IMG/VR virus record: IMGVR_UViG_3300045988_165974
Span: 74,244-138,243 of that record
Direction: 5' to 3' (one strand)
DNA: 64,000 nt
Origin: a virus
Made by a program: the position numbers and the translations under genes. Numbering within the stretch: the stretch's first letter is position 1; every line of letters starts with the position of its first letter. Positions 1-64,000 of the stretch are shown piece by piece. Below the pieces are notes generated by a model. The model made no database searches. It saw nothing but the letters and a program-made list of their open reading frames with translations, and was not told where the DNA came from.

Positions 1-334
1 GCCTTATATGAATATAAATTCAAATATACTTTGTAGCACTAGTGAAGATGAAATTCACAAACTAGATAGATATGAAATTGCAGAAATACTTGATGTAAAA
101 GACGATAAGAGAAATTTATCTAAAATGATAAGAACTCTTTTAAATCTTAAAGTTGATTTTGAAAATTATAAATTGCAGGTATTTAAATTAGTAAAAGTAT
201 ATGACACCAATTTTGTTGAAGAATATTTTGTAGTCAATCCAATTTTAGCATATAAAGGAGATGACTATTATAAGATGCAAGAAATCCTAAAAACATATTT
301 CTTTGATGAAGATGATATTAAAGTAATAAGATAA
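1..334 (+). CDS. Rep/wHTH-like protein, C-terminal part (5' end probably outside the window)
   Basis: The frame is open to base 1. The tail ...EEYFVVNPILAYKGDDYY... aligns with ...VDYFITNPLLIWKGSDVD... of 8267..9202 and with the relic at 44341..44484. Confidence 0.6.
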   Translation, partial: PYMNINSNILCSTSEDEIHKLDRYEIAEILDVKDDKRNLSKMIRTLLNLKVDFENYKLQVFKLVKVYDTNFVEEYFVVNPILAYKGDDYYKMQEILKTYFFDEDDIKVIR

Positions 335-353
335 ATAGATTCGCTCTGATTAA

Positions 354-782
354 TTTCAGGGCGATTTTTAATATTTTTGAACATTGGTGTATTTGAGGAC
401 GATTTTAAAAAATAAAAAACCACTCAAATGCCGATAAGAGTGGTTTAAACTAAAAAACTTTTCATCTTAAGGAACTATCACTCTACGACCAAATAGATTA
501 CAGTTCTCTTATTTTTATTATATCATGTATAGAAAAATTTTGCAAGAATTTATTTTTTAAACAACTTCATGTTTTTGAACATCGGTGTATTTGAGGCAGA
601 CTTTTTATATAAAATCCATGTTTTTAAACATTAGTGTATTTGAGGACGATTTTAGAAAAAAACACATTAAAAACATTGATATTTCAACGATTGCATAGCA
701 ATAGGATTTGATTAGGTTAAATTTAATGGTCTACTTTGAGGCAGAAAAAAACAACGATTTTGACACTTTGAGGCAGATTTTT
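354..782 (+). repeat. Iteron array: six same-orientation copies of TTTGAGG(A/C)(C/A)GA(Y)TTTT, three of them inside a longer ~33-nt repeat
   Basis: Core copies lie at 354-368, 392-406, 590-606, 639-653, 735-748 and 767-782. The long form TTTTTGAACATYGGTGTATTTGAGG... lies at 374-406, 572-606 and 621-653. Confidence 0.75.
411..446 (-). terminator. Intrinsic terminator (reads as hairpin plus T-run on the - strand)
   Basis: Stem CCACTC (420-425) pairs with GAGTGG (438-443). The A-run 412-419 is a T-run on the - strand. Confidence 0.45.
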
Positions 783-811
783 AAAATGGCAGAGAATGTT
801 GATATTTCAAC
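676..811. repeat. Two copies of the partial palindrome TTGATATTTCAAC (candidate operator or partition-type site)
   Basis: Identical 13-mers at 676-688 and 799-811, with GTTGA/TCAAC arms, interleaved with the iterons. Confidence 0.5.
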
Positions 812-1067
812 AATAACTCCAATTTTAGGTAGTTGCATCATTATTATTATTCTCTCTATATAGCTAACGCCAAATTCTTTTCCGATAAACGAGAAATATT
901 CTTTAAATTTTCCCAAGTGATTAATTAGTTTTCGTGATATAAAAACACATGGAAAATTCTGTTCAGATTTATTTTTATCTTCCCTCACTTCATAACAAAT
1001 AGATAAGATAGAAACAACTAGATGTTCAGTCCAGCTAAAAAAACATCTGAACTTTTACAAATTATTC

Positions 1068-1096
1068 TTGACATTTTTATATTAAAATACTATAAT
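1068..1096 (+). promoter_or_regulatory. Sigma-A type promoter
   Basis: TTGACA (1068-1073), a 17-nt spacer, then TATAAT (1091-1096). Confidence 0.6.
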
Positions 1097-1208
1097 CTAC
1101 TTATAAACAGTAAAGGAGAGATTCAATCATGAAAAATAACTCTTCATTTTATAGGAAATAAGGGTTTTATACTTGTTGTATAATTCCCAAATAAAAAGGA
1201 GAAGGAAA

Positions 1209-2126
1209 ATGAAAGAAATCAATATTTATAACGAAAAAAAAGTAGAAGAAGTTATGTCAACATGGAAACCAACTGCAAGAAATTCTGCTAAAGGTGGTTA
1301 TAAAAAATTACTTTTTTACTTAAAAAGAGAAGGTTCTTTAAAAGTAAAAGGGAAAAACTATTATACAACAAAAGACATGTTAGACAGATATTTAGAAGAG
1401 ACAACAAATAAGAGTTCGTATCAGGCTATGAGTATTATTAAAACTTATATGAACAAACTGTTTAGAGAGTTGGAAATTGATTATCAATTCGAAGCAATAT
1501 CTAGTAAGCAATACATTAGAAATACAGACTTTTACAACAAAGAAGAAGTAAAACAAATAGCTCTATTAACTAGAAATGCACAGGATAGATTTATAATCTA
1601 CGGACTGTTTAGCGGTCTAAAAGGCAGCAAGTTTTGTGAGTTATTAGATTTAAAAACGAAAGACATAGATTTTAAGCACAATCTAATTAAAATAAACAAT
1701 AGAAAAATAGAAATGGATGAATTCATGACTATGATAGCTAAAGATACAGTTAATCAAGAAATTTATTATAAGAAAGGGGAGAAAGAAAACACTAGTAAGT
1801 CATCTATGTTTTATGAACTTAATATGCATAGTGAATATGTTTTAAAACCAAAGCCATACGCTAAAAACAATAAAGGTTTAAAGCCATTTAGTTTATGTGG
1901 ATTTAAAACAAAGCTAGAAAAAATAAGTGCAGATTTAGAGGGTTCTAGTTTTTATCCAGTTTTAGCAGACAAACTGTATAAGTCAGGAATCTTATATCAA
2001 ATGAAAAAAATAGAAGAAGAAACAGGTATAGTATGGAAAAATAAAAATCTTGATGACTGGAAAAAAACAGAAGGCTTAATTTTTGGTACTTCTGAAATTC
2101 TAAATATCTATAGACAAATGAATTAA
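1209..2126 (+). CDS. Tyrosine-recombinase-like (degenerate) protein, function unknown
   Basis: ATG 1209 follows an AAGGAGAAGG RBS. The segment ...LFSGLKGSKFCELLDLKTKDIDF... resembles recombinase box I, but no HxxR or catalytic Tyr motif is recognisable. Confidence 0.55.
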   Translation: MKEINIYNEKKVEEVMSTWKPTARNSAKGGYKKLLFYLKREGSLKVKGKNYYTTKDMLDRYLEETTNKSSYQAMSIIKTYMNKLFRELEIDYQFEAISSKQYIRNTDFYNKEEVKQIALLTRNAQDRFIIYGLFSGLKGSKFCELLDLKTKDIDFKHNLIKINNRKIEMDEFMTMIAKDTVNQEIYYKKGEKENTSKSSMFYELNMHSEYVLKPKPYAKNNKGLKPFSLCGFKTKLEKISADLEGSSFYPVLADKLYKSGILYQMKKIEEETGIVWKNKNLDDWKKTEGLIFGTSEILNIYRQMN

Positions 2127-2149
2127 CATTTCGGAAAGGGTTTTGTTGT

Positions 2150-2491
2150 ATGTTAAGAAATATTGAGGGAAATAATGTTTTAGATATGCTAAAAACATTA
2201 GAAAGAGTAGAAAAAAATAAAACAAATGAGGAATATTATATTCCTAAGTTTGAGCAACTAAAAGGGTTTTTATACAGAAAAGAAATATTTAAAGCAATAG
2301 AAGTATTTGAAGAACTTTTTAGTGAAAAAATCAATATCTGTTTTAGAGACATACTAACACAATATTTAAGAAACAAAACTAAGGCAGATATTGACAAAGA
2401 CATTCAAAGATGGATGACAGAATACAAAAATAGAGCCGAATGGGGTTTCATAACCTGTATAGGAGCAGAAATGCATAAAAACATAGGCTAG
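2150..2491 (+). CDS. Hypothetical protein
   Basis: 113-aa ORF with a GGAAAGGG RBS, followed by the hairpin CTAGGG-TTCT-CCCTAG. Confidence 0.6.
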   Translation: MLRNIEGNNVLDMLKTLERVEKNKTNEEYYIPKFEQLKGFLYRKEIFKAIEVFEELFSEKINICFRDILTQYLRNKTKADIDKDIQRWMTEYKNRAEWGFITCIGAEMHKNIG

Positions 2492-2559
2492 GGTTCTCCC
2501 TAGTCTTTAGGAGGTAATTATAAGAACTTTTAAATTTAGTAAGAAATGGAGATGATTAG

Positions 2560-3480
2560 ATGAATAATTACAGTACAGAAGTTAAGAAAAGATTTTGTAA
2601 AGACTTTGACATTCCAATTAAGATATATAGCGAGCCTTACTGGAGTTACTTGACAAACTTATATGAAAACTATTTTGGATTGTCAGATAAGTTTATTTTA
2701 CTAGATGAAGAAATCAGTAAATGCAATTCAGAGCAAGAGTTTTTAGATAAAATGTTTCATCTTAGAGACGATATTATAACAAAAACAAAAGAGACGGATG
2801 CTTATAAACATTTTTTAGAAATGGATATGAATAAATATGGGGTTAAATCAAAATTTTCAAGTAAGCACATTTATAATAATCAAAATGTTGGAAAAGTCTT
2901 TATATCAATTGACTTGATAAAAGCAAACTTTCAAGCATTAAAATATATTGATAAAGACCTCGTATTTGGCTCTGAGACATACGGAGAGTACCTTGACGGG
3001 TTTACCGATAGTAAGTATCTAAAAGAGAGTAAAAGGCTAAGACAGGTCATTTTTGGGAATATGAATCCTAAGCGACAAGTTACAGTAGAAAAATTTCTAA
3101 TGAATCAAGTCCTAGGCTTATTGGAAAGAAAATATGAATTAGGGACAATAGTTTCTTTTTCCAATGATGAAATCATATATCAAGCAGATGATTTTGTTGC
3201 AGAATATTTAACTAATTTTCTTCCTGAAAATATAAAAAACATAGTAAAGGCAAATTTAGGATTAGATGTTCGTGTTGAAATATTTAAACTTTGCAAAATA
3301 GAAAATTCAGACTTCTATGTAAAAGAGGATTTAAATACAAATGGATATAAATTGATGTGTGTTCCAGCGAATTACTTTTCTCAAGCATATAAAAAATATA
3401 ACGGATTACAAATTGTTGATATGGATTTAACTTTCTGGTATGAAAATCAATTGTGTAAATTTATAAATCCATTGTTTTAG
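2560..3480 (+). CDS. Hypothetical protein
   Basis: 306-aa ORF with a GGAGATG RBS region. No motif recognised. Confidence 0.65.
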   Translation: MNNYSTEVKKRFCKDFDIPIKIYSEPYWSYLTNLYENYFGLSDKFILLDEEISKCNSEQEFLDKMFHLRDDIITKTKETDAYKHFLEMDMNKYGVKSKFSSKHIYNNQNVGKVFISIDLIKANFQALKYIDKDLVFGSETYGEYLDGFTDSKYLKESKRLRQVIFGNMNPKRQVTVEKFLMNQVLGLLERKYELGTIVSFSNDEIIYQADDFVAEYLTNFLPENIKNIVKANLGLDVRVEIFKLCKIENSDFYVKEDLNTNGYKLMCVPANYFSQAYKKYNGLQIVDMDLTFWYENQLCKFINPLF

Positions 3481-3490
3481 GAGGAAGAAA

Positions 3491-4660
3491 TTGCTAAAGA
3501 GTTACAAAACGGAAATAAACCCAACACAGGAACAAATACAAAAGATAAATAAAACAATTGGAACTTGTAGATTTATTTATAATTTTTACATCGCTCATAA
3601 TAAAGAACTCTATAACAAGGGCGAAAAATTTATGACGGCAAAATCATTCAGTGTTTGGTTAAATAATGAATTTCTACCAAATAATCCGAATTATTCATGG
3701 ATAAAAGAAGTAAGTTCTAAATCAGTTAAAAAATCTATGGAAAATGCTTATACTGCTTTTAATAAGTTTTTTAAGAAACAAAGTAAGTTTCCTAGATTTA
3801 AGAAAAAGAATAAATCTGATGTAAAAATGTACTTTGTAAAAAATAATCCAAAAGATTGTTTCTGTGAAAGACATAGAATTAATATTCCTACTCTTGGATG
3901 GATTAAATTAAAAGAAAAGGGATATATTCCTACTACTAAAGACGGATATGTAATTAAAAGTGGTACGGTTTCTTGCAAAGCTGGAAGATATTATGTATCA
4001 GTTTTAATTGATACTTCTGATACAGAAAAACCACAATTAAATGACTTTGGATTAGGAATTGATTTAGGTGTTAAAGAATTTGCGGTAATTAGTAATGGAA
4101 CTATAAAGAAAAATATAAATAAAACTGCTAAATTAAAAAAAATAGAAAAACAATTAAAAAGAGAACAGCGTTGCCTATCGAGAAAATACGAAGGATTAAA
4201 GAAACGCAACAATAAAATGAAAGGAGAAGCCACTAGGCAAAATATTAAAAAACAAGTCTTAAAGGTACAGAAACTTCATCAAAGAATGGATAATATTCGT
4301 ACTGATTATATCAATAAATGTGTAAATGAGATAGTGAAAACCAAGCCATCTTATATTACCATTGAAGATTTGAATGTAAAAGGAATGATGAAGAATAAAC
4401 ATCTCTCTAAGGCAGTTGCTTCACAGAAATTCTATGAATTTAGAACTAAACTTGAAACAAAATGCAAAGAATTAGGAATTGAATTAAGAATTGTAAATAG
4501 GTGGTATCCATCGAGTAAATTGTGTCATGAATGTGGTTGTATCAATAAAGATTTAAAACTTTCTGACAGAGAATATATTTGTGGATGTGGATACCATGCT
4601 GATAGAGATTATAATGCAAGTCTTAATTTGAGAGATGCAATATCCTACAAAATAGCATAA
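3491..4660 (+). CDS. tnpB: TnpB (OrfB) RNA-guided endonuclease
   Basis: RuvC triad is present in GIDLGVKEFAV (D), ITIEDLNVKGM (E) and HADRDYNASLNL (D). A Zn finger reads CHECG...CGCGYH. The N-terminus YKTEINPTQEQ...CRFIYN is typical. TTG start after an AGGAGG RBS. Confidence 0.9.
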   Translation: MLKSYKTEINPTQEQIQKINKTIGTCRFIYNFYIAHNKELYNKGEKFMTAKSFSVWLNNEFLPNNPNYSWIKEVSSKSVKKSMENAYTAFNKFFKKQSKFPRFKKKNKSDVKMYFVKNNPKDCFCERHRINIPTLGWIKLKEKGYIPTTKDGYVIKSGTVSCKAGRYYVSVLIDTSDTEKPQLNDFGLGIDLGVKEFAVISNGTIKKNINKTAKLKKIEKQLKREQRCLSRKYEGLKKRNNKMKGEATRQNIKKQVLKVQKLHQRMDNIRTDYINKCVNEIVKTKPSYITIEDLNVKGMMKNKHLSKAVASQKFYEFRTKLETKCKELGIELRIVNRWYPSSKLCHECGCINKDLKLSDREYICGCGYHADRDYNASLNLRDAISYKIA

Positions 4661-4846
4661 ACAAGCATTTGTAGGTATGTACCGATGGCTTTAGTCGGGA
4701 ATTTACGACTGTGGACTGTACAAGAACTTGTGAGTAGTGTATTACTTTGTAATCACAAAAGCATACAGGATGAAACAGTAAGAAAAGTTTGTGAAAACTT
4801 TCAATATCTCGATATGGGTATATTTGTCCATATTTTGAGTGGCAGG
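4661..4846 (+). ncRNA. Putative TnpB omega (right-end) RNA scaffold
   Basis: Lies immediately 3' of tnpB. A 170-nt block (4677-4846) recurs at 24942-25111. Hairpins AAAGTTT-GTGA-AAACTTT (4784-4801) and ATATGG...CCATAT (4812-4833) are present. Confidence 0.55.
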
Positions 4847-4851
4847 AAGAC

Positions 4852-5106
4852 ATGCAGCTATATAGAACAAAGAGAAATGAGTTAAATGATAAGTTAAGAA
4901 ATACAAAAACTATGGACCAGTTGTTATCTCTTGAAGGAGAAACTCTGTGTCATGGGTTTGGTTTCTATTCAAAACGTTGCCAAGATAGACAAATAAGTAA
5001 TTTCAGAAATGGAGTTGACGGCAAAGTCCAATATCTATATGTTGATGACAAGAAGTTAGGATATTCTCAAATAAAAAATCTATATAAATATTTTGAAATC
5101 AGATAA
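4852..5106 (+). CDS. Hypothetical protein
   Basis: 84-aa ORF directly upstream of the sigma factor gene. The RBS is weak and the start abuts the omega-RNA-like module. Confidence 0.4.
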   Translation: MQLYRTKRNELNDKLRNTKTMDQLLSLEGETLCHGFGFYSKRCQDRQISNFRNGVDGKVQYLYVDDKKLGYSQIKNLYKYFEIR

Positions 5107-5117
5107 AGGAGGCTATT

Positions 5118-5816
5118 ATGAATTTTAAAACAGATGAAGAAAGAAATAACTTTGTAACAGATAATATGAGCCTTGTACCATTTTTAGTAAATAGATATTT
5201 CATGAATTATGTTGGAATAGATTCCGCATGGGAATATGAGGATATTTTACAGCTTGGATATATTTCATTAATAAAAGCTACAAATAAATTTGATGAAAAT
5301 GTAAATATAAAATTTTCATATTGGCTAAGACTTTTCATGAAAAGAGAATTTCAAAACACTTTTAGAGAAGTCAGATGTGGAATTAGATATAAGAGAGACA
5401 TACCTAAGAAAAGAGATATGGTAATTAAATTAGCAAATAATGGTTTTACAGATAAAGAAATATCTAAAAAGACAGGAATGTCTTTAAAAGATATAGATAG
5501 CATGAAACAAATCTCATATAATGGCATTAGTTTAGATGCATTAGACGATGACGGAGAAGAAACAGATTTTACATCTATTGATAGACTTATGTACAAATCT
5601 AAGAATTATTCTACTTTGGATATAGAAGAGGATATTTTAGAAGGCTTTTCAGAAAGAGATAAAGACATTTTTAAATTAGCTAAAATAGGTGGGTTTACAC
5701 ATAAAGAAATTGCTAAAAAATATAATATGTCTGCCAAGAATGTTGGAAGAATAATATGTGATATAAAAAAAGGAATGAAAGAAAAGGCAAATCCAGATAT
5801 GAAAAAAGTTAGCTAA
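5118..5816 (+). CDS. Phage-encoded sigma-70 family sigma factor
   Basis: Region 2-like ...LQLGYISLIKATNKFDENVNIKFSYWLRLFMKREF... and region 4 HTH ...GFTHKEIAKKYNMSAKNVGRII... A GGAGG RBS precedes the start. Confidence 0.8.
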   Translation: MNFKTDEERNNFVTDNMSLVPFLVNRYFMNYVGIDSAWEYEDILQLGYISLIKATNKFDENVNIKFSYWLRLFMKREFQNTFREVRCGIRYKRDIPKKRDMVIKLANNGFTDKEISKKTGMSLKDIDSMKQISYNGISLDALDDDGEETDFTSIDRLMYKSKNYSTLDIEEDILEGFSERDKDIFKLAKIGGFTHKEIAKKYNMSAKNVGRIICDIKKGMKEKANPDMKKVS

Positions 5817-5831
5817 ATTTAAAAAATAATG

Positions 5832-5860
5832 TTGACAAACTAGTATAAAAAACATATAAT
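5832..5860 (+). promoter_or_regulatory. Sigma-A type promoter (conserved family)
   Basis: TTGACA (5832-5837), a 17-nt spacer, then TATAAT (5855-5860). Confidence 0.65.
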
Positions 5861-5927
5861 ATAATTAAGTTAAATACTTAATAGAATTTAACAAATAACA
5901 AATTTCCTCATATATCTTATCTATCTC

Positions 5928-5962
5928 GGCTCAAGATTATCCCCCTTGAGCCTATTTTTTTT
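5928..5962 (+). terminator. Promoter-proximal intrinsic terminator or attenuator in the leader of the antirepressor gene
   Basis: GGCTCAAG (5928-5935) pairs with CTTGAGCC (5945-5952), followed by a T8 run. It lies about 95 nt after the predicted start site and 40 nt before the ATG. Confidence 0.6.
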
Positions 5963-6001
5963 AAGTATTTGACTAAACTATAAAGATTGGAGAAGACAAA
6001 A

Positions 6002-6835
6002 ATGAATGAATTAATAAAAGTATTTAATTTTGAAGGAAAAGAATTAGAAGTATTAATGTATAACAATGAAGCTCTATTTAATCCAAGAGATGTTGGAAGA
6101 TGCTTAGAAATCTCTGATGTAACAGTTAGAAGACATATGCAAAATATGAATCAAAAACAATTTATTAAGCTTACAAATTCAGATGTTCAAGATATGAACT
6201 TCCGAAAATTAAATAATGCAGGAGAAAACTTCTTAACAGAATCTGGTGTTTATAAGCTTATTTTTAAGTCCCATAAAGAATCCGCAGAGAAATTTCAAGA
6301 CTGGATAACAGATGAAGTTCTTCCAAGTATAAGAAAACATGGAACATATATGACGGATAATGTATTAGAACAAGCAATATCAAACCCAGATTTTTTAATA
6401 GGATTACTACAAAATTTAAAGGAAGAACAACAACAAAGAAAAATAGCAGAAGAAAAAGCTAAAGTATTAGAAATTGAAGTAGACCATAAAGAGGATGTTA
6501 TTGTTGGTCTTTGTCAAGATATATCTTTAGCAGAAAAAAGACAAAGAATAAAACAAATTATAAATCATAATTCAAACGGTAGATATTCAGACAGATATAA
6601 TCTTTTATATAAAGAATTCCAAGACAAATACCACATAGATTTAAAAAGACGTATGAATAATCTTGAAGTCAAATCAATTAATGAAAATAGACATCATGAA
6701 TATATTAAAATTACATCAAAAATTAAAACTAATAAAATGGAATATATAGATAAAATATTATGCATGATTCCTGAACTGTACGAAATCAGCTGCAAGATAT
6801 TTGAAAACGATGTCGCAGAACTAATGAAAGAATAG
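6002..6835 (+). CDS. BRO-N / ANT-type phage antirepressor
   Basis: ...FNFEGKELEVLMYNNEALFNPRDVGRCLEI...TESGVYKLIFKSHKESAEKFQDWITDEVLPSIRKHGTY... is the Bro-N signature. ATG 6002 follows a TTGGAGAAG RBS. Confidence 0.8.
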   Translation: MNELIKVFNFEGKELEVLMYNNEALFNPRDVGRCLEISDVTVRRHMQNMNQKQFIKLTNSDVQDMNFRKLNNAGENFLTESGVYKLIFKSHKESAEKFQDWITDEVLPSIRKHGTYMTDNVLEQAISNPDFLIGLLQNLKEEQQQRKIAEEKAKVLEIEVDHKEDVIVGLCQDISLAEKRQRIKQIINHNSNGRYSDRYNLLYKEFQDKYHIDLKRRMNNLEVKSINENRHHEYIKITSKIKTNKMEYIDKILCMIPELYEISCKIFENDVAELMKE

Positions 6836-6866
6836 GAAACAACAATAATATAAATTGGAGGACAAA

Positions 6867-7193
6867 ATGAGAAAAGAAATAACTAAAGAAGAATGGTTTC
6901 AATATGAATTAAAGGTACATTTTTCGGATGGAGCATACAGAAAAAGAACCTTAGAAAGATACAGCCCGTTAGACGAAGAGAATTTTTTATATTACCAAAT
7001 GAAATTACCAATTTGGAAAATGGACACAGGAGAATATTACAATACGAATTTTATTACATCTATAGAAATTGGAATTAAAGATATTCAAAATGTAATTGGA
7101 GATTCAGAATTGGGCCTTGGATTATATGCAACGTTAGAAGGAATAGAGAAATATAACGAGGAGGTTTTGAAAAAGAAAAAATGGCAATTTTAA
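6867..7193 (+). CDS. Hypothetical protein
   Basis: ORF with ATG 6867 after a TTGGAGG RBS. Confidence 0.6.
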   Translation: MRKEITKEEWFQYELKVHFSDGAYRKRTLERYSPLDEENFLYYQMKLPIWKMDTGEYYNTNFITSIEIGIKDIQNVIGDSELGLGLYATLEGIEKYNEEVLKKKKWQF

Positions 7194-8119
7194 CGATAAC
7201 TCAAAAAGATTACGATTTAATTAAGATTAAAAAGGGGAAAAGAGGTTATACAACACTTGAAGATTTTTTAGATTATGGAAAAGAAAAATTTAATTTAGAA
7301 GAAGAAAGAATTAAAGGAATATTTTTTGAAAACATTCAAGCAAAAATTTCAGATTTAATTTATTTAGATAATGAGAATAAATCAATTTGTGAAATTCATA
7401 TAACTCATTGTGAAATAGAGAATATAAAATTAGAAGGAATCAAACATTTAAGAATAAAAAAATCTAAAATAGGAACAGTTTGTGCAGAAGAAATAAAAAC
7501 AATAGGTCTTCTTAATTCAACAATTTTCTTTTTACAATTGTCTGAAAGTATTGTGAACATAACTCTTTCAGATACTACAAATATAGGAACATTACATTTA
7601 TTTTGTTGTATTTATAAAATTTTTACTGATTCTCCCTTCTGTACGCTAGAAAAGATTCATGTAGAAAATAGTTATGTTACAAATATATGTAGGAACACTT
7701 CTTTATTAATGAAGGAAAGTAAGAAAATAACTAATTGTGGAAACAATCTATATCCTATAGTTCCAGAAACGGGTTCTTTTATTGGATACAAAAAAGCACT
7801 TAGTTGTATTACTCCAGGAAGACATTTTCCTGTAATTATAAAGCTGGAAATACAAGAAGATAGTTTAAGAAATTCTGCTTGTGGTAGAAAATGCAGAGCA
7901 AGTAAGGTAAAGGTTTTAGATATTTATAGTATTAAAGATAAAAATATAAAATACGAAATTGCTTATAGTAAATTTGGTTTATGTTCCGAAAATTCATTAA
8001 AATATGAAATTGGGAAAATAGTTGAGCCAAATTCTTTTGAAGAAGACAGATGGATTGAGTGTGCTCCAGGTATTCATTTCTTTATAACAGAAGAAGAAGC
8101 AATAAATTATGATTTTTAG
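7181..8119 (+). CDS. Hypothetical protein
   Basis: 312-aa ORF overlapping the upstream stop. The C-terminal ...GYKKAL...CAPGIHFFITEEEAINY resembles a domain seen in phage and giant-virus repeat proteins, which is a weak recollection only. Confidence 0.6.
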   Translation: MAILTITQKDYDLIKIKKGKRGYTTLEDFLDYGKEKFNLEEERIKGIFFENIQAKISDLIYLDNENKSICEIHITHCEIENIKLEGIKHLRIKKSKIGTVCAEEIKTIGLLNSTIFFLQLSESIVNITLSDTTNIGTLHLFCCIYKIFTDSPFCTLEKIHVENSYVTNICRNTSLLMKESKKITNCGNNLYPIVPETGSFIGYKKALSCITPGRHFPVIIKLEIQEDSLRNSACGRKCRASKVKVLDIYSIKDKNIKYEIAYSKFGLCSENSLKYEIGKIVEPNSFEEDRWIECAPGIHFFITEEEAINYDF

Positions 8120-8148
8120 TTGACAAACTTAAATAAAAAATATATAAT
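8120..8148 (+). promoter_or_regulatory. Sigma-A type promoter (conserved family)
   Basis: TTGACA (8120-8125), a 17-nt spacer, then TATAAT (8143-8148). Confidence 0.65.
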
Positions 8149-8220
8149 GTATATATATTCAATTAAATACTCTCCCCAGTATTTAGTTATCAATAATATA
8201 TATCATTAATATATTCCTCA

Positions 8221-8252
8221 GACCCAAGAATTCCCCTTGGGTCCATTTTTTT
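8221..8252 (+). terminator. Promoter-proximal intrinsic terminator or attenuator in the leader of the Rep-like gene
   Basis: GACCCAAG (8221-8228) pairs with CTTGGGTC (8236-8243), followed by a T7 run. The layout matches 5928-5962. Confidence 0.6.
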
Positions 8253-8266
8253 AAGGAGATGAACAG

Positions 8267-9202
8267 ATGCCAAACTACAAAAGAATTTACAAAGAAAATG
8301 AAACAGGAGGGCAAGATGTTATTGGTTATATAAAACCCAATGAAACAGTAAGAGTTGTAAAGAATCTAACTCCTCAACAAATAGCTATTATAAATCAAAA
8401 AGACGAACTTAAAGAGCATTGTAGAGAATTAGGTGGATTTATTCATGTTTGTTATGTAAAAAATGAATTGCTATTTAATAATTTAAATTTAACAAGACCC
8501 ACAATCACGAGACTAATTTACTTAGCTACATATATTGATTATAATAACAGGGATTCAAATTTATTAGTAAAATACGGAAAGAATCACAAATTAGAACCAT
8601 TGAAGAAAAAAGATATAGAAAATCTAATGAGACTTTCAAACCCATCTTTTCTTAAATTTTTTAATGAAATAAAAGAAAAGGGAATATTATTTGAAGACAA
8701 TAAGAAATATTATTTATCAAATAAATATTTTTCTAAAGGGCAAAGTATTTATAAAAAGAAAGAATATACTAGAATTTTTATTGACTCTACCAGATTTTTC
8801 TATCAAAATTCAACTAGTAGGCAACACACACAATTGTCATATGTTTTTCAATTAATTCCATTTTTGCATTACGAAACAAATATTTTATGTAGAAATCCAG
8901 ATGAACTAGATATAGATAATTTAGATATATTATCTTTGAGGGATATATGTGAATTACTTAAAATTAAAACAAGCTACGAACAAATGAGTAGAGTTGAAAA
9001 TTCTTTATTAAAATTCAAGTTAATATTTAACGATAAAAAATACCATTTATTTAAAAGAATAATAGTCAAAGGAGAAGATGAAAAAGTAGATTATTTTATA
9101 ACTAATCCGCTATTGATTTGGAAAGGAAGTGATGTGGATAAAAACAAAGAAACTATTGAAAAATTGTATTTTTCTAACAAAAAGAACAAGGTTTCACACT
9201 AA
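8267..9202 (+). CDS. Rep/wHTH-like protein (putative replication initiator or regulator)
   Basis: 311-aa ORF with a AAGGAG RBS. It is a paralog of 1..334 and of the relic at 44341..44484. The central ...LTRPTITRLIYLATYI... looks wHTH-like. Function is an inference from the iteron context of its paralog. Confidence 0.6.
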   Translation: MPNYKRIYKENETGGQDVIGYIKPNETVRVVKNLTPQQIAIINQKDELKEHCRELGGFIHVCYVKNELLFNNLNLTRPTITRLIYLATYIDYNNRDSNLLVKYGKNHKLEPLKKKDIENLMRLSNPSFLKFFNEIKEKGILFEDNKKYYLSNKYFSKGQSIYKKKEYTRIFIDSTRFFYQNSTSRQHTQLSYVFQLIPFLHYETNILCRNPDELDIDNLDILSLRDICELLKIKTSYEQMSRVENSLLKFKLIFNDKKYHLFKRIIVKGEDEKVDYFITNPLLIWKGSDVDKNKETIEKLYFSNKKNKVSH

Positions 9203-9370
9203 GTTTTGAAAAATAGCCTAAAACCTCACACTAAATTTTATGTTAAAAACAGTTAATTAGATAGAAAAATATAACCAGATAGTATATTTTTTATTGCTCG
9301 ACTGTTATTATTATTAGACTACATACTACTAAACCATTCATACAGTATAATATTTTTAAGGAGGAAAATT

Positions 9371-10336
9371 ATGAATAAATTTTTAAAAGAAATTGAGAAA
9401 ACAAATAAAATAGCCTTATTAACTTACGGAGGTAGCTATGCATATGGAACAAATGTAGAGGGCTCTGACATTGATTTAAGGGGCATATTTTTACCATCTA
9501 AATTAGAAATACTATCTATGACTTGCTGCGACAAGGCTCTTACGGATAATGAAACAGATACTGTTATGTATCCCTTAAAACAAATGATTCAATTATTATG
9601 TAATGCAAATCCTAATACAATTGAAATATTAGGGACTAGAGAACAGGATATATTTAAGATATCTAAAGAGGGACAAATGCTTAAAGATAATGTAGATTTA
9701 TTTTTAACAAAAGGAAAAGTTCATTCTGCACTCTTAGGATATGCTCAAAATCAATTGAGAAGATTAAAAAATGCAATAGCTCGAGATGATTTAGAACAGA
9801 CAGAAAAAGAGAAACATATTTTACAGTCTGTTGAAAAGAGAATGTCTACTTTCGAGCAATCATATGCTCCAATAACAAACGGAGAATTAAAGCTGCACAT
9901 AGAAAAATCAAATAAAGAAGATTTAGAAGAGGAAATTATGATAGACATGTGCTTAAAAAATTATCCATTACGAGACTGTAAAAAAATGTTAGATGAAATG
10001 GCAATAACCTTAAAACAATATGGAAAATTAAATCACAGAAATAAAAAGAAAGACGAACAACATCTTCTGAAACATTCTATGCACCTTGTGAGACTTTATT
10101 TAATGGGAATTGATATATTACAAGGAAATGGAATTAAAACTTACAGAGAGGACGACAGGGAGTTATTATTAGATATTAGAAATGGCAAATATTCTTATGA
10201 ACAAATTTATAATATGGCAGAAAAATTAGAAGAAGAATTTAAAGATGCATTACAGACAAGCAGCTTACCTGAGAAATTAGATTATGATAAAATAAATAAT
10301 TTAGTTGCAGAAATAAACAAACAAATATTGAAATAA
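9371..10336 (+). CDS. Pol-beta superfamily nucleotidyltransferase (RlaP/DUF4037-like)
   Basis: The N-terminus ...LLTYGGSYAYGTNVEGSDIDLRGIF... has the GS...D-x-D NTase motif. An AAGGAGG RBS precedes the start. Confidence 0.7.
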   Translation: MNKFLKEIEKTNKIALLTYGGSYAYGTNVEGSDIDLRGIFLPSKLEILSMTCCDKALTDNETDTVMYPLKQMIQLLCNANPNTIEILGTREQDIFKISKEGQMLKDNVDLFLTKGKVHSALLGYAQNQLRRLKNAIARDDLEQTEKEKHILQSVEKRMSTFEQSYAPITNGELKLHIEKSNKEDLEEEIMIDMCLKNYPLRDCKKMLDEMAITLKQYGKLNHRNKKKDEQHLLKHSMHLVRLYLMGIDILQGNGIKTYREDDRELLLDIRNGKYSYEQIYNMAEKLEEEFKDALQTSSLPEKLDYDKINNLVAEINKQILK

Positions 10337-10361
10337 AAATATTATTTTTTTAGAAATCCAC

Positions 10362-10390
10362 TTGATAGTTTAATATAAAAATGCTATTAT
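10362..10390 (+). promoter_or_regulatory. Sigma-A type promoter
   Basis: TTGATA (10362-10367), a 17-nt spacer, then TATTAT (10385-10390). Confidence 0.5.
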
Positions 10391-10415
10391 TTATGTATGT
10401 AGAGGGGGTTATAAA

Positions 10416-10673
10416 ATGAGAATGACAAGTAGAAGATTCAATAATATGGTTAAGAAAGTCATCGAAAGAAAAAAAGATAAATTAAAGGACTACAGAGTTG
10501 ACGATGTTGCTTTTTATAATGTAAACATCAGAAAACAATATAAAAAAGACGAATATGAAATTATCGTATCTGTTGATGAAATAGAAGTACCAAATATACT
10601 TATTCGTGATATCGTAGAAGAAACAGCAGAAATATTAGGGATTAAGGTATATCGAATATTAGTAGAATTATAA
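10416..10673 (+). CDS. Hypothetical protein
   Basis: 85-aa ORF with a GAGGGGG RBS. Confidence 0.6.
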   Translation: MRMTSRRFNNMVKKVIERKKDKLKDYRVDDVAFYNVNIRKQYKKDEYEIIVSVDEIEVPNILIRDIVEETAEILGIKVYRILVEL

Positions 10674-10680
10674 AAGTAAG

Positions 10681-10703
10681 GAGGAGATTTTCTCCTCTTT
10701 ATT
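10681..10703 (+). terminator. Intrinsic terminator
   Basis: GAGGAGA-TTT-TCTCCTC followed by TTTATT. Confidence 0.6.
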
Positions 10704-10714
10704 AAAAAAAGAAG

Positions 10715-10743
10715 TTGACATATTATTATAAAAATGCTAATAT
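10715..10743 (+). promoter_or_regulatory. Sigma-A type promoter (conserved family)
   Basis: TTGACA (10715-10720), a 17-nt spacer, then TAATAT (10738-10743). Confidence 0.6.
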
Positions 10744-10767
10744 ATAAATATACAAGGGAGGTTGAAA

Positions 10768-11718
10768 ATGCTAAAACTTATAACTCATAATGATTTAGAT
10801 GGAGTTGGGTGTGGGATTATTGCAAGCTACATACTAGGGAATGGAATAGACATAAGTTATTGCAGTAATCATCAGGTCGATAAAGTTTTTTCAGATACAT
10901 TATCTAGTGGAGAATATGAAATGATAATTTTAACAGATGTAAGTATCAATAAAGAAAATGCAGAAAAAGTTAAAGAATCAGATATGAATGTTCTTTTATT
11001 AGACCATCATCCAACTGCACTTTGGTTAAATGAATATCCGTTTGCTAAAGTTCTTATAGGAGATACAGATGGAACAAAGACTTGTGGAACTCAATTATTT
11101 GCAAGTTTCCTTTATCAATCAATGGAGGAAGATAAAGATTTCCACAAAGGTAGAAAAATGTTTGAAATGGTTACAAATAAAGTTCTTTGGAAATTTGTAA
11201 AACTAGTAACCTATTGGGACACATGGCAATGGAAAGAAGAAAATATATTAGAAGCAAAAGAGCTTAATATGTTATTTGACATTTATGGACTTGAAGAATT
11301 TTCAAAGTTAATTAAAAAGAAATTTGAAAACTATGAACTATATGGAGACGATTCTAGTTTCTTTGGAATGGCAGAAAGGCATGTATTAAAATTAAGACAA
11401 AGAGAAATAGATGATTTGTTCAAAAAGAAAAACAAATCACTAAAGAAAACTAAATTCGAAGGTTATAATGTTGGAGTTATATTCTGTGATAGATTTTATT
11501 CAGAAATAGGAAATAGAATTTGTGAAGAGAATTCTGACATAGATTTTGTAGTTATGTTACAAGACCATACTACAAGCCTTAGAGGTATAGATAAAGTTAA
11601 TTTAGGAGATATCGCCAAAAAATATGGTGGTGGAGGACATAATAATGCCGCAGGATTCCCAATTGGTGCGGTAAATTTTATAGATGAAATATTGGGTGAT
11701 ATGAATGATTTCTTATAA
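10768..11718 (+). CDS. DHH/DHHA1 family phosphoesterase (NrnA/RecJ-core-like)
   Basis: Motifs ITHNDLDGVGCG, LLLDHHP and YGGGGHNNAAGF (DHHA1 GGGH). ATG 10768 follows a GGGAGG RBS. Confidence 0.8.
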   Translation: MLKLITHNDLDGVGCGIIASYILGNGIDISYCSNHQVDKVFSDTLSSGEYEMIILTDVSINKENAEKVKESDMNVLLLDHHPTALWLNEYPFAKVLIGDTDGTKTCGTQLFASFLYQSMEEDKDFHKGRKMFEMVTNKVLWKFVKLVTYWDTWQWKEENILEAKELNMLFDIYGLEEFSKLIKKKFENYELYGDDSSFFGMAERHVLKLRQREIDDLFKKKNKSLKKTKFEGYNVGVIFCDRFYSEIGNRICEENSDIDFVVMLQDHTTSLRGIDKVNLGDIAKKYGGGGHNNAAGFPIGAVNFIDEILGDMNDFL

Positions 11719-12271
11719 GGTTGCATTTACTGGACATAGACCAAATGGTTTATATGGGTATGATATGAATGCCTATAAATATATTGAATTAGAACTTAAA
11801 ATTGAGCAAATTATCAGATGGTTAATTCAAAAGTATGGTTCTAATGATTTTTATACAGGTGGAGCTTTAGGATTTGATACACTTGTAGCAAAAATCTTAA
11901 TAAACTTTAGAAAAAATGAATATCCAAATATTCAAGATTATGTATGTGTTCCTTTTAAAGAGCAATATAAGGCTTGGAGTAAAGAACAAATAAAAGAATG
12001 GTTATATATTGTAAATAATTGTTATAAATCATTTGCAATTGATACAATAGAAGGTTATACTTGTAATAAGGCAGAAATTGGAAAATATCATCCATATAAA
12101 ATGGAATTAAGAAACCAATATATGGTAGATAATTGCGATATTCTTATTGCTTGTTGGAATGAGGAGAAACATGGAGGAACTTACAACTGTGTTAGATATG
12201 CTTTAGAGAATAATAAAAAAGTTTTAGTCATAAACCCTCAAACCTTAAAAACAAATAAAATTAACTTTTAG
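11705..12271 (+). CDS. SLOG-fold DUF1273 (YpsA-like) protein
   Basis: ...VAFTGHRPNGLYGYD...YTGGALGFDTLVAKIL...DILIACWNEEKHGGTYNCVRYA... matches the DUF1273 pattern. Confidence 0.65.
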   Translation: MISYKVAFTGHRPNGLYGYDMNAYKYIELELKIEQIIRWLIQKYGSNDFYTGGALGFDTLVAKILINFRKNEYPNIQDYVCVPFKEQYKAWSKEQIKEWLYIVNNCYKSFAIDTIEGYTCNKAEIGKYHPYKMELRNQYMVDNCDILIACWNEEKHGGTYNCVRYALENNKKVLVINPQTLKTNKINF

Positions 12272-12285
12272 GAGGAGACAAAGAA

Positions 12286-12792
12286 ATGGAAGTTTACAAA
12301 TTATTAGAAAAAGGAATTGGAAGTTTCCCAGGAGATAATGGGACAGAATGGATGAATAAAGAATTCGCCCTTATACACAAAGGAGCTATAGCTACTACAT
12401 TATTTGGGCCACTAGAGTCATCTGATGCAGAATTATTTGGAATTTCAGAACTTACATTCAAAAATCACTTTGTAAGAACTGGAGAAACAAATAATCCAAT
12501 AGTAGAAAAAATAGCAACAATGTATAAAGAAATTTCAACAGATATAGAAAAAGATATATTGTCTGATATGTTAAAAACAAAATTAGAAATATCTGATAAA
12601 GAAGAAAAGAAAAAGGAAACAGTAAATAAGAGTTTAGATTTCTTAGACTTTTTAAATAAAATATTTGATGTAGATACTGATTCAGATGAAGAATGTGATG
12701 TAGATATAGAAGAAAGATTAGACAGAATGGAGCAAAAATTAGATAGAATAGAATCTGTAATAGATAGAATTGCAGCTTTCTGTAAGCTATAA
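12286..12792 (+). CDS. Hypothetical acidic protein
   Basis: 168-aa ORF with a AGGAGGAG RBS and an acidic coiled C-terminus. Confidence 0.6.
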   Translation: MEVYKLLEKGIGSFPGDNGTEWMNKEFALIHKGAIATTLFGPLESSDAELFGISELTFKNHFVRTGETNNPIVEKIATMYKEISTDIEKDILSDMLKTKLEISDKEEKKKETVNKSLDFLDFLNKIFDVDTDSDEECDVDIEERLDRMEQKLDRIESVIDRIAAFCKL

Positions 12793-12803
12793 GATGTTTT
12801 CTA

Positions 12804-12833
12804 GGTAACTAAAATTTTAGTTACCATTTTTTT
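12804..12833 (+). terminator. Intrinsic terminator
   Basis: GGTAACTA (12804-12811) pairs with TAGTTACC (12818-12825), followed by a T7 run. Confidence 0.7.
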
Positions 12834-12843
12834 ATAAATTAAG

Positions 12844-12872
12844 TTGACATACTGATATAAAAAATATATAAT
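12844..12872 (+). promoter_or_regulatory. Sigma-A type promoter (conserved family)
   Basis: TTGACA (12844-12849), a 17-nt spacer, then TATAAT (12867-12872). Confidence 0.65.
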
Positions 12873-12902
12873 TAATATATAAAGATTGGAAGGAGGGCAA
12901 AA

Positions 12903-13700
12903 ATGTTAAAAGTTTTATATTGTAATGAAAACTTAATAATAGATTCTTTAGCAGAAAGCTTAGTCATAGGGGGATTGCCTATGTATGATAAAGTTCCTAC
13001 TAAAGAAGGACTAGAAGATGAAATACAATCTTTAAAATGGAAATTAAAAGTTATATGGAAAAATAAAGTATATTTTACTTTCAATAAGGAAGTAAAACAA
13101 ATAAGACTTAATAAATCTATTTTAGATATGGATTTAAATTATTTATCTAATGAATTTGGGATTGTAGGAATAAATTTAGAACAAAAAATGGACAAAATAA
13201 ATTCAATATGTGAATCCTTAGATGTATATTGTAAAAGAGGTAGAACATTAGGTAATGTTTCAGTAGGAAGTGGGCATAATTCTTTATTTAAAGGGGTTCA
13301 ATTTAACATGATTATTAACTTCCCATTATATTGGCTAAAGGAACTACAGAGGTATCATTTTACAGATATAATATCAAGCCAATCTACTATGCATAAAGTT
13401 TTAAAATTTAATTTAAACGATATGTTTAGTGATGAAGTTGACCCAAGATGTATTGCAGTTATTGAAGATTTAAAAGAAAAATATAATATGGAATCAGATA
13501 AAGATAAGAAAAAACAAATATGGAGAAGAATTATTAACAGTTTGCCAGATGGGTTTAGTATGGCAATGGGCATCACAATGAATTATTTACAATTAACAAC
13601 TATGATTCCCCAAAGAGAAAAACATAAGCTAAGTGAATGGTCCGAAGATTTAATTCCTTTCTTTAAATCTTTACCATATTATGATTTCTTTATACAATAA
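12903..13700 (+). CDS. Hypothetical protein
   Basis: 265-aa ORF with a GGAAGGAGGG RBS. See the rejected ThyX idea. Confidence 0.6.
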   Translation: MLKVLYCNENLIIDSLAESLVIGGLPMYDKVPTKEGLEDEIQSLKWKLKVIWKNKVYFTFNKEVKQIRLNKSILDMDLNYLSNEFGIVGINLEQKMDKINSICESLDVYCKRGRTLGNVSVGSGHNSLFKGVQFNMIINFPLYWLKELQRYHFTDIISSQSTMHKVLKFNLNDMFSDEVDPRCIAVIEDLKEKYNMESDKDKKKQIWRRIINSLPDGFSMAMGITMNYLQLTTMIPQREKHKLSEWSEDLIPFFKSLPYYDFFIQ

Positions 13701-13737
13701 ATAAAAAATATTTAGAAAGAAATTAGGAGGTAAAAAA

Positions 13738-14601
13738 ATGGCAAAAGTAAACATGAAGTCAACAAAAGCAGAAATATTTGAAAAATTACAAGAAGTTGAA
13801 AAGCAACTTGAAGTAGAAAGAAACTCTAAGAAAACAGCAGTAGATGTAGCTCAAGAAAAAGTTGCTACAGAAAGAAAAGTAAAAGCGAATAACCTAGTAG
13901 GGAAAGAAATTCTTTCACAAGAAATAATAGACGGATATAATGCTTTAAAAGAAGAAGAAGTGTCTATAAAGAAAAGAATAAAAGATTTATATGACATAGA
14001 AGTTAATTTAAATACTTTAGATGCTTTAAAAATAGTACATAAAGAAGAACTAGAAAAACATAAAGCAGAATTAGAATCTATTAACGAAGAAATAAAAACT
14101 TCAAAACTTGAAACTCAAAGAGAAAGAGAAGAGGAAGAAAAAGAATATATATTCCAAAGAGATAAAAAGAGAAAAGCAGAACAAAGAGAATATGAAACTC
14201 AAAAGACAGAAAGAGAAATTGCTATCAGAGAAAAAGAAAGAGCAGTTGAAGTTAGGGAAAATGACATAGCAAATAAAGAAGAAGAAATTTCTAATTTATA
14301 TAAAGAAATAACAGAGTTAAAACTTCTTGCAGAAGAAAAATACAAAGAAGGTTTAGAAAAAGGTAAGAAAGACGAATCTAAATCAAATGTGTTTGAAAAG
14401 AGAACTTTAGAAAATAAACATAGTGCTGAAATAGAAAAAATGCAAAATAAAATAGAAATCTTAGAAGATAGCTTATCAACTGAAAAACAAAGAAATGTAG
14501 ATTTATCTTCTAAGTTAGATAAAGCTTATGAAAAAATAAATAATACTGCTTTAGAAGTCGCTAAAAACTCAGGGACTAAAATCTTAAATGACAATAAATA
14601 A
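13738..14601 (+). CDS. Lys/Glu-rich coiled-coil protein
   Basis: 287-aa ORF with an AGGAGG RBS and a long E/K heptad-like composition. Confidence 0.65.
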   Translation: MAKVNMKSTKAEIFEKLQEVEKQLEVERNSKKTAVDVAQEKVATERKVKANNLVGKEILSQEIIDGYNALKEEEVSIKKRIKDLYDIEVNLNTLDALKIVHKEELEKHKAELESINEEIKTSKLETQREREEEEKEYIFQRDKKRKAEQREYETQKTEREIAIREKERAVEVRENDIANKEEEISNLYKEITELKLLAEEKYKEGLEKGKKDESKSNVFEKRTLENKHSAEIEKMQNKIEILEDSLSTEKQRNVDLSSKLDKAYEKINNTALEVAKNSGTKILNDNK

Positions 14602-14624
14602 TATTTAGATGGGAGCTGATATAT

Positions 14625-15572
14625 TTGGCTAAAATAAAATTTAATGAAGTAGTTATATCTGGGGAAGTTCTTGATTTATTTAATCCAAGAATAACTCCAA
14701 TTAAATCTAAAGATGCAGATGGAGTTGAATTTGACAATGAAATGTTATCATATCAAATTCAAGTAGAAACAGGAAAAGACGAAAGTAAAGTTGTTGATAT
14801 TAATTCAAGAAAATTTAACTTTGACGGAACACCTTCTCAAGATTATATGAGAAAGAAAACTTTAGGGAATGACCTAGAAACTAGAGCAGAAAATGAAGAA
14901 GGTGGAGAATTAGTTAGATGTACAGGTTCTTTAATAGGAAATGTTTACTACAATAAAGAGGGCGAATTAGTGCAAGGATATAGAATAGACTGCCAATTCT
15001 GTAATAGAAAATCAGACAGTAAATTCAATATCTATAAAACTCAAAACTGGAAAGCATATGCTCTTATAAAAGAAATTGTAGAAATGGAAGATTCTCTAAA
15101 CGGACAACCTTATTTATTAGTTACTTTAGCTATAAACAAATGGGTTAAAAAAGACAGAACAAATGCTGCTTGGAGTATAGTTAAAGCTAGAACTTATGAC
15201 AATATAGAAGTATTCAAAAAAATGTATAAAGTTGGAGATGTAGCTTTCTTTAAAGGAAAATTTAGTTCTCATATGGTAGAAGAAACAGGTGCATTTGGTG
15301 AATGTAACACTAGGAAAACAGAATCCTTTTTAGAAATAAAAGGAGGGAAACCACCTGTACAAGAAACTCTTGAAAATGGAGAATTTTCTATATTAGATAA
15401 AGAAATATGTTCAGATGAAAAATATCCTTTTACAAAAGAACTTGTTGAAATACAAGAAAAAGCCTATGAAGAAGAATTAGCTAGAGCTAAAGAGAAATGG
15501 GTTAAGAAGAAACAAGAAGAAGTAGACACATCATCACAAATGGAAATAACTGACGATGACATACCATTCTAG
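14625..15572 (+). CDS. ssb: Single-stranded DNA-binding protein (divergent, long)
   Basis: The C-terminus ends ...EITDDDIPF, the canonical SSB acidic tip. It sits next to an ERF recombinase. TTG start after a GGGAG RBS. Confidence 0.65.
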   Translation: MAKIKFNEVVISGEVLDLFNPRITPIKSKDADGVEFDNEMLSYQIQVETGKDESKVVDINSRKFNFDGTPSQDYMRKKTLGNDLETRAENEEGGELVRCTGSLIGNVYYNKEGELVQGYRIDCQFCNRKSDSKFNIYKTQNWKAYALIKEIVEMEDSLNGQPYLLVTLAINKWVKKDRTNAAWSIVKARTYDNIEVFKKMYKVGDVAFFKGKFSSHMVEETGAFGECNTRKTESFLEIKGGKPPVQETLENGEFSILDKEICSDEKYPFTKELVEIQEKAYEEELARAKEKWVKKKQEEVDTSSQMEITDDDIPF

Positions 15573-15668
15573 GAAGGGTTTTAACAGTTAAATAAAATAT
15601 ATAAATATCTATAAATATATTGTAAAATTTTATAGATTTCGATATAATACTATTGAGGTGATAAATAA

Positions 15669-16295
15669 ATGAAATATTACTCAATAGGAGAATTTGCGAA
15701 CCAAATAGGCAAGACGGTTCAAACACTTAGAAATTGGGATAATAAAGGAACTTTAAAACCGCATCATGTAACAGTAGGCGGAACAAGGTATTATTCTCAA
15801 GAACAACTTAATCATTTCTTAGGACTTAAAAATATGGAATCTAAAAATAAAAAAATTATTGGTTATTGCAGAGTTAGTTCTTATAAACAAAAAGACGACC
15901 TTGAAAGGCAAATTGAAAATGTAAAAACATATATGTATGCAAAAGGTTATCAATTCGAGATTATTTCTGATATTGGAAGTGGAATAAACTATAATAAAAA
16001 AGGATTAAATCAATTAATAGATATGATTACTAATTCAGAAATAGATAAGATAGTAGTCCTTCATAAAGATAGATTAATTAGATTTGGATATGAATTAATA
16101 AAAAATCTTTGTGATAAGTATGGGACTACTATTGAAATTATAGATAATACCGAGAGGACAGAAGAACAAGAATTAGTTGAAGATTTAATTCAGATAATCA
16201 CTGTATTTAGCTGTAGACTTCAAGGTAAAAGAGCTAATAAAGCTAAGAAAATGATTAAGGAGTTGATAGAAGATGATACTTGCAAAGAAAGTTAG
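15669..16295 (+). CDS. tnpA: IS607-type TnpA: MerR-like HTH plus serine recombinase
   Basis: The N-terminus reads ...YSIGEFANQIGKTVQTLRNWDNKG... The catalytic region reads ...IIGYCRVSSYKQKDDLERQ... Confidence 0.85.
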   Translation: MKYYSIGEFANQIGKTVQTLRNWDNKGTLKPHHVTVGGTRYYSQEQLNHFLGLKNMESKNKKIIGYCRVSSYKQKDDLERQIENVKTYMYAKGYQFEIISDIGSGINYNKKGLNQLIDMITNSEIDKIVVLHKDRLIRFGYELIKNLCDKYGTTIEIIDNTERTEEQELVEDLIQIITVFSCRLQGKRANKAKKMIKELIEDDTCKES

Positions 16296-17388
16296 ATTGT
16301 GCCCAAGTGAACTACAAGAAGAAAAAATATGGCAATCAGTAGGGACTGCAAGATTTATTTATAATTGGACTTTAAATAGGCAAGATGAAAATTATAAAGG
16401 TGGTGGTAAATTCATACCTGATAGTGTTCTTAGAAAAGAAATAACTCAATTAAAGAAAACTGACTTAAGTTGGTTAAATGAAGTATCTAATAATGTTGCA
16501 AAACAAGCTGTAAAAGATGCCTGTGATTCATATAAAAGATTCTTTAAAGGATTGTCAGGTAAACCTAGATTTAAAAGTAGAAAAAGAAGTAAGAAGTCTT
16601 TTTATCATGACAATGTTAAACTTAAAGTCAAGGATAATAAATTAGTTAAGATTGAAAAGATAGGTTGGATTAAAACTAATGAGCAACTATCTATTGGAGC
16701 TAAATATAGCAATCCAAGAATAAGTTATGATAACAAATATTGGTATTTATCAGTAGGTATAGAACAGGAAGAAATCCAAGAAGAATTAACAGATGCATCA
16801 TTAGGAATAGATTTAGGATTGAAAAACTTAGCAATCTGTTCTGATGGCACAGTATATAAAAATATAAATAAAACTTGTACAGTCAAAAAAATCGAAAAGA
16901 AACTAAAAAGATTACAAAGACAAATAAGTAGAAAGTATGAAAAAAATAAAAAAGGAAAGGAGTATGTCAAAACTAAAAATATTATAAAACTTGAAAAGCA
17001 GATACAACAGACACATAGAAGATTAGCTAATATTAGAAATAACTATCTTCATCAAACTACTACAAGTATAGTGAAAACCAAACCATACAGAGTTGTAATA
17101 GAAGATTTAGCAGTTTCTGATATGATGAAAAATAAACATTTATCTGATGCTATAAGAAAACAAGGATTCTATGAATTTAGAAGACAACTTGAATACAAGT
17201 GCAATTTTAGAGGAATTAAGTTAGTCGTAGCAGATAGATTTTATCCATCGTCAAAAATTTGTAGCCAATGTGGAGAGATTAAGAAGGATTTAAAGATATC
17301 CGATAGAGTATACAAGTGTAATTGTGGGCTTGTGATTGATAGAGATTTAAATGCAAGTATTAATCTTTCTAAATATAAATTAGCATAA
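16273..17388 (+). CDS. tnpB: TnpB RNA-guided endonuclease
   Basis: GIDLGLKNLAI (D), VVIEDLAVSDM (E), a Zn finger CSQCG...CNCG, and IDRDLNASINL (D). Confidence 0.9.
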   Translation: MILAKKVRLCPSELQEEKIWQSVGTARFIYNWTLNRQDENYKGGGKFIPDSVLRKEITQLKKTDLSWLNEVSNNVAKQAVKDACDSYKRFFKGLSGKPRFKSRKRSKKSFYHDNVKLKVKDNKLVKIEKIGWIKTNEQLSIGAKYSNPRISYDNKYWYLSVGIEQEEIQEELTDASLGIDLGLKNLAICSDGTVYKNINKTCTVKKIEKKLKRLQRQISRKYEKNKKGKEYVKTKNIIKLEKQIQQTHRRLANIRNNYLHQTTTSIVKTKPYRVVIEDLAVSDMMKNKHLSDAIRKQGFYEFRRQLEYKCNFRGIKLVVADRFYPSSKICSQCGEIKKDLKISDRVYKCNCGLVIDRDLNASINLSKYKLA

Positions 17389-17556
17389 TATCATTAATAA
17401 GATAATGCTAATATGTAGGATGCGTTGTATCCAAATTTACGCCCTTGGAGAGTTATATCAAACGAAAGTAGGTTGTTATTTATAATTTCCAAAATCGAAT
17501 TCGTAGAACAGGGAATTAAACAAGATTTATAGATATTTATAGATTTTTGGCAACGG
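17389..17556 (+). ncRNA. Putative omega RNA scaffold of the IS607 TnpB
   Basis: Lies 3' of tnpB. It shares TGTAGG...stem...AATTTACG(N)C..TGGA architecture with 4671-4720. Confidence 0.4.
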
Positions 17557-17563
17557 AGTAAAT

Positions 17564-18181
17564 ATGGAAGAAATAAAAGAAACACAAGTTGTTAATGAAG
17601 AATTAGAAAGCCTAAAAAAAGAAAAAGAAGCAACACTTAAAAGATTGACTGTTTTATCACAAGAAAATGAAATGTTGAGTTCTATAATAGAAGATTATCA
17701 AAAAGAATCGGGAGTTAAATTCAATCTTAACAAAGGAAAATTACTTCCTGCTTTGGTAGCTACACAAATGGAATTAAAAGAGGTTGAAAAAAGTAGTGAA
17801 AACCCTTTCTTCAATTCTAGTTATGCAGATTTATCTACGATAATAAAAGAGACAAGACCAATCCTAGCAAAACATGGCTTAGTAGTCGTACAAGCTCCGA
17901 TTAATGGTAAAATGGGATTAGATAAGAAACCAACACTTACAGTAAAAACAATTCTTTTCCATGAGGATGGAGAATTTATAGAATATGATTCAACTACCTT
18001 TGCTCCAAAAAACCCAGCAGATATACAGGCTTGGGGTTCTGCTATGACTTATTTAAAACGTTATACTTTGCAATCATTATTATGCATTTCTTTCAAAGTA
18101 GAGGACGATGACGGAAATTCAAATAGTGGAAAATCACCAGTTAAAGCTACTCCAACAAAGACAAAAGGTAATAGACTATAG
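17564..18181 (+). CDS. erf: ERF-family single-strand annealing recombinase
   Basis: ...NPFFNSSYADLSTIIKETRPILAKHGLVVVQ...AWGSAMTYLKRYTLQSLL... is the ERF signature. Confidence 0.8.
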   Translation: MEEIKETQVVNEELESLKKEKEATLKRLTVLSQENEMLSSIIEDYQKESGVKFNLNKGKLLPALVATQMELKEVEKSSENPFFNSSYADLSTIIKETRPILAKHGLVVVQAPINGKMGLDKKPTLTVKTILFHEDGEFIEYDSTTFAPKNPADIQAWGSAMTYLKRYTLQSLLCISFKVEDDDGNSNSGKSPVKATPTKTKGNRL

Positions 18182-18190
18182 AAAAGGAAT

Positions 18191-18219
18191 AGGTGAGCTT
18201 TCGGGTTCGCCTATTTTTT
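18191..18219 (+). terminator. Intrinsic terminator
   Basis: AGGTGAGC (18191-18198) pairs with GTTCGCCT (18205-18212), including G-U pairs, followed by a T6 run. Confidence 0.5.
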
Positions 18220-18756
18220 ATGGCTAGAACTGTTAAATGTAAATATTGTAATAAAAAAATTTTAAATACAGAGGCTTTTAAGCAAGAAGTTTCTGTAGGG
18301 AGTAAAACTCAAAACTGGTATTTTTGCAATAAAGAAGAGGCAAGACAGTATAGAATAGATTTAGACACATGGAAAACTATCATGTTTGCACTTGATGTCT
18401 TAGCAAAAGACAAAATAGCACATAGCAGTAAAGCAAAGAAAATGAATGATATTTTGAATCAAGGTTACACAAAAACAGATATATATTGTTGTTTAGTTGA
18501 AATGGTTAATGATATTTATCTTGAAAGTAAAATGAAGTATGACATAGAGACACCTTATCAAAAATTGTGTTATCTTAGTGCAGTAATAGAAAACAACATA
18601 GCTAGGATTCACAAAGATAATACTAGAGCAGATATGGAGCAGCAATATACTCCAACTGTAGAAGTTTTTAAAGAGCAAACAAAGGTAAAAAATAATAGAA
18701 GAAAAACATTGAGGGATAAAATAAATGAAAAACTTCAAGATAATAACAAAGAATAG
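18220..18756 (+). CDS. Hypothetical Zn-ribbon protein (possible helicase loader or replisome organiser by position)
   Basis: The N-terminus has CKYCNKK...YFCNKEE. It lies directly upstream of and overlaps the helicase gene. The start is ambiguous between GTG 18193 and ATG 18220. Confidence 0.5.
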   Translation: MARTVKCKYCNKKILNTEAFKQEVSVGSKTQNWYFCNKEEARQYRIDLDTWKTIMFALDVLAKDKIAHSSKAKKMNDILNQGYTKTDIYCCLVEMVNDIYLESKMKYDIETPYQKLCYLSAVIENNIARIHKDNTRADMEQQYTPTVEVFKEQTKVKNNRRKTLRDKINEKLQDNNKE

Positions 18757-20305
18757 AAAACAAATAGAATCTCTTGTCTTAGGAGGTTTCTTAAGCAACT
18801 TAGATTTTTATGGAACTTACAATAAAATAAGTGACAAAGATTTTAGAATTGAAGAAATTAAATTCTTTTTTAACATAGCAAAAACTATCAGTAAAAAATA
18901 TAAAGAATTAGATGAATTTAGCATCATGGAATTAATTTCAGGGAACAAAGAATCTAAGATTAAATATGAAAAATATGGTGGTTGGGATGCAATAGAAGAA
19001 TATATAGATAACTCAAATCCAAACAATATAGATGCATATATAGATAATTTAGCAAAAAATAATTATTTATTATATTTAGATGAAAAAGGCATTGATTTAG
19101 TTGAAGAAATTGAAATAGAGGGAACTATGATTTCTCCTTTAGATTTATTTTCTACATGGACTTGTGCAGAAGTTGGAGCTTTTTACGAAGGAATAGTTGC
19201 AAAAGGAGAAGTTCAATCTATTAATAAAAAATACAAAAGAGAAAGTCTTCTGTTTAGTGATGAAGAAATAATAAACTTGCAAGATAAAGTCGAAGCAGGA
19301 ACTCCATACAATGTCATATTTGAATATACAGACAAAGAAATCGGGATGGGAGATTCAGAAGAGCCAAGATATATTTATGGACTTCCTCTTACTTCTAATA
19401 AAACATCAGGAATGGGCAAAGGTGGAGGAGTTTCTTTTATAGCTGGTTATTCAGGTATAGGGAAATCAACTTTAACTTTCATTGATATTATTCTACCGCT
19501 TATCTATCAAGGAGAGAAAATAGTTATGTTCTCCAATGAACAAGGCTCTTTATATTTTAAGACTATCTTATATTCATTTGTAGCTTATAATGTATTTGGA
19601 TATAAAAACCTAAGAAGAAGTGACATTGTTAATGGAGAATTTGATGCCGAAAGTCTTGAAATTATGAAAAAAGTTAAAAAATTCCTTCAAGATAGAGAAT
19701 ATGACGAACTATTGACTTTTTATGAGTTAGAAGACTTTGACATTAGTGAAATTCTAAAAGTAGCAACAAGTTTAGTAACTCATGAAGGATATACTGGAAT
19801 ACTGGTAGATACTTTCAAAAGTGAAGATATGGCAGATGCACAATATGTTGGAAAAATATTAGAAAATGCGAAACAAATAGATAAATTTGGAAATAAATAT
19901 AAAATATTAACTTTTTTAACTATGCAATTAACTCCCGCTACTACTGATAAAAACGCTTATTTGACCGTAGGAGAGCTTTCTGAATGTAAGGCAATAGTTA
20001 CTGTGGCAGATTTATTATTTCTCGTTAGAAGGGTAATAAACGACTTAGAACTAGATGAAAAAAATAAAAAATATTATTTAAATCCATATAGGCTTAAATA
20101 CAACGAAGCAACAGAAGAATATGAAAGAGAATATATACAATTTGATGAAGAAGATTTAAAGAAAGACTATAGACTTGTATTTCTTACAAAATCACGAAGA
20201 GGGGGAGATGGAATGATTATTTTATTAAGATTCAATGGGACAACAGGCTGGTTTAAAGAAATTGGCTATGTTAGTCATGTATATAGAGGGCCACTTAGTT
20301 ATTGA
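18725..20305 (+). CDS. DnaB-like replicative helicase
   Basis: Walker A ...IAGYSGIGKSTLTF... and Walker B-like ...GILVDTFK... The size and the position before the primase fit. Confidence 0.7.
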   Translation: MKNFKIITKNRKQIESLVLGGFLSNLDFYGTYNKISDKDFRIEEIKFFFNIAKTISKKYKELDEFSIMELISGNKESKIKYEKYGGWDAIEEYIDNSNPNNIDAYIDNLAKNNYLLYLDEKGIDLVEEIEIEGTMISPLDLFSTWTCAEVGAFYEGIVAKGEVQSINKKYKRESLLFSDEEIINLQDKVEAGTPYNVIFEYTDKEIGMGDSEEPRYIYGLPLTSNKTSGMGKGGGVSFIAGYSGIGKSTLTFIDIILPLIYQGEKIVMFSNEQGSLYFKTILYSFVAYNVFGYKNLRRSDIVNGEFDAESLEIMKKVKKFLQDREYDELLTFYELEDFDISEILKVATSLVTHEGYTGILVDTFKSEDMADAQYVGKILENAKQIDKFGNKYKILTFLTMQLTPATTDKNAYLTVGELSECKAIVTVADLLFLVRRVINDLELDEKNKKYYLNPYRLKYNEATEEYEREYIQFDEEDLKKDYRLVFLTKSRRGGDGMIILLRFNGTTGWFKEIGYVSHVYRGPLSY

Positions 20306-21378
20306 TTGAACAAATAATAAATTCCTTCTCAAGTAACGATATCGTTAACTTCATGAAAATAGTCTTTGATGCCGACATTTTATTTGAAAATAACGAGAGA
20401 TTAGTCTTTTCTACAGAAGTTTGTCATGGTGGAGATAGCCATAACTTAGTTTATTTTAAAAGTAATCATCTTTTCTTTTGTAGGACTCATTGTAATAATA
20501 TCGGGTCACTTCTTGATTTAGTTATGAAAAATAAAAACTGTAATGAATCTGCTGCTACTGATATTATATTAGAATTTGTAAATCTTAGAAGAGAAGGTTA
20601 TGAGTTTGATTTTGATTCAAGTATAGAGAATGTTGAAAAACAAACTGTAGACGACATTGAGATAGAATTTTTACCTACAATAGATAAACCATTCCTTCAT
20701 AGAATATTTAGTAACAGAACTATTAAGTGTTGGGAATCTGAATTCATTACAAAAGAAACTATGCAAAAATATGAAATAAGATATGACATAGAACGTAATC
20801 AAATTATAATTCCACACTTTTGTTGGAACTCTCGACATAGAGTGGTAGGGATTAGAGTTCGAAATTTAGATTCTAAGGTATCTGAAAAATATGGAAAGTA
20901 TATTCCTTTGACTTATCATGGAGTATCTTATAATCATGCATTATCAAAGAATTTATATGGATTTAATTTTAATAAAAAGTTCATTAAAAAAAAGAAAAAG
21001 GTAATTATTTTTGAAGGTGAGAAATCTGTTTTACAGATGGATTCATTTTATAGAGATAAAAATTTAGCAGTAGCAGTTTGTGGAAGTGCTTTAAATATTT
21101 TTCAAAAGAAAATTCTTATAGACAATGGAGTTAAAGATATTACAATAGCTTTTGATAAGCAATTTCAAAAAACGGGGGACGAAGAATATTATATTTGGAA
21201 AGAAAAAATAAAGAAAATTACAATGGACTTAAGAGGGATTGTTGATGTTTATGTTATTTGGGATACCAATAATATCCTCGATTATAAGGATAGTCCATCA
21301 GATAAAGGTAAGAAAATATTTGAACAATTGTACAAAGAAAGAATCAGATTGGAGGATTTTTATGAGCAAGAGCTTTAA
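20302..21378 (+). CDS. DnaG-like primase (Zn-binding N-terminus plus TOPRIM)
   Basis: ...VCHGGDSHNLVYFKSNHLFFCRTHC... is the Zn motif. ...VIIFEGEKSVLQ...AVCGSAL...AFDKQ is TOPRIM-like. Confidence 0.6.
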   Translation: MIEQIINSFSSNDIVNFMKIVFDADILFENNERLVFSTEVCHGGDSHNLVYFKSNHLFFCRTHCNNIGSLLDLVMKNKNCNESAATDIILEFVNLRREGYEFDFDSSIENVEKQTVDDIEIEFLPTIDKPFLHRIFSNRTIKCWESEFITKETMQKYEIRYDIERNQIIIPHFCWNSRHRVVGIRVRNLDSKVSEKYGKYIPLTYHGVSYNHALSKNLYGFNFNKKFIKKKKKVIIFEGEKSVLQMDSFYRDKNLAVAVCGSALNIFQKKILIDNGVKDITIAFDKQFQKTGDEEYYIWKEKIKKITMDLRGIVDVYVIWDTNNILDYKDSPSDKGKKIFEQLYKERIRLEDFYEQEL

Positions 21379-21682
21379 GAAAATACCAATTTGTCTTGAT
21401 AAAACAGGAAAGAAATATAAAAAATTAAGTAATAAAATCATTAGACGATATAATAGAGAGCTTGTACAAAATCTCCACTTAAACAACTATGATACAGATG
21501 ATTATATTGGATTTTATGTAAAGGAAATTCCAAACGGAAATACATATAAACATGTGTTTCAAAGTTGGGATATTTGTGATTGGAAGATTGAAATATCTTT
21601 TGAGGAATATCTTGATTTTTGGAATATAGAATCCAATAAAGAGTCTTATAGGGATTGGTATACGAGATATATCATGAAATAG
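21362..21682 (+). CDS. Hypothetical protein
   Basis: ATG 21362 overlaps the primase stop. The upstream part of the tracked ORF lies inside the primase gene and is ignored. Confidence 0.55.
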   Translation: MSKSFKKIPICLDKTGKKYKKLSNKIIRRYNRELVQNLHLNNYDTDDYIGFYVKEIPNGNTYKHVFQSWDICDWKIEISFEEYLDFWNIESNKESYRDWYTRYIMK

Positions 21683-21713
21683 TTGACAAACTTAAACGGA
21701 AAGGAAATAAAAA

Positions 21714-22373
21714 ATGTATAATTATAAGTATGCTAGAATTATAGATTCTCTATGTACAAGACCAACATATACTGAATTTATTAGTAAATATTTTAAAGAA
21801 TGGCTTCCTTCATTCTCTTATGATAAATTACCTGAAAACGGAGAAAAAGTTGTTGTCTTAGGGAGTCAAGTAGAGGAAAATACAGAAGAATTGATTTATT
21901 TAGTTAGAAGTATTTTTACAGGGAATGTTTATCTAATAGACGATGAAGGAATTGACTTTACAAATATAAAAGATTTCTTATGTCCAGGAATGAATATACA
22001 GTTAAAAAATGGAATTTGGTATTTCATTTCGCACAATAAAGAATCTCTTATAAAAGAGAAAAATTATAGAATCCCATTAAAGTCATATGATTCAAATTTA
22101 AGCCATATAGAAGGAATGGAACAATGGGATATATCATCTGTAGTTATTAATTTAAATGGCACTACATGGCGAATATGGGAACGAAAAAAGGTAGATTGGA
22201 GTAAAGTTCCAAAAGACACAAGAGTATTTGTAAGAGATTCTACAGATAAAGAATGGAAGAAAGCTCATTTTGCTCTTTATGATAAAGGAACTTTTTATGT
22301 TTATCAAGAAGGAATGTCTTCTTGGACGACAGAGAAAATTCATCCATACAGATATTGCGAGTTAGCAAAATAA
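21714..22373 (+). CDS. Hypothetical protein with a C-terminal domain shared with 28213..28557
   Basis: ...VDWSKVPKDTRVFVRDSTDKEWKKAHFALYDKGTFYVYQEGMSSWTT... aligns with ...IDWTKVPVDAKILVREFHNDRWLKRRFAKFENGKVYAFQLGMDSWTT... Confidence 0.65.
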   Translation: MYNYKYARIIDSLCTRPTYTEFISKYFKEWLPSFSYDKLPENGEKVVVLGSQVEENTEELIYLVRSIFTGNVYLIDDEGIDFTNIKDFLCPGMNIQLKNGIWYFISHNKESLIKEKNYRIPLKSYDSNLSHIEGMEQWDISSVVINLNGTTWRIWERKKVDWSKVPKDTRVFVRDSTDKEWKKAHFALYDKGTFYVYQEGMSSWTTEKIHPYRYCELAK

Positions 22374-22380
22374 TGCAATC

Positions 22381-22418
22381 AAGACTATTGGATTATTTCT
22401 AATAGTCTTATTTTATTT
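22381..22418 (+). terminator. Intrinsic terminator
   Basis: AAGACTATT (22381-22389) pairs with AATAGTCTT (22401-22409), followed by a T-rich tail. Confidence 0.6.
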
Positions 22419-22429
22419 CCAAAAATTAG

Positions 22430-22458
22430 TTGACATACTAATATAAAAAATATATAAT
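22430..22458 (+). promoter_or_regulatory. Sigma-A type promoter (conserved family)
   Basis: TTGACA (22430-22435), a 17-nt spacer, then TATAAT (22453-22458). The ATG 22465 lies 7 nt after the -10 box. Confidence 0.65.
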
Positions 22459-22464
22459 TAAGAT

Positions 22465-24147
22465 ATGAAGATAAAGTTAAATAAAACAACAGAGGACATT
22501 AAAACAAACATGTTGACTAATCGAGGATTGACTGTAGAAGAAGTAAATAATCTTTTAAATCCAACTAAAAAAATGGTAGAAAGTATTTCTCATTATAATG
22601 TTGAAAAAGGGATTGATATGTATTTAAATTCAATAAAAAATAATGAATTAATTGCCACTTTAGTAGATGTAGATGCAGATGGTTATTGTTCTTCTTCTAT
22701 AGTATATCAAGTTACAACAGACGAATTTGGATATGAAAATATTGTTTATATACTTCAAGACGGCAAAACTCATGGACTTACAAGAAAGGTTGTAGATAAA
22801 CTTCTAAATTCAGATGTAAAATTACTGATAATTCCAGATGCGGGTTCAGATAATATTAAATTATTAAAAGAAATTTCAACGCATGGTATTAGTGTACTGA
22901 TACTGGACCATCATATAATTGAATTGCCAATGGATGAATTAAATAGTTTACATAATATTGTTCTAGTAAACTGTCAGAATGGAATTGTAGAAAATAAATA
23001 TCTATCAGGAACTGGAGTCACATATAAATTTTTTAGTGAAGTGGCTAAAAAACAAGGAATAAAGCTAAGAAGTAAATATTTAGACTTAGTTGCTCTTAGT
23101 CTTATTACAGATGTGTGTGATATGAAATTTAGTTTTGAAAATAGATATTATCTTTCTCAAGGTTCAAAAATAAGCAAAATAACTAATCCATTAATTGAAC
23201 TTTTCAAAGAAAAACTTAAAAAGAAAAGCAAAGATAAGTTTTCTATTACAGAGTTTGGATTTGAAATAGGCCCAAAGATAAATGCAATTATACGATATGG
23301 GACATTAGAAGAAAAAGAAATTCTTTTTAATGCAATGATTGGAGTTGAAGAATTACTACCAAATAAAAAGACATATCAACAAGAAACTTACACTATTGGT
23401 AGTAGATACCAAAGAATTCAAAGAGAATCCAGTAAAGAAATTATTCCATTACTCAATGACATTGTAGAAGAGACAAAAGCAAATGAGAAACCTGTAATTT
23501 TTATAGATGGGACAGACATTGTTCCAAAGGAAATAAAAGGATTATTATGTAATAAAATGCTTGATATATATAAAAAGCCAATTATGATTTCCACTTTAGA
23601 TAATGGAATTTATAGTGGTAGCAGCAGAAGTATAAAAACAGAACAATTATCTGATTTTAAATCTTTTTGTGAAAAAAGTCAATTGTTTGAATGGGTTCGT
23701 GGACATAATAATGCACATGGACATAAGATTAAAAAAGAAAACATACCTAAATTTTTAGAATACTGTGACAATAATTTAGATATGCAAGAGTATCAAGAGG
23801 AAGTAGAAAATATTTATGTAAATGAAATACCTCTTGAAGATGTAGTAGAAATAGCTAATTATGAAGAATTATGGTGCAATCAAATAGAACCACCAAAATA
23901 CCTTCTTAAAGGAGTTTGTTTAACTCCTGAAAGCATAGTTAGAGCAGGAAGTTCAACTTATAACATAATAATAGGAGATGTTAAATTTACTAAAGAATTT
24001 GGTTCTTTAGCTTGGTATAATGAAGTTTTAGATGAAATTTCAAAAACAGGATTATTAAATGTTGAACTTATTGTTGAATTTAGACAACAAAAGAATAAAC
24101 AACCTTATGCAAAAATTATTGAATTGAGGTGGGAACATGAAAGTTAG
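22465..24147 (+). CDS. RecJ-like DHH family ssDNA exonuclease
   Basis: ...LVDVDADGYCSS..., ...LILDHH..., ...RGHNNAHGH... The 560-aa size fits. Confidence 0.7.
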   Translation: MKIKLNKTTEDIKTNMLTNRGLTVEEVNNLLNPTKKMVESISHYNVEKGIDMYLNSIKNNELIATLVDVDADGYCSSSIVYQVTTDEFGYENIVYILQDGKTHGLTRKVVDKLLNSDVKLLIIPDAGSDNIKLLKEISTHGISVLILDHHIIELPMDELNSLHNIVLVNCQNGIVENKYLSGTGVTYKFFSEVAKKQGIKLRSKYLDLVALSLITDVCDMKFSFENRYYLSQGSKISKITNPLIELFKEKLKKKSKDKFSITEFGFEIGPKINAIIRYGTLEEKEILFNAMIGVEELLPNKKTYQQETYTIGSRYQRIQRESSKEIIPLLNDIVEETKANEKPVIFIDGTDIVPKEIKGLLCNKMLDIYKKPIMISTLDNGIYSGSSRSIKTEQLSDFKSFCEKSQLFEWVRGHNNAHGHKIKKENIPKFLEYCDNNLDMQEYQEEVENIYVNEIPLEDVVEIANYEELWCNQIEPPKYLLKGVCLTPESIVRAGSSTYNIIIGDVKFTKEFGSLAWYNEVLDEISKTGLLNVELIVEFRQQKNKQPYAKIIELRWEHES

Positions 24148-24559
24148 AGCAATACAAAATGTTGCTTTTATCAAAAAAGGCGAAATATACGATGCAACAG
24201 TCAATCATTGGGGAAATTATAGTATTTCTATAGATGGAGTGAGTCGTAGTTTCTCTCCTAAGTGGTTTGAGAAAATAACAAGAAAGGAACAAAAGCAAAT
24301 GAAAAATAATAACACTATTTATGAAATGCCGTCATATGTAACACTTCTTAGTGAAGGAGATGTAACTAAAGTTATATTTAACGAAGAAAAAGGAGTTACA
24401 GTTGTAAAACTTAATGATGGAACAAAAGCAACTGCAAGATGTAGTGAACATGATATATTTTGTAGAGAAACAGGTTTTAGAGTTGCTTATGCAAAGGCAG
24501 AAATAAAACAACTTAAAAAAATGATAAAAGACAGAGAAGAATTTATAGCAAGAGTTTAA
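24137..24559 (+). CDS. Hypothetical protein
   Basis: 140-aa ORF overlapping the upstream stop. Confidence 0.6.
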   Translation: MKVRAIQNVAFIKKGEIYDATVNHWGNYSISIDGVSRSFSPKWFEKITRKEQKQMKNNNTIYEMPSYVTLLSEGDVTKVIFNEEKGVTVVKLNDGTKATARCSEHDIFCRETGFRVAYAKAEIKQLKKMIKDREEFIARV

Positions 24560-24654
24560 AACTCAATAGAAAAATAAAAGTTGCCAACTGTCTATTGAGT
24601 TAATATAAAAAAGGTATGTGGATGTTTTAAATAGCTACATACCTTTAATCGTAA

Positions 24655-25111
24655 AAGGAGGAATGTTAAGTAACTAAAAACATAATCAAATGTGAGTCAA
24701 TGTACTCAAAGATACTCAAAATCCAGAGTATTAGCTGGTGACTTAAAACCGCTGAAATCTTAGGAAAGATAAGCCAGTACAAGTTGAAACAGTCTTGTTA
24801 ACTATGGGGCAGAACCCTGATGGTAAAGATTGAGCAATGGTAGAAGTCTACGAAAACCAAGTAGCAGAACATAAAATATTAGGAAAGGAAAAGCTATTTA
24901 GATGAAACCTGTATCTAATCAATAGAAAGGAATTTACAGGCATGTACCGATGGCTTAGTCGGGAATTTACGACTGTGGAGTGTACACGAACCTGCGAGTA
25001 GCGTATTACTTTGTAATCACAAAAGCATGCACATTGAAGCAGTAACTGCAAGTCGTGAGACTGCAGCGAATCATCTAGCATATACACATTTGTATATGTT
25101 CTTAGTAGCAG
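24655..25111 (+). mobile_element. tnpB-less relic of an IS605-family element that keeps the omega-RNA-like right end
   Basis: AAAGGAGGAATGTTAAGTAAC (24655-) resembles the RBS and start of tnpB at 3481-3505. CTGATGGTAAAGATTGAGCAATGG (about 24818) resembles the HADRDYNAS codons of tnpB. The 3' 170 nt match 4677-4846. Confidence 0.5.
24942..25111 (+). ncRNA. Orphan omega-RNA-like structured RNA (second copy of 4677-4846)
   Basis: The first ~95 nt are near-identical to copy 1. Distal hairpins CTGCAAGTC-GTGA-GACTGCAG (25046-25066) and CATATACA-CATT-TGTATATG (25079-25098) replace the copy-1 stems with different but still complementary sequence. Confidence 0.55.
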
Positions 25112-25125
25112 ATGAATTATGAATT

Positions 25126-25338
25126 ATGAAATGTTTTAGAGGAATAAGTGGTTGTGTGGGATATTCAAATGGAGAATGTCATAGTATAGAGAATTGTAAG
25201 TATCAAGATTATTTTTATAATAGCACAACAAATGACAACAGTTCAAAATCTACTAACGAATGCAGTAAGAAAGGATTTTGCCCATATAAATCAGGTGATT
25301 GGTGTACAGTGGTAAAAAATTGTGCTTATAAAGGTTGA
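25126..25338 (+). CDS. Small Cys-rich protein
   Basis: 70-aa ORF with 8 Cys. No clear RBS. Confidence 0.45.
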   Translation: MKCFRGISGCVGYSNGECHSIENCKYQDYFYNSTTNDNSSKSTNECSKKGFCPYKSGDWCTVVKNCAYKG

Positions 25339-25359
25339 GAATAATTGTGAGGGTAGACT

Positions 25360-26028
25360 ATGAAAATAGGAATAACTGGAGATGTTCATGGAGATAGGGA
25401 TTTTAGACAAATATATAATGCCAAAAAGCTTGGAATTACCCATTTAATTATATGTGGAGATTTTGGACATATTTGGGATGGCTCATATAAAGAGCAAAAA
25501 AGACTTAATTACATGAACAAAATAGGAATAAAGATATTATTTGTCGATGGAAACCATGAAAATTTTGATTTGTTATATAAATATCCTGTATCAGAAATGT
25601 ATAGTGGGAAAGTTCAAGTCATAAGAGAAAATATTATACATCTTATGAGAGGAGAAATTTATACAATTAACAACAAGAAGTTCTTTGCTTTTGGTGGAGC
25701 AGCATCAACTGACAAAGAGTTTCGTACAGAAGGAAAAAGTTGGTGGAAACAAGAACTTCCTAGCATCGAAGAATATCAAAATGCAATACTTAATTTACAA
25801 AAACATAATTTTAATGTTGATTATATAGTAACACATACAAGCTTTCCAAAAGCTTTGATTGAATTAGGTGGAGATTATAGAGTTGACGATATGTCTAATT
25901 TTTTGAATTACGTGAAAACACAAACAAATTATAAATATTGGTTCTTTGGACATATGCATACAAATACAGATATAAAAGACTTAAATGCTATGTGTTTATA
26001 TAAAAATATATATGTATTGGAGGAATAA
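25360..26028 (+). CDS. Calcineurin-like metallophosphoesterase
   Basis: GDVHGD, GDFGH, VDGNHEN and FGHMH motifs appear in the canonical order. Confidence 0.8.
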   Translation: MKIGITGDVHGDRDFRQIYNAKKLGITHLIICGDFGHIWDGSYKEQKRLNYMNKIGIKILFVDGNHENFDLLYKYPVSEMYSGKVQVIRENIIHLMRGEIYTINNKKFFAFGGAASTDKEFRTEGKSWWKQELPSIEEYQNAILNLQKHNFNVDYIVTHTSFPKALIELGGDYRVDDMSNFLNYVKTQTNYKYWFFGHMHTNTDIKDLNAMCLYKNIYVLEE

Positions 26029-26436
26029 ATGGGCAGAAAATATCTTAAAGAAATAGGTATAGAATTAAAGGACACTCCTTGGGGCTGGAACGGAAACGAC
26101 AAGAGAAAAGAAAAATGGAGAAAAGAAAGAAAAGAAATAGGTTTTGATGAAAGAGAAACATGGTCTTTAGACCGTACTATGGAACTATTGTTATATGAAA
26201 GATTGTGCAGATACAAAGAAATAGCAGAAAAAGTAATTGATTTAGACTTTCATGTATTTGAATATAATAATGAAGAATTAACACAAAGACAATGTATAGA
26301 CAGAATGATTGAAGGTTTGAAATTAGAATTAACATTAGACCTATTTGACGAAAAAAGAGAAGACGAATACGTTAAAGAAAAAATAGAAAATATATGGAAA
26401 ATATATGATTTATGTAAAAATACATTATGGTGGTAA
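26029..26436 (+). CDS. Hypothetical protein
   Basis: 135-aa ORF abutting the upstream stop. Confidence 0.6.
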   Translation: MGRKYLKEIGIELKDTPWGWNGNDKRKEKWRKERKEIGFDERETWSLDRTMELLLYERLCRYKEIAEKVIDLDFHVFEYNNEELTQRQCIDRMIEGLKLELTLDLFDEKREDEYVKEKIENIWKIYDLCKNTLWW

Positions 26437-26447
26437 GAGGGATTCAT

Positions 26448-26759
26448 ATGAATAGTATATTAGATTTAGGTTCAGTTTATGAAATAAGAAATATAAATTA
26501 TGTAATAATAGAAGTTTATAAATTAGAGGACCATGATTGTGGTGGATGGGGTAATGGAGGCTGGATAACGTATTATTATAAAGCGATTCCATTAAGTATT
26601 ATTAAAGCAGATACATATAATCTATTAGATTTAGATAATAGGATTATCGAATTTAATTCTGATGATAAAGAAATAATGGAAAGTATTAAAAAAGTAAGTG
26701 GTATTAATTATGATGTTAAAAGTTGGACTATAAGTGGTTTTATTTTAAATAAAAAATAA
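26448..26759 (+). CDS. Hypothetical protein
   Basis: ATG 26448 follows an AGAGGGA RBS. Confidence 0.55.
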   Translation: MNSILDLGSVYEIRNINYVIIEVYKLEDHDCGGWGNGGWITYYYKAIPLSIIKADTYNLLDLDNRIIEFNSDDKEIMESIKKVSGINYDVKSWTISGFILNKK

Positions 26760-26954
26760 TTGACAATAATTATCAGTAAGACGACCTCGTGAGAGCCTGT
26801 GAGAGCCATTTTAAAAATATGGTCGAGTGTTTATACCTTGAGATTCTTAGAATTGAAATTAGAAAAAATCAAAACTTCAAACTTTCCGTTTACAATAAAA
26901 AATGTGTGAATAACACCATATTTTATATATTTAATTAAAAACATAATAAAATCC

Positions 26955-26984
26955 TTGCTAATAACCCCGTAATCTCTATATAAT
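26955..26984 (+). promoter_or_regulatory. Sigma-A type promoter
   Basis: TTGCTA (26955-26960), an 18-nt spacer, then TATAAT (26979-26984). Confidence 0.45.
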
Positions 26985-27013
26985 ATGGGTAATAGGGTAA
27001 AAGGAGATTTATT

Positions 27014-27604
27014 ATGGAAAGAAAAATTAAATCAAGAAAGATACCAGAGGTTCTTACTGATTATGAACAAAGACAATTAATTAATGTTTTTAATACAAGA
27101 TATTTTTATCCGTACAGAAATCAAACTATGATTGAATTATTTTTATGTACTGGATTAAGACTTTCAGAAATGACACATTTAAAATGGAAAGATATAAATT
27201 TAATGACTGGGCAGCTTAAAGTTGTTCAAGGTAAGAATTCAAAAGATAGAATATTGTGGATTAGTGAAAATATGTTAAACAAACTTCAAATTTGGAAATC
27301 AAAAGAATTCGAAAGATTTGGAAAGTGTGAATTGGTTTTCTGTACTAGTAATCATAATCCAATAGATAGCAAGACTATGGATACTATGATAAAAACTTAT
27401 TCAAAAAAAGCAGGAATAACTAAACATATTTCATGTCACACACTTAGACATACTTTTGCTACAGACTTACTTAAAGCGACTAAAAATATACGATTAGTTC
27501 AAAAAGCATTGGGGCATTCAGATATATCAATTACTATGATTTATACTCATATTGTAGATGACGAATTGGAAGATGCTTTAAAAAACTTTAGAAGGGAGTT
27601 ATAA
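27014..27604 (+). CDS. Short tyrosine recombinase (Xer-like catalytic domain only)
   Basis: ...TGLRLSEMTHLKWKDINL..., ...HTLRHTFATDL..., ...LGHSDISITMIYTH... give the R...HxxR...H...Y set. At 196 aa it has no N-terminal core-binding domain. Confidence 0.8.
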   Translation: MERKIKSRKIPEVLTDYEQRQLINVFNTRYFYPYRNQTMIELFLCTGLRLSEMTHLKWKDINLMTGQLKVVQGKNSKDRILWISENMLNKLQIWKSKEFERFGKCELVFCTSNHNPIDSKTMDTMIKTYSKKAGITKHISCHTLRHTFATDLLKATKNIRLVQKALGHSDISITMIYTHIVDDELEDALKNFRREL

Positions 27605-27705
27605 ATTGTGATTGCAAAAGGTGATTTGAGAATAGAAAATCCTAAAGTATCAAGTAGATGTGGATTTATTGAGTTGCCAATAAGAGTAATTAAGGAGGAA
27701 TAAAT

Positions 27706-28113
27706 ATGGCAGAAGTAGATTATAAATTTCAACGTTGTGATAGAGATGAAAATGGCAATTTTAAATTAACAACTATTAAACCATTAGAAGATATCTTTAA
27801 AGATTTAGAAAATTACAATAAATATTTGGAAGATGTAATTGTTGATTTACGAAAAGAAGTAAAAAAATTAAAAAACTTTAATAAAGACGAAGAAATTGAA
27901 AAGCTTAAAAAAGAAATAGAAAATTTGGAAGAACAATCAGTTTATGTCTTAACTAAATCTCAAAAAGAAAAAATGGAAAAATTCAGACACGAACACTATA
28001 AAATGACAGGTCATAGTTATTATCAAATTGTATTAAGCCCCAACGAGATATTTACAAAGGTTGTAATACAATGTGATAAATGTGATGAAGAATTAGATTT
28101 GACTATATATTAA
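27706..28113 (+). CDS. Hypothetical coiled-coil protein
   Basis: 135-aa ORF with an AAGGAGG RBS. Confidence 0.6.
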   Translation: MAEVDYKFQRCDRDENGNFKLTTIKPLEDIFKDLENYNKYLEDVIVDLRKEVKKLKNFNKDEEIEKLKKEIENLEEQSVYVLTKSQKEKMEKFRHEHYKMTGHSYYQIVLSPNEIFTKVVIQCDKCDEELDLTIY

Positions 28114-28128
28114 GTGGAGAAAATATAA

Positions 28129-28197
28129 TGTATTTATTGTGTTTTTTGTTTGGAATAGTAATTGGAATGGCTATTTTAAGTATTTTAGAAAAATAGA
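28129..28197 (+). CDS. Possible 22-aa hydrophobic peptide
   Basis: MYLLCFLFGIVIGMAILSILEK follows a GTGGAGAAAA RBS-like sequence. It is below the ORF-track cutoff. Confidence 0.25.
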
Positions 28198-28212
28198 AAT
28201 TGAGGTGAGAAT

Positions 28213-28557
28213 ATGAATAGAACACAATTAAATGACAGATTTGATAAATATTGTGAACAAAAAGATTGTGAGAGAATCTGTACATTAGAAAACTATAGAG
28301 ATTGTTTTATTGGTTATTTATTAGATAATTATGATTTAAAATTAAAAGAAGAACCAAAAATTGACTGGACAAAAGTTCCAGTCGATGCTAAAATATTGGT
28401 AAGAGAATTTCATAATGATAGATGGCTTAAAAGACGATTTGCAAAATTCGAAAATGGAAAAGTATATGCTTTTCAACTTGGAATGGATTCTTGGACAACA
28501 GGAATTAAATCTCCGATAAGTTGGAATTTTGCAAAATTAGTTGACGAACCTAAATAA
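28213..28557 (+). CDS. Hypothetical protein, paralogous domain to the 21714..22373 C-terminus
   Basis: See the alignment under 21714..22373. A GAGGTGAG RBS precedes the start. Confidence 0.65.
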   Translation: MNRTQLNDRFDKYCEQKDCERICTLENYRDCFIGYLLDNYDLKLKEEPKIDWTKVPVDAKILVREFHNDRWLKRRFAKFENGKVYAFQLGMDSWTTGIKSPISWNFAKLVDEPK

Positions 28558-28594
28558 AAACATTATTAATAAAACATGAAGTGGAGTTGATAGA

Positions 28595-29389
28595 ATGGGA
28601 TTATTTAACAAATTATTTGGGAAACAAGAAAACAAAGAAGAAACTTTGAAAGTGGGAACACAAAATATAATGCCACAAGGTATTACAGATGTTGAATTCA
28701 AAATGCCAACTACTAGTGAGCAAATGAGAAAAATTAATCTTAGAAAAGAAACATTAAATAAAGTATGTTTAACTAAAACACCTTTAAATAATTTAACTGC
28801 TAGAGTTGTTGTAGCACTTGATTATTCTGGGTCAATGAGAAGTTTATATAGAAATGGGTCTGTTCAAGAAGTTCTTAATAGATTATTACCTTTAGGTTTA
28901 AAATTTGATGATAATGGAGAAGTTGAATTACATTTATTTTCAAATGATTCTTGGCAAATTCCTTCATTAAATATAAATAATTTTCATGATTATGTAAGAA
29001 GTAGTAAGATATTAAGAAAATATGAAATGGGAGGAACTAATTATGCTCCTGTCATGGAATCAATAATTAAAGAACATTCGTCACATAAAGACAAAGTACC
29101 AACTTTTGTTATTTTTATTACAGATGGAGATGCATGGGATAAATCTAAATCAGAAAAAGTTATTAAAGATGCATCAAAATTAGGAATCTTTTGGCAATTT
29201 GTTGGAATTGGATATGAAGATTTTGATTTCTTAGAAAAACTAGATGACATGACTGGAAGAGTTGTTGATAATGCAGATTTTTTAAATGTAAATAAAATAG
29301 CAAACCTATCTGATGAAGAACTATATGCTAAATTATTAGGAGAATTTCCAAACTGGATTCAAGCTGCTAAAAATAAAAACATAATTTAA
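28595..29389 (+). CDS. vWA domain protein of the TerF-C-terminal (vWA-TerF-like) type
   Basis: MIDAS-like ...VVVALDYSGSM... and ...FVIFITDGD..., with the tail ...FWQFVGIGYEDFDFLEKLDDM...VDNADF... Confidence 0.7.
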   Translation: MGLFNKLFGKQENKEETLKVGTQNIMPQGITDVEFKMPTTSEQMRKINLRKETLNKVCLTKTPLNNLTARVVVALDYSGSMRSLYRNGSVQEVLNRLLPLGLKFDDNGEVELHLFSNDSWQIPSLNINNFHDYVRSSKILRKYEMGGTNYAPVMESIIKEHSSHKDKVPTFVIFITDGDAWDKSKSEKVIKDASKLGIFWQFVGIGYEDFDFLEKLDDMTGRVVDNADFLNVNKIANLSDEELYAKLLGEFPNWIQAAKNKNII

Positions 29390-29395
29390 CAGACG

Positions 29396-29424
29396 GTGAG
29401 AGAGTAATTTACTCTCTCATTTTA
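29396..29424 (+). terminator. Intrinsic terminator
   Basis: TGAGAGAG (29397-29404) pairs with CTCTCTCA (29412-29419), followed by TTTT. Confidence 0.6.
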
Positions 29425-29442
29425 CTAGAAAGGAATAATTTC

Positions 29443-30672
29443 ATGAAAACATATGTTAATTATCATAAACACACATTTTATAGCAATATTATGACTCCTG
29501 ATTGTACTGTTTCTGTTGAACAATATTTAAATAGAATACAAGAACTTGGATATGGAGTTTATAGTACTGTAGAACATGGATATGGAGGAGAAAATTTCGA
29601 AACTTATCTTAAAGTAGAAAAGTTCAATAAAAAAAGAGAAAAAAAGGGACTTTCTCCAATAAAAATAATTTTTGGAATGGAATTATATTGGGTTCAGGAT
29701 AGACATAAAAAGGATAAATCAAACTGTCATATAGTTGTACTTGCAAGAAATAATAATGGAAGAAAAGCTCTAAATAAGATTATGAGCAGAGGAAATATAG
29801 ATGGGTACTACTATAAGCCTAGAGTGGATTTAGAACTCCTTATGAGCCTTCCTCCAGACGATATAATGATAACTACTGCCTGCATAGCTTTTAATAGATA
29901 TGAGGATATAGACGATATAATACTTATGCTAAATGATAGATTTCCACATTTTTATTTAGAAGTTCAAGCACATAATGTAGAAATTCAGAAAAAATGGAAT
30001 CAACATCTTTTAGATTTAAGCTATGAACATGACTTAAAAATAATTGCAGGAGTAGATAGTCATATGATATATGAATCTCAAGAAATAGAAAGAGATGAAT
30101 ATTTAAAAAGCAAAAATATGATATATGAAGAAGAAGACGGGTTTTACTTAGATTATCCAGATTATGAGACATTATATGATAGATTTAAGACCCAAGGAAT
30201 ATTATCTGATGAAGAAATAACTTTAGCTTTAGAAAATACAAATAAAATATTAGAATTTGAAGATATAAAATTAGATAAATCCATGAAATTACCTAATATA
30301 TATAAAACTTTAACTCAAGAAGAGAGAAATCAAAAACTTCACGATATTGTATTTGAAAACTGGAGAAAAGAAAAAAATAATGTTCCAAAAGATAAATGGT
30401 CTTATTATGAAAAACAAATTAATTATGAACTTTCTGAAATATTTGGATGCGGAATGGCAGATTATTTCTTGTTTAATGAAAAAACAATAGATTTAGGAAT
30501 AAACAAATATGGAGGAGTTTTAACACATAGCGGAAGGGGAAGTGCAGTTAGTTTTTATACAAATAAATTACTTGGATTTACAAATGTAGATAGAATCGCT
30601 TCAAAAATAACTATGTACCCTGAACGTTTTATGACTAAAGACAGAATACTAAAATCTCATACCCCACCTGAT
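29443..30672 (+). CDS. dnaE: DNA polymerase III alpha subunit (DnaE-type), exon 1 (PHP domain)
   Basis: The PHP motif reads ...VNYHKHTFYSN...STVEHGY... The exon ends ...KSHTPPD at a T (30672). Exon 2 continues IDFNV... and restores the PD-x-D-F polymerase motif. Confidence 0.75.
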
Positions 30673-31928
30673 TGGAAAATATTTATAAAATATGCTTATT
30701 AAAAAATATGAAAACTGATTATTATGTTTACGAATGGTACAATATTGAAACCAAAGAAGTTTTTTATGTTGGAAAAGGGAGAAAACATCGTTTTAAATGT
30801 GTTAGTGCTAAAAAAAAGAAGTAAAGAATTTATCAGTTATTATAATTCTCATAAATGTGACGTTAGAAAAATTAAAACAAATTTAACAGAAAAAGAAACT
30901 TATGAATTAGAAATTAAAATTATACAATATTATTTAGAAAATACTTCATATCCTCTTACAAATAAAACTAAAGGAGGAGATGGAGGCAGAGGAGAATTAA
31001 TAACAAATGAATTTAGGACTAAAATGAGCAAAATTGTAAGAGGAGAAAATAATCCAAATTACGGTCACTATTGGACAGAAGAACAAAGAGAAAAGTTAAG
31101 AGAAAAAATGATTGATAGATACAATGGAGAAAATAACCCTAATTACGGAAACCGTTGGAATAACCAACAAAGGGAAAGAATGAGTATTCAAAGAAAAAAT
31201 AATCCAAAATATTCAAATGGAAATCACGGAAGAGCTAAAAGGGTTATCGTGTTAGAAACTGGCGAAAAATTTGATTGTGTGAAATTAGCAAAAGCAAAAA
31301 GAGATGAATTAAATAAATCTTCTTTAGAATATAATATTGTAGAATTAACAGAAGAAAATGAAAAATATTTAGACGATGAAATAAATAGAATCAAAGAGAT
31401 AAAGAAAATTTTAAAATTAAAAACAAAGCTGTTTTTCTTTATAAGAGATGATAATAAAATAATATATTCACTCAAATCTCTAATGGAAGAAACAGGATTT
31501 GGAAAGAAAAAAATAAAATCCATGATAGAAAAAGAAGGAAGTGTAAAAACAAATAAGCATATTTATTATAAAATATAACAGTCGTCTTATAAGGAAACTT
31601 ATAGGATTACCATATCGCAAATTGTCTGGAACAAAGACTCTATATTTAACCTTTATAGAGTCACCCTAAAGCCTCATTTACTACAACATAAGAATGAAAT
31701 AAATCTAAGTGTGAATGTTGCGAAAGCAGAAAAAAATAATGAGGATGCCATAAGCTGAGATAAAAGCATACATAGGGTTATTGTATGTGCTAAGTGGTGT
31801 AAGAATGGGAAATCAGCAGCCGTGCCTCGAATAGAGGAGGGTTCAACGACTAAGCTCGATACACCTGTAAAATGGTGAAGATATAGTCTACTCCCCTAAG
31901 AAATATCGGGAAACCGAGGGTATTAAGG
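30673..31928 (+). mobile_element. Group I self-splicing intron carrying a homing endonuclease ORF
   Basis: Conserved core elements appear in order: P-like AAATTGTCTGGAA (about 31619-31631), Q-like AAATCAGCAGCC (31810-31821), R GTTCAACGACTA (31841-31852) and S AAGATATAGTCTA (31878-31890). P7 pairs GACTA with TAGTC. The 5' exon ends in T and the intron ends in G (31928). Confidence 0.75.
30708..31578 (+). pseudogene. GIY-YIG homing endonuclease with NUMOD3-like repeats, frameshifted in an A8 run
   Basis: Frame 0 reads MKTDYYVYEWYNIETKEVFYVGKGRKHRF...SAKKKK*. The +1 frame continues KKRSKEFISYYN...ETYELEIKIIQYY...LTNKTKGGDG, then GENNPNYG repeats. The frames join if A8 (30810-30817) were A7. Confidence 0.75.
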
Positions 31929-33971
31929 ATAGATTTTAATGTAAGTGACAGAGAGCCATTCCTAAAGGCTCAAAAGGAATTATTAGGAGAAACTTGTTGT
32001 TATGATTTATTAGCTTTTGGTACATTAAAACTTAAAGCTGCTTGGAAAATGTATGCTAGAGCTTGTGACATAAATCCAACTAAAGCTAATGAAATATCTC
32101 AACAAATAACTGCATATGAAACTAGATTAAAATATGCAAAAAGAGATGAAAATGGAGAACTTTTAGACGAAATAAATGTAGAAGATTTCGTAGAATCTAA
32201 ATATCTTCCATTAATTGACGAATGCAAAAAATATTTAGGAATAATAGATAATGGGAAAGCACATCCGTGTGGCTGTCTAGTCGGCTCATTTGATATAGAA
32301 GAAGAAGTTGGAGTTATCTTATGTAAATCAGAAACCACAAAAAAACAAGTTTTGACTGCTTGTATTCAAAGTGGAGTAATAGATTACTTTTCCTTCTTAA
32401 AAAATGATTTCCTAATCGTTTCGGTAGTAAAAACAACAAATGAAATTTACAATCGTTTAGGAATAAAACAATACTCCGAAAAAGAATTACTTGAATTAGT
32501 TGAAAATAATCAAAAGGTTTGGGATATATATAAGAATGGACTAACATTATGTATTAATCAAATAGAAAAACCAGGAACTCGTAAAAAAGTTATGAAGTAT
32601 AAGCCTAAAAATATAGTTGAACTAACTGCTTTTATTGCTGCAATAAGACCTTCATTTAAATCTTTAGTAAAACAATTTTTATCTAGGGAAGATTTTCATT
32701 ATGATGTAAAAGAATTTGATGAATTATTGCAAACAGAAGAAATGCCATATTCTTATATATTTTATCAAGAACAACTAATGAAAATATTAGGATTTGCTAA
32801 CTTTGACATAAAAGAAACATATGACATAGTAAAATCAATTTCTAAGAAAAAAACATATTGTAAAGAATGTGGAAATACGGGAAATGACGGAATGAAAACC
32901 TGTCCCGTATGTGGAAGTACAAAAATTGCTGCATTGGTTGATAAATTTGAAGAACAATTCTTAGATGGATTTACTAATAAGATAAGTACTCATGATGTAG
33001 AAATAACAAAAAAAATTTGGAGGGTCTTATTAGATTTTGCTAAATATGGATTCAATGCCTCTCATGCTTATTGTATGGCTTTAGATAGTGTCGAACAGGC
33101 ATATCTTAAAGCTTATCATACGGGAGTATTCTATGAGGTCATGTTAAGCATCTATACAAAAAAAGGAGAAAAAGATAAAGTATCAGAACTAAAACAAGAA
33201 ATGAAAAACTTTGGCATCAAATTAGGTAAAATAGCTTTTGGAGAAAATAATTATGAGTTTAAATACATTCCTGAAAAGAATGAAATAACTCAAAATATAA
33301 CTTCTTTTAAAAATATAAATCAACAATGTGCGATAGAGTTATATAAACTTTCTCAAGCTAAACGCTATAATAATTTTTTAGAACTATTAAAAGATATAAA
33401 AGAAAAAACTTCAATCTCAAAAAGACAATTAGACCCACTTATAGATATGGGGTATTTTGCAGAATTTGGAAACACACAATATATTAGAAAATGTTATGAA
33501 GTATTTGAAATGTTTTATAAAAAAGTACAATTTAGTAATGCAAATCCATATTCTTATATTATTGAAAAATACGCTAATAAAAAAACTCCTAAGCAATACA
33601 GAGAAGTAGATACAGATAAAGTAATGTTAGATATCATGAGTAATTATGATAAAGCTGTGAGCGACATTGAAAAGGTTATATACGATTTTAAAAAATACAA
33701 TGAAACAAGTCACATAACAGAAAATAAATATTATGTCGTTATGGATTTAGATACAAAATATTCTCCAAAACTTACTTTGTATAATACTAAAAATAAAAAC
33801 AAACAGGTAGTAAAAATAAGTAAATCTTTGTTTAATAAAATACCATTATCAGAGTACGATGCAATTAAAATAAAAAAAGTAGTTCCAAAACCTAGAAAGA
33901 AAAAAATTGACGGAGAATGGACTAATTTATCTGTAACAGATTATTGGATAATAGACTATGAAAAAGTATAG
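31929..33971 (+). CDS. dnaE: DNA polymerase III alpha subunit, exon 2
   Basis: In frame from 31929 (IDFNVSDREPFLKAQKELLGE...). ...FAKYGFNASHAYCMALDSVEQAYLKAYH... matches the DnaE fingers motif FA-YGFNKSHA. The tracked ORF starts at an internal ATG (32049). Confidence 0.75.
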   Translation: MDFNVSDREPFLKAQKELLGETCCYDLLAFGTLKLKAAWKMYARACDINPTKANEISQQITAYETRLKYAKRDENGELLDEINVEDFVESKYLPLIDECKKYLGIIDNGKAHPCGCLVGSFDIEEEVGVILCKSETTKKQVLTACIQSGVIDYFSFLKNDFLIVSVVKTTNEIYNRLGIKQYSEKELLELVENNQKVWDIYKNGLTLCINQIEKPGTRKKVMKYKPKNIVELTAFIAAIRPSFKSLVKQFLSREDFHYDVKEFDELLQTEEMPYSYIFYQEQLMKILGFANFDIKETYDIVKSISKKKTYCKECGNTGNDGMKTCPVCGSTKIAALVDKFEEQFLDGFTNKISTHDVEITKKIWRVLLDFAKYGFNASHAYCMALDSVEQAYLKAYHTGVFYEVMLSIYTKKGEKDKVSELKQEMKNFGIKLGKIAFGENNYEFKYIPEKNEITQNITSFKNINQQCAIELYKLSQAKRYNNFLELLKDIKEKTSISKRQLDPLIDMGYFAEFGNTQYIRKCYEVFEMFYKKVQFSNANPYSYIIEKYANKKTPKQYREVDTDKVMLDIMSNYDKAVSDIEKVIYDFKKYNETSHITENKYYVVMDLDTKYSPKLTLYNTKNKNKQVVKISKSLFNKIPLSEYDAIKIKKVVPKPRKKKIDGEWTNLSVTDYWIIDYEKV

Positions 33972-33980
33972 TTTTCTTAG

Positions 33981-34009
33981 TTGACATACCGAAATAAAAA
34001 TACTATAAT
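33981..34009 (+). promoter_or_regulatory. Sigma-A type promoter (conserved family)
   Basis: TTGACA (33981-33986), a 17-nt spacer, then TATAAT (34004-34009). Confidence 0.65.
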
Positions 34010-34132
34010 TAACTTATAAAATACATAAGCAAATAAATAATTAATATGCCACCTATTAATGCAGAATGTGTTTTAATTAGGGTAATATGTTTTATTTTTC
34101 TTGTGATTAGGTGGCATATGGAAAGGATGTAA

Positions 34133-34387
34133 ATGACAAAAGAAAAACCTATAAGAGTTCTTTTTGGAAATGAAAGTGGTAGAATCCTCGTAGATAAAGA
34201 CTACTTAGAAATTGAAAATGGATTATATAAAGTTTCTTCAAATGCAGAAGATGTAACAGGTGATGCAATATTTGCAGTCGCCAAATTCTTAGAACAAGGA
34301 AAATGGAAATTTGAATTTGAAGAAGACGGGAAAATCTATCAGTTGAAATTAAAGACAAAGAAAAAAATCAGAAAGAGAAATGATTAG
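34133..34387 (+). CDS. Hypothetical protein
   Basis: 84-aa ORF with a GGAAAGGATG RBS region. Confidence 0.55.
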   Translation: MTKEKPIRVLFGNESGRILVDKDYLEIENGLYKVSSNAEDVTGDAIFAVAKFLEQGKWKFEFEEDGKIYQLKLKTKKKIRKRND

Positions 34388-34389
34388 AC

Positions 34390-35847
34390 ATGAAAAAGAA
34401 AAACAATGATGTTATCATTGAGTTTTTAGGGACTAGTAGAGACGAAGTTACTGGCTCATGTGTGCTAGTTTCATATGTAAATTCAGATGACGAAAGGGAA
34501 AATATCCTAATCGAATGTGGAATGAATCAAGGGGGTCCTACTATATTATCTGACTATAATACAAATAAAAGAATGGTTGAGAAAGTTCCGTTTTCAAACA
34601 TTAAATATATATTTGTTAATCATGTCCATGTAGACCATATAGGAAACCTTCCTACTGCCTTCAACAGAGGATTTACAGGAGAGGTAATAACAACAGAAGA
34701 CAATAGAGAATTAATGATTCCCTTACTTAATGACACATATACAATACATTTAAAAAATGTAAAAAAAATAAATGAAAAAGGAAAGAATTTAGATTTACTC
34801 TTTAATAAAATAGATGTACATACTACTATTCATAAAACTAGAATCTTTGAAAAAAATATTATTCATAAATTAAACGAAACTCTTTCTTTTAGATTCTTGC
34901 CAAATAATCATTGCGTAGGAGCTTGTCAATTAGAATTGTTTATTAAGAAACCAAGTGGGAAAATTGCTAAAATATTTTATTCATCAGATTTAGGCTCTAA
35001 TTACAATTCTAAGCACTCTCCTTTCTTGGATGATATAGTATATTCAACTACTTCTGACATAGCTATATTCGAAGCGACATATGGCAATAAAGACAGAAAT
35101 TTTGCTAAGAAAAACGTAATCAACGAAAGAAAAGATTTAATTACACAAATAAAAAAATATACTAGTATGAATCATCGAGTTTTAATACCTTCTTTTTCAT
35201 TTAGTAGAAGTCAAATGCTTATGTCATTTTTATATGATAATTTAAAAGACGATAAAGATTTTGACAACATTTCAGTTATAGTCGATTCTAAACTATTAAA
35301 TGACATTAATGGAGTTTATAGCAAAATACTTAAAGGAGAAAATAAAGAATATTGGGAACAGGTTTTAAGTTGGAGCAATTTTCATTTTGTTAAGGAATTT
35401 AAAGATACCGAAACCATTATTAAGAAGAAAGATATCCCAATGGTGATAATTTCAAGCGCTGGAATGTGTAATGCAGGTCATGTAGTAAGTTATGCTAAAT
35501 CTATATTGCTAAATCCTAATGACTGCATGATATTTGTTGGTTATTGTGGCTTAAACACTTTAGGAAGTATGATTCAGAATAATAGACTAAATAGCGTTAC
35601 AATAAACAGAGAAATATACGAAAAAAAATGCGATATCATTTCTTACAAAACTTTTTCTTCTCATATACAACAAGCAGAACTTATTGATTATATGAAAAAA
35701 ATCAATACAGGAAAAATTTTATTACATCATGGTAGTACTAGTAGTAAAGAGGAACTTAAATTAGCAGCTAAAGAAGAATTGTTCAAGGCAAATAAAACAA
35801 CTCCTATTGAAATAGTAACAAATAAGAACAAGGAGTTTAGAGTTTAA
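34390..35847 (+). CDS. Metallo-beta-lactamase / beta-CASP family nuclease
   Basis: HxHxDH motif ...VNHVHVDHIGN... The 485-aa size and the late ...LLHHGS... histidine are typical of beta-CASP enzymes. Confidence 0.7.
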   Translation: MKKKNNDVIIEFLGTSRDEVTGSCVLVSYVNSDDERENILIECGMNQGGPTILSDYNTNKRMVEKVPFSNIKYIFVNHVHVDHIGNLPTAFNRGFTGEVITTEDNRELMIPLLNDTYTIHLKNVKKINEKGKNLDLLFNKIDVHTTIHKTRIFEKNIIHKLNETLSFRFLPNNHCVGACQLELFIKKPSGKIAKIFYSSDLGSNYNSKHSPFLDDIVYSTTSDIAIFEATYGNKDRNFAKKNVINERKDLITQIKKYTSMNHRVLIPSFSFSRSQMLMSFLYDNLKDDKDFDNISVIVDSKLLNDINGVYSKILKGENKEYWEQVLSWSNFHFVKEFKDTETIIKKKDIPMVIISSAGMCNAGHVVSYAKSILLNPNDCMIFVGYCGLNTLGSMIQNNRLNSVTINREIYEKKCDIISYKTFSSHIQQAELIDYMKKINTGKILLHHGSTSSKEELKLAAKEELFKANKTTPIEIVTNKNKEFRV

Positions 35848-36050
35848 TGTATGACTTAGAATTTTATGACATTTTAGAACAAAGAAACGACTTATTACGA
35901 GAAGTCGAAGAACTTAAAGATGAAATTCGTTTTCTTACAGAAGAAATAGAAGATTATCAGGAAGCTCTTGAACAACGGAATAACTTTAGAGACGAAATAC
36001 AAAAAGAAAAAAAGTTTAAATCTCTTTACGAAAAAATAAAAGATTTCTAA
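35847..36050 (+). CDS. Hypothetical acidic coiled-coil protein
   Basis: 67-aa ORF coupled to the upstream stop. Confidence 0.5.
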   Translation: MYDLEFYDILEQRNDLLREVEELKDEIRFLTEEIEDYQEALEQRNNFRDEIQKEKKFKSLYEKIKDF

Positions 36051-36059
36051 GGAGAAACT

Positions 36060-36218
36060 ATGGAAAGCAAAATAAAGACTTATATTGGAGAAGATATAAG
36101 ATTTAAAAATAAAAAAGTAACAATAAAATCAACTAGAGGAAATAAAAAATGTATATTTATTAATGATGAAATATATGGGAAAATTTATGCAACAGTTGAT
36201 AAAAAATATTTGAAATAG
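36060..36218 (+). CDS. Hypothetical 52-aa protein (not in the ORF track)
   Basis: The ATG follows a AAGGAGAAAC RBS. Reads MESKIKTYIGEDIRFKNKKVTIKSTRGNKKCIFINDEIYGKIYATVDKKYLK. Confidence 0.45.
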   Translation: MESKIKTYIGEDIRFKNKKVTIKSTRGNKKCIFINDEIYGKIYATVDKKYLK

Positions 36219-36226
36219 GAGAAGTT

Positions 36227-36709
36227 ATGAGCTTTGACAAAGACATTATACTCGGAAACGTTGGAGAAGAATTAACTTTAAAATTACTTAAACAGGATAA
36301 AACTATAACAAAAATTAAAGATGTTAGAACAGAGAGAAAATTTCAAAAATGGGATATTGATTTTATCATATATAAAGGAGATAAAAAAATAAAACTAGAA
36401 GTCAAAACAGACAGATTGGCTTTTGAAACAGGAAATATTATATATGAAAAATATAGTAATATAAAATACAATTCAATCGGTTGTTTTGAGAAGACTAGAG
36501 CAAATTATATTCTTTATTATATTTTATATACAAATGTTTTGTATATCATTAATGTATTAGAATTTAATTTTTGGGTTAATAGTCATAAACCTAATGAGTT
36601 AGAAGTTATTAGAATGGGCGATAATGCAATAGGCTATTTATTTTCATTAGAAGAATTAGAAGAACATTCTTTTATTGAGAAAGTATATTTAAGGGAGCGA
36701 TTGATATGA
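36227..36709 (+). CDS. PD-(D/E)xK-like nuclease fold protein
   Basis: ...KWDIDFIIYKGDKKIKLEVKTD... has the D...ExK arrangement. Confidence 0.5.
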   Translation: MSFDKDIILGNVGEELTLKLLKQDKTITKIKDVRTERKFQKWDIDFIIYKGDKKIKLEVKTDRLAFETGNIIYEKYSNIKYNSIGCFEKTRANYILYYILYTNVLYIINVLEFNFWVNSHKPNELEVIRMGDNAIGYLFSLEELEEHSFIEKVYLRERLI

Positions 36710-37026
36710 ATAATTGTGCAACATGTTCAATGAGAGCAAAGCCTTATATTTCAAAAGAAATTGACTCACAATTAATGGATAAAGGCTTTAAATTTGACGA
36801 TGGAGCTATCTATTATGATGATTCCGAAAACAATATTCATTTTACTATTTCAGTCTTTAGAAAAGATATAATAATAGGAAATGATTTAGACGATGGATAT
36901 TCTGTACAATGTATAGTAGAAAAAGAAAAAATTACAAGTATTGATAAAATATTTGAAATATTTGAAACAATTAAAAAAAGCAAATTTAAATTAAAAGATG
37001 ATTTTAATGACGAAATTTTTAAATAG
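36706..37026 (+). CDS. Hypothetical protein
   Basis: 106-aa ORF overlapping the upstream stop. Confidence 0.55.
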   Translation: MNNCATCSMRAKPYISKEIDSQLMDKGFKFDDGAIYYDDSENNIHFTISVFRKDIIIGNDLDDGYSVQCIVEKEKITSIDKIFEIFETIKKSKFKLKDDFNDEIFK

Positions 37027-37040
37027 AAAGAAGGAGTTAA

Positions 37041-39296
37041 ATGGAAAATTGGAATTTAACAGAATTACAACAAGACATTTGGAAACAAAAATATCAATAT
37101 AAAGAAGAGTCTTTTGAAGAATGGTTAGATAGAGTGTCTAATAAAAATGAAAGATTAAAAAAATTAATTCGTGATAAAAAATTCATTTTTGGAGGAAGAA
37201 TTTTAGCTAATCGTGGACTTCATAAAAAAGGAAAAAAAATTACTTATAGTAATTGTTACGTTGTTCCAGCTCCAGAAGATTCTATAGAAGGAATTTTTGA
37301 TTGTGCGAAACAATTAGCTAGAACTTTTTCATATGGTGGAGGGGTCGGAATTGATATATCAAAGCTAAGACCAAATGGAGCTATAGTAAATAATGCCGCT
37401 AAAACAACGACTGGTTCAGTTTCTTTTATGGAACTATATTCTATGGTTACAGACCTTATAGGGCAAAGTGGAAGGCGCGGAGCATTGATGATTTCATTAA
37501 ATGTCAATCATCCTGATATTGAAGATTTTATAAATATAAAAACCGATTTAACAAAAGTAACAAAAGCAAATATATCTGTAATGATTACAGATGATTTTAT
37601 GAAGTCAGTTAAAAATAATGAGATGTACGATTGTAAGTTTTTTGTTAAAGATAATTCTCAACAAATTATTAAAAAGATAAATGCAAGAGAATTGTTTTTA
37701 AAACTTTGTTATAACAATTGGAATTTTGCAGAACCAGGTATTTTATATAAAGACAGAATAGATAATTATAATTTATTACAATATGATGAAGATTTTGAAT
37801 ATGCAGGAGTAAATCCTTGTGCGGAAGAACCACTACCCGCAGGAGGTAGTTGTTTATTAGGCTCTTTTAATTTAGCTGCTTATGTAAACTCTGGAATATT
37901 TAAAATTGATGAATTTAAAAAAGATATTTTTGTTGTAGTAGAAGCTATGAATGAAGTTTTAGATGAAGGACTTCCGTTACACCCTCTTAAAATACAAAGA
38001 GAGACAGTTAAAAATTATAGACAAATTGGAATTGGAGTTATGGGAATAGCGGATATGCTTATTAATATGGGAATTAAATATGGGTCAAAAGAATCTCTTG
38101 ATATATGTGATAAAATAGGAGAAACTTTAGCGAACAATGCTTTAAGATGTTCTGCATTATTAGCAAGAGATTACGGACCTTATCCAAAATATAAAGATTG
38201 TATACTAAAAAGTGATTTTCTAAAAGAAAATGCAGACAAAAAAACTATTAATTTAATTAAAAAATATGGATTAAGAAATAGTCAAATACTTACAATCGCA
38301 CCGACAGGGAGTATATCTACGATGTTAGGAATAAGTGGAGGAATAGAACCAATTTTTGCTTTTTCATATACTAGAAAAACAGAATCTTTATACGATAAAG
38401 ATAAATATTACAAAGTTTACACTCCTATTGTTCAAAAGTTTTTAGATGAAAATAATGTAAAAGAAGAAGAACTTCCTGACTACTTCATATCTTCTGCGGA
38501 AATCAATCCAATAGACAGAGTTAAAATGCAAGGAGTTTGGCAAAAACATATAGATGCAAGTATATCGTCTACTGTTAATCTTCCTAATTCTGCAACTATA
38601 GATGATGTATACAATATTTATACTCAAGCTTGGGAACAAGGCTTAAAAGGTATTACGATTTATCGCTCTGGATGTGCTAGAGAAGGAATTTTGACAACAA
38701 ATGATAAAAATAAAGAAAATGAATTAGTCAGAGGAGAATGGTCCCCTATTCCTCAAGATACTATATATGTAAAACGTAAAATATATACTGGCTGTGGAAA
38801 ACTAGTTTTATTTGTTGGATATAGCAAATCAGAAAATAAAATAACGGATTTTTACATTAAGAGAAGTGCATCTGGAGGTTGTGTTCATAATATAGATGCA
38901 GTAGTGATAAGTATGAGTGGAATGTTAAGACTAGGTGGTAATTTAAATAATATCGAAAAAGCATACAGAGGTTGTGGAACATGTTCTTCTTTTACTTCTG
39001 CTAGAGCTAAAGGAGAAAAATTATCAAAAGGGAAATCTTGTCCAACTGCTATTTTAAATGCAATTAAAGAAGTTGAAAAGGAATTAATTGAAATAGAAAA
39101 TGTAAGTGAAAATATTAAAGTTTCATTACAAAATTCAAAACAACTATTTTCAGACAATGAAAAAACATTTATAGAAAAAAATGGAGACAGAGCTTATGCT
39201 CAAGTAACAAATAAATGTCCTATTTGTAATAATGAATTAGAAAATAGTGGAGGTTGTCAAGTTTGTCCAAGTTGTGGTTGGAGTAAATGCATGTAA
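37041..39296 (+). CDS. nrdJ: Class II (adenosylcobalamin-dependent) ribonucleotide reductase
   Basis: ...GVNPCAEEPLPAGGSCLLGSFNL... is the active-site loop. ...GISGGIEP... follows. The C-terminal Zn ribbon reads CPICNNEL...CQVCPSCGWSKC. Confidence 0.85.
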   Translation: MENWNLTELQQDIWKQKYQYKEESFEEWLDRVSNKNERLKKLIRDKKFIFGGRILANRGLHKKGKKITYSNCYVVPAPEDSIEGIFDCAKQLARTFSYGGGVGIDISKLRPNGAIVNNAAKTTTGSVSFMELYSMVTDLIGQSGRRGALMISLNVNHPDIEDFINIKTDLTKVTKANISVMITDDFMKSVKNNEMYDCKFFVKDNSQQIIKKINARELFLKLCYNNWNFAEPGILYKDRIDNYNLLQYDEDFEYAGVNPCAEEPLPAGGSCLLGSFNLAAYVNSGIFKIDEFKKDIFVVVEAMNEVLDEGLPLHPLKIQRETVKNYRQIGIGVMGIADMLINMGIKYGSKESLDICDKIGETLANNALRCSALLARDYGPYPKYKDCILKSDFLKENADKKTINLIKKYGLRNSQILTIAPTGSISTMLGISGGIEPIFAFSYTRKTESLYDKDKYYKVYTPIVQKFLDENNVKEEELPDYFISSAEINPIDRVKMQGVWQKHIDASISSTVNLPNSATIDDVYNIYTQAWEQGLKGITIYRSGCAREGILTTNDKNKENELVRGEWSPIPQDTIYVKRKIYTGCGKLVLFVGYSKSENKITDFYIKRSASGGCVHNIDAVVISMSGMLRLGGNLNNIEKAYRGCGTCSSFTSARAKGEKLSKGKSCPTAILNAIKEVEKELIEIENVSENIKVSLQNSKQLFSDNEKTFIEKNGDRAYAQVTNKCPICNNELENSGGCQVCPSCGWSKCM

Positions 39297-39324
39297 TATA
39301 AATTTATTCAAAAGGAGTAACAAT

Positions 39325-39474
39325 ATGCAAAATAAAGAACTTATTAAATATTTATTAAAGAATTTTGAAGAACAAATTAAAATATGTAATTTTACAGATT
39401 CAGAAGGCCATCCATTAGAATTAAATATTCCTTTTTTGCAATTAATAAAAGAATTACACAAGGAAGTAGATTAA
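39325..39474 (+). CDS. Hypothetical 49-aa protein
   Basis: ATG 39325 follows a AAAGGAG RBS. The upstream part of the tracked ORF overlaps nrdJ. Confidence 0.5.
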   Translation: MQNKELIKYLLKNFEEQIKICNFTDSEGHPLELNIPFLQLIKELHKEVD

Positions 39475-39962
39475 TGGATAAAATTAATTTTATGAATAGA
39501 AAATTATATATTGAAGATTTAATAATATATGCTCTAAGAGGAATTGATTATATAGAAACCAAGAAAGGAGGCGAATTAATGCGAAAATTAGATACAATAC
39601 AAACTAAAGAAAACTTAAACGACATCTATGCAATAGATAATATTGGGCCAGGTGGAGCAAATCATCAATATATGATTGTTCCAAATGGAACTCAAGTAAC
39701 AGAAGAAACACTCAACTATGGATATTTAAATAAAATCCAAATGCAATGCGGCCCAAGAAATGAGACAAATCTAGAAAATGGATTACTCCCTAATGATTTA
39801 TTAGAGATAGCTAGAGATATACTAAAAGGTTTTCAATCAGGTGACTTTGCAAATATATATAATGAAAAAGCATTAGGACACATTGAAATAGCTTTACTAT
39901 ATCTTAATAAAAGAGTAGAAGACAGAATAAAAAGACAGGTGTTAGGCAAATATGAAAAATAA
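39474..39962 (+). CDS. Hypothetical protein
   Basis: 162-aa ORF. An internal AAGGAGG precedes Met-37 (MRKLD...), so the start is uncertain. Confidence 0.55.
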   Translation: MDKINFMNRKLYIEDLIIYALRGIDYIETKKGGELMRKLDTIQTKENLNDIYAIDNIGPGGANHQYMIVPNGTQVTEETLNYGYLNKIQMQCGPRNETNLENGLLPNDLLEIARDILKGFQSGDFANIYNEKALGHIEIALLYLNKRVEDRIKRQVLGKYEK

Positions 39963-40164
39963 TCATGAAACATCTAAATATATAATATCAATTCTTGCAG
40001 TAGTTGGAATTATGTCTATTACTGTAGTAACAATTGCATATATATGTGTAATATTTAATCTTGACGTAAACAACTATGAATCATTTGTTAAAGTATTACT
40101 TATAACAATTTTAATAGGCGGAACTTTATTTATAGTCAATGAAATAGACAAAATATCAAAATAG
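39952..40164 (+). CDS. Small membrane protein
   Basis: 70 aa with two hydrophobic helices. Confidence 0.55.
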   Translation: MKNNHETSKYIISILAVVGIMSITVVTIAYICVIFNLDVNNYESFVKVLLITILIGGTLFIVNEIDKISK

Positions 40165-40205
40165 AAAAGTGGGAACAAAGAAAAATAATAATTAGGAGTG
40201 ATAAT

Positions 40206-40442
40206 ATGAAAATATATCCAAAAACTTTTAAGGTACTTGATGTAGTTAAAGGTAAATATAATCATATCACTGCATTAAAAGGAGCTACATTACAAATAGT
40301 TTCTTTTGGAAAACTAAGTTATCTATTATTTGATAATAAAATATGGATAAAAGAATTTAACAAACAAATAACTTATTTAGAATCTAAAAACGTATATCAC
40401 CTAGAGTCTAAAGTAGGATTATTTGTATTAGCAGAAGTTTAG
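40206..40442 (+). CDS. Hypothetical protein
   Basis: 78-aa ORF with a TAGGAGTG RBS. Confidence 0.55.
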   Translation: MKIYPKTFKVLDVVKGKYNHITALKGATLQIVSFGKLSYLLFDNKIWIKEFNKQITYLESKNVYHLESKVGLFVLAEV

Positions 40443-40450
40443 GAGGTAGT

Positions 40451-41014
40451 ATGAATCTATTTTTAATATGCGGAAAATCAAATAGCGGTAAAGATAGTTT
40501 AGTAAATGCTTTAATACAAAATCCTTTTTGTCATGTAGAAAAAGCAATAAACTTTACCACTAGACCAAAAAGAGAAGGAGAAGTTGACGGACTTACATAT
40601 AATTTCATTACAGAACAAGATTTTGAAGAAAAACTTAGAAATGGAGAAATATTAGAATATGAGTCATATCAAATAGATTCTGAAAATACAAACTGGTTAT
40701 ATGGCTCTACAAGGAGTGAGTTGACTAAATCAGATAATGTAGTAGCAATAGTAAATCCAAAAGGCTTAAAATCCATTCTAGCAACTAATTTAGTCCCTTA
40801 TATAACCACAATACTAATAGAATGTGATGACAGGATTCGCCTACAAAGAGCTTTAATCAGAGATTCTAATGTTAAAGAAATTATTGATAGATATTTGCGT
40901 GATGAAAAAGACTTTGAACATACAGATTTATATGACTATAAAATAAATAATAAAGACTTTTGTAAAGCTTATAATGAGCTTTTAGCAATAATAAAATCTA
41001 AACAAGGAGAATAA
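40451..41014 (+). CDS. gmk: Guanylate kinase-like nucleoside monophosphate kinase
   Basis: P-loop ...ICGKSNSGKDSL... and ...TTRPKREGEVDGLTYNFI... Confidence 0.75.
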   Translation: MNLFLICGKSNSGKDSLVNALIQNPFCHVEKAINFTTRPKREGEVDGLTYNFITEQDFEEKLRNGEILEYESYQIDSENTNWLYGSTRSELTKSDNVVAIVNPKGLKSILATNLVPYITTILIECDDRIRLQRALIRDSNVKEIIDRYLRDEKDFEHTDLYDYKINNKDFCKAYNELLAIIKSKQGE

Positions 41015-41015
41015 T

Positions 41016-41258
41016 ATGGATATTAAAGATTTAGAAAAAAGAATAAGTACTGAAATAGAATATATTAAATCGCTCCTTAATGAAAGACTTGATGAAGTGA
41101 ATGTTTTAATAAAAAAAGAATCAAATTATTTACAACCTAAAACAATAGAACAACTAAATTTAGAAAAGAAAATAGTAAGTAAAGAATTAATTGTATTACA
41201 AGAGTTAGAACGTAGAGTTATGGGAAGTTTTAAAGAGTTTAAAAAAGGTAGAGTATAG
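41016..41258 (+). CDS. Hypothetical coiled-coil protein
   Basis: 80-aa ORF. Confidence 0.5.
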   Translation: MDIKDLEKRISTEIEYIKSLLNERLDEVNVLIKKESNYLQPKTIEQLNLEKKIVSKELIVLQELERRVMGSFKEFKKGRV

Positions 41259-41260
41259 GA

Positions 41261-41761
41261 GTGATTGACATAAAAATATTAGGACTAGATGCATCTCTAT
41301 CTTGTACAGGGCGGTGTATATTAGAAAACAATAAAGTAATTTCATATGGTAAAATTCAAACAAAGAAATCAGACTTTGATAATGACTTACAGAGATTAAA
41401 ACATATTACAGATGAAATTGAAAAAATAGCTATACAAAATAAAATTAAAATAGTAGCTCTTGAAGACAGTATCCCAGTTAAAAGTAGTAGAAGTGTTATG
41501 CAGCTTAATATATTAAAAGGAGAGCTTATAAGAGCCTTACAGATGAATCAGATTGACATCGACCTAATATTCCCTTCTTCTGTTAAAAAGCTTGTAACAG
41601 GCAATGGGAGAGCCACAAAGGAAATTGTAGCTAAATACATTCAAGAAAACTACATTGACATAGGTGAATATAGCGATAAGCAAGGAAAGAATAAAACATC
41701 TGATATATACGATGCAATAAGTATAGCAATAGCACATAATAATAAAATGTTAAAAGAGTAG
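41261..41761 (+). CDS. ruvC: RuvC-like Holliday junction resolvase
   Basis: ...ILGLDASLSCTG..., ...VALEDS..., ...SDIYDAISIAIAH... GTG start after a GGAG RBS. Confidence 0.75.
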   Translation: MIDIKILGLDASLSCTGRCILENNKVISYGKIQTKKSDFDNDLQRLKHITDEIEKIAIQNKIKIVALEDSIPVKSSRSVMQLNILKGELIRALQMNQIDIDLIFPSSVKKLVTGNGRATKEIVAKYIQENYIDIGEYSDKQGKNKTSDIYDAISIAIAHNNKMLKE

Positions 41762-41779
41762 GATTTTTCCTACTTTTTT
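41758..41779 (+). terminator. Intrinsic terminator
   Basis: GTAGGA-TTTT-TCCTAC followed by a T6 run. Confidence 0.65.
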
Positions 41780-41780
41780 G

Positions 41781-41809
41781 TTGACATACTGTTACAAAAA
41801 TATTATAAT
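41781..41809 (+). promoter_or_regulatory. Sigma-A type promoter (conserved family)
   Basis: TTGACA (41781-41786), a 17-nt spacer, then TATAAT (41804-41809). Confidence 0.65.
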
Positions 41810-41841
41810 AAAATCATAGAAATAAAAAAGGAGGAATCGAA

Positions 41842-42411
41842 ATGAGCGAATTTCAAGATTTAGTAAAAGGTCAAAAAGTTGACTTAACAAAAGGAAATCC
41901 AGGATTAACTAAAATTCAAGTTGGACTTGGTTGGGATGTAAAAGCAGGAAATGGAGCAGACTTTGATTTAGATGCAGTTGCTTTATGTTTAACAAATGAT
42001 AAACTAGTAGATAAATCAGATATGGTGTTTTATGGAAATCTTACACACAACAGCGGAGCAATAAAACATAGTGGAGATAACCTTACAGGAGCAGGAGAAG
42101 GTGTTGACGAGGCTATAAATATAGATTTATCTAAAGTCCCTGATGCAATAGACAAAATAATATTTGCCGTATGTATTTATCAAGCCAACTCAAGAAGACA
42201 AAATTTTGGACAAGTTAATAATGCTTTTATTCAATTAATTAATTCTGAATCTAATGAAAAATTAGTTAAATTTGATTTATCAGAAGATTATTCAGTTGAG
42301 ACTTCTATGATGTTAGGTGAAATATACAGACATAATGGTGAATGGAAATTTAGTGCTAAAGGAGAAGGAATAGAAGGAGAGCTTGGAGATGTTAGAGCTA
42401 GATATTTATAA
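41842..42411 (+). CDS. terD: TerD-family stress protein
   Basis: ...LVKGQKVDLTKG...IQVGLGWD...GADFDLDAVALCL...GDNLTGAGEGVDEAINIDLSKVP... is the TerD signature. Confidence 0.85.
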   Translation: MSEFQDLVKGQKVDLTKGNPGLTKIQVGLGWDVKAGNGADFDLDAVALCLTNDKLVDKSDMVFYGNLTHNSGAIKHSGDNLTGAGEGVDEAINIDLSKVPDAIDKIIFAVCIYQANSRRQNFGQVNNAFIQLINSESNEKLVKFDLSEDYSVETSMMLGEIYRHNGEWKFSAKGEGIEGELGDVRARYL

Positions 42412-42763
42412 CAAAAACTTTATGAGAAATTCTGAAAAAAGACGAGTATATGTTTCTGGTAAATATGGTGGGAAACAAGAAAATAAAGATATTATAGAAC
42501 AAAAAATTAAGGAATTAATTGCATATGATAAAAGAATGGGAATAGAAAATGTGGTATATATATCTCCTGTTCATTGTTTTGGATTTTTATATGATGAAGT
42601 TTCATATGAAAAAGGCATTGAGATGTGCTTAGAACTATTAAAGACATGCGATGAAATAATATTTTTAGATTCTTGGCAAGATAGCCGTGGAGCTAATATA
42701 GAATATGGATTTGCAGAAGCCATGAAAATACCAATGTATTATGCAAAACGAGACAATAAATAA
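42389..42763 (+). CDS. DUF4406/DUF1937-type (nucleoside 2-deoxyribosyltransferase-like fold) protein
   Basis: ...RVYVSGKYGG... and ...DSWQDSRGANIEYGFAEAMKIPMY... ATG 42389 follows a GAAGGAGAG RBS and overlaps the terD end. Confidence 0.55.
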   Translation: MLELDIYNKNFMRNSEKRRVYVSGKYGGKQENKDIIEQKIKELIAYDKRMGIENVVYISPVHCFGFLYDEVSYEKGIEMCLELLKTCDEIIFLDSWQDSRGANIEYGFAEAMKIPMYYAKRDNK

Positions 42764-42823
42764 GACAATTGGGACAATATAGGGACTGGAGATTTTCTAG
42801 TCCCTATGTAATAGGAGGAGTTT

Positions 42824-43324
42824 ATGAAAGTTAAAATTAAAAAAACACACAAAGATAGTAAAATACCAGAATATAAAAATGGAAATTGGATGGATGCTTA
42901 TGTTGCAGATGTAGCAATTGTATCTAATAATCAAGATTTCAAAATGAGTAATTTAGAATGGACAAGTGAAATATGTGAAGATGCAAAAACAATATATATT
43001 CCTAGTGATTCAATAGTTATTATAAATCTTGGATTTGCAATACAATTACCAGAAGGTAGAGAAATGCATTTACTTCCTAGGAGTGGGACATTTCGTAAAT
43101 ATGGATTATTGTTAACAAATAGTCAAGGGATAATAGATACAAATTACTGTGGAGATACAGACGTTGTAATGGCTATGTTTTATTCAACTAGACCAACAAG
43201 AATATCAATTGGAGAAAGACTTGTACAACTTAAGATAGAAAAAGTAATGGAGCAATACGAGTTTGAAGTAGTGGATACACTTGGTAGTGAGGCTCGTGGT
43301 GGCTTTGGGAGTAGTGGACGATGA
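42824..43324 (+). CDS. dut: dUTP diphosphatase
   Basis: ...LLPRSGTFRKYGLLL..., ...GIIDTNYCGD... and the C-terminal ...RGGFGSSGR. Confidence 0.8.
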   Translation: MKVKIKKTHKDSKIPEYKNGNWMDAYVADVAIVSNNQDFKMSNLEWTSEICEDAKTIYIPSDSIVIINLGFAIQLPEGREMHLLPRSGTFRKYGLLLTNSQGIIDTNYCGDTDVVMAMFYSTRPTRISIGERLVQLKIEKVMEQYEFEVVDTLGSEARGGFGSSGR

Positions 43325-43357
43325 AAAGCTCAATAAAAAAATACAGAACTGCTTAGA

Positions 43358-43684
43358 ATGGTAAATACAAGACTCTCTCAAATAACTAAATTCTTTTCTG
43401 ACTTTAATGTTGATTACATTGAATGTGATGAAAAAGTTTTAGAATCTAATTGTGACTATTGTTATCAGCTAATAAGCCGTTGGGACACTTCTACAATAGA
43501 ATTACAAGATGCTCTATTAGGTATTTATTTAAAATTAATTACAAAAGAAGTAATTCCTAAATATGGGAATAAAGACTTTGGAAATCGAGATTTTAAATAT
43601 TTAATTGGAAATGTGCAGCTTGATTTAGATTTTGAGAGCAGATTTATGACAATTAAGTTACCAATAAAATTTGAGGAGGTGTAA
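43358..43684 (+). CDS. Hypothetical protein
   Basis: 108-aa ORF. Confidence 0.55.
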   Translation: MVNTRLSQITKFFSDFNVDYIECDEKVLESNCDYCYQLISRWDTSTIELQDALLGIYLKLITKEVIPKYGNKDFGNRDFKYLIGNVQLDLDFESRFMTIKLPIKFEEV

Positions 43685-43686
43685 TT

Positions 43687-44337
43687 ATGCCAACATTAGG
43701 AATTGGGTATCAAAACAAATGGACTTCTATATGTGTAACTTACAATGGCAAGGTAGTGGAATTAACTAGTTTTTACGACAAAGATTTTAGTGATATTGCT
43801 TATCGCATAAATCAATATACTGAATTATATGATGTAAATTATATACTTTTAGATGAAAAAGAAAAAACTTTATATGAAGAATTATGTAAAGAGATTAATA
43901 TCTCGAAAATATATCAATATAATAAAGATAAACAAATGGGATATGAGTTATTGGATATACTCAATAACAGTTCTTTTGTTGAAGAATTAGGATATAAGAT
44001 TTACAGAAAACAACCAGATTTTTTAGGGGACAAACAACTAGATAAAAGTAAATATACTGATTCAGAAATAGCCATTTTAGATGCTATAGGTTGGGCATTT
44101 TATCAAAAAGAAGAAACACATAAAGCTCCTAAGCCATATAATTATAGCTATTTTGTTTCTTATCATTATAAAGTAGATGAAGGATTTGCAATTGGAAATA
44201 CTATTATAGGGAGAAAAACAGAAATAAAAACAGTAGCAGACTTTAGAGATGTAGAAAAAGAAATTCTTGATTATGTGATAGGAGAGGATTGTGAAGTAGA
44301 TAAAATAATTATCTTAAATTTCCAAAGAATGGAGTAA
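43687..44337 (+). CDS. Hypothetical protein
   Basis: 216-aa ORF with a GAGGAGGTG RBS. Confidence 0.6.
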   Translation: MPTLGIGYQNKWTSICVTYNGKVVELTSFYDKDFSDIAYRINQYTELYDVNYILLDEKEKTLYEELCKEINISKIYQYNKDKQMGYELLDILNNSSFVEELGYKIYRKQPDFLGDKQLDKSKYTDSEIAILDAIGWAFYQKEETHKAPKPYNYSYFVSYHYKVDEGFAIGNTIIGRKTEIKTVADFRDVEKEILDYVIGEDCEVDKIIILNFQRME

Positions 44338-44340
44338 TTA

Positions 44341-44484
44341 AGTGACAAAATACAAAAGAATTATTGAAGAAGGTGTAATTGGTAGAAATGATTTCTTTGC
44401 AATCAATCCTTGTGTAATTTGGAAAGGTTCTGATTTAAATACTAGTGATTTTTATTTACTTAATACTCTAATAACCCTTTGTTG
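44341..44484 (+). pseudogene. Internally deleted relic of the Rep/wHTH-like family
   Basis: The 47 codons read VTKYKRIIEEG...FFAINPCVIWKGSDLN... This joins an N-terminus like MPNYKRIYKEN and a C-terminus like YFITNPLLIWKGSDVD of 8267..9202. The downstream GACTGTTATTATTAGAC matches 9300-9320. Confidence 0.55.
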
Positions 44485-44574
44485 ACTGTTATTATTAGAC
44501 ACACTACAGGTTAAGTCATTTAAAAATAGATTAGGTTGCTCTAATTATAGGGCGACCTATAGAAAGGAGAAAAT

Positions 44575-44937
44575 ATGGCGAACGAAATAATAAAAGTTTT
44601 AGATAATCTTGGTGAGAAATTTGGTATAGCTATAGACTGGTCGTCTGCAAATGTTGTACCATATCTTCAAGATTTGATGACAAGAATTGTAAAATATGAA
44701 ACATACACTAGCATAGCTTGGATTATATTATTTATCTTAGGAATATTAATATTATTTGCTATAAAAAAACTTATAAAAGATGAAGAAATTAAAGAATATA
44801 TAAGCATGGGGTTAGTGATATGGATAGTATTGTCGGCTTTAGTATTTTCAAAACAAGTGCTTGATATTATAGAAGTAAATACAATTCCTGAAAAATATGT
44901 TATTCATATGATAAATAATGAATTAGATAATGAATAA
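44575..44937 (+). CDS. Membrane protein
   Basis: 120 aa with two TM helices and an AAGGAG RBS. Confidence 0.6.
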   Translation: MANEIIKVLDNLGEKFGIAIDWSSANVVPYLQDLMTRIVKYETYTSIAWIILFILGILILFAIKKLIKDEEIKEYISMGLVIWIVLSALVFSKQVLDIIEVNTIPEKYVIHMINNELDNE

Positions 44938-44984
44938 CCAGACAAAGAAAGAAACAGGTTGATTTTACATAAGGAGGGTATAGC

Positions 44985-45332
44985 ATGAAATTAATGAGTT
45001 GTTTTGATAATTTTCAAGCAGATAGAACTTGTGAATTATGTAAGATTGCAAATCATATGCAATATAGATATTGTAAACAATTAATGCAACTAAAGAAAGA
45101 AATTGAAAAATGTTGTCGTATTTCAGAATGTGAATATGCAAAAGAAAGATATGAAGAATGGCAACCTTATACCGAATGTGTATATTTTAAATGTGATTGT
45201 AAACCTAGAGAACTTTGTATGAAATCAGAATACGATAAAGCCGTTAGTGAATATAATACACTTAAAGAAGGGGCTCTAAAATCAATTAGAAATCAAATAG
45301 GAACATATGTTCTTAATGACGAAGGGAAATAA
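44985..45332 (+). CDS. Cys-rich hypothetical protein
   Basis: 115 aa with about 11 Cys and an AAGGAGGG RBS. Confidence 0.6.
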   Translation: MKLMSCFDNFQADRTCELCKIANHMQYRYCKQLMQLKKEIEKCCRISECEYAKERYEEWQPYTECVYFKCDCKPRELCMKSEYDKAVSEYNTLKEGALKSIRNQIGTYVLNDEGK

Positions 45333-45335
45333 CTT

Positions 45336-45752
45336 ATGAAGTTACCAAAGTTTAGAGCATGGGATAAAAATACAAATACAATATATGAAAATATAAGTAT
45401 ATTGCCAAGTATGGAGTGTATAGCTATAAATGTGGATTATGACCATGATTTTCAAGAGTACTGTATAGATGAAAGTTATGTAGTAGAACTTAAAGATGTT
45501 GAATTGTTAGAATACACAGGGATAAAGGACTATGAAGGTAAAGAAATATATGAAGGAGATATAGTCAAAAAAGAATTTATGGAGCAATGGTTAGAAGATA
45601 CAAAGTTTATAGGCATTGTAAAAATGATAGAAGGTAGTTGGTGTGTAGTAAATGAGAAGAAGAAAAAATGTAAATACCTATGGAGTGAAACCGATGTTAA
45701 CCATGTAATAGGTAATATATATGAGAATAAAAACTTATTGGAGGAAAAATAA
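45336..45752 (+). CDS. YopX family protein
   Basis: ...KFRAWDKNTN...LEYTGIKDYEGKEIYEGDIV...IGNIYENKNLL. Confidence 0.75.
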   Translation: MKLPKFRAWDKNTNTIYENISILPSMECIAINVDYDHDFQEYCIDESYVVELKDVELLEYTGIKDYEGKEIYEGDIVKKEFMEQWLEDTKFIGIVKMIEGSWCVVNEKKKKCKYLWSETDVNHVIGNIYENKNLLEEK

Positions 45753-46153
45753 TGGAAGAAGTAAAAATCAGAGTATGGGACAAAGAAGAAAATAAAATGA
45801 TAAGTGGTGATAATTTTGCTTTTGAAGAATATGCACCTTTAAATGATTTATTTCATAACAATTCTAAAAGATTTGACTTTATGTTATACATAGGTTGTAA
45901 AGATATAAATGCTAAAGAAATATATGAAGGAGATATAGTTGAAATAGTTGGAAATCCAAGCATGCATCCGAACCTTTGTTACATAGGAACTAAATTTAAA
46001 GTCTTCTACAATAAAAAAAGTTGCAGCTTTATGATGCAAGATATCTCTAATAAAAATAATGTACAATACTTCGATTTAGATTTAGGAGGGATATCTTCAA
46101 AAGATTTACTTGTTATTGGAAATATTTATAAAGATAAAAGGGATTGGAGGTGA
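45752..46153 (+). CDS. YopX family protein (tandem paralog)
   Basis: ...IRVWDKEENKM...DINAKEIYEGDIVEI...IGNIYKDK. Confidence 0.75.
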   Translation: MEEVKIRVWDKEENKMISGDNFAFEEYAPLNDLFHNNSKRFDFMLYIGCKDINAKEIYEGDIVEIVGNPSMHPNLCYIGTKFKVFYNKKSCSFMMQDISNKNNVQYFDLDLGGISSKDLLVIGNIYKDKRDWR

Positions 46154-46157
46154 ATTT

Positions 46158-46310
46158 ATGACTTTATCAGGAGTTATTACAGTAGTGTTACTTGTATTAA
46201 AAGTGTTAAACATAATTAATATTTCATGGTGGATTGTGTTTGCTCCAGTTATAATAGTGATGTTAATAAAGATATTATTCTTTGTAACTATACATATATT
46301 CTTAAAATAA
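46158..46310 (+). CDS. Small membrane protein
   Basis: ATG 46158 follows a GGAGGTG RBS. 50 aa, hydrophobic. Confidence 0.5.
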   Translation: MTLSGVITVVLLVLKVLNIINISWWIVFAPVIIVMLIKILFFVTIHIFLK

Positions 46311-46324
46311 AAAGGAGAGTAAAT

Positions 46325-46501
46325 ATGAATTTGTATGAAATAGAATGGAAATATAAAAAACATAATGTTATTAACACATGTTTAATAGATGGGAAGAATG
46401 AGAAAAAGGCAGTCAATAACTTCTTGTCTTCTGCTAAATTCGAACTTCCAATAGTAATTATTAACATTAAGAAAGTAAATCTAAATAAAATATATGGATA
46501 G
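46325..46501 (+). CDS. Hypothetical 58-aa protein
   Basis: ATG 46325 follows a AAAGGAGAG RBS. Confidence 0.5.
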   Translation: MNLYEIEWKYKKHNVINTCLIDGKNEKKAVNNFLSSAKFELPIVIINIKKVNLNKIYG

Positions 46502-46709
46502 AGAAAACATGAATAATATATTAAAAGAAATATTAGATATTTTTAAAACAATGATATTAGGAGCTATTGTTTTAAGTTTAAGTATATTTTTATTGATAAT
46601 ACTTATTATAAATTGGAAAGTATATTTAGTAACTATATTAATAGGATTAGTGTGTTATCCAATAGGATATTTTACTAAGAAATTAATTAAAAAGGAGGGG
46701 AATAAATGA
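46494..46709 (+). CDS. Small membrane protein
   Basis: 71 aa with two TM helices. Confidence 0.5.
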   Translation: MDRENMNNILKEILDIFKTMILGAIVLSLSIFLLIILIINWKVYLVTILIGLVCYPIGYFTKKLIKKEGNK

Positions 46710-47143
46710 ATCTAACAATAAAACAAATGGACCTGTTTAAATCTAAAAGAAAAGTATTAGTTCATTGTATTTCACAAGATTGTGCTATGGGTGCAGGAAT
46801 TGCTAAAACATTTGATAGAAAGTTTCCAAACATGAGAAATGCCCTTTTATATGAGTTATCTGAAAACAAAATTAAATATCCAGTTTCCATTCCATATTGT
46901 GAAAAGGATATGGTTATTATAAACATGATAACTAAGCCAAGATACTTTAATAAACCTACATATTCAGAGTTTAGAAAGGCTCTAATAGAGGTTAAATATA
47001 TTTGTCTTATGAATGGTTATAAAGAAATTGGAATGCCTAAGATTGGATGTGGGTTAGATAAACTGTCATGGAAGAAAGTTGAAAAAATGATAAGAGAGAT
47101 ATTTGACGATACAGATATTGATATATTGGTATGTTGGAAGTAG
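46706..47143 (+). CDS. Macro domain protein of the TARG1/OARD1 type (ADP-ribosyl hydrolase)
   Basis: ...VLVHCISQDCAMGAGIAKTF... and ...IGMPKIGCGLDKLSWKKVEKMI... parallel the HCISEDCRMGAGIA / PRIGCGLDRLQW motifs of TARG1. Confidence 0.75.
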   Translation: MNLTIKQMDLFKSKRKVLVHCISQDCAMGAGIAKTFDRKFPNMRNALLYELSENKIKYPVSIPYCEKDMVIINMITKPRYFNKPTYSEFRKALIEVKYICLMNGYKEIGMPKIGCGLDKLSWKKVEKMIREIFDDTDIDILVCWK

Positions 47144-47151
47144 GTGAAATT

Positions 47152-47310
47152 ATGCCAACAATAATAATTGAAGTTGTAACAATAAAAAATACTTTAGAAC
47201 AACACATTTTTATAAACGAAAGTGAAAAGTGTAAAGAATTTATAAAGAACAAAAGTATTGAAGAATATATTTATTCTATAGTAGAAGTCCCTGGTGAAAT
47301 TTATAATTAA
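47152..47310 (+). CDS. Hypothetical 52-aa protein (not in the ORF track)
   Basis: The ATG follows a GTAGGTGAAAT RBS. Last + strand ORF before the strand switch. Confidence 0.4.
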   Translation: MPTIIIEVVTIKNTLEQHIFINESEKCKEFIKNKSIEEYIYSIVEVPGEIYN

Positions 47311-47344
47311 AGTATTGACATATTTTTATAATTATGATATTCTA

Positions 47345-47478
47345 TATGCATAGAAATATTTTTGCTTTGAGTGAATGTTCTCAAAAATATTACTTATTAT
47401 AGAACACTCTTACTGGCATTTGAGTGTTCCTTTCGCAATAAGAAAAAAATTAGGGACGGGAGTTACCCCGTCCCTTTT
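47345..47478 (+). ncRNA. Candidate small RNA (promoter-like box, hairpins, terminator, no ORF)
   Basis: TTGACA at 47315-47320 has a weak -10. The 8-bp hairpin GAACACTC (47402-47409) / GAGTGTTC (47422-47429) has a competing partner GAGTG..TTCT (47369-47381). It ends at the strong terminator. Confidence 0.3.
47453..47478. terminator. Bidirectional intrinsic terminator at the convergence of the early (+) and late (-) blocks
   Basis: GGGACGGG (47453-47460) pairs with CCCGTCCC (47467-47474). TTTT follows on the + strand and a T7 run follows on the - strand. Confidence 0.75.
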
Positions 47479-47505
47479 GCTTTAGTTTTTTATAATATAA
47501 AACAA

Positions 47506-48321
47506 TTATCTTTCAAATACTTCTATATATTTACTTGATGCAGTTACATAAATTCCTGATTTAGTAAGATACATATCAGTTCCAGTTCTTTCTATTTTCT
47601 TTACTATAGTTAATACTGTTCCAACTTCAAGTTTTCCACATACAGAATCTTCATTGAAGTTCGGAGCATTATGCATATTTATTTCCTTAATTACTCTTAA
47701 GTATTTAGTTTTAGTAGTTGTAGTATTTGGAACTTGAGTTACTTTACCTTTCCCATTTGTACAATTTACTATATCGTTGACTTTTATTTTTCCTTTTGTT
47801 AAATTATAACAGTCTAATTTAAACTGTTCGTATTTTTTAGGATTTAAAACCATATATATTGGACATAACTTATAAGCTCTACCAACAACATCTGTATGTC
47901 TTATTATATCCTTTTTACAATTTAGTCCTTTTCTATCACATAGCCATGCACATAATTGAACCATACTTCTATAAGTTGCATCTGTATAATGATTATCTTT
48001 ACCTGTTGTCGCAACTTCAATTCCAACCGCATATGAATTAGCACTATTTGTAGCATAACACATTTCATTAATTGGTATTAGTTGATATATTGCCCCATCA
48101 AGGTCTATTACATAATGAGCAGATGCATAAATATATTTACCATTTACTTTAGTTCCATTTGCAACGACATTGTTAAAGTAAGATACTGTTGCACTTCCTT
48201 TTACATCTGCTTGACCTGTGTAATGAATGGCAACCTTTGTATAATTTAATGATGTTCCAGGTCTGCCATATTTATTTTTCTTTTGCCATTTTTCAATAAC
48301 TTTTGGTTTTTTAACTGACAT
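47506..48321 (-). CDS. Endolysin: N-acetylmuramoyl-L-alanine amidase (Amidase_2/PGRP) plus an SH3-like C-terminal domain
   Basis: ...VAIHYTGQADV...ASAHYVIDLDGAIYQLIP...NSYAVGIEVA...IIRHTDV... Confidence 0.85.
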   Translation of the reverse strand: MSVKKPKVIEKWQKKNKYGRPGTSLNYTKVAIHYTGQADVKGSATVSYFNNVVANGTKVNGKYIYASAHYVIDLDGAIYQLIPINEMCYATNSANSYAVGIEVATTGKDNHYTDATYRSMVQLCAWLCDRKGLNCKKDIIRHTDVVGRAYKLCPIYMVLNPKKYEQFKLDCYNLTKGKIKVNDIVNCTNGKGKVTQVPNTTTTKTKYLRVIKEINMHNAPNFNEDSVCGKLEVGTVLTIVKKIERTGTDMYLTKSGIYVTASSKYIEVFER

Positions 48322-48381
48322 TTAACATCACCTTTCTTTAATTATTTTTATGTAAATTTGTCAACTTATTTTGTTTGATTG

Positions 48382-48789
48382 TTATTTATCTTTATTTTCA
48401 GTTGAATCTCTTAGTTGTTCTAAAACATCTTTTAATGTATCAGGAATAGGAATGAATTCGCTTGCATTCTCTAATAAGCTTATAGATTCATTTGCAATAA
48501 AAAACATTATAACCATTTCTCTTATAGCAATATTACTTGCAGTTACTTTTTGTATTTCGTATGCAACAGCTATCACTATAAATATGAATACTTTTCTAAT
48601 TATTCCCTTATATCCAATTTTGCTAGATAATTTTTTATTATATATAGCTTTTAAAACACCTGCTATATAGTCTAAGACAACTAGAGTTAGCATTGTGCTT
48701 AATAACATATCCCAACCTCCTAAGTGCTGTCCTATGAATCCACCTAATATGGCTGCAAAAATACTTATAGTATTAAAATATTTTTCCAT
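48382..48789 (-). CDS. Holin (phage_holin_4_1 / TcdE-like)
   Basis: ...LTLVVLDYIAGVLKAIYNKKLSSKIGYKGIIRKV... with 3 TM helices, directly upstream of the endolysin. Confidence 0.8.
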   Translation of the reverse strand: MEKYFNTISIFAAILGGFIGQHLGGWDMLLSTMLTLVVLDYIAGVLKAIYNKKLSSKIGYKGIIRKVFIFIVIAVAYEIQKVTASNIAIREMVIMFFIANESISLLENASEFIPIPDTLKDVLEQLRDSTENKDK

Positions 48790-48892
48790 AAAAATCTTCC
48801 TTTCTAATTTTATTACAATAAATTACTGTTTCTTTTTCAAATATCCACCTCCTGTATTATAAAATATCTATATTAAAATCCTAAAATAGGCA

Positions 48893-48918
48893 ATAAAAAA
48901 GCCACCATAAAAGGTGGC
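48893..48918 (-). terminator. Intrinsic terminator (- strand)
   Basis: GCCACC (48901-48906) pairs with GGTGGC (48913-48918). A T6 run follows on the - strand. Confidence 0.6.
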
Positions 48919-49334
48919 AAGCTCCATAAGTATATCTTTCTTTTTTTTGGCAAGTAGGAGCAATATATGTAATAATACCATAATTACCCATGTATTTCAA
49001 TAAAAAAATGCATAAAGCAATTTAGCATTTGGAATTATTTACATATATAAACAAACCCAGATTAATTTCTAGGCTCATTTCTGTATCCTGTATGGTAAAA
49101 GTGTATATTCATATTATATTTGCCTAGATAGATTTTATACTTTAAATCATATGTTAAAATTTTGTAAAATTGGAATATTTTCAAAGACAAAAATCATATG
49201 CTATGATATGTGTAACGATTATATAGGGAGCGATAGCGACCGAGAGTAATCGTGAAACGGTCATATCAAGTTTATAGCAATTTAGGATATCTATGTCTTT
49301 TAAAATCTTTACATAAAATTATATATTTTTCCAG

Positions 49335-49357
49335 AAAAATAAGGAGGTTTCCCTCCT
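49335..49357 (-). terminator. Hairpin immediately 3' of the ATPase gene (- strand)
   Basis: AGGAGG / CCTCCT stem at 49342-49357, T-rich after it on the - strand. Confidence 0.5.
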
Positions 49358-49360
49358 TTT

Positions 49361-51616
49361 TTATTTTGGCAATTTAATTACAAATGCAGAATAAACACTT
49401 TCTTCACTCCTAATTAAACAGAGTGCATGAAATCTTTTCAAATTGACAAAGTCAGATTCTGTATAGCCTTCCTTAATAAATAAGTCCTTGAGTTCATAAA
49501 AATTCCTTATATCGCCTCCTGCAAGGAGAAAGAAATTCAATCCACTGCTTAATATCGCTTCTTTACATTTTTTATTACATTGATTAAGAAAGTGTAGACT
49601 TATAGTAGGAATAAAAGAATATTTTCTACATTCTGTTAAAATATCTTGAAATATAAGTTGAGCAGTTGGAAATAGATTTATTTCATCAATAAATATTTGA
49701 GTTCTAGTCTTTGCATTGAGTTGTTTAGCTAACCACACCTTACTAAGATAAAATGTAGCAATTAAATCTCTTATATTTCTATTAGTGAAATCCTCTTCTC
49801 TGGCTTTTATTAATATAACTTTATTTTCATTAAGAGCTTTAACAAAATTAATATTATCAACTCCTGATTTATTATAAGCAAGTTTTGTATATAAATTAGT
49901 TTTTAATATGCTAATTCTGTCTATAATTCCATCAATTTTTGTGTCATAATTTTCTATATCCCCATTTTTATTTTCTTTATCTAATTCCTTTAAGTCATTT
50001 ATTTCATCATCTAACAAGACCTTCTCATTGCCACTTAGAAGCTCTATTAAATCTCTTCTAGTCTTAGGATTCGTTAAAATTTTTATAACCTCTTTAAAAC
50101 TTGAATTTGAGTTCTTGTAAAAAGAAATTGTACAAGCAGCATTAAAATATCTTAACATTCTTGGAGTTAATTTTGTTTCTGCATTTATCGTATTTAGGAG
50201 CATATAAAGTTGTGATGATTTTTCCATACATTTCGCTAATTTTCTGTATTTATCTGGACTACTACAGATAAGTTCATTAAAACAGAATCCCTGTAATTGA
50301 TTTACATTACTACAATCTATCTCAATGAGCTTATCTTTAGGTGTTATTTTTTTAATACTTTCTGCTAATTCACAACTTTTTATTATATCTAATACTACTA
50401 ATCCGTCTCCTTTTTTAATAATTGATTCGGCTAGTTTAGTCATAAAATGAGTTTTCCCTGAACCCATTCCTCCTATTAAAGCCTTTCCAAGTCTACTAAA
50501 ATTTTTATCAGTAGAATCATAAACAGATTCATTCTTTAAAGAAGTTCCTAAAAATATGTCTCCCTTTTTTAAAGAGTTTGGAATGGATTTATCATATATA
50601 TTATTATGTTCAATGCTTTTATATTGTTTGATAATAGAATCGCCAGGTAGAGCTACAAAATTAGCATCTTCATATATAGAAGTATTAAGAACTTTTACAT
50701 ATGGTAATACTGGTTTAGTGATGTCTATTTCTTTTTTTAATTTTTTATATATAAACTCATTGTCATCAATTATTTCTCCATATGTCCCTACTAGACTCTC
50801 TGTAATCGTTTTAGAACGACTTTGAGAACCTCCCTTTGTAGTTATTAGTATTTGGGTTTTACAAATGTCTGAGGTACTTTTTTTAATGGTGTTATTACTT
50901 AATTTATCAAAGACAACTTTTCTTTCAGTTTGTTTTATATCAAATATAAAATCTAATGTAGAGTTTATAAAATCAATACTATAATCTAATATTTTTATTA
51001 CTATATTAAGGAGTTTATTAGATGTATATTTTACAGAACTTTCTTTATATTCTTTTATGAATTTTTGACAAGAAGCTTTAAAATAGTTTAGCTGCTTTTC
51101 AGAGGTAGGAATAAAATTATATAGAAGGCTAACTTCTTCATCATTTTGTAAAAGTTCTATAATTGTCATATTTGCATTAAGAAGCTCATTGTTTCTCATA
51201 TCTGCATTAGTAGAGAAAAAATCTTTTTTCTTGTACATAAGTTGATATTGAATTCCATTTTCTATTAGTGGAATATTATCAAGTTCTTCTATTTCTACCG
51301 ACTTCCAAACCTCTTTGAATTTAACTTTAAATTTAGAATAAAAGATTTTTGGAACAATGAAATAAAAATTAATTTTTTCTTTAGTAATATAGACATAATA
51401 AGATGCTTTTAATTGAGTTCCTATTACTAATTTCCTATCTTCTATGTGGATTAATTTATTAAGATTTATAAACATTTTATTGACTAATCTTAAAATTTCA
51501 TGAGTTTTATTGTTTTTTATGGATTTTGTAGGAATGAGCTTAAGATAAATATATTCTTGATTTTTAATTTCTATATACTTTGAAATTGGAATACTATGCA
51601 TTTGTAATAACTCCAA
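49361..51616 (-). CDS. FtsK/HerA/VirB4-superfamily P-loop ATPase (VirB4/TraE-like architecture)
   Basis: Walker A ...LIGGMGSGKTHF..., then ...LVVLDIIKSCE..., Walker B ...QIFIDEINLF... followed by ...ECRKYSFIPTISLHFLNQ. About 370 aa of non-ATPase N-terminal domain precede these. Confidence 0.6.
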   Translation of the reverse strand: MELLQMHSIPISKYIEIKNQEYIYLKLIPTKSIKNNKTHEILRLVNKMFINLNKLIHIEDRKLVIGTQLKASYYVYITKEKINFYFIVPKIFYSKFKVKFKEVWKSVEIEELDNIPLIENGIQYQLMYKKKDFFSTNADMRNNELLNANMTIIELLQNDEEVSLLYNFIPTSEKQLNYFKASCQKFIKEYKESSVKYTSNKLLNIVIKILDYSIDFINSTLDFIFDIKQTERKVVFDKLSNNTIKKSTSDICKTQILITTKGGSQSRSKTITESLVGTYGEIIDDNEFIYKKLKKEIDITKPVLPYVKVLNTSIYEDANFVALPGDSIIKQYKSIEHNNIYDKSIPNSLKKGDIFLGTSLKNESVYDSTDKNFSRLGKALIGGMGSGKTHFMTKLAESIIKKGDGLVVLDIIKSCELAESIKKITPKDKLIEIDCSNVNQLQGFCFNELICSSPDKYRKLAKCMEKSSQLYMLLNTINAETKLTPRMLRYFNAACTISFYKNSNSSFKEVIKILTNPKTRRDLIELLSGNEKVLLDDEINDLKELDKENKNGDIENYDTKIDGIIDRISILKTNLYTKLAYNKSGVDNINFVKALNENKVILIKAREEDFTNRNIRDLIATFYLSKVWLAKQLNAKTRTQIFIDEINLFPTAQLIFQDILTECRKYSFIPTISLHFLNQCNKKCKEAILSSGLNFFLLAGGDIRNFYELKDLFIKEGYTESDFVNLKRFHALCLIRSEESVYSAFVIKLPK

Positions 51617-51845
51617 TTATTATATTGAGAATTAGGTATATACAAGGTATCATAAATGCCCATCTTTTACCTTTTTCATGTCCAAATACATACATCAATA
51701 GGGCAATGAATCCTGCGACAAGACAAACATTAAAAGAAAATTTTTCAATAGTAACTAAAAGCTCATATCCAGTTTCTCTTAAAGATTCTATCGGATGTAA
51801 AATAATATCTAATTTATCCATTAATTGTATAAATTTTTCTTCCAT
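51594..51845 (-). CDS. Small membrane protein (VirB3/PrgI-like by position only)
   Basis: 83 aa with two C-terminal TM helices. It overlaps the ATPase start by 23 nt. Confidence 0.55.
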   Translation of the reverse strand: MEEKFIQLMDKLDIILHPIESLRETGYELLVTIEKFSFNVCLVAGFIALLMYVFGHEKGKRWAFMIPCIYLILNIIIGVITNA

Positions 51846-51857
51846 AATTTTACCCTC

Positions 51858-52232
51858 CTATAATTTAATCATTGAAAATAATTTTGGATAAAATGTTAAA
51901 AGTATATATATTAAAAAATATTGGATTCCAGAAGTTGTGGCTTGACGGAAATCTGCTCCTTGTAGTGCATTTTCTATTATGCTTTTTATTCCCATACACA
52001 TACATCCGTATTGAGCAAATATCATTAATAAATCTAATATTTGATTTGCTACATTTGATATTTCTACTTCTGTAGTTGCTCCATATGAGATTAAGCCTTT
52101 GTGCATAAATATAGCTATTAATATAATAAGTCTTTTGTATTCTACTTTACTTAGGCTATTAAGAAACTTTTCAACAATAGTATGTTCACTTTCCATCATT
52201 TGTTTATATTCTGAAAAAGTATAAGATTTCAT
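51858..52232 (-). CDS. Polytopic membrane protein (TrbC/VirB2-like pattern, weak)
   Basis: 124 aa with three hydrophobic segments. Confidence 0.55.
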   Translation of the reverse strand: MKSYTFSEYKQMMESEHTIVEKFLNSLSKVEYKRLIILIAIFMHKGLISYGATTEVEISNVANQILDLLMIFAQYGCMCMGIKSIIENALQGADFRQATTSGIQYFLIYILLTFYPKLFSMIKL

Positions 52233-52313
52233 GAATAATATTCCCCCTTTATGGTTATTTTAAAAATAAAACGAGGTGATAAAACAATGGGTGAAGCTTT
52301 ATTTTGGTTTGGA

Positions 52314-52502
52314 CTATCTTTTGCTTTCAACTGCTTGCGTAGTTTGATTTAGCTCTGAATACATTTTCTCTCTTAAAACATATTTGATATAGGCACTCTT
52401 ATTCCCGTATGCAGAAAATTTTTCTTCTAACCAGGAATATAAAAGAGTGTCTTCCATATTGTTCTTGAAACTTACTTCAAGTGATTTCTTATTTTTTCTC
52501 AT
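52314..52502 (-). CDS. Ribbon-helix-helix (CopG/Arc-like) protein
   Basis: 62 aa. ...KSLEVSFKNNMEDTLLYSWLEEK...NKSAYIKYVLREKM fits a beta-alpha-alpha pattern. A GGGAGGAAAA RBS precedes the start. Confidence 0.5.
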   Translation of the reverse strand: MRKNKKSLEVSFKNNMEDTLLYSWLEEKFSAYGNKSAYIKYVLREKMYSELNQTTQAVESKR

Positions 52503-52562
52503 GAATTTTCCTCCCTTTTACTGTCTTTTAATAGATTATATGTAAAAGTACTGAAAATATTC

Positions 52563-52592
52563 CAAAAAAAATTCCCCTAAATTTTCTAGGGG
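52563..52592 (-). terminator. Intrinsic terminator after the recombinase gene; palindrome CCCCTAAATTTTCTAGGGG
   Basis: 19-nt palindrome at 52574-52592. A T8 run follows on the - strand. Near-identical to 53972-53990. Confidence 0.7.
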
Positions 52593-52657
52593 AAAAGTCT
52601 AAAAAGACTAACATACAAATAGAACAACTACTAATATATTCCCCAATTTTATTATGA

Positions 52658-53641
52658 TTATACAATTGAACATTTTCCATATTGATAATTTACTTTATCC
52701 ATAGACGTTTTAGCATATATTTGAGTTGTAGTAATATTCTCATGACCTAAAAGAAATTGCACAGTTTCAATATCTGCTCCTGCATTAAATAAAGAAGTTG
52801 CAAAAGTATGTCTTAACTTATGAGGAAATATAATTGGAAGAGTATTTTTTCTTTTAGATATATTTGCTAATATCTTTTGAATTGCTCTTACTCTAAGTCT
52901 TTTATAAGGTTTTCTTTCAGATGTAAATAGAGCTTCATTTTTGCCTTTTCTATTATCTAAATATTGTTTTAAGTATAGTTTACATTTATCATTGAATAAT
53001 ATCATTCTTTCTTTATTTCCTTTACCAATAGTTTTTAATCTGTTTAAAGAAAAGTCTAATTCAAAGATATTTGTTTTTTGAATTTCAGAAACTCTCATTC
53101 CTGTTGCTAACATAAATTCAACTAAAGCTCTTTCTCTATCTGTTTTGCAGCACATTCTTAGATTTTCCATTTCTTCTACAGATAAAGGTTCTCTAATTCT
53201 TTGAGGTTCTTTAAGTTTTCTTAATTTCTTTGTTGGGTTTTTCTCTATGTATTCTTCCTCAACTAACCAACTAAAGAAGGATTTAATAACTGAAATTAAT
53301 CCATTTACAGTTGATATTTTTACAGATTTCTTTTTAAAGTTTAAATAAGCTTTTAAATCAACTATTGTAATTTGAGGAATCTCTTTGTTTACATAATCTA
53401 AGAAATATTTTAAAGTATATATTCTGTTTTTAATAGTTCCACTTGCATAGTCTAAAGTTTCCATGTCTTGTTTATATTCCTCTAAAATTTCTTCTGTATT
53501 GTTTTCTTTTTTGTTTATTAACTCAACATCATAGTTTCTTACTACATCATATAATATTTTTTCTAAATCATTTTTTTCTATACTATTATCAACAATTTTA
53601 TTCATTATTTGTTTTATTATTTTTTCATTATCTTTATTCAT
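52658..53641 (-). CDS. Tyrosine recombinase / integrase (XerC/D-like, full length)
   Basis: ...[19 protein letters not shown]..., ...[13 protein letters not shown]..., ...[16 protein letters not shown]... An N-terminal SAM-like core-binding domain is present. Confidence 0.85.
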
Positions 53642-53777
53642 TTTTTATTCCTCCTTTATTTAAATTATATTTACATAATATAACATTTTAGTTATATTTT
53701 CAACAAAAAAAATATATTTTTAATTAAATATTTATATTTTTATTATTTTGATGTATAATATAATAAGGAGGTGAATT

Positions 53778-53978
53778 ATGGATATTTCAACACAAATAAG
53801 AAAAATAATGCTAGATGAAAAAATAAATATTGTAGAATTAGCTAAGAGACTAAATACATCACAACCAAATGTTTCTGCAAAGCTTAAACGAAACAATTTC
53901 AACATTAAAGATTTAGAAAGATTTTGCAATGCTTTAGGTTATAAAGTTGAAATCATATTTAAAAAAGAAAACCCCTAG
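53778..53978 (+). CDS. XRE-family HTH regulator
   Basis: ...INIVELAKRLNTSQPNVSAKLKRNN... It is divergent from the recombinase. An extended -10 (TGTATAAT) and an AAGGAGGTG RBS lie upstream. Confidence 0.75.
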   Translation: MDISTQIRKIMLDEKINIVELAKRLNTSQPNVSAKLKRNNFNIKDLERFCNALGYKVEIIFKKENP

Positions 53979-53996
53979 AATTTCTAGGGGTTTTAT
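53972..53996. terminator. Palindromic hairpin/terminator CCCCTAGAATTTCTAGGGG overlapping the XRE stop
   Basis: 19-nt palindrome at 53972-53990, followed by TTTT. Confidence 0.65.
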
Positions 53997-54007
53997 ATTT
54001 CATAAAT

Positions 54008-54167
54008 TTAGATTTTATTTATGTTCACAATATTTTTAAATTGTGAATCAATTTCTTTAAACTTAGTTGTATTTGATTTTCCATTTTCATCTATAACCAA
54101 ATTTGGTGATGTGTAATGATAGTCAAAACCATAGTTCCCTTTTCTTGTTTTTATTTTTTTTGCCCAT
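54008..54167 (-). pseudogene. Truncated, frameshifted duplicate of the 5' end of the CotH fibre gene
   Basis: The RBS and ATG (54167) are followed by a T8/A8 run (54154-54161) that shifts the frame. In the shifted frame it reads ...KKIKTRKGNYGFDYHYTSPNLVIDENGKSNTTKFKEIDSQFKNIVNINKI*. The CotH gene reads MGKKMKTRKGKDGYDYPYTSPNLVIDENGKSNTTKFTEIDSQFKDIAKK. Confidence 0.75.
54019..54052. repeat. Fibre box a: TTCACAAT-ATTTTTAA-ATTGTGAA (complete inverted repeat)
   Basis: Arms at 54024-54031 and 54040-54047, spacer at 54032-54039. Confidence 0.8.
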
Positions 54168-54249
54168 TATTTGAACCTCCTTTAAATCATACTATTATCC
54201 CCTTATAATTATCTACATTAACTATAAATGATTATAAAGGAATAATCAA

Positions 54250-56649
54250 CTAACTAATAGTTATTCCTTCAAATATTGTAGCATAAGGCGCAGTCCCATT
54301 ACCTTTTGCAAATCCAATTTTCACATAATGTGTATTTGCATCTAATTGATAATTCACATAAGACTTAGCAAAACTTCTCTTTATGAAAATTTTTTTTTCA
54401 TCATATTCAACTAATCTTAAATTATTTATACTATCAGATACATCTCTTGACACATTTATTGTAATTGTTCCTTGTTTTTCTATGTAATTCTTTAATAGCG
54501 CATTATCATTTGACTCTACAAATTCTCCGTTGTCATTTATATAGCCTTTTAAGTAATTAGGCATACCTGTAACTGTTACATTACAAGTTGCCGTTTGACT
54601 ACCACAGATAACAGTTATAACACAGCTACCATTATCAATTGGAGTTACAACTCCTTTTTTTACCGTACATATTCCAGTAGGAGATACACTCATAATAACT
54701 TTATCAGTTGTATTGTATGGAATTAATGTTACTTTTAATGTTTGTGAGTCTGTTGTATTGATTCCTAATGAAGTATCACTTAATGCTAAACCTGTACAAG
54801 CAATAGTATCTTTTGACAATTTATAATATTTATCATTAATGTCTACAATTAAATCATTCAAATCCCCATCATTAATTGCAGATGCTGAACTTAAAATTAA
54901 TTTTATATATTTTGTATTTGTTTGCAAGCTATCAACCCCTGATACTACTTTTTTACCTGGCAAACCACTTCCAATATAGTTATAATTTTCATCATAACAT
55001 CTAATTACATGAGTAATTAGATTATTATTTACATCAGAATTTATAGAAACCGATGTCGTATCTACAGAAATATAATTTGTTCTTACATCCATCGTTGAAA
55101 TTTCTTCAACGCCTGTTTTATAATTTATAGTACCTAATTCATAATATAAACTTTCACCATCCGTAATAATTTCTTGATTTTCCATAACAGTATCCATATA
55201 TACAAATCTTTTATTTGCCCAATCTAATATATAAGTTTTAGGGTCTGTTATTTGGTTGCCATCAAAATTAGTACCAGTATATTTTACTTCATAGTTTTTT
55301 GCTAACCAAACATCAGATACATTACCTAGAACATGATTTATACTATCTTCAACTTGTTCAGCTGTAAATAAAGTTGTTCTTAATTCTTTATATTTAGCAA
55401 TTATTTCAGATTTAAAATTCTTCCATAATTTATCAAATAATCTACTGGTTTTACAGCCAAAAGAACTTAATTCTATATTTGTGCTACTTTTACCAACATT
55501 ATAAGTAGTACCAAATGCATAATCCATATCCCAAAACGTAGCATACCATTTAGCTTTATCTGGGAAATATAACATATTAAAGTTTTTAGCTTTACTATCA
55601 ATCATTGCACAAGTATACATGATTACAAAATAATTTATAAGATATTCTCTATCAAAATATGTTTCTAAGTTAGCTATAAACTCTTCGTCACTTACTTCAC
55701 TCACCCATTGTATTGCGTTATATAATACATCTGGGTGATTAGAAGTTTTATCCCATACTCTATCTTCCCAGTAATAATCAATCTCTGCATGGGCATCTGT
55801 AAAATTTTTGCCTGCATTACTACCACTATTTAAATTTCCATAAATGAATGCTCCAGAATTATCTCCATTATTTGAACCGTTATTAAGTCCAATTTGATAA
55901 CAAAGGTCTGCTTGTTGTGTAACAGAACCATCTTCTCCTAATACTTCTTCATTTAGGTTATATACTTTATCATCTTGTTTCAAGTTCCAGAAGTAAATTC
56001 CTACAAATTCATTATTTACATAAAGAAGTATCGGAAATCCATCAACAGTATATCTAGCGCCTGTTCTAGGCAAAGGTGTTAAATATTGATAAGATTTAGT
56101 AACATAATGCATCATTAAATTGTTCATTATATTAGTCCCTTCACCAAAGTTACATTTTAAATGATAATTATTTGTTTTATGCCAATCTTTAAATTGTCGG
56201 TTATTTTTAGTAGTTCTAGATTCATCTGTAAATAATTTTATTTTATAATTCTTTTTAGGAAATGAAAGTGACCCACTTCCTTGATAAGATATAGTAGCAT
56301 AATCTGTAAAGTTTATATTATTCAATTCATCATTGAAATTACAAGTTACATTTTTATAATTGTCAGCACTAATACCAGTTAAATCACCTACTACATTAAC
56401 AATAGGTAATTTTTCAACTAAATCTGATAAAGTATAACCTAATTTATTTAGTAATTTTAAGAATAAATCATTTTCACCTAAATTAGGATTTACATTCTCT
56501 ATTTTCTTCGCAATATCTTTAAATTGCGAATCAATTTCTGTAAACTTAGTTGTATTTGATTTTCCGTTTTCATCTATAACTAAATTTGGTGAAGTGTATG
56601 GATAATCATATCCATCTTTTCCTTTTCTAGTTTTCATCTTTTTTCCCAT
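54250..56649 (-). CDS. Tail fibre / receptor-binding protein with a CotH kinase-like domain and a Big_2-like Ig domain
   Basis: ...KKNYKIKLF...NYHLKCNFGEGTNIMNNLMMHYV...VDGFPILLYVNNEFVGIYFW...NFNMLYF...WDMDYAFG is the CotH pattern. ...LKVTLIPYNTTDKVIMSVSP...CVITVICGSQTATCNVTV is Ig-like. Confidence 0.75.
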   Translation of the reverse strand: MGKKMKTRKGKDGYDYPYTSPNLVIDENGKSNTTKFTEIDSQFKDIAKKIENVNPNLGENDLFLKLLNKLGYTLSDLVEKLPIVNVVGDLTGISADNYKNVTCNFNDELNNINFTDYATISYQGSGSLSFPKKNYKIKLFTDESRTTKNNRQFKDWHKTNNYHLKCNFGEGTNIMNNLMMHYVTKSYQYLTPLPRTGARYTVDGFPILLYVNNEFVGIYFWNLKQDDKVYNLNEEVLGEDGSVTQQADLCYQIGLNNGSNNGDNSGAFIYGNLNSGSNAGKNFTDAHAEIDYYWEDRVWDKTSNHPDVLYNAIQWVSEVSDEEFIANLETYFDREYLINYFVIMYTCAMIDSKAKNFNMLYFPDKAKWYATFWDMDYAFGTTYNVGKSSTNIELSSFGCKTSRLFDKLWKNFKSEIIAKYKELRTTLFTAEQVEDSINHVLGNVSDVWLAKNYEVKYTGTNFDGNQITDPKTYILDWANKRFVYMDTVMENQEIITDGESLYYELGTINYKTGVEEISTMDVRTNYISVDTTSVSINSDVNNNLITHVIRCYDENYNYIGSGLPGKKVVSGVDSLQTNTKYIKLILSSASAINDGDLNDLIVDINDKYYKLSKDTIACTGLALSDTSLGINTTDSQTLKVTLIPYNTTDKVIMSVSPTGICTVKKGVVTPIDNGSCVITVICGSQTATCNVTVTGMPNYLKGYINDNGEFVESNDNALLKNYIEKQGTITINVSRDVSDSINNLRLVEYDEKKIFIKRSFAKSYVNYQLDANTHYVKIGFAKGNGTAPYATIFEGITIS
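56502..56535. repeat. Fibre box b: TTCGCAAT-ATCTTTAA-ATTGCGAA (complete inverted repeat, inside CotH codons ~39-47)
   Basis: Arms at 56507-56514 and 56523-56530, spacer at 56515-56522. Confidence 0.8.
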
Positions 56650-56669
56650 ATGATTTCCTCCTTTATATT

Positions 56670-56698
56670 AAAGAAAGAGCAGATTGATTTCTGCTCTT
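56670..56698 (-). terminator. Intrinsic terminator between the SGNH and CotH fibre genes
   Basis: AGAGCAG (56676-56682) pairs with CTGCTCT (56691-56697). T-rich downstream on the - strand. Confidence 0.6.
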
Positions 56699-56717
56699 GT
56701 ATTGTTTAAATTTTATT

Positions 56718-56746
56718 TTAATAATATTTTTAAATTGCGAACTTAT
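56718..56746. repeat. Fibre box c: half site, spacer ATTTTTAA plus arm ATTGCGAACTTAT, non-coding
   Basis: Spacer at 56726-56733 and arm at 56734-56746. It lies 8 nt 3' of the SGNH gene stop. Confidence 0.75.
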
Positions 56747-56753
56747 TTATATT

Positions 56754-58442
56754 TTATAACCATGTTAACATCCAATTATAAACAGGTATAGCTATGCCAT
56801 ATAAATGTCCTAAATCATTAGGGTGCACTGCTCCAGTGGCTTCCCCTGTAGCTTCTGTTCCATCTGCATAATATGTAGAAACATTAGTATTATTATAAGG
56901 TCTTAATACTGGATTTTGATGATAAATATCTAAGAATGGTATCCCTAAATCTTCACACACATATTTTTGTGCAGTTACATAATCACTATACCAACCATGA
57001 CCATATGATTTAGGATTGTTAGACCAATACTTTGTTATATCATTATCTCTAGGTGTACTTGAAATCATACCTATTTTTGCTTTAGGATATTTTTCAATTA
57101 AATCTTCCAATAATCTCCTTACTATTCCATATTCAGAAAACACTGTTTTATCATCAGTTTTTTCACCTACAACAGGAGGAACACCATTTTTCGCATTATC
57201 ACCACCATCGGGATAAATATCTATAAATCCACCTCCACCACCTGTTCCATCATTCTGATTTCCCATTATGAGTATAATATCGGGATTGGCAGGGTAAAGA
57301 GTAGACCATTTATTTTCTATACGATAAATAGTAGAACCTCTTTGATAATAATTTTTAGCAAATCCAGTTCCTCCTTGTCCGTCATTGTGGATAGTTAAAC
57401 CTAACCATTCAGCTAAATATTCATGCCATACTTTTGTAGCAGTTGAATTTTTTTCTACAATACTATCTCCACCAACAATCATAACCTTGCTTTTAAATCT
57501 ATTTATATTATCAAAACTTGGTAAATTTAGTGCTTTTTGAAATTTTTCTTTATACCCTGTATTAAAATCAAAACTACCCTCTGATTGTTCATCTGATGAT
57601 AATTCTACTGTTACTGTTTTTGCACAAGCGAATCTGAAATAAGTAGCATTATATGTGTCTAAATTTTCAAATACAGTTGTATTCTTATTATAAGAAGAAT
57701 AATTAATTTGTTGTATAAATGTTTTATTAGCATCAAACAAATTAATACTATTAATTGTATTTGAAGAACAAGTAATTGTTAATTTTGTAAATGAAATAGG
57801 TAAATATTGAGTGACCTTATAATTACCATTCACAAATTCATTACCATTAGAAATAGAATATCCTTCTTTCCATTCTATTTCATCAACCCCCGTACTTGCT
57901 TGCGTTTCTATTAGAAATGATGTTTTATTAGGAGTTACTGTTCCATCCCCTACTGTTAATGCAGATAAAGTTCCATCGTCTATTTTAGATTGAATTATAT
58001 TTGTTAATTGTTCATCTGTAACAACTGCTGTAGGAATTTCAACAGTTGCTATTTGAGTACCATCATTCATAAGTTTAAGTGTTTGCCCACTCATACTCAT
58101 AGTTATTTTGGATAAGTCTACATCACTTCCACCTATTTCGATTCCATCACCTATAAGCGTTCCATCTTGTTTCTTGATATATACTTTTCCGTCAGAATGT
58201 TTTGTAAGAGATAAGTTCGCAATATCTTTAAATTTATCGTTTACTTCATTTATTGCAGGTATTATTTTTTTATTATCTGTTTCTAGCGTATCATGTTCAC
58301 TATCTGATATTCCTTCCATAGAAGTGTCATCTTCAATTAGATTAATCTGATTTTCTTTTACTGTTTCAATATCTGTTCTAGCTTTAGCGTCTTTAAGATT
58401 AATTTCTATTCCATTTATCTCAATTGATTTTGCATCTGCCAA
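56754..58442 (-). CDS. Tail fibre/spike protein with a C-terminal SGNH/GDSL esterase domain
   Basis: ...VMIVGGDSIVE... (GDS), ...GQGGTGF..., ...IMGNQNDG..., ...VHPNDLGH... (DxxH). Confidence 0.75.
   Translation of the reverse strand: MADAKSIEINGIEINLKDAKARTDIETVKENQINLIEDDTSMEGISDSEHDTLETDNKKIIPAINEVNDKFKDIANLSLTKHSDGKVYIKKQDGTLIGDGIEIGGSDVDLSKITMSMSGQTLKLMNDGTQIATVEIPTAVVTDEQLTNIIQSKIDDGTLSALTVGDGTVTPNKTSFLIETQASTGVDEIEWKEGYSISNGNEFVNGNYKVTQYLPISFTKLTITCSSNTINSINLFDANKTFIQQINYSSYNKNTTVFENLDTYNATYFRFACAKTVTVELSSDEQSEGSFDFNTGYKEKFQKALNLPSFDNINRFKSKVMIVGGDSIVEKNSTATKVWHEYLAEWLGLTIHNDGQGGTGFAKNYYQRGSTIYRIENKWSTLYPANPDIILIMGNQNDGTGGGGGFIDIYPDGGDNAKNGVPPVVGEKTDDKTVFSEYGIVRRLLEDLIEKYPKAKIGMISSTPRDNDITKYWSNNPKSYGHGWYSDYVTAQKYVCEDLGIPFLDIYHQNPVLRPYNNTNVSTYYADGTEATGEATGAVHPNDLGHLYGIAIPVYNWMLTWL
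58211..58239. repeat. Fibre box d: half site, arm ATAAGTTCGCAAT plus spacer ATCTTTAA, inside SGNH codons ~70-77
   Basis: Arm at 58211-58223 (the exact reverse complement of 56734-56746) and spacer at 58224-58231. Confidence 0.75.
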
Positions 58443-58946
58443 TTAAATCACTTCCTTTATTTTTTCAGAATTATTATCATAATCTATCTTACCTGTAATA
58501 ATAATTTTTTCTTCATTTGGATTATATTCTAATTTAATACTTCCACTCGGAATATCTGGAGTAGTTCCTTCTGACATGATATCCCTATTCACCTCATATA
58601 AAAATGTATTTAAAGGAACGACTTTTTCAGTTGTTGATTTATCTTCAATAATAATTTGACAAGAATATTTTCCTTCAATATTTTTATATTTATCTTCTAA
58701 ATTACAGTAATATAAATTATTGTTTTTGTCATATTTTGTAAGCTCTTTCTTTAACACATCTCCCTTTGGATTTTTTATATATAAAGTTGTTTTAAAATTT
58801 GTTAAATCAATCTTAAATCCATTTCTTGTAATATTAATATAAAAATCACTTGTTTGATTATCACTTAAAGAGAACTCCATTTTTAAACCATTTTCTTTTC
58901 TTGAGATTAAATCTAAATAAATAGCTTTGTATTTTTTATTTAGCAT
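58443..58946 (-). CDS. Hypothetical tail-associated protein
   Basis: The start is taken at Met-7 (58946), behind an AGAGGTGA RBS. Confidence 0.55.
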   Translation of the reverse strand: MLNKKYKAIYLDLISRKENGLKMEFSLSDNQTSDFYINITRNGFKIDLTNFKTTLYIKNPKGDVLKKELTKYDKNNNLYYCNLEDKYKNIEGKYSCQIIIEDKSTTEKVVPLNTFLYEVNRDIMSEGTTPDIPSGSIKLEYNPNEEKIIITGKIDYDNNSEKIKEVI

Positions 58947-58956
58947 ACAATCACCT

Positions 58957-59382
58957 CTATTCATTTATAGCTTTACTTATTTTTATTTTTTCAGAATCAC
59001 TATCGTAAGTTGCATTGATAGATTGTCCTTTAGGCACAAATGTTTTAGTGGTTTCTCCTATTGTAACAACAAGTTCTCCATCTTCATTAAAAGAAAGAAT
59101 ATTTTTTATTAATTTAGATATGTCAACATTTCCTGCAATTTGCTTTAATATTTCACTATCGTCAATATTATAAAGACAATCTGCATACATTTCTTTTTCT
59201 TCAATTGTCTTTGGAATTGGTAAATTTGTTTTTTTAAGTAAATCTATTAAATCATTATCTGATATTCCATAGGATTTGACTGTTTGATATATTTTATAAA
59301 ATTGTTTATTATTTTTAGGATAATCTAAATTTCCATAACTTTGTCCGTATTTGTCATTAAAATACTTTAATAATTTTATCAC
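58957..59382 (-). CDS. Hypothetical tail-associated protein
   Basis: 141-aa ORF with an AAGGAGG RBS. Confidence 0.55.
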   Translation of the reverse strand: MIKLLKYFNDKYGQSYGNLDYPKNNKQFYKIYQTVKSYGISDNDLIDLLKKTNLPIPKTIEEKEMYADCLYNIDDSEILKQIAGNVDISKLIKNILSFNEDGELVVTIGETTKTFVPKGQSINATYDSDSEKIKISKAINE

Positions 59383-59395
59383 TTAATATCCTCCT

Positions 59396-60871
59396 TTATT
59401 TTGTATTTCTAAAAATTTCTATCCATTTGTCATTAAAAAACATAAATCCGATAGATTCTCCTTTAGATATTGTTACCTCACTACTATCTCTTAGTTGAAT
59501 ATAAGTATTATTTGAAAAAACTTTATTTGCATTTCCGTATATATAAACAATAACGACTTGTCCATTTGTTCCATTTAAAAAATTAGTTATAGATTCACTA
59601 GTCCAACTCATTATTACATTGCAATTTCTAACGTCTGGAGTTGGGTTGTTATTTGCATGTCTATATGCTAAAGATAAAGGATTTAAAGTTGTTACACTAT
59701 TATTCATATTTATATCTTGATTCTTTTTTAAAGGGTGAGATAAGGTATTCCCAAGTAAAGAAAAAGCAGACTCTTCGTGTCCGCCTCCTGCATTTGTTTC
59801 TGTTCCGATAATAATGTCTTCATTAGTATTAATAATTCTATTGCCAGAGATTGTCCCTGACATAATTATTCCTTCAATGCATATGCCATATTCTTGACCC
59901 CATATTAATGAATTCACAATATTTAAACATCTATTATAAGTACCACCACAATAAATCGCATATGTTTGAGATGTTTTATTTGAATTATTTTCAATGTAAC
60001 AGTTGTTGAAAGATATTTCATCAAAATCAAACAATTTCACAGCATATTGTATTGTGATATCTATATTTCTACAATTATTTTCAAAATTACAATTATTAAA
60101 AGATATTGTTTTAAATGTTTCAGCATTCCCTCCATCAAGAAAAATAGCATTAGTTTGTGAGTTTCTTATGTATATATTATTAAATGTTAATAAATTTTTT
60201 GCTCCATTCCCATTTATATTTAATCCACTATAGCAATTTTCTATCCAAAAATTTTCAAATATAGACCAAATACATCTACCTTCCATGTTTATTCCATATT
60301 TAAATCCATTTTGTATAATGATGTTATTAAATGCATGTCTATCATTTTCTTTTTCTCCAATAAAAGAAATTGCATTAACCGAAGAAAAATTTGAATTATT
60401 TCTTAATGTAAAATTTGAAAATAAGTTATTATTTATATTTTCATTTACTGAATTTAATTCTAAACAAAAAGTATTACTCGAAGGAACAAAAATTGTATTC
60501 GCAATGTTCTGTCCTCTAAAAGATATTCCTGATTTATTTATGCTTAAAGTGAATTTATATATTCCGTTTGGGAAATATAAATTTTTATATCCATTATTGA
60601 TTAATTTTAATAAAATTCCAGAATTATCTGTCTCTCCATCATTTTTTACTCCATAATTTAACACATTAATATATTCAAAATCATCTTTTATTTTATCAAT
60701 AATAGATTTTTTAGATATAACAGGAAGAGATATTCCCTTTCCTATTTTATTACCTAAATCATCTATTAAAAACAAATCATTATTATTACTACTTAATTTT
60801 AAATCATTTACAGAATCTTTTATATATTGTTTTCTTCTTGATACATAAATTTCATTGGGCATTTTTTTCAC
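59396..60871 (-). CDS. Tailspike with a right-handed beta-helix (pectate_lyase_3-like) depolymerase domain
   Basis: ...INVLNYGVKNDGETDNSGILLKLINNGYKNLYFPNGIYKF..., followed by repeated N-rich beta-helix rungs. Confidence 0.7.
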   Translation of the reverse strand: MKKMPNEIYVSRRKQYIKDSVNDLKLSSNNNDLFLIDDLGNKIGKGISLPVISKKSIIDKIKDDFEYINVLNYGVKNDGETDNSGILLKLINNGYKNLYFPNGIYKFTLSINKSGISFRGQNIANTIFVPSSNTFCLELNSVNENINNNLFSNFTLRNNSNFSSVNAISFIGEKENDRHAFNNIIIQNGFKYGINMEGRCIWSIFENFWIENCYSGLNINGNGAKNLLTFNNIYIRNSQTNAIFLDGGNAETFKTISFNNCNFENNCRNIDITIQYAVKLFDFDEISFNNCYIENNSNKTSQTYAIYCGGTYNRCLNIVNSLIWGQEYGICIEGIIMSGTISGNRIINTNEDIIIGTETNAGGGHEESAFSLLGNTLSHPLKKNQDINMNNSVTTLNPLSLAYRHANNNPTPDVRNCNVIMSWTSESITNFLNGTNGQVVIVYIYGNANKVFSNNTYIQLRDSSEVTISKGESIGFMFFNDKWIEIFRNTK

Positions 60872-60873
60872 CT

Positions 60874-62304
60874 CTATTCTATCCTTAATAATTTAGGATT
60901 CCAGATATAACCTGTACTATCTTTTATTGTAGATATGTAAATATAAATATAAACATTTTCAAAATTATTCGTAATTTCAAACTCTACTCCATTACCTAAA
61001 TCCCAACCTAATAAAGTTTCATCACTTGCTTTTCTTATTGCTAATCCCCATGTTGTTCCAGTTGTAACATCTGCTCTTAGTGGACATCCACTTAAAGAAT
61101 ACTTTCCTTTCTTAAGAGAAATCGGATAAGACTTATTCGTAATGTAAAAAGTCGTTTCAACAGTTGGAGTTCCTGTTGTTGTAATTTGACCTGTTTCAAA
61201 CACATTAAATGTAACACCGTTTAAAACAGTTTCTCCAACATCTCCACTTCTATATGAATTAGATATTAAGTTTATATTTGAAACTTCTGAAATTGACTCT
61301 CTCGGTCTATAATCGGGTCTGCAACAGAAAACAATATCACTTCTTGAAGTTGATTTAGTTCTAATACAAACTCCTTCATAACTTGTTACATTATAATATT
61401 CAAAATAAGTAACTTTTCCACTAGAATTTCTTTGTATGTAACTTTCTTCTGCAACTATTCCCACATGAGAAATATTTTTAAATCTATTATTTATATGGTA
61501 AGTCCCATCTTCGTTTTTAGCTGCATGAAAAGTTAAATCTCCAGGCATAACTTCTGTTATATCAATTAATCTACCTGAACAATAAAAATACTCTGCCAAG
61601 TCTGCAGCATATCTAATTTTCCCATTTGAGAAATTACTTGCAGATTGATTCATAAGAGACGAAAAATTATAACTATAATCAGTCCTTGGAATAATAGTAG
61701 AGGCATTTATTGATTTATTCCCTTGTCCTGATATTTTATGATAAGGAGAATGTATATAATCAATTCCTAACAAATATAATAATACATATGTAGAGCAATC
61801 TATATAGCAATCTCCATTTGCATTTGTAAGTTTTCCTTCAAATATTGTATCTCCACCACTATAAATAAATTTTACTTTTCCACTTACTCTTGCATCCCAA
61901 TAGCTTCTTGCGACTTTTAAAGCTTCATTTGCATATGCTCCAGTCCAAATTGGTTTTTCATATTTTACTTCAACTATTTTATCTGCCGTTCCTCGAACTC
62001 CAAATATATAATTTCCAACAGTTCTTCCTCTAGCAATATTTTCTGCTTTTAAATTGTTATCTCCTTGCACTGTTATATTCCCATTTAAATAAACTCCTCC
62101 ACTAATAACTTGATTACTAGTTGAAGGAGTTATTGTACTTCCTACCTTAGATTTTATTGGTCCACTTATTGTCCCATTTTCGATATATGCCATTTTTTTT
62201 ATTTCATCTGCAAAATTGTTTCCAACAATAGTTTCTGTTGTTCCCTTAACGCTTCTAATGGCATTTGCTATTTCTTTTAATTTCTCTTTTATTTGTATTA
62301 TCAT
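60874..62304 (-). CDS. Tail protein with an NlpC/P60-type cysteine peptidase domain
   Basis: ...CYIDCSTYVLLYLLG... (Cys) and ...PGDLTFHAAKN...ISHVGIVAEE (His). Confidence 0.65.
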   Translation of the reverse strand: MIIQIKEKLKEIANAIRSVKGTTETIVGNNFADEIKKMAYIENGTISGPIKSKVGSTITPSTSNQVISGGVYLNGNITVQGDNNLKAENIARGRTVGNYIFGVRGTADKIVEVKYEKPIWTGAYANEALKVARSYWDARVSGKVKFIYSGGDTIFEGKLTNANGDCYIDCSTYVLLYLLGIDYIHSPYHKISGQGNKSINASTIIPRTDYSYNFSSLMNQSASNFSNGKIRYAADLAEYFYCSGRLIDITEVMPGDLTFHAAKNEDGTYHINNRFKNISHVGIVAEESYIQRNSSGKVTYFEYYNVTSYEGVCIRTKSTSRSDIVFCCRPDYRPRESISEVSNINLISNSYRSGDVGETVLNGVTFNVFETGQITTTGTPTVETTFYITNKSYPISLKKGKYSLSGCPLRADVTTGTTWGLAIRKASDETLLGWDLGNGVEFEITNNFENVYIYIYISTIKDSTGYIWNPKLLRIE

Positions 62305-62849
62305 TAATATCCCTCTTCCATAATTTTATTTATAGAATTATAGATTTCTATTAATGCATCTTCTGTATTTGTGGCATCAAAGATATTTGCAGTATCTTTT
62401 ATTTTTAACTTAGTAGCATCAGGAAGTTTTTCATCTATTTCTGTTGAAATAAATGATTTTAGATTATTTTGAATATCTATTTTTAAAGCATTTATTTCTT
62501 GAGTAGTATAATAATCTACTCCTTTAATTGGGGTTTTCCCGTCTTCTCCACTTTCACCTTTAGGAATACCAAAGGAAATAATAGGATTTTCCGCAGTTCC
62601 TTCAATTGTAGCATAAGCACTTAAAGTTGGACTTAAAGTTGTAACATTTCCTATTTTGATGTTTGGAGTAACACCATTATCTCCTTTTTTACCATTTGTT
62701 CCGTCTTTTCCTTTAAGTTCTACAAAAGTATAATCGGCATCTCCCTCTTGCTTAATTCCTAAAGCTGTTCCTTGCCACATGAAATATAAAGATTTTCCTA
62801 TTCCTTTGTTTCCTACATCTCTAGGGATAATATAAATTTTATCACTCAT
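62304..62849 (-). CDS. Tail fibre protein with short collagen-like G-x-x stretches
   Basis: ...GKDGTNGKKGDNGVTP... and ...GESGEDGKTPIKGVDYYT... The start is taken at Met-11 (62849), behind an AGGGAGTGA RBS. Confidence 0.6.
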   Translation of the reverse strand: MSDKIYIIPRDVGNKGIGKSLYFMWQGTALGIKQEGDADYTFVELKGKDGTNGKKGDNGVTPNIKIGNVTTLSPTLSAYATIEGTAENPIISFGIPKGESGEDGKTPIKGVDYYTTQEINALKIDIQNNLKSFISTEIDEKLPDATKLKIKDTANIFDATNTEDALIEIYNSINKIMEEGY

Positions 62850-62860
62850 AATATCACTCC

Positions 62861-63676
62861 CTAATATTTTATAATCCAATCTCCAATATAATACAATTCT
62901 ATTGCATAATAACCCTTTTCCAATTTAATCGTATTTATTGAAGATGTTGATTTAAATGAAACTGAGACTGTTTGCAAGCAGTTTAAAAACAATATAAACT
63001 TACTATTATATGTTGCACTCGGTAATTTTATAGTAACTTCATTCTCAACTTCTGCTTGTTGGTATTTTGAACTATCTAAAGTAATAACTCCGTCCACGAT
63101 TGTCTTTACAGATATTTTATTATCAAATAACATATCAAAAGCATTTTCGTATTGATTTAATTTTTCACTAGAGATAACATTTTTATCTCCCCATGTTTTC
63201 TTATTGAAAGTGCCATCATTATTTAAAACACTCATATTTGAGCTATTACCACTCGAGTAGGCACTATTGGATAAACTATTGTCAACTTTGTCAGAACTGC
63301 CTACATTCTTTCCTAGAGGTTCTGATACATAAAATTGATTATGTATAATCGGAATACTAATTTTTGAATCCTCACTATCAAATAAAGAAAATTGGAAAGA
63401 ATATCCTCCAACTTCAATACTTTCATCTATTATGTCTTCAGATATTTTTACAACAATTTCTCCTTCTTCAATTGTTGGATTTAAAAAAACTGTGTCCATA
63501 TTTGGTTTCAATAAAGTCATTTCAACTTTTGTAAAATTAGTTTTACTTTTAAAACCAAATTTATCTATATTAAAAATCAAAGAGACATCTTTATCTCCTC
63601 TAGTTAATAAGATATCTTTATCTAATGTTGCACTTGCTCCACTGATTCTTACTTCATATCTATTATAAATTGCCAT
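62861..63676 (-). CDS. Baseplate/fibre-associated protein (BppU_N-like N-terminus, weak)
   Basis: 271-aa ORF. The N-terminus reads MAIYNRYEVRISGASATLDKDILLTRGDKDVSLIFNI... Confidence 0.5.
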   Translation of the reverse strand: MAIYNRYEVRISGASATLDKDILLTRGDKDVSLIFNIDKFGFKSKTNFTKVEMTLLKPNMDTVFLNPTIEEGEIVVKISEDIIDESIEVGGYSFQFSLFDSEDSKISIPIIHNQFYVSEPLGKNVGSSDKVDNSLSNSAYSSGNSSNMSVLNNDGTFNKKTWGDKNVISSEKLNQYENAFDMLFDNKISVKTIVDGVITLDSSKYQQAEVENEVTIKLPSATYNSKFILFLNCLQTVSVSFKSTSSINTIKLEKGYYAIELYYIGDWIIKY

Positions 63677-63685
63677 ATTCCCACC

Positions 63686-64000
63686 TTACTTTCCTACACA
63701 GAATAAATAAATCGTAACTGTTCCCGACAAATTCTTTCCAGTTATATGTCTCATTCCAAGTCTTATCTTTGAATTTGAGCGAGGATATGCTACTGTATTT
63801 AAGCAATAACAGTCGTTTCCAGTTGTATTTCCACTAGCTACTGCTGTTATGCAAACTTCTGAAAAAGGTTTTGGAAGGTCTATATCTTTAACAAAGTAAT
63901 AATTATCTTTTGGAGCATCTAGCATTACTTGAACTCCTTGCATAACAAGTCCTCCAGGTAATTCTCTATAAAAAGTTGTAGTTGTTAATTCATTTTTATC
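63686..64000 (-). CDS. Hypothetical structural protein, possibly extending beyond the window
   Basis: The frame stays open from 63943 to base 64000 (...DKNELTTTTFYRELPGGLVMQGVQ...). Confidence 0.5.
   Translation of the reverse strand, partial: DKNELTTTTFYRELPGGLVMQGVQVMLDAPKDNYYFVKDIDLPKPFSEVCITAVASGNTTGNDCYCLNTVAYPRSNSKIRLGMRHITGKNLSGTVTIYLFCVGK

What the first reader, a model, noticed from the sequence alone, without database searches (positions are those of the whole stretch)
24655..25111. Orphan omega-RNA-like module: a tnpB-less relic keeps a 170-nt structured RNA with compensatory stem changes
The 170 nt at 24942-25111 match the sequence just 3' of the tnpB at 3491-4660 (4677-4846) at equal length. 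The first ~95 nt are nearly identical, including ATGTACCGATGGC...GGGAATTTACGACTGTGGA...GTATTACTTTGTAATCACAAAAGCAT. In the distal part two hairpins keep their shape but change sequence. AAAGTTT-GTGA-AAACTTT becomes CTGCAAGTC-GTGA-GACTGCAG, with the same GTGA loop. ATATGG...CCATAT becomes CATATACA...TGTATATG. That is covariation, so the RNA structure rather than a protein appears to be under selection. Upstream of copy 2 only faint traces of tnpB remain: an RBS and start-like AGGAGGAATGTTAAGTAAC, and a CTGATGG.AAAGATT..GCAA trace of the HADRDYNA codons. Established: TnpB uses a right-end-derived omega RNA whose 3' flank serves as guide. Inference: the orphan could be loaded in trans by the intact TnpB, with putative guide ATGAATTATGAATTATGAAA starting at 25112. 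That would give the phage a second programmed target, or it could be a non-autonomous mobile derivative.
Basis: partly seen in the sequence, partly recalled or inferred. Interest (0 to 1): 0.75.

Follow-up and report, generated by a model that had tools for sequence, protein, structure and literature searches.

The report
Gene-less transposon carrying a guide RNA
This 451-base stretch is one copy of a widespread, protein-less offshoot of an IS607-type jumping gene: it keeps the guide-RNA scaffold used by the TnpB DNA cutter, carries an extra folded RNA domain that matches no Rfam family, and sits exactly between a phage gene's ribosome-binding site and its start codon.

Summary
Window 24972-25045 is a full RAGATH-18 RNA, the core of the guide-RNA (reRNA) scaffold of IS607-family TnpB. 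The same motif lies 3' of both tnpB genes in the window. The distal hairpins keep their shape while their sequence changes.

It is not a tnpB gene that decayed in place. Window 24661-25111 is a discrete 451-nt ORF-less element.
- A 99%-identical sibling phage has the precise empty site, AGGAG|TGGTATTTT.
- I recovered 109 complete copies, all about 450 nt, from gut and rumen phages and Firmicutes genomes.
- Most copies lie right after AGGAG, the TnpB target-adjacent motif (TAM) and also the Shine-Dalgarno sequence. An ORF starts 5-11 nt after the right end at 41 of 46 sites.

The element consists of an IS607 left end, a roughly 170-nt structured RNA insert, a remnant of the tnpA ribosome-binding site and start codon, and the reRNA scaffold with the right end. 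The insert has strong covariation and no Rfam match.

The window's TnpB1 is close to ISFba1 TnpB, whose TAM is AGGAG, so loading in trans is plausible but untested. The 20-nt guide matches AGGAG-flanked sites perfectly in three sibling phage contigs. In the window, a 2.6-kb methyltransferase cassette next to the element is missing.

I rate it a new variant of a known kind, of moderate interest.

The parts
24656..24660 (+). AGGAG in the left flank. It is the Shine-Dalgarno sequence of the interrupted gene and the target-adjacent motif (TAM).
   Evidence: The empty site in L253 reads CGTAAAAGGAG|TGGTATTTT. 29 of 45 distinct left flanks have exact AGGAG and 8 more are SD-like. AGGAG is the TAM of ISFba1-type TnpB (PMC11061315).
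24661..25111 (+). The whole ORF-less IS607-derived element, 451 nt.
   Evidence: Presence/absence polymorphism with exact borders, L253 against L003 and the window. It is 79% identical to Ceridwen 16800-17253 with sharp borders. 109 complete copies of constant length were recovered.
24661..24667 (+). First 7 nt of the element, hypervariable within the family.
   Evidence: Mean pairwise identity is 0.40, the same as flanking DNA. It lies inside the element according to the empty site. The same 7-mer occurs in the 95%-identical Catenibacterium copy L018. No stem involving it is supported, p about 0.33.
24668..24711 (+). Left-end segment homologous to the left end of autonomous IS607 elements. 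It includes hairpin TGAGT-caatgt-ACTCA at 24693-24708.
   Evidence: 80% identity to the left end upstream of tnpA in L049. Related left ends occur in L045 and L053. LE CAAATGTG and RE CACATTTG form an inverted repeat, read directly from the sequence.
24711..24881 (+). Structured RNA insert of unknown function. It contains hairpin 24711-24732, the long-range helix 24751-24761/24826-24835 enclosing hairpins 24779-24798 and 24802-24823, hairpin 24848-24864, and an A-rich linker.
   Evidence: Over 36 pairs, 98.3% of cells are paired against 87.5% in shuffles. 18 pairs have compensatory changes, 0 of 500 shuffles reach the observed values, and slid controls reach at most 41%. No Rfam family matches. 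An HMM of the insert finds it only inside this element family.
24882..24904 (+). Remnant of the tnpA ribosome-binding site and start codon (GGAAAGGAAAAGCTATTTAGATG). TAGATG at 24899-24904 also pairs with CATCTA at 25072-25077.
   Evidence: Compare AAAGGAGAGTGCTATAATG(tnpA) in L049 with AAAGGAGAGTCTACTATTTAGATG in family members. For the long-range pairing, alignment columns 263-268/448-453 pair in 28-31 of 31 sequences, with compensatory changes at 263:453.
24908..24971 (+). Scaffold stem-loop 24908-24940 and the 5' flanking hairpin of the reRNA, 24942-24971.
   Evidence: Covarying stem at alignment columns 281-286/309-314. The 5' flank is near-identical to copy 1. The architecture follows Ren et al..
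24972..25045 (+). RAGATH-18 motif, the core of the reRNA scaffold.
   Evidence: Rfam RF03064, 64.2 bits against a gathering score of 44.9, full length 1-71.
25046..25111 (+). 3' flanking motif: GUGA-loop hairpin 25046-25066, second hairpin 25078-25099, and the right end ...TAGTAGCAG.
   Evidence: RNAfold. Covariation at alignment columns 422-430/435-442. The right-end border comes from comparing L253, L003 and the window.
25112..25131 (+). Putative 20-nt guide, the right flank: ATGAATTATGAATTATGAAA.
   Evidence: It occupies the guide position immediately 3' of the scaffold (PMC11061315). Perfect matches preceded by AAGGAG occur in L003, L242 and L253.
25126..25338 (+). Downstream 70-aa Cys-rich ORF, now separated from an AGGAG by the element.
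   Evidence: Homologous ORF in L003 at 11275-11487. No Pfam hit.
3491..4660 (+). tnpB1, an ISFba1-like IS607-family TnpB and candidate partner in trans.
   Evidence: PDB 8IAZ, E 1e-189, full length. The third RuvC Asp is present (DRDYNA) where the deposited structure has Ala. Pfam OrfB_IS605, Cas12f1-like_TNB and HTH_OrfB_IS605.
4632..4845 (+). reRNA scaffold of tnpB1, copy 1 of the finding. Its guide starts at 4846.
   Evidence: RAGATH-18 at 4708-4781, 74.9 bits. Fold. Coordinates.
15579..17556 (+). Complete IS607 of a second subtype: tnpA 15669-16295, tnpB2 16273-17388, RAGATH-18 17442-17515.
   Evidence: Absent from L003 and L007. The empty site reads TAGGAAAGGAG|AAAATATGG. Pfam Resolvase plus MerR for TnpA.

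Best explanation
Window 24661-25111 is a copy of a non-autonomous, ORF-less derivative of an ISFba1-like IS607-family transposon.

**What the sequence shows.**
- It keeps the transposon's left end.
- It keeps a remnant of the tnpA ribosome-binding site and start codon.
- It keeps the complete guide-RNA (reRNA) scaffold, which also forms the right end.
- tnpA and tnpB are gone.
- A roughly 170-nt structured RNA domain sits where the tnpA leader was.
- The element is inserted immediately 3' of AGGAG. That sequence is both the Shine-Dalgarno sequence of the next gene and the TAM of this TnpB clade.

**What is inferred.**
- The element is transcribed with the surrounding + strand operon.
- A TnpB supplied in trans binds the scaffold. 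The candidate here is TnpB1 at 3491-4660; in other genomes it would be a host copy.
- That TnpB uses the 20 nt after the right end as guide. It would cut AGGAG-flanked alleles that lack the element, so that recombinational repair copies or retains the element.
- A serine transposase (TnpA) supplied in trans would move the element.
- The right end reads AGCAG where the TAM reads AGGAG. That mismatch would spare the element's own junction.
- The role of the extra RNA domain is unknown. My best guess is that it acts in cis on stability, processing or conformational control of the guide RNA now that the tnpB mRNA is gone.
For: **Precise insertion.** Three 99%-identical phage alleles give the borders.
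- L253 is empty: AGGAG|TGGTATTTT.
- L003 and L007/L242 are occupied.
- The window is occupied and lacks a 2.6-kb cassette.

**A family of elements.**
- 109 complete copies, all about 450 nt, come from viral, genome and metagenome collections.
- None has an ORF between the two halves.
- Several genomes carry 3-6 copies.

**Target preference.**
- 29 of 45 left flanks have exact AGGAG.
- At 44 of 46 right flanks an ORF of at least 40 codons starts 1-14 nt after the right end.

**Descent from IS607.**
- The first roughly 50 nt match the left end of tnpA-plus-tnpB elements (L049, L045, L053).
- The internal AAAGGAG..ATG matches the tnpA ribosome-binding site and start.

**Scaffold intact.**
- RAGATH-18 scores 64-76 bits in family members.
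- The reRNA half is the most conserved part, 0.85-0.87 mean identity against 0.76 for the insert.
- Stems covary.

**Partner available.** TnpB1 matches the ISFba1 TnpB structure 8IAZ (E 1e-189) with its catalytic Asp intact. ISFba1 uses TAM AGGAG and a 20-nt guide 3' of the scaffold (PMC11061315).

**Targets exist.** AAGGAG followed by a perfect 22-nt guide match occurs in three sibling contigs.

**Precedent.** ORF-less PATEs that encode guide RNAs needing TnpB in trans are described for IS605 (PMC10055086).
Against: - No expression or binding data exist.
- The element's 3' flanking motif differs in sequence from that of TnpB1's own reRNA. This type of 3' flank was never found next to any tnpB in the viral collection, so compatibility with TnpB1 is unproven.
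- The only TnpA in the window belongs to a different IS607 subtype, with a GG core and different end repeats. Mobility inside this phage is therefore doubtful.
- Ceridwen carries a copy but has no TnpB or TnpA.
- No sigma-70-like promoter was found in or just upstream of the element.
- The insertion separates the SD from the start codon, and how the downstream gene is then expressed is unexplained.
Confidence: 0.75

Rival explanations
1. Relic that decayed in place, or a drifted partial duplication: a tnpB gene once stood at 24.66-24.94 kb in this phage and eroded, or the 3' region of copy 1 was duplicated and then drifted.
For: The two RAGATH-18 regions are 88% identical over 115 nt. An AGGAG and a short ATG follow the left border.
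Against: - There is no tnpB similarity at DNA or protein level.
- The empty site in L253 shows a single precise 451-nt insertion.
- The same 451-nt architecture is found in 109 complete copies in unrelated contexts.
- The region upstream of the scaffold is a covarying RNA, not decaying coding sequence.
- The 3' flank is of a type not seen with tnpB1-like genes.
Confidence: 0.03
2. IStron-like element: the 5' domain is a self-splicing or self-processing RNA that removes the element from the mRNA and so restores the SD-to-start spacing of the interrupted gene.
For: - IS607-family IStrons with group I introns exist, and ORF-less IStrons are known.
- The element always lies in the sense orientation between SD and start codon. 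Removal at the RNA level would rescue the gene.
- The 5' domain is strongly structured.
- The element ends in G.
Against: - No Intron_gpI or any ribozyme family matches, even at E up to 5-10, in the window copy and 10 other copies.
- By manual inspection the helices do not map onto P3-P9. I found no P7 or P3 pseudoknot candidates that are conserved, and no internal guide complementary to AGGAG near the 5' end.
- The first 7 nt are unconstrained.
- At about 170-230 nt the domain is small for a group IA2 core.
Confidence: 0.1
3. Exapted phage guide-RNA gene: the element no longer moves, and the phage keeps it as a second programmed guide for TnpB1 against competing sibling phages.
For: - The guide matches TAM-flanked sites perfectly in three sibling contigs that still carry a methyltransferase cassette the window lacks.
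- TnpB1 has lost its own tnpA and left end and may be domesticated.
- There is no cognate TnpA in the window.
Against: - Any TnpB-family element has a guide that matches its own empty site, so the match needs no special selection.
- The same element occurs in many bacterial chromosomes and in a phage without TnpB.
- No sibling phage was shown to carry tnpB1 (searches found nothing).
Confidence: 0.15
4. Inert passenger: the copy is a dead insertion whose RNA is neither loaded nor used. Its conservation reflects recent spread only.
For: - There is no detectable promoter.
- The 3' flank differs from that of TnpB1's reRNA.
- The window and L003 copies differ at only 4 of 451 positions, so this copy alone says little about selection.
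Against: - Across the family, at less than 96% pairwise identity, 41 of 100 predicted pairs show compensatory changes.
- The reRNA half is more conserved than the rest.
- RAGATH-18 scores stay 20-30 bits above the threshold.
- This pattern indicates purifying selection on RNA structure in the lineage.
Confidence: 0.15

Closest known systems
ISFba1-type IS607 TnpB with its RAGATH-18-derived guide RNA (reRNA); Ren et al., Cell Res 2024, PMC11061315, PDB 8IAZ
   Same: - RAGATH-18 core, a 5' flanking hairpin, and a 3' flank with two stem-loops.
- The guide lies immediately 3' of the scaffold.
- AGGAG lies next to the left end.
- The window's TnpB1 matches the 8IAZ protein over its full length (E 1e-189).
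   Different: - There is no tnpB or tnpA in the element.
- The sequence of the 3' flank is a separate lineage not seen next to tnpB.
- A structured RNA of about 170 nt is added 5' of the scaffold.
PATE-like ORF-less IS200/IS605 elements that encode guide (omega) RNAs and need TnpB in trans; Meers et al. 2023, PMC10055086
   Same: - Protein-less elements with both transposon ends and a guide-RNA scaffold.
- They are presumed to depend on TnpA and TnpB supplied in trans.
- They are multi-copy.
   Different: - Those belong to the Y1-transposase family, with subterminal ssDNA hairpins and TTGAT-type TAMs.
- This element descends from a serine-recombinase IS607, has no such palindromic ends, targets AGGAG (the ribosome-binding site), and has an additional structured RNA domain.
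IS607-family IStrons and their ORF-less derivatives (CboIStron, BcISt1); 10.1101/2023.11.20.567912 and PMC4227781
   Same: - IS607 ancestry.
- A large structured RNA at the 5' end and a guide RNA at the 3' end of one transcript.
- ORF-less copies exist.
- Insertion in the sense orientation relative to the host gene.
   Different: - No group I intron could be detected.
- The TAM is AGGAG rather than TGGG.
- Insertion is in the SD-to-start gap rather than within coding sequence.
- No evidence of splicing.
RAGATH-18 RNAs not adjacent to TnpB (36% of 16,029 in Ren et al.)
   Same: This element is probably part of that uncharacterised fraction.
   Different: That fraction was only counted. Its borders, architecture, target site and 5' domain were not described in the papers I could read.

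Membership tests
IS607-TnpB guide RNA (reRNA) scaffold | RAGATH-18 motif above Rfam's gathering score | tested here: met
   64.2 bits against 44.9, model positions 1-71. Other family members score 66-76 bits.
IS607-TnpB guide RNA (reRNA) scaffold | A conserved 5' flanking hairpin and a 3' flanking motif with two stem-loops | tested here: met
   RNAfold and RNAalifold show both motifs, with compensatory changes in the GUGA-loop hairpin.
IS607-TnpB guide RNA (reRNA) scaffold | Encoded directly downstream of an IS607 tnpB gene | tested here: not met
   No tnpB within the element or nearby. The nearest tnpB genes end at 17388 and 4660.
IS607-TnpB guide RNA (reRNA) scaffold | Binds TnpB and guides TAM-dependent DNA cleavage | not testable with these tools
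   Only indirect evidence: an ISFba1-like TnpB1 in the same genome and TAM-flanked perfect targets in sibling phages.
Non-autonomous IS607-family transposon | Presence/absence polymorphism with exact borders | tested here: met
   L253 is empty and L003 is occupied in 99%-identical DNA. The element is inserted after AGGAG with no target duplication beyond an ambiguous AG.
Non-autonomous IS607-family transposon | Many copies at unrelated loci, several per genome | tested here: met
   46 distinct right flanks. Multiple copies in RUG13060, CALADM01, Butyrivibrio NC3005 and two IMG/VR phages.
Non-autonomous IS607-family transposon | Ends homologous to those of autonomous elements (tnpA plus tnpB) | tested here: met
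   The left end is 80% identical to the L049 left end and related to those of L045 and L053. The right end is the reRNA. LE CAAATGTG and RE CACATTTG form an inverted repeat.
Non-autonomous IS607-family transposon | Excision and integration by a serine TnpA supplied in trans | not testable with these tools
   No cognate TnpA was identified. The window's TnpA belongs to a subtype with different ends and a GG core.
IStron (group I intron fused to an IS) | A recognisable group I intron catalytic core | tested here: not met
   No Intron_gpI hit at E up to 10 in the window copy or E up to 5 in 10 other copies. By manual inspection the covarying helices do not map to P3-P9.
IStron (group I intron fused to an IS) | Splicing that restores the host transcript | not testable with these tools
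   No transcript data were available.
IS200/IS605 PATE | Subterminal imperfect palindromes recognised by a Y1 transposase, with a TTGAT-like TAM | tested here: not met
   The ends derive from IS607, the TAM is AGGAG, and the associated autonomous relatives encode Resolvase-type TnpA.

The most novel reading that the evidence does not exclude
The roughly 170-nt covarying 5' domain is a new functional RNA class that lets an ORF-less IS607 derivative live inside ribosome-binding sites. It might do this by removing or processing the element at the RNA level, as an IStron analogue without a group I intron, or by switching between a guide-RNA state and a state that permits expression of the host gene. 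One strand (alignment columns 105-107) can pair with either of two covarying partners. That fits a conformational switch.
Probability: 0.15. Interest if true: 0.85.

Novelty: new variant of a known kind. Interest (0 to 1): 0.55.

Why it matters
**A parasite of a parasite.** The RAGATH-18/IS607 branch of TnpB systems has spawned a successful protein-less lineage. It keeps only the guide RNA and the transposon ends, and it is common in gut and rumen Firmicutes and their phages. This probably accounts for part of the roughly one third of RAGATH-18 RNAs that are not next to a TnpB.

**Ribosome-binding sites as targets.** Because the TAM is AGGAG, these elements land between the Shine-Dalgarno sequence and the start codon. 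This raises a concrete and testable question: how is the interrupted gene still expressed?

**A new RNA motif.** The added structured RNA domain has unusually clear covariation and matches no Rfam family.

**A natural allele series.** Three sibling phages show the states empty, inserted, and inserted with a neighbouring methyltransferase cassette deleted exactly up to the next TAM site. The window's guide matches the unrearranged siblings. Together these give a ready-made system for testing RNA-guided homing and genome remodelling between competing phages.

Tried and rejected
- **tnpB remnants upstream of the scaffold.** blastn and tblastn with both TnpBs found nothing.
- **Group I intron or other ribozyme in the 5' domain.** Rfam in E-value mode on the window copy and on 10 other copies gave only RAGATH-18 and noise. 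By manual inspection the covarying helices did not map to P3-P9.
- **A stem formed by the first 7 nt.** Not supported; permutation p about 0.33.
- **An H-type pseudoknot UGGU/ACCA with CUAC/GUAG.** Only the second stem covaries, and a 1-nt loop 3 makes the knot unlikely. I dropped the first stem.
- **An apparently short variant, L017.** It is an assembly gap made of N.
- **A tnpB lineage with the orphan-type 3' flank.** None was found in the TnpB loci or in a dedicated viral scan.
- **The insert outside this family.** An nhmmer profile found none in 1.9 Mb of held sequence.
- **The empty site or left flank of tnpB1 in viral contigs.** Two scans gave no hits, so tnpB1's left border and its presence in sibling phages remain unknown.
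- **A second target of the orphan guide inside the window.** None with two or fewer mismatches next to a TAM.
- **Promoter and terminator scan of 24400-25400.** No more sites than in shuffled sequence, and none in the element.
Full report
**1.

blastn aligns window 24932-25045 with 4667-4781 at 87.8% identity over 115 nt. A three-way MAFFT alignment shows the same block downstream of the second tnpB.

Rfam places complete RAGATH-18 RNAs at 4708-4781 (74.9 bits), 17442-17515 (67.6 bits) and 24972-25045 (64.2 bits). The gathering score is 44.9 bits.

RAGATH-18 is the core of the guide-RNA scaffold (reRNA) of IS607-family TnpB nucleases. In ISFba1 the RNA has four parts (PMC11061315):
- a 5' flanking hairpin;
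- the 73-nt RAGATH-18 motif;
- a 64-nt 3' flank with two stem-loops and two pseudoknots;
- a 20-nt guide.

The TAM of ISFba1 is 5'-AGGAG.

They fold in both copies despite unrelated sequence.

Two details needed correction:
- Copy 1 ends at 4845.
- Structural homology extends about 45 nt further 5'. It includes a covarying stem-loop (24908-24940) and a long-range pairing, TAGATG 24899-24904 with CATCTA 25072-25077. The counterpart in copy 1 is GAGAT/ATCTC.

The 'faint tnpB traces' are not real. No DNA or protein similarity to either TnpB exists upstream of the scaffold.

**2. It is a discrete inserted element, not a decayed gene**

The whole block 24652-25115 is 79% identical to a non-coding stretch of Butyrivibrio phage Ceridwen, with sharp borders.

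Pattern scans recovered the same unit widely:
- in IMG/VR phages, two of which carry two copies each;
- in 28 loci of Lachnospiraceae, Clostridium, Blautia, Butyrivibrio and Catenibacterium genomes, with up to six copies per genome;

Of these, 109 copies are complete. All are about 450 nt, and none has an ORF between the 5' part and the scaffold.

The decisive evidence is an allele series in phages 99% identical to the window:
- L253 has the empty site CGTAAAAGGAG|TGGTATTTTAGTG. The GTG is the start of a C5 DNA methyltransferase gene.
- L003 and L007/L242 have the element between AGGAG and TGGTATTTT.
- The window has the same left junction.

So the element is exactly 24661-25111. It is inserted without a target duplication, immediately 3' of AGGAG.

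**3. Where it comes from**

Close relatives of TnpB1 in viral contigs gave the reference architecture.

- Full elements (L049, L045) read AGGAG | left end of about 65-85 nt | tnpA (serine recombinase) | tnpB | reRNA ending ..GCAG.
- The orphan's first roughly 50 nt (TAAGTAAC...CAAATGTGAGTcaatgtACTCAAAG) are 80% identical to the L049 left end.
- Its internal GAAAGGA(G)A..CTA..TAGATG matches the tnpA ribosome-binding site and start codon. Compare AAAGGAGAGTGCTATAATG in L049.
- LE CAAATGTG and RE CACATTTG form a terminal inverted repeat.

The element is therefore an IS607 that has lost tnpA and tnpB. It also carries about 170 nt (24711-24881) inserted within the former tnpA Shine-Dalgarno sequence, between CTCAAAG and GAG.

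**4. The extra domain is a structured RNA**

I used 31 representatives with less than 96% pairwise identity.

- RNAalifold predicts 100 pairs, 41 of them with compensatory changes.
- For the 36 pairs of the 5' domain alone, 98.3% of cells are paired against 87.5 ± 0.5% in shuffles.
- 18 pairs show double changes, and 154 cells show double changes against 48.8 ± 7.4 in shuffles.
- None of 500 shuffles reaches the observed values, and slid controls reach at most 41%.
- The best-supported feature is a long-range helix (24751-24761 with 24826-24835) that closes a three-way junction.
- One strand (alignment columns 105-107) can also pair with an upstream covarying partner. This hints at alternative conformations.
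- No Rfam family matches this domain in the window copy or in ten others, even at permissive E-values.
- A profile of the domain finds it only inside this element family.
- By manual inspection it does not look like a group I intron. The helices do not map onto P3-P9, and I found no conserved P7 or internal guide sequence.

**5. Target site**

- Across 45 distinct left flanks, 29 have exact AGGAG at the junction and 8 more are SD-like.
- Across 46 distinct right flanks, 44 have an ORF of at least 40 codons starting 1-14 nt after the right end, and 41 of these start at 5-11 nt.
- TnpB-bearing relatives show the same placement.

The family therefore inserts between Shine-Dalgarno sequence and start codon. 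This follows from a TAM that equals the SD consensus.

The first 7 nt of the element are as variable as flanking DNA, with 0.40 mean identity. They lie inside the element according to the empty site, and they are inherited: L018 shares the window's GAATGTT. I read them as an unconstrained spacer.

**6. How it most likely works**

*Shown:*
- An intact scaffold. The reRNA half is the most conserved part of the family, with 0.85-0.87 mean identity.
- A guide position at 25112-25131.
- A right end reading AGCAG where the TAM reads AGGAG.
- In the same phage, a TnpB (3491-4660) that matches the ISFba1 TnpB structure 8IAZ (E 1e-189) and retains the catalytic Asp that the deposited mutant lacks.

*Found in silico:* AAGGAG followed by a perfect 22-nt match to the guide occurs in three sibling contigs, L003, L242 and L253. 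The L003 copy's guide matches the empty L253 site over the same length.

*Inferred:*
- TnpB supplied in trans loads the RNA.
- It cuts alleles that lack the element.
- Recombinational repair then spreads or retains the element.
- A serine TnpA supplied in trans moves it.

This is the logic already proposed for ORF-less IS605 PATEs that encode guide RNAs (PMC10055086).

*Caveats:*
- The orphan-type 3' flank was never seen next to a tnpB.
- The window's only TnpA belongs to a different IS607 subtype.
- Ceridwen has neither TnpB nor TnpA.
- No promoter was detected.
- How the interrupted gene is translated is unexplained.

**7. The neighbouring deletion**

Relative to L003, the window lacks 2,645 bp. 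This segment holds the methyltransferase gene and several small ORFs (L003 8616-11260).

The deletion runs from the last base of the element to the base after the next AAGGAG. L253 shows that the state without the element, with the cassette present, is the likely ancestor.

Two explanations fit:
- Recombination between the right end and a downstream target site. This is an adjacent deletion of the kind expected for a serine transposase.
- Insertion into a cassette-less allele formed by AGGAG microhomology.

Similar flank swaps occur elsewhere in the family: L163 against L235 and L128, and L122 against L189.

**8. Comparison with what is known, and verdict**

The element works like a PATE-type non-autonomous transposon carrying a guide RNA, but it belongs to the IS607/RAGATH-18 lineage.

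- It meets the RNA-level criteria of an reRNA scaffold.
- It fails the criterion of being adjacent to tnpB.
- It meets every testable criterion of a non-autonomous IS607 derivative.
- It fails the IStron criterion of a group I core.

Ren et al. counted 36% of RAGATH-18 RNAs as not adjacent to TnpB but did not describe them. I found no description of this architecture, of its placement within ribosome-binding sites, or of the 5' domain in the papers I searched.

I rate it a new variant of a known kind, with interest 0.55. The main open and potentially surprising item is the function of the covarying 5' domain.

Noticed in passing
window 15579-17556: A complete IS607 of a second subtype (tnpA 15669-16295 with Resolvase and MerR domains, tnpB2, RAGATH-18) is absent from sibling contigs L003 and L007. 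The empty site reads TAGGAAAGGAG|AAAATATGG. It inserted at the GG inside the Shine-Dalgarno sequence, and its right end (..CAACGG|AG) rebuilds a GGAG in front of the downstream ATG.
   Followed up: partly
window 25111/25112; L003 8616-11260: A 2,645-bp cassette (a 669-aa C5 DNA methyltransferase and small ORFs) present in L003, L242 and L253 is missing from the window. The deletion runs exactly from the element's last base to just after the next AAGGAG.
   Followed up: partly
window 3478-3500 and 4837-4855: tnpB1 has no tnpA and no recognisable left end. It starts 7 nt after an AGGAGG that overlaps the stop codon of the upstream gene. The same AGGAGGA..GAAGAAATTG is tnpB's own ribosome-binding site inside full elements (L043-L045), so its left border is ambiguous. 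AGGAAGA occurs at both junctions. No empty site was found in viral contigs.
   Followed up: partly
L129 about 12831-13400; L221: Two family members carry an extra insertion of about 125 nt inside the loop of the stem-loop that precedes the 5' flank. These may be nested insertions.
   Followed up: no
L202 and L230: In two unrelated contigs the 5' module ends exactly after ..GAAAGGAAAAG and is fused to unrelated DNA. In L230 it is joined to the middle of an XRE-type repressor gene. This suggests the internal SD-like site is a recombination breakpoint.
   Followed up: no
L243 1218-1299: A RAGATH-27-like match (73.9 bits, just under the gathering score of 76.1) lies about 300 nt upstream of a copy of the element. 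Three tRNA-like hits lie downstream.
   Followed up: no
L001 4403-4459 (Ceridwen record 17202-17258): The annotated start of the 709-aa Ceridwen CDS QHJ73755.1 lies inside the element. An in-frame ATG 5 nt after the right end (record 17256) is the more likely start.
   Followed up: partly
A3 alignment columns 83-88, 103-107 and 187-189 (window about 24733-24738, 24749-24753 and 24833-24835): The strand GCT/ACT can pair with an upstream AGC/AGT or with a downstream AGC/AGT. All three segments change together across the family. This could be a conformational switch or a triple interaction.
   Followed up: partly
L018 (Catenibacterium mitsuokai DSM 15897) 6798-7244: A chromosomal copy is 91-95% identical to the window's element and has the same first 7 nt, but it sits at a different site. 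This suggests recent exchange and hints at the phage's host range.
   Followed up: no
L013 1196-1270: A second RAGATH-18 lies about 900 nt from the element copy in this short Clostridium contig.
   Followed up: no

Follow-up and report, generated by a model that had tools for sequence, protein, structure and literature searches.

A dnaE gene in the viral DNA analysed here (the window, 64,000 nt) is interrupted at positions 30673-31928 by what is very probably, at roughly 90%, a mobile group I intron that encodes a homing endonuclease and would both splice and home. The kind of element is familiar; for its host gene, of the phage dnaE type, no earlier report of a group I intron was found in the literature. 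All features described below lie on the plus strand.

The interrupted dnaE gene

The open reading frames at 29443-30702 (PHP domain and N-terminal portion of the Pol III alpha NTPase domain) and 32049-33971 (fingers and HhH domains) are, as a preliminary description had proposed, two halves of a single DnaE, a replicative polymerase of the C-family (DnaE/Pol III alpha). The coordinates of that description were all borne out. Exon 1 (29443..30672, 410 codons) follows a good Shine-Dalgarno sequence, AAAGGA before the ATG at 29443, encodes the PHP domain and the first part of the palm (Pfam matches PHP, 1.8e-17, and DNA_pol3_alpha, 2.1e-10) and ends in ...HTPPD, with U30672 as its last base. Exon 2 (31929..33971, 680 codons plus stop) begins with IDFNV... 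and supplies the remaining palm, the fingers and the HhH domains according to Pfam and alignment. The predicted join of T30672 to A31929 preserves the reading frame, and the expected product of about 1090 aa is exactly 1090 aa long and reads ...TPPD|IDFNV.... The uninterrupted homologues P0001 (89% identity) and P0002 (75%) each have exactly 1090 aa and align without a gap across the junction, a collinearity far beyond chance. P-D410-I-D412 aligns to the catalytic motif MPDIDTDF of Taq Pol III alpha, in line with the earlier claim that the junction cuts the Asp-x-Asp motif, and the insertion point lies exactly between the codons for the two catalytic aspartates of the palm.

In the intron-less allele L125, which is syntenic, precisely 30673-31928 is missing; its empty site reads ...CCGCCCGAC|GTGGAT..., and the 1256-nt intron is exactly the surplus DNA. 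Reading frame, exon U and intron G are jointly satisfied by one junction only, with the 3' splice site at 31928|31929; the exon ends in U30672 and the intron in G31928, its terminal G (omega-G), as first described.

A free-standing homing endonuclease could instead have split dnaE into halves that are translated separately and assemble without RNA splicing, a genes-in-pieces arrangement reportedly seen in nrdA of Aeromonas phage Aeh1. Gene callers do give three separate ORFs, the frame of exon 1 reaches a stop 9 codons beyond the junction, exon 2 contains an ATG at 32049, and the Rfam score discussed below is sub-threshold. However, this ATG is the sole in-frame start of exon 2, lies 40 codons past the junction and lacks a proper Shine-Dalgarno sequence. 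The 40 codons before it, which contain no start codon and include Asp412, are conserved, and their 19 codon differences from L125 divide into 15 synonymous and 4 non-synonymous ones; they are therefore translated and under purifying selection. Separate halves would also put the two catalytic aspartates on different chains, and a free-standing endonuclease cassette would have no need for the conserved and structured group I core that makes up the 350-nt non-coding tail. The split dnaE, which the preliminary description had named as a refuting outcome, is contradicted by these startless codons and is very unlikely.

Joining at the protein level was considered as well, with split-intein halves flanking a free-standing endonuclease and the polymerase restored by protein trans-splicing. 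Fractured DnaE loci in which a GIY-YIG endonuclease separates the halves are on record (Dassa et al., 2009, PMC2677866), and two relatives of the window's DnaE, P0022 and P0026, carry inteins. These inteins occupy a different position (...GKAHP|C, near residue 523), Pfam detected no intein domain, and there is no space for intein halves, exon 1 extending by 9 codons and exon 2 by none in a gapless alignment to intact DnaE. The sequence already contradicts trans-splicing, which is exceedingly improbable.

The ribozyme core

The region 31579-31928 is homologous to a subfamily of bona fide phage group I introns. An nhmmer profile of 36 relatives, from which the window was left out, gave a single match at 31564-31916 (E 9.3e-44), and blastn revealed similarity of the core to 353 phage records, including a phage K-type lysin intron site. 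Sequences shared with this viral-contig/Herelleviridae subfamily are CCCUAAAGC...ACUACAAC...AAGUGUGAA...AAUCAGCAGCC...GGUUCAACGACUA...AAGAUAUAGUC. The Rfam group I model (RF00028, gathering score 50 bits) is exceeded by the relatives L003, L073, L077, L105 and L109 (64-109 bits); the intron of Enterocloster phage CB457P1 scores 93.6 bits. For the window the model was silent at its gathering threshold, and likewise on 1.5 kb at E<=10. Applied to the 361-nt core alone, it scored 25 bits (E 1.8e-4), and its placement of P2, P3, P4, P6, P8 and P9 agrees with the structure model. The covariance-model check proposed for 31579-31928 is thus ambiguous, since the core aligns and the score stays below the cut-off; these 25 bits against 50, filtered out in larger searches, were counted against the group I reading. 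The low score is explained by insertions specific to this lineage: a hairpin following P4, a P5 arm of ~140 nt and the 900 nt that separate the P1 5' strand from the core. The subfamily profile match (E 9e-44) and the structure counts outweigh it. In the family, 95.1% of cells pair compared to 81% in shuffled and 26-42% in slid alignments, and covariation amounts to 0.427 versus 0.141 (0/500 shuffles), with 16 of 29 pairs changing on both sides. Family covariation supports the predicted P3, P5, P6 and P8. In the window all modelled core pairs are canonical, helices P2-P9 can all form, and the GC content of the core is 38% (window 27%); the ribozyme part is intact.

The P, Q, R and S elements occur in the order first described and were assigned, unless stated otherwise, from the RF00028 alignment and the list of pairs. 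P2 (31585..31606; MFE fold, 9/9 pairs canonical) is capped by a GAAA tetraloop at 31594-31597, and GNRA-capped P2 hairpins are found in the relatives too. The 5' strand of P3, UAUCG (31613..31617), pairs with 31857-31861; the helix has 5 pairs versus 7 in most relatives, and 6/7 pairs change on both sides within the family. The P element AAAUUGUCUGGAAC (31620..31633) comprises J3/4 and the 5' strand of P4 (31623-31629, U31625 bulged). An extra 9-bp hairpin predicted by MFE folding (31636..31662) lies between P4 and P5 in J4/5, a joining region that ordinarily makes contact with the wobble pair at the splice site; L226 and L235 have hairpins at the same place with different stem sequences. P5 (CCC/GGG, 31664-31666 with 31807-31809), whose pairs covary in the family structure count, and its long arm (31664..31809 in all) were assigned by homology to relatives that pass RF00028. 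The arm contains P5a (31672-31678 with 31738-31744), the GCGAAAGC hairpin and a receptor-like UAAGC/GCUAAG. The Q element AAAUCAGCAGCC (31810..31821), also backed by the family count, holds the 3' strand of P4 (31813-31818) and leads into P6 (31819-31821 with 31840-31842) with the P6a hairpin CCUC GAAUA GAGG (31819..31842 together); the third P6 pair is C-G, U-A or G-C in the family.

The R element GTTCAACGACTA at 31841 (31841..31861) consists of J6/7, the P7 5' strand (A31846, bulged C31847, G31848-A31852) and the P3 3' strand CGAUA (31857-31861). It is followed by the P8 hairpin CACC UGUAAAAU GGUG (31862..31877, pair list) and the S element AAGATATAGTCTA at 31878, or AAGAUAUAGUCUA (31878..31890), with the P7 3' strand at 31884-31889. 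R and S pair as GACUA/UAGUC, the P7 proposed at the outset, and G31848-C31888 is presumed to be the G-binding pair. With 38 nt, the R-to-S distance is the smallest of the family, and P7.1/P7.2 are absent from the structure model of the window's core. In the tail fold, P9 (31893..31920) combines CCC/GGG (31893-31895 with 31918-31920) with UCGG-GAAA-CCGA (31906-31917); L077 has G-C in place of C31895-G31918, and L275 has UUGU/GCAA as its inner stem.

Splice-site pairing and the endonuclease gene

A pairing scan identified the putative internal guide sequence CAGUCG (31579..31584), the P1 3' strand, as partner of UGAU|UG (30669..30674) across the 5' splice site 30672|30673, with a U30672.G31581 wobble in the modelled P1. 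Three of 221 intronic G positions give at least 6 contiguous pairs, and only this site is directly 5' of P2. Intron UG accompanies guide CAGUC in the window and L272, UA accompanies UAGUC in L275 and L276, and U.G at position -4 is replaced by C-G in L276. Some 900 nt separate the 5' splice site from the guide downstream, and the endonuclease ORF would therefore fill the P1 loop, a placement supported by compensatory changes in three diverged introns that occupy this position in dnaE. Its ATG (30708) is 35 nt inside the intron, as stated before for a 5' peripheral loop, which can now be specified as that of P1. P1 has four exon pairs only, two of them G.U, and no convincing P10 candidate was found in the window's intron; both observations were counted against the group I reading, together with the 5-pair P3 and the J4/5 hairpin.

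The window's endonuclease is encoded in two frames, 30708-30824 and ~30818-31578, owing to an extra A in 30810-30817. The N-terminal piece (30708..30824, 38 codons plus stop), delineated by the ORF list, conserved residues and fold matches, contains the GIY/YIG/Arg catalytic part in YVYEW...FYVGKGRKHR. The A8 run (30810..30817) is A7 in L126, whose alignment with the window shows its sole gap at 30810. The remainder in the +1 frame (30818..31578; Pfam, profile match) encodes the rest of GIY-YIG (E, N), two NUMOD3 and a C-terminal DNA-binding region, and its stop TAA (31576-31578) adjoins the guide sequence. Deleting one A gives back a 289-aa ORF, and the intact protein P0121 (289 aa) is 98% identical. 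The initial label of a GIY-YIG/NUMOD endonuclease was only partly recovered by Pfam, which found NUMOD3 in two stretches (5e-13) and left the catalytic domain undetected with its GIY-YIG model. The best 12 PDB fold matches are all GIY-YIG nucleases, and in the family Y8, Y20 and G22 are invariant, R28 is near-invariant and E and N are conserved too; the GIY-YIG label is based on this fold and these residues. The family profile also matches the I-TevI DNA-binding domain 1i3j (E 7e-4). No Shine-Dalgarno sequence precedes the endonuclease ORF, and this, like the frameshift, was counted against the group I reading. The window copy may either be losing its mobility or contain a homopolymer sequencing error.

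Other carriers of the intron

L126, a 136-kb ENA scaffold 98.5% identical to the window, has the same intron with an intact endonuclease and is an independent occurrence; its core differs by a single substitution, C31640U, which leaves a U.G pair in the J4/5 hairpin. The dnaE site is also occupied in L272-L276, in DnaE genes of only 30-50% identity, which points to long-term tolerance and hence to splicing. A dnaE location was not found for any fetched relative of the viral-contig/Herelleviridae subfamily.

The frameshift, the low Rfam score, the short P3 and P1 and the extra J4/5 hairpin could also be signs of a decayed element that no longer splices, leaving dnaE a pseudogene in a genome that is defective or assembly-derived. 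Yet both exons are open and differ from L125 mainly at synonymous codons (221, against 121 non-synonymous), every core helix is canonical, and the J4/5 hairpin has counterparts in L226 and L235. The pair-preserving change and intact endonuclease of L126 and the occupied site in diverged phages likewise speak against decay, which is unlikely.

Proposed mechanism

As a functional group I intron, the element would be transcribed with dnaE as a single pre-mRNA. The exon end UGAU and the first two intron bases would pair with the guide to form P1 and its wobble, looping out the whole endonuclease ORF. Exogenous guanosine at the G31848-C31888 site of P7 would attack after U30672, and the freed exon 3'-OH would then attack after G31928. 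Ligation of GAU|AUA would restore the Asp410-Ile-Asp412 motif and the 1090-aa polymerase. In mixed infections, the GIY-YIG/NUMOD3 endonuclease may cut intron-less dnaE alleles such as L125, and repair of the cut allele would copy the intron in.

Comparison with known systems

Fractured DnaE loci, whose halves are joined by split inteins, sometimes with a GIY-YIG endonuclease gene in between (PMC2677866), resemble the window, as does cyanobacterial split DnaE, in a dnaE in two pieces. Their repair takes place at the protein level, whereas the window has no intein residues and has a ribozyme core. In collaborative homing, the psbA intron of cyanophage S-PM2 cooperates with the free-standing F-CphI (PMC3984707; also PMC6083498). 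The window's endonuclease family likewise occurs free-standing, directly upstream of intact dnaE (L277, L278); no ORF-less intron partner was found, and the suggested link is by homology and position only. The recA introns of Bacillus cereus and phage 0305phi8-36 also have ORFs in the P1 loop (PMC2677866), again in a Firmicute or phage replication/repair gene, but these encode Vsr-like endonucleases, so that endonuclease family and host gene differ.

The viral-contig/Herelleviridae subfamily (CB457P1, phage K-type lysin intron site) is homologous in core sequence, although most of its members have P7.1/P7.2 and a 7-bp P3, and in CB457P1, the one annotated case, the endonuclease gene is 3' of the core. 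T4 td shares the combination of a phage group I intron with a modular GIY-YIG endonuclease, I-TevI, with NUMOD3-type DNA-binding modules. I-TevI is looped out of P6, and P7.1/P7.2 are present in the td core, whereas the window's intron has its ORF in P1, no P7.1/P7.2 and a long P5 arm.

The introns in phage polymerase genes to which the preliminary description had pointed are known for family-A polymerases, in SPO1/SP82 (I-HmuI/II), Bastille (I-BasI) and cyanophage Pf-WMP3 (I-PfoP3I) (PMC3984707, PMC3428280, PMC421625). The SPO1-type introns also come from phages of low-GC Gram-positive hosts and similarly interrupt a conserved catalytic region of the phage's replicative polymerase as self-splicing group I elements that encode a homing endonuclease, self-splicing being the probable behaviour here. 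Unlike them, the window's intron interrupts a C-family (DnaE/Pol III alpha) gene and carries in its P1 loop a GIY-YIG/NUMOD3 endonuclease instead of a nicking HNH enzyme.

A dnaE gene made whole by removal of an insert

Three consecutive ORFs on the plus strand of the window make up the locus. By Pfam, a PHP domain together with the beginning of the Pol III alpha NTPase/palm domain falls in 29443-30702, two NUMOD3 motifs in 30724-31578, and the fingers and HhH domains of Pol III in 32049-33971. The preliminary description took the first and the last for halves of one DnaE, which is borne out by the joined frame. When T30672, the end of exon 1 (29443-30672), is connected to A31929, the start of exon 2 (31929-33971), an open frame of 1090 codons results, and it aligns without gaps with unsplit homologues from a protein collection search, P0001 (89% identity) and P0002 (75%), both exactly 1090 aa long. 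The spliced DnaE has 5366 homologues at E<=1e-5 in this collection, and the junction is crossed gaplessly in 16 aligned homologues, with (T/L)PPD before it and (I/V)D(F/W/H/N)N after it. According to Pfam and the alignment, the product runs from PHP through palm/NTPase and fingers to HhH and has the acidic residues of the palm. P-D410-I-D412 was aligned on MPDIDTDF of Thermus aquaticus Pol III alpha (2hpi), and the alignment with the E. coli enzyme (2hnh) moves the register by two residues relative to 2hpi; in either register, the junction falls between the only two Asp of the clade's motif. The third acidic motif, KNDF in exon 2, is aligned with KMDF/KFDF of 2hpi/2hnh. Because the two catalytic aspartates are on different exons, the insertion site could hardly be more conserved.

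An empty version of the site is provided by the gene of P0001, which lies on locus L125 in a gene order (VWA gene, dnaE, DUF7446 gene, beta-CASP gene) syntenic with the window. In a BLAST comparison of the two, the alignment breaks at 30671/31951 and 23 bases per side match one to one, so that 30673-31928 is exactly the extra DNA of the window (1256 nt). The empty site of L125 reads ...ACACCGCCCGAC up to the insertion point and GTGGATTTT... beyond it, and the predicted spliced-exon junction of the window would correspondingly join ...CCACCUGAU to AUAGAUUUU... Removal of the intron restores a dnaE frame collinear with the intron-less alleles, and the junction is fixed by the sequence, because a shift by one base keeps the frame only by breaking either the exon-U or the intron-G rule. 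All matches listed for 107 deposited phage records with a related dnaE span the junction unbroken, as do 27 of 29 related viral contigs, the other two ending about 115 residues downstream, near an intein site. Megablast of the 4.5-kb region against phage genomes returned only 45-53-nt matches, and the phage is therefore absent from that collection.

Could the two halves instead be separately translated polypeptides, a gene in pieces with a free-standing endonuclease between them? The sole in-frame start of exon 2 is ATG 32049, which is located 40 codons beyond the junction and lacks a proper ribosome-binding site. These first 40 codons include Asp412, and 15 of the 19 that differ from L125 do so synonymously. 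From these mostly synonymous differences we conclude that the stretch is translated, and its translation calls for continuity with exon 1. A fractured gene reassembled by split inteins is excluded: the exon alignment is gapless and has no extra residues, just 9 extra codons follow the junction, and Pfam detects no intein domain. The inteins (PF14890) of the DnaE relatives P0022 and P0026 are inserted at another place, between ...GKAHP and C at about residue 523 of the window protein. This position is a second hot spot, and two viral contigs (loci L262 and L265) match the query only that far.

A group I core below the Rfam cut-off

We infer, with a probability of about 0.9, that the insert is a splicing-competent group I intron, which would presumably also home. 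Its noncoding 350 bases (31579-31928) have a G+C content of 38%, compared with 27.4% for the window. The covariance model proposed earlier as a check on this stretch gave an ambiguous answer. RF00028, the Rfam group I intron model, had no match in the whole window at the gathering threshold and none at E<=10 on 1.5 kb (30550-32100); on 31575-31935 alone (361 nt), it aligned with 31575-31910 in a 5'-truncated match of 25.0 bits (E 1.8e-4), half the gathering threshold of 50 bits and hence below the cut-off. The low score is explained by a 27-nt hairpin, a long P5 arm, the lack of P7.1/P7.2 and a P1 5' strand 900 nt away. The ribozyme is one that the general model of Rfam misses.

Homology searches place the core in a family. 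By blastn, stretches of 160-230 nt are about 70% similar to gaps without annotation in 353 phage records, most of which come from Staphylococcus, Enterococcus, Bacillus and Listeria phages. One such gap comes after the N-terminal piece of a lysin of the phage K type. A second one, adjacent to an "intron-associated endonuclease" gene in Enterocloster phage CB457P1, scores 93.6 bits with RF00028; four further blast relatives (L073, L077, L105, L109) reach 64-109 bits. A P5-arm signature (TAAAGC...ACYACARCRTA...AAGYGYGA) in combination with the R and S elements defines 38 members and could be used for re-annotating many phage genomes. These members include the window and L126, an ENA scaffold of 136 kb whose dnaE is split likewise and which matches the window at 98.5% identity over 8.9 kb. 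An nhmmer profile of the 36 other members yielded a single match in the 64-kb window, at 31564-31916 (+) with E 9.3e-44.

The RF00028 alignment supplies the P3-P4-P6 and P7-P3'-P8 helices together with the P, Q, R and S elements in order, R and S starting at 31841 and 31878 with the strings quoted earlier. Every modelled pair of helices P2-P9 is canonical. P2 (31585-31606, GAAA loop) is followed by P3 (31613-31617 with 31857-31861), P4 (31623-31629 with 31813-31818, U31625 bulged), P5 (31664-31666 with 31807-31809), which bears an arm of about 140 nt, P6/P6a (31819-31842), P7 (31846-31852 with 31884-31889, C31847 bulged), P8 (31862-31877) and P9 (31893-31920, GAAA loop). The terminal G of the intron (omega-G) is G31928, and at the sequence level G31848-C31888 in P7, adjoining the bulged C31847, is the putative guanosine-binding site. 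GAAA loops occur in P2, the P5 arm and P9; the P5 arm (31752-31796) has the variant receptor UAAGC...GCUAAG, and P8 has none. P8 and the P5 arm of many relatives both carry CCUAAG...UAUGG, which we take to be the classic 11-nt GAAA-tetraloop receptor.

Support for these helices comes from covariation among 35 distinct sequences, aligned as anchored segments in fixed register (mini-cores) from which the bulged U31625 of the window was dropped. In this set, 95.1% of cells pair, as opposed to 80.7% after shuffling and 26-42% when the partners are slid, and both sides have changed in 16 of 29 pairs. The covariation score of 0.427 (vs 0.141) was reached in none of 500 shuffles. P3, P5, P6 and P8 covary and P4 and P7 are nearly invariant, the value for P3 being biased because P3' was placed by complementarity; P5 and P6 were positioned from sequence anchors only, and the location of P8 follows from those of P3' and S. 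The family has at least 17 distinct P3 5' strands, whose complement lies directly before a P8 hairpin, which takes up the whole distance to S. A MAFFT alignment of the 38 full cores was dropped, since it misplaced P3/P4 of the window on account of the hairpin that follows P4. This 27-nt hairpin (31636-31662, between P4 and P5) is not a defect peculiar to the window copy, because hairpins occupy this position in L226 and L235 too, with stems that differ. The cores of the window and L126 differ only by C31640U, which keeps the pair as U.G.

A proposed P1 and introns at the same site in diverged phages

In a scan for pairing with the exon end, 3 of 221 intronic G positions gave at least 6 contiguous pairs, and of these only CAGUCG (31579-31584) lies directly 5' of P2, the canonical position of a guide sequence. 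P1 would accordingly consist of the exon end UGAU and the intron start UG paired with CAGUCG, with a U30672.G31581 wobble at the splice site, and its predicted loop (30675-31578) would hold the whole endonuclease gene, the stop codon of which abuts the guide. The preliminary description had put the endonuclease in a 5' peripheral loop; the position of the guide and compensatory changes at the same site agree with this and point to the P1 loop. A precedent for a P1-loop ORF is known from recA introns (PMC2677866).

The compensatory changes were found through endonuclease homologues of 40-50% identity, which led to introns at the same dnaE site in L272-L274, L275 and L276. The DnaE genes of L272, L275 and L276 are only 30-50% identical to that of the window, and the site in L272-L276 again has exon 1 ending in ...PD and exon 2 starting with ID.N. 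The introns at L272:2971-4109, L275:2961-4119 and L276:2463-3794 have a core that is shorter and different, which the nhmmer profile of the window subfamily left undetected for the L272 type; L272 itself scores only 21.6 bits with RF00028, and Rfam searches of L272 and L275 as a whole gave no group I match. Exon end, intron start and guide are UGAU, UG and CAGUCC in L272, UGAU, UA and UAGUCC in L275, and CGAU, UA and UAGUCG in L276. Intron position +2 and its partner thus change jointly from G-C to A-U, and at P1 position -4 U.G is replaced by C-G. All four introns (window, L272, L275, L276) have the guide immediately 5' of the P2 hairpin, at a distance of 880-1060 nt from the splice site; the endonuclease ORFs of L272, L275 and L276 continue across the guide and end in P2, their stop codons falling within its loop or next to it. 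These occurrences in diverged phages support the proposed P1 and guide, as judged from sequence comparison. A second break in the L276 dnaE (L276:4244-4280) turned out to be a poly-A frameshift in a polished long-read assembly rather than another intron. For P10, which would pair the guide with the 3' exon, reading through the window gave no convincing or conserved candidate. The only pairing available is an offset one of 6 bp, all A-U (31933-31938 with 31569-31574), which L272 and L275 do not preserve.

That the element is a dead intron in a dnaE pseudogene is unlikely, given that the exons are open and under purifying selection (221 synonymous vs 121 non-synonymous codon differences from L125); the conserved core and its repeated occurrence likewise speak against it.

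The endonuclease

The endonuclease frame of the window is not intact, as a run of eight A at 30810-30817 splits it into the NUMOD3 ORF and a short ORF in a different frame (30672-30824, plus strand, MKTDYYVYEWYNIETKEVFYVGKGRKHR..., ATG at 30708). Removal of one A fuses the two into a frame of 289 codons. P0121, the intact endonuclease encoded on L126 (289 aa, A7), is 98% identical to the fused protein, and the A-run (A7 vs A8) is the sole gap in the alignment of L126 with the window. The window copy may thus have mutated out of frame recently, or it may reflect a homopolymer error; as the poly-A frameshift in the polished L276 assembly reminds us, the A8 run could just as well be an error. Ribosomal -1 frameshifting on A_AAA_AAG within A8 was considered and rejected, since it enters the wrong frame and meets an early stop; restoration of the ORF would need a +1/-2 shift or a transcript shorter by one A.

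The assignment of this protein to GIY-YIG/NUMOD endonucleases, made in the preliminary description, holds by Pfam for the NUMOD part and by fold and residues for the nuclease part. NUMOD3 (PF07460) matches in two stretches C-terminal to the nuclease domain (5e-13), and the family profile hits the I-TevI DNA-binding domain 1i3j (E 7e-4). Pfam GIY-YIG (PF01541) gave no match at E<=1 on the frame-repaired protein and is carried by only one of the 73 endonuclease homologues listed. The AlphaFold2 model (pLDDT 81, 28-sequence alignment) has GIY-YIG nucleases, such as PD-T4-3 and the UvrC N-terminal domain, as all of its best 12 PDB fold matches (probability 0.72-1.00, TM up to 0.59 on target). Y8, Y20, G22, E61 and N85 are invariant in the family and R28 nearly so, and the family profile reaches a modest E of 0.01-0.08 against GIY-YIG chains. 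On these modest statistics, from model and sequence, the GIY-YIG/NUMOD label is supported. Matches of the lysine-rich C-terminus to integrin I-domains (single-sequence phmmer vs PDB) were judged spurious, and a PHROGs search with the endonuclease returned one weak family of unknown function.

Possible exchange of endonucleases and ribozyme parts

Three observations suggest, but do not show, that endonuclease cassettes and parts of ribozymes are exchanged as modules. First, P0142 and P0152 are full-length, free-standing endonuclease homologues of 32-36% identity, and at L277:2501-3454 and L278:2501-3454 such homologues lie directly ahead of an intact dnaE, the start of which they overlap, and have a RecJ-like DHH gene on their other side. 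Second, the single dnaE site (window, L126, L272-L276) accommodates two core types, those of the window and L272, which are not detectably similar to each other, although the endonucleases in the predicted P1 loop are homologous and the P1 and P9 ends nearly identical. Third, the Logan contig L124 (ERR13195589) contains a tape-measure gene, the 5' half of another intron (AATTGCGGGAAATCC), the window intron from 31676 on and dnaE exon 2; at L124:3620-3830, this different group I 5' half merges with 99% identity into the window-type P5 arm. L124 may be an assembly chimera formed via sequence common to two introns, or a real recombinant, and both alternatives imply that a tail gene harbours a related intron. 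One may speculate, though it is less likely than not, that mobile introns are assembled in this one gene by recombination of endonuclease cassettes and ribozyme modules among introns and genes. If true, this would back 'endonuclease invasion / collaborative homing' as the way in which composite introns arise. L277 also has an extra GIY-YIG gene (PF01541) just upstream of the free-standing homologue.

Other elements

The window contains two TnpB genes (3491-4660 and 16273-17388) with HTH_OrfB_IS605, OrfB_IS605 and Cas12f1-like TNB domains, each with a RAGATH-18 RNA within about 50 nt downstream (4708-4781, 75 bits; 17442-17515, 68 bits). These pairs look like IS605-type units of TnpB and guide RNA in a phage genome; a third RAGATH-18 copy (24972-25045, 64 bits) has no upstream TnpB ORF and is seemingly orphaned. 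Two genes downstream of dnaE, 34390-35847 encodes a 485-aa metallo-beta-lactamase/beta-CASP protein, the L125 counterpart of which has a weak Pfam match to the anti-Pycsar Apyc1 family in addition to beta-CASP. An unusually dense array was seen in a large phage contig (IMG/VR 3300037466_002091, 211 kb), where 11 RF00028 introns of 75-101 bits follow head to tail on one strand over about 4 kb (L021:1965-5866).

Comparison with known phage introns

That phage genes for polymerases, reductases and lysins can contain group I introns with a homing endonuclease is textbook knowledge. The C-family (DnaE) replicative polymerase is a new host gene class for them: the full-text literature searched describes no group I intron in dnaE, and a 2014 review of bacterial group I introns (PMC3984707) mentions neither dnaE nor Pol III. 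Automatic annotation breaks the polymerase of the window into a "PHP protein", a "NUMOD3 protein" and a "Pol III fingers protein". The family also offers a natural series for the formation and decay of composite mobile introns, as its endonucleases are intact, frameshifted or free-standing and a single site hosts two types of core. The element resembles the classic mobile introns of phages, T4 td/I-TevI and the SPO1-type polymerase introns (cited in PMC3984707), and differs from them in its C-family DnaE host gene, in the probable location of its endonuclease in the P1 loop and in its distinct core variant.

Follow-up and report, generated by a model that had tools for sequence, protein, structure and literature searches.

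Results

The window is a stretch of 64,000 nucleotides of viral DNA, and the interval described here (positions 49,335 to 54,007) consists of two separate units: a swappable pair of genes encoding an XRE regulator and a tyrosine recombinase, and a four-gene operon encoding a VirB4-like ATPase with membrane proteins. In the ORF list and the sequence, every gene lies where the original prediction had put it, and so do the two terminators, the fibre stub and the non-coding spacer. Its description of the interval as one self-contained inserted island did not hold up, since the operon for the 62-aa, 124-aa and 83-aa proteins and the ATPase moves as a unit: it was found in about 30 loci and at least three phage backbones, in some of them together with the recombinase and in others without it.

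The operon lies on the minus strand behind a promoter-like site read from the sequence (52535..52565). The predicted TTGGAA (52565-52560) and TATAAT (52540-52535) are both present. We correct the spacer to 19 nt, which explains why a consensus scan with a 16-18 nt criterion did not list the site. An intrinsic terminator on the same strand (52572..52594; 10-bp stem with four G-C pairs, T8) separates the recombinase from the operon. A bidirectional one, found by terminator scan and conserved in relatives, stands directly past the ATPase stop codon (49341..49358). Terminator-like sites are abundant in this region (13 versus 2.7 expected), and the order of terminator, AT-rich promoter-like region, RBS and first gene is retained in five other lineages. 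Flanked by terminators and preceded by a promoter-like site of its own, the operon is predicted to be an autonomous transcription unit.

Upstream, the Xer-like tyrosine recombinase (327 aa, 52658..53641, minus strand) matches Pfam Phage_integrase (E 3e-36) and has a SAM-like N-terminal domain (Phage_int_SAM_4); its matches to NCBIfam XerA, XerC and XerD were all below cut-off. The XRE/Cro-type HTH regulator (66 aa, 53778..53978, plus strand; Pfam HTH_26, E 3e-8) is divergent from it. The recombinase adjoins the cassette in loci L004-L008, L025 and L077 and is not beside it in L009-L011; ParM/ParR genes stand there instead in L050 and L012. In sister phages this slot holds ParM/ParR or is empty. 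The XRE gene accompanies the recombinase in L004, L005, L025 and L082. The recombinase is thus a separable neighbour outside the ATPase operon, and we interpret the pair as an exchangeable unit that serves lysogeny or plasmid maintenance and occupies a hotspot bounded by the fibre terminator and the next operon. Among the readings first offered for the interval, a lysogeny module plus a moron comes closest for this part.

A bidirectional terminator detected by the same kind of scan is common to the XRE gene and the fibre stub (53968..53994) and is 81% similar to the terminator region at 52557-52592 (36-nt direct repeat D5). The stub itself (54010..54165, minus strand) is real, a fibre (receptor-binding protein) gene of which only a frameshifted 5' portion remains. 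It was recognized through a 146-nt direct repeat: 54019-54164 duplicates the 5' end of the CotH fibre gene (56502-56647) with 86-90% identity, and in a pairwise alignment the RBS and ATG are retained with one indel. The coincidence of the right edge with this stub had been taken as a sign of insertion. However, the stub marks replacement of a fibre cassette and not the edge of an inserted ATPase block.

These observations bear on whether the phage carries a decayed ICE or satellite here, one whose integrase would be the recombinase. The recombinase does adjoin a VirB4-like cassette, and there is a truncated gene at one edge. However, recombinase and cassette separate freely among relatives, and the same four genes with intact catalytic residues are retained in more than 100 phage genomes, virulent ones included. 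No direct repeats flank the whole block, the sole flanking repeat bracketing the XRE and recombinase genes alone, and the GC content of the block is not different from that of its surroundings. We consider this reading largely refuted and hardly credible.

The ATPase (49361..51601, minus strand) belongs to the SPP1 gp32 / SPO1 gp27.4 / phrog_5156 family. The ORF predicted at 51616-49361 is present. Its start is most likely not the TTG at 51616 (751 aa) but the ATG at 51601 (746 aa), because close homologues are all 734-750 aa. From this ATG the gene overlaps the stop of the 83-aa gene by 8 nt, so the two would still be coupled. The predicted Walker A (GGMGSGKT), Walker B (IFIDE) and CRKY...SLHFLNQ motifs were all found, and the Walker residues G382, K383, D639 and E640 are invariant across 75 homologues. 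Hydropathy analysis predicted no membrane helix. The protein matches phrog_5156 over its full length (E 1e-79), SPP1 gp32 matches the same PHROG (E 1e-288), and an hhalign comparison of the 75-sequence profile with gp32 gave a probability of 100% (E 1.6e-51, 740 columns). Judged by these profile matches, the ATPase is homologous to SPP1 gp32 over its full length.

AlphaFold2 produced a model with a pLDDT of 90. A Foldseek search of PDB structures with the whole model ranked full-length TrwK/VirB4 first (E 2e-13), ahead of TrwB, HerA and the VirB4 C-terminal domain. TrwK/VirB4 also took all of the top eight places when the N-terminal domain was searched by itself. R388 TrwK/VirB4 is therefore the best match both to the whole model and to the N-terminal domain, which bears out the predicted VirB4 class for both domains. 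The VirB4 models of Pfam and NCBIfam did not match the ATPase.

The 83-aa membrane protein (51594..51845, minus strand) occupies the VirB3 / SPP1 gp31.2 position. Hydropathy shows two clear membrane helices, which form a C-terminal hairpin with an invariant Gly and a KGK loop. This topology is constant over a 28-member alignment, even where the ATPase is only 29-30% identical to that of the window, and the hairpin gene, whose stop overlaps the ATPase start codon, is kept in about 30 loci. VirB3 Pfam models found no match in the family, and a single weak TraL match (E 0.014) appeared in one of 28 members; the putative VirB3 assignment comes from topology and pattern only.

In the SPP1 gp31.1 position is the 124-aa membrane protein (51858..52232, minus strand), with two to three hydrophobic helices by hydropathy. 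In alignments A4 and A5 it resembles a VirB2/TrbC pilin in layout: a single membrane helix lies in a long leader, an Ala-rich junction follows, and a G-G..K/R loop then connects two hydrophobic helices. Among its relatives, no Pfam family other than TrbC/VirB2 recurs (6 of 30 members at E<=0.1, mostly weak). The best match is that of the pCLD homologue (E 1.8e-6, above the gathering score), which RefSeq names TrbC/VirB2 and which aligns with the 124-aa family in hhalign (probability 79%, E 1.6e-5). Pfam gave no match for the window's own protein, and SPP1 gp31.1 has no detectable similarity to the family. The recurrent Pfam family and the coupled two-helix hairpin uphold the predicted resemblance of the order small TM, small TM, large ATPase to VirB2-VirB3-VirB4.

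The first gene of the operon encodes a 62-aa basic soluble protein (52314..52502, minus strand) of the SPP1 gp31 family. It matches phrog_4223 (E 1e-6), the PHROG also matched by gp31, and hydropathy shows no membrane helix. A 24-member alignment has the conserved pattern VSFK..D..LY..L...S.YIK.L..DM. The earlier label "RHH-like" reflects a beta-alpha-alpha sequence pattern, and Pfam and PDB profiles gave no RHH match. The family does align with the ParR-position protein of L050 (hhalign probability 79%, E 1.5e-5), and the protein may bind DNA as an adaptor or regulator of the ribbon-helix-helix, ParR-like type.

Downstream of the ATPase gene is a non-coding spacer at 48790-49360 (571 bp; predicted, 570 bp) with no convincing ORF. 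It contains a conserved element (49154..49283) made up of an AT-rich block (49154-49180) and an imperfect hairpin of about 85 nt (49199-49283), with an extended -10 (TGCTATGAT, 49199-49207) on the plus strand. DNA identity is 73-79% across three phage lineages, and the core is also present in L018 and L039. The motif occurs in 28 IMG/VR contigs, in 27 of which the ATPase gene is directly upstream. RNAalifold found 21 pairs in the hairpin, nine with compensatory double changes; folding z-scores were only -2.2 and -1.9. No Rfam match covers the element, which could be an RNA or a DNA site and on either strand. This covarying non-coding hairpin after the ATPase gene is new here.

On the clostridial side, the operon of the window corresponds to SPP1 genes 31-31.1-31.2-32 and to SPO1 gp27.4. 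The original prediction had called the gene combination undescribed. However, it is that of the SPP1 gene 31/31.1/31.2/32 module and of the SPO1 gp27.4 module, and Godinho et al. 2018 (PMC6316719) had considered a possible trans-membrane translocon of SPP1. That proposal and the conservation of the four genes as a unit in about 30 loci show that the system is not new, and they argue against both a recent insertion and a decayed ICE. The operon is instead a conserved, previously noted module of phages and plasmids of spore-forming bacteria.

Three queries returned 78, 107 and 146 phage records, of both virulent and temperate phages. Their hosts are Bacillus, Geobacillus, Lysinibacillus, Brevibacillus, Alicyclobacillus, Clostridium and Terrisporobacter, the exceptions being two "Deep-sea" thermophilic phages, whose hosts we take to be Geobacillus, and one doubtful "Microcystis" record. 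Staphylococcus phage K and Listeria phage A511, which belong to the same virus family as SPO1 and were in the searched collection, were unmatched. Plasmid matches came from Clostridium (31) and Bacillus (6) only and include low-copy toxin plasmids of C. botulinum and C. tetani. Members also occur in integrated prophages (TPDSL_ph2 and chromosomal loci L013, L014, L018, L030, L037 and L038). Phages and plasmids of endospore-forming Firmicutes were thus the only carriers of the family that the searches found, an observation that is new here; the genome scan used patterns from close relatives only. A shared phage gene pool, instead of sporulation, could account for this restriction.

Partition genes repeatedly accompany the module. 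In seven fetched clostridial loci (L032, L033, L034, L037, L038, L041 and L042), the gp31-like gene is immediately preceded by a ParM/Alp gene that overlaps it, and the SPO1 operon runs from gp27.9 (Alp7A-like) through 27.8 to 27.5 to gp27.4 (ATPase) and gp27.3 (Replic_Relax). ParA adjoins the cassette in 0105phi7-2, and ParM-like genes are 0.3-6 kb away in phiCp-D, L016, L019, L035 and L009-L011. In all, about 10 of some 25 lineages have a ParM or ParA linkage. In the window, a ParM/Alp profile based on these loci detected no ParM-like ORF (hmmsearch, E<=1e-5). The repeated fusion to ParM/ParR-type partition genes is new here.

Discussion

The VirB4-like fold of both ATPase domains and the TrbC/VirB2-like partner suggest a minimal conjugation-type apparatus, in which a VirB2/VirB3/VirB4-like pilus-like conduit or T4SS helper would move phage-plasmid DNA or protein between cells. 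Many carriers are phage-plasmids or plasmids, the SPO1 Replic_Relax protein adjoins the ATPase, and Group I C. botulinum toxin plasmids with a homologue are transmissible (PMC2884020, PMC5814558). However, a separate secretion-like region of the botulinum plasmids could account for their transfer, no T4SS gene is annotated within the 8-12 kb inspected on either side of the toxin-plasmid homologues, and 36 of 37 carrier plasmids were typed as non-mobilizable. At the loci whose neighbouring genes were inspected, we found no VirB6, VirB8, VirD4 or other coupling protein, cell-wall hydrolase or relaxase beside the cassette, in line with the original prediction. Strictly virulent SPP1 and SPO1 also carry it, and the unmatched VirB4 family models point the same way. 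We regard such an apparatus as distinctly unlikely.

Superinfection exclusion or defence, also among the initial readings, remains a live but unsupported rival: an early membrane-anchored ATPase complex would block or expel incoming phage or conjugative DNA. In its favor, the SPP1 module genes are early and non-essential (PMC6316719), membrane partners are present, and both virulent and temperate phages are carriers. The cassette is accessory, as predicted. It sits in the variable tail-lysis region and is missing within 10 kb in about half of the phage loci with a related endolysin. PADLOC gave a weak match to mad8 (E 3e-7), but this is a generic P-loop match, and the partner proteins had no defence matches. 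Known exclusion proteins are usually single small membrane proteins. Exclusion would also leave unexplained the ParM/ParR and Replic_Relax operon fusions, the presence on non-phage toxin plasmids and the restriction to spore-formers, and we think it unlikely.

The cassette might also be an unrelated moron beside a lysogeny module, acting on the host envelope by membrane remodelling or phage-protein export, with no DNA role and with coincidental neighbours. VirB4 acts on pilin proteins and is not known to act on DNA. The XRE and recombinase genes could plausibly be a unit for lysogeny or maintenance, the cassette is transcriptionally independent of them, and about 15 of the 25 or so lineages lack a partition gene in the fetched flanks. 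However, the overlapping ParM fusions and the SPO1 operon would be hard to obtain by chance, and the conserved first gene resembles a ParR-position protein. This makes a coincidental moron rather unlikely.

Our leading guess, which we put forward tentatively as one possibility, is that the operon works at the membrane on the extrachromosomal DNA of its own element, which it would tether, segregate or translocate. In favor of this role are the linkage to partition genes, the restriction to spore-forming hosts, and the homologues on low-copy toxin plasmids that have no T4SS gene annotated in the flanks inspected. The operon would make a gp31-like small DNA-binding-type protein, a VirB2/TrbC-pilin-like protein, an ATPase-coupled hairpin protein and the two-domain VirB4-like ATPase. 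By analogy with VirB3 and VirB4, the hairpin protein would dock the ATPase oligomer at the cytoplasmic face of the membrane, the pilin-like protein would be its membrane substrate or partner, and the small first-gene protein would bind DNA. Counting against this role, VirB4 proteins are not, to our knowledge, known to pump DNA themselves, and the putative RHH assignment of the 62-aa protein comes from topology and pattern only. For the joint explanation, two units together with this role for the operon, we see about an even chance.

For example, the operon could bring the genome of a phage or plasmid into the forespore ("virospore" entrapment), although integrated prophages with family members would enter spores with the chromosome anyway. 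SPO1 makes virospores, and an influence of its ParM (gene 27.9) on entrapment has been proposed (PMC12991052). For phages and plasmids of spore-forming bacteria, the module may thus be a machine that is dispensable for lytic growth and that would act on the element's own DNA at the membrane.

Gene content between the fibre and lysis genes

The window is AT-rich phage DNA (~27% GC). Early genes occupy the + strand as far as ~47 kb, and from there on late genes occupy the − strand. We confirmed the gene list between the fibre and lysis genes exactly as the original prediction had given it. Two fibre genes, encoding a GDSL protein (58442-56754) and a CotH protein (56649-54250), are followed by an XRE regulator on the + strand (53778-53978), a tyrosine recombinase (53641-52658) and a strong terminator (52594-52572). 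A promoter-like site (TTGGAA-19 nt-TATAAT, 52565-52535) then leads into ORFs of 62, 124 and 83 aa and a large P-loop ATPase gene, in this order (52502-49361, − strand; called the cassette here). After the ATPase gene come a terminator (49358-49341), a 571-bp spacer, and the two lysis genes, holin (48789-48382) and amidase (48321-47506). Hydropathy analysis gave two clear membrane helices for the 83-aa protein, two to three hydrophobic helices for the 124-aa protein, and no membrane helix for the ATPase or the 62-aa protein. The most likely true start of the ATPase is ATG 51601, because close homologues are 734-750 aa long; with this start, the ATPase gene shares 8 nt with the end of the 83-aa gene.

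Database records contain no protein identical to the ATPase. Comparing 47000-58500 with phage records by megablast returned no match, and a search of 47000-57000 found nothing credible in Rfam. A second 751-aa ORF at 37041-39296 (+), preceded by two small ORFs (36227-37026), was considered as a duplicate cassette. The resemblance is one of length only: the ORF encodes a ribonucleotide reductase that is not similar to the ATPase. Just 5' of the holin gene lies another promoter-like site (TTGAAA-17-TATTAT with a TG, 49000-48972, −), followed ~55 nt later, still ahead of holin, by an intrinsic terminator (48918-48901). This 48901-49000 (−) site may represent a short leader or attenuator, or else a small RNA, in front of the lysis genes. 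In Rfam, the nearest signal is a sub-threshold rimP-leader-like match just upstream, at 49002-49107 (E 0.11).

The ATPase is VirB4-class in both domains

Single-sequence searches of Pfam, NCBIfam and the PDB with the ATPase were uninformative. It had no match to the curated VirB4 models (AAA_10 and CagE_TrbE_VirB in Pfam, or those in NCBIfam), and the only Pfam/NCBIfam signal was TrwB_AAD_bind at E 0.022, below the cut-off, which the homologue on a C. tetani plasmid does pass. The protein matched PHROG 5156 (phrog_5156), annotated as "unknown function", end to end (residues 11-749, E 1e-79). Full-length relatives were found in 78 phage records by tblastn, and an exhaustive HMMER search found 458 clusters (50% identity). 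Across an alignment of 75 sequences, the invariant positions are the Walker A Gly-Lys (G382, K383), the Walker B Asp-Glu (D639, E640), two arginines and two residues of the N-terminal domain. The profile of this alignment gave only weak P-loop matches to PDB sequences (DptH, DotL, TrwB, HerA, B204).

[quoted passage not shown] Matches of the C-terminal RecA-like NTPase domain included TrwK, TrwB, HerA and 4AG6. When the first 372 residues were modelled separately (pLDDT 84), the top eight PDB matches were all TrwK/VirB4 chains (E 4e-4 to 1e-2, TM-score 0.31-0.37). Since TrwK/VirB4 leads for both the whole model and the N-terminal domain alone, the "VirB4-class" label proposed from the sequence holds for both domains, with the cautions that curated VirB4 sequence models do not match and that the similarity of the N-terminal domain is modest.

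The protein shares with VirB4/TrwK of R388 (PDB 7O42, 7O43, 8RTD) an N-terminal VirB4-type domain, a C-terminal RecA-like P-loop domain and the lack of a membrane helix, and its gene likewise has a small two-helix membrane protein encoded just upstream, with a pilin-like protein before that. The differences are a low identity (~10%), modest TM-scores (0.34-0.37 for the N-terminal domain), and the carriers of the phage family, which are phages and non-mobilizable plasmids. TrwB/VirD4, FtsK/SpoIIIE and HerA are also related through the C-terminal domain, which superposes on TrwB (E 1e-11, TMt 0.6) and HerA (E 5e-10). Unlike these proteins, however, the ATPase has no N-terminal membrane helices, and its ~370-aa N-terminal domain matches VirB4 only. 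Neither a NurA partner nor an FtsK gamma domain was seen.

Partner proteins encoded with the ATPase

The gene order of the cassette recurs in ~30 loci from close and distant relatives. A soluble protein of 53-67 aa comes first, followed after a gap of ~80-400 bp by a 120-148-aa protein with hydrophobic helices, a 57-117-aa membrane protein with a two-helix hairpin, and the ATPase, directly adjacent or overlapping.

Members of the 124-aa family have a long leader with one membrane helix, an Ala-rich junction, and two hydrophobic helices with a G-G..K/R loop between them, which matches the layout of a VirB2/TrbC propilin. TrbC/VirB2 (PF04956) was the sole recurrent Pfam family, matching 6 of 30 members at E<=0.1, mostly weakly; the window protein itself had no Pfam TrbC match. 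The homologue on the C. botulinum plasmid pCLD scores above the TrbC gathering threshold and carries the RefSeq name TrbC/VirB2, and the 124-aa family aligned to it with an hhalign probability of 79%.

Common to the 83-aa family is a C-terminal hairpin that contains a KGK loop and one invariant glycine. No member matched a VirB3 profile in Pfam; TraL was matched at E 0.014 by one of 28 members, and the recurrent weak matches were to an unrelated two-helix family. From its topology and translational coupling, we infer a VirB3-like role for this protein. The proposed analogy to a VirB2-VirB3-VirB4 core is largely supported.

The 62-aa family is well conserved, with a beta-alpha-alpha pattern. 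Neither its 24 members nor their profile matched a ribbon-helix-helix (RHH) family in Pfam or the PDB. The hhalign probability was 79% against the protein that occupies the ParR position in L050, a relative with a partition gene beside its cassette. The small first protein of the cassette probably binds DNA.

The cassette belongs to the SPP1 gene 31-32 family

SPP1 gp32 is a non-essential early protein of 836 aa, with HHpred matches to TrwB, VirB4 and FtsK at its C-terminus; ahead of it are gp31 and two further proteins, gp31.1 with three membrane helices and gp31.2 with two (Godinho et al. 2018, PMC6316719). We found that gp32 belongs to PHROG 5156 (E 1e-288) and aligns to the 75-sequence ATPase profile with an hhalign probability of 100% (E 1.6e-51, 740 columns). 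SPP1 gp31 (E 3.6e-5) and the 62-aa protein (E 1e-6) share PHROG 4223, and the two align. The ATPase family also includes SPO1 gp27.4 and proteins of CP-51, SP-10, phage G and many others. Thus, the gene combination, which had been put forward as undescribed, is already described as the SPP1 31-32 module, though uncharacterised. The SPP1 re-annotation was the only publication that a literature search on the function of gp32, gp27.4 or a phage VirB4-like protein turned up.

Genes 31/31.1/31.2/32 follow the same plan as the cassette: a small soluble protein, a ~120-aa protein with two to three membrane helices, a ~85-105-aa two-helix protein that overlaps the ATPase start, and a large ATPase without a membrane helix, with lysis genes adjoining. 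They differ in that ATPase identity is only 17-20% and in that the SPP1 genes lie after the lysis genes, inside an early operon, whereas the window cassette lies before them as its own unit beside a recombinase. Sequence similarity was not detected between the 83-aa protein and gp31.2. Nor was it detectable between the 124-aa family and gp31.1 (hhalign probability 1%), which are alike in position, size and topology; a Bacillus member of the gp31.1 PHROG has a weak TrbC match (E 0.0027). At the level of identity, we assign the window cassette with high confidence to the SPP1 gp31-gp32 family; it comprises a VirB4-like ATPase, presumably docked at the membrane, together with a pilin-like and a hairpin partner.

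The cassette and the recombinase are separate units

The arrangement around the cassette differs among relatives. In the window's own lineage (L004, L005, L025, L082), the order is fibre, XRE, recombinase, cassette, ~580-bp spacer, holin and amidase. A second lineage of ~140-kb genomes (L006-L008, L077) combines the recombinase and the cassette, but its lysis genes are located elsewhere, and another recombinase lies beyond the fibre genes. Phage-plasmids of ~75 kb (L009-L011 and many IMG/VR contigs) carry the cassette between tail and lysis genes without the recombinase. In a fourth lineage (L050, L012, L058, L076), the XRE/recombinase slot holds ParM, the ParR-position protein and a 103-aa ORF. 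The cassette keeps its upstream terminator, AT-rich promoter-like region and ribosome-binding site (RBS) in every lineage.

The sole flanking direct repeat in the window, a 36-nt imperfect repeat (81% identical) formed by the terminator regions at 52557-52592 and 53955-53990, brackets XRE and the recombinase alone. This suggests that the 1.4-kb unit of regulator and recombinase arrived here by insertion or exchange. A presence/absence survey anchored on the endolysin covered 46 viral loci whose amidases are 67-98% identical; about half of them had the cassette within 10 kb, and the rest did not. We conclude that the cassette is an ancient accessory operon and XRE plus recombinase its exchangeable neighbour. 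The block had been proposed to be a single inserted island, a reading that is not supported. A decayed integrative conjugative element (ICE) or a phage satellite riding in the genome would have joined these genes as one element. We regard that origin as highly improbable: recombinase and cassette are separable, the repeat flanks only XRE and the recombinase, and composition does not shift.

The recombinase has the catalytic and SAM-like N domains in Pfam, and its NCBIfam scores are below the cut-offs (XerA 198 vs 220, XerC 191 vs 335, XerD 178 vs 330). Three close relatives contain, at different places, inserted IS605-type TnpB genes (OrfB_IS605 / Cas12f-like TNB; L005 11463-12590, L009 16128-17270, L010 17066-18208), and the matching positions of the window contain none.

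The truncated fibre gene at the edge of the block is real. This stub (54010-54165, −; counterpart at 56502-56647) is a frameshifted remnant in which 54019-54164 repeats the RBS, the ATG and the first ~150 nt of the CotH fibre gene with 86-90% identity. At this spot, close relatives have different receptor-binding genes, namely Metallophos, beta-helix plus hexapeptide acetyltransferase-like, and CotH+Big_2 (L004 5234-7489, L006 2058-7558, L007 4450-7597). Because relatives carry different fibre genes there, we conclude that the stub records a fibre-cassette replacement instead of the edge of an inserted block. The tail-fibre locus is a hotspot for the exchange of cassettes. In L006-L008, the fibre genes lie between two paralogous Xer-like recombinases; recombinase-driven fibre inversion was considered, and no inverted repeats were found in L006 or L007.

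Distribution among phages and plasmids

Searches matched 78 phage records with the window ATPase as query, 107 with SPP1 gp32 and 146 with SPO1 gp27.4. The hosts were Bacillus, Geobacillus, Lysinibacillus, Brevibacillus, Alicyclobacillus, Clostridium and Terrisporobacter, with the exception of two 'Deep-sea' thermophilic phage records, which we take to have Geobacillus hosts, and one "Microcystis" record. The latter, phage MaeS (MT362618.1), has a gp32-family ATPase at 73423-74982 that is nearest to those of 80-kb Basilisk/Stahl/Slash-type Bacillus phages, and its genome size is alike. It looks like a Bacillus Basilisk-type phage, and its cyanophage host label is doubtful. Staphylococcus phage K and Listeria phage A511, which belong with SPO1 to the Herelleviridae, were both in the collection and gave no match. 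The 75-ATPase alignment was too diverse for locus finding, and a narrower one recovered loci only from Peptostreptococcaceae and Clostridium; the taxonomic range across genomes is therefore under-sampled.

Matching plasmids came only from Clostridium (31) and Bacillus (6); all but one of these 37 are typed as non-mobilizable. They include C. botulinum pCLD (L046 11038-14397) and a C. tetani toxin plasmid (L047 6848-10331), where no T4SS gene is annotated within 8-12 kb on either side of the cassette. On pCLD, the ATPase start is overlapped by the TrbC/VirB2-annotated gene, and the neighbours are DNA methyltransferases. The cassette alone was rejected as the explanation of botulinum toxin plasmid conjugation; those plasmids have a separate secretion-like region. 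The pilin-like layout and the VirB4 fold would suit a minimal conjugation-like or pilus function. VirB6, VirB8, VirD4, a hydrolase and a relaxase were all absent from the window block and from the annotated or called neighbours in the loci inspected, and we judge such a function quite unlikely.

Partition genes and a downstream non-coding element

In seven fetched clostridial loci, a ParM/Alp gene lies directly 5' of the gp31-like gene and overlaps it, so that the gp31-like gene takes the ParR position. The operon of the virulent phage SPO1 (L048 1980-7490) begins with gp27.9, an Alp7A/ParM-like actin (ALP_N, E 2e-27), and continues with four small genes, gp27.4 (the ATPase) and gp27.3 (Replic_Relax, PF13814, E 3e-12), whose start overlaps gp27.4. 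The SPO1 record annotates none of gp27.9, gp27.4 and gp27.3. ParA adjoins the cassette in 0105phi7-2, and ParM-like genes are 0.3-6 kb away in phiCp-D, L016, L019, L035 and L009-L011.

The cassette thus resembles ParM/ParR/parC and Alp7A/Alp7R systems in the position of its gp31-like gene, in the Alp7A-like gene heading the SPO1 operon, and in the likeness of the 62-aa family to the ParR-position protein. It differs in that no ParM-like ORF was detected in the window (hmmsearch with a ParM/Alp profile from these loci, E<=1e-5) and no centromere repeats were identified. We know of no described partition system that contains a VirB4-like ATPase.

The ~270 bp directly 3' of the ATPase gene are 73-79% identical in three lineages. 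Of 28 IMG/VR contigs that contain a motif from this stretch, 27 have the ATPase directly upstream. Within it, an ~85-nt hairpin (49199-49283) has compensatory double changes in 9 of 21 pairs, from about five independent lineages only, and its thermodynamic z-scores are weak.

A possible role in handling the element's own DNA

As to mechanism, the reading that we favour, with low confidence, is that the cassette handles the element's own DNA at the membrane, by segregation, tethering or translocation. Such a role would jointly explain the restriction to spore formers, the carriage by virulent phages, phage-plasmids and low-copy plasmids, the ParM/ParR fusion, the non-essentiality in lytic growth and the linked cis element. 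In a specific version, element DNA would be inherited into forespores. A dedicated minimal machine derived from VirB2/VirB3/VirB4, in phages and low-copy plasmids of endospore-forming Firmicutes, would tether or pump element DNA at the sporulation septum, guided by a ParR-like adaptor of the gp31 family and possibly by a cis-acting hairpin. This version is speculative, and we hold it to be unlikely as stated.

Several observations count against DNA handling. Integrated prophages also carry the cassette, and partition linkage is partial, extending to only ~10 of ~25 lineages and not to the window, which has no ParM-like ORF detectable with the profile from these loci. To our knowledge, VirB4 is not known to pump DNA. 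A host-directed moron unrelated to DNA is a rival reading that we consider unlikely.

Superinfection exclusion or defence would be another use for a membrane-docked ATPase. The only PADLOC signal (PADLOC-DB 2.0) was a weak mad8 match (E 3e-7) to the P-loop region of the ATPase, and the other cassette proteins had no match; we think this explanation, too, improbable. Should DNA handling fail, the module would still be well worth considering as a new exclusion system.

SPO1 forms virospores, in which phage genomes are entrapped in spores, and its ParM gene 27.9 has been proposed to affect this entrapment (PMC12991052). If the septum machine exists, it would be a counterpart of SpoIIIE encoded by mobile elements and would explain the virospores of SPP1 and SPO1.

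The cassette is among the most widespread conserved modules without an assigned function in Bacillus and Clostridium phages, including the models SPP1 and SPO1, and it is also present on botulinum and tetanus toxin plasmids. Our analysis gives it a VirB2/VirB3/VirB4-like design, places it only in elements of spore formers, and reveals its repeated fusion to actin-type partition genes. What was a "hypothetical ATPase" now carries a specific hypothesis that is cheaply testable in tractable model phages. If the DNA-handling hypothesis is true, it would show how extrachromosomal elements gain a place in spores and would add a non-conjugative branch to the VirB4 family.
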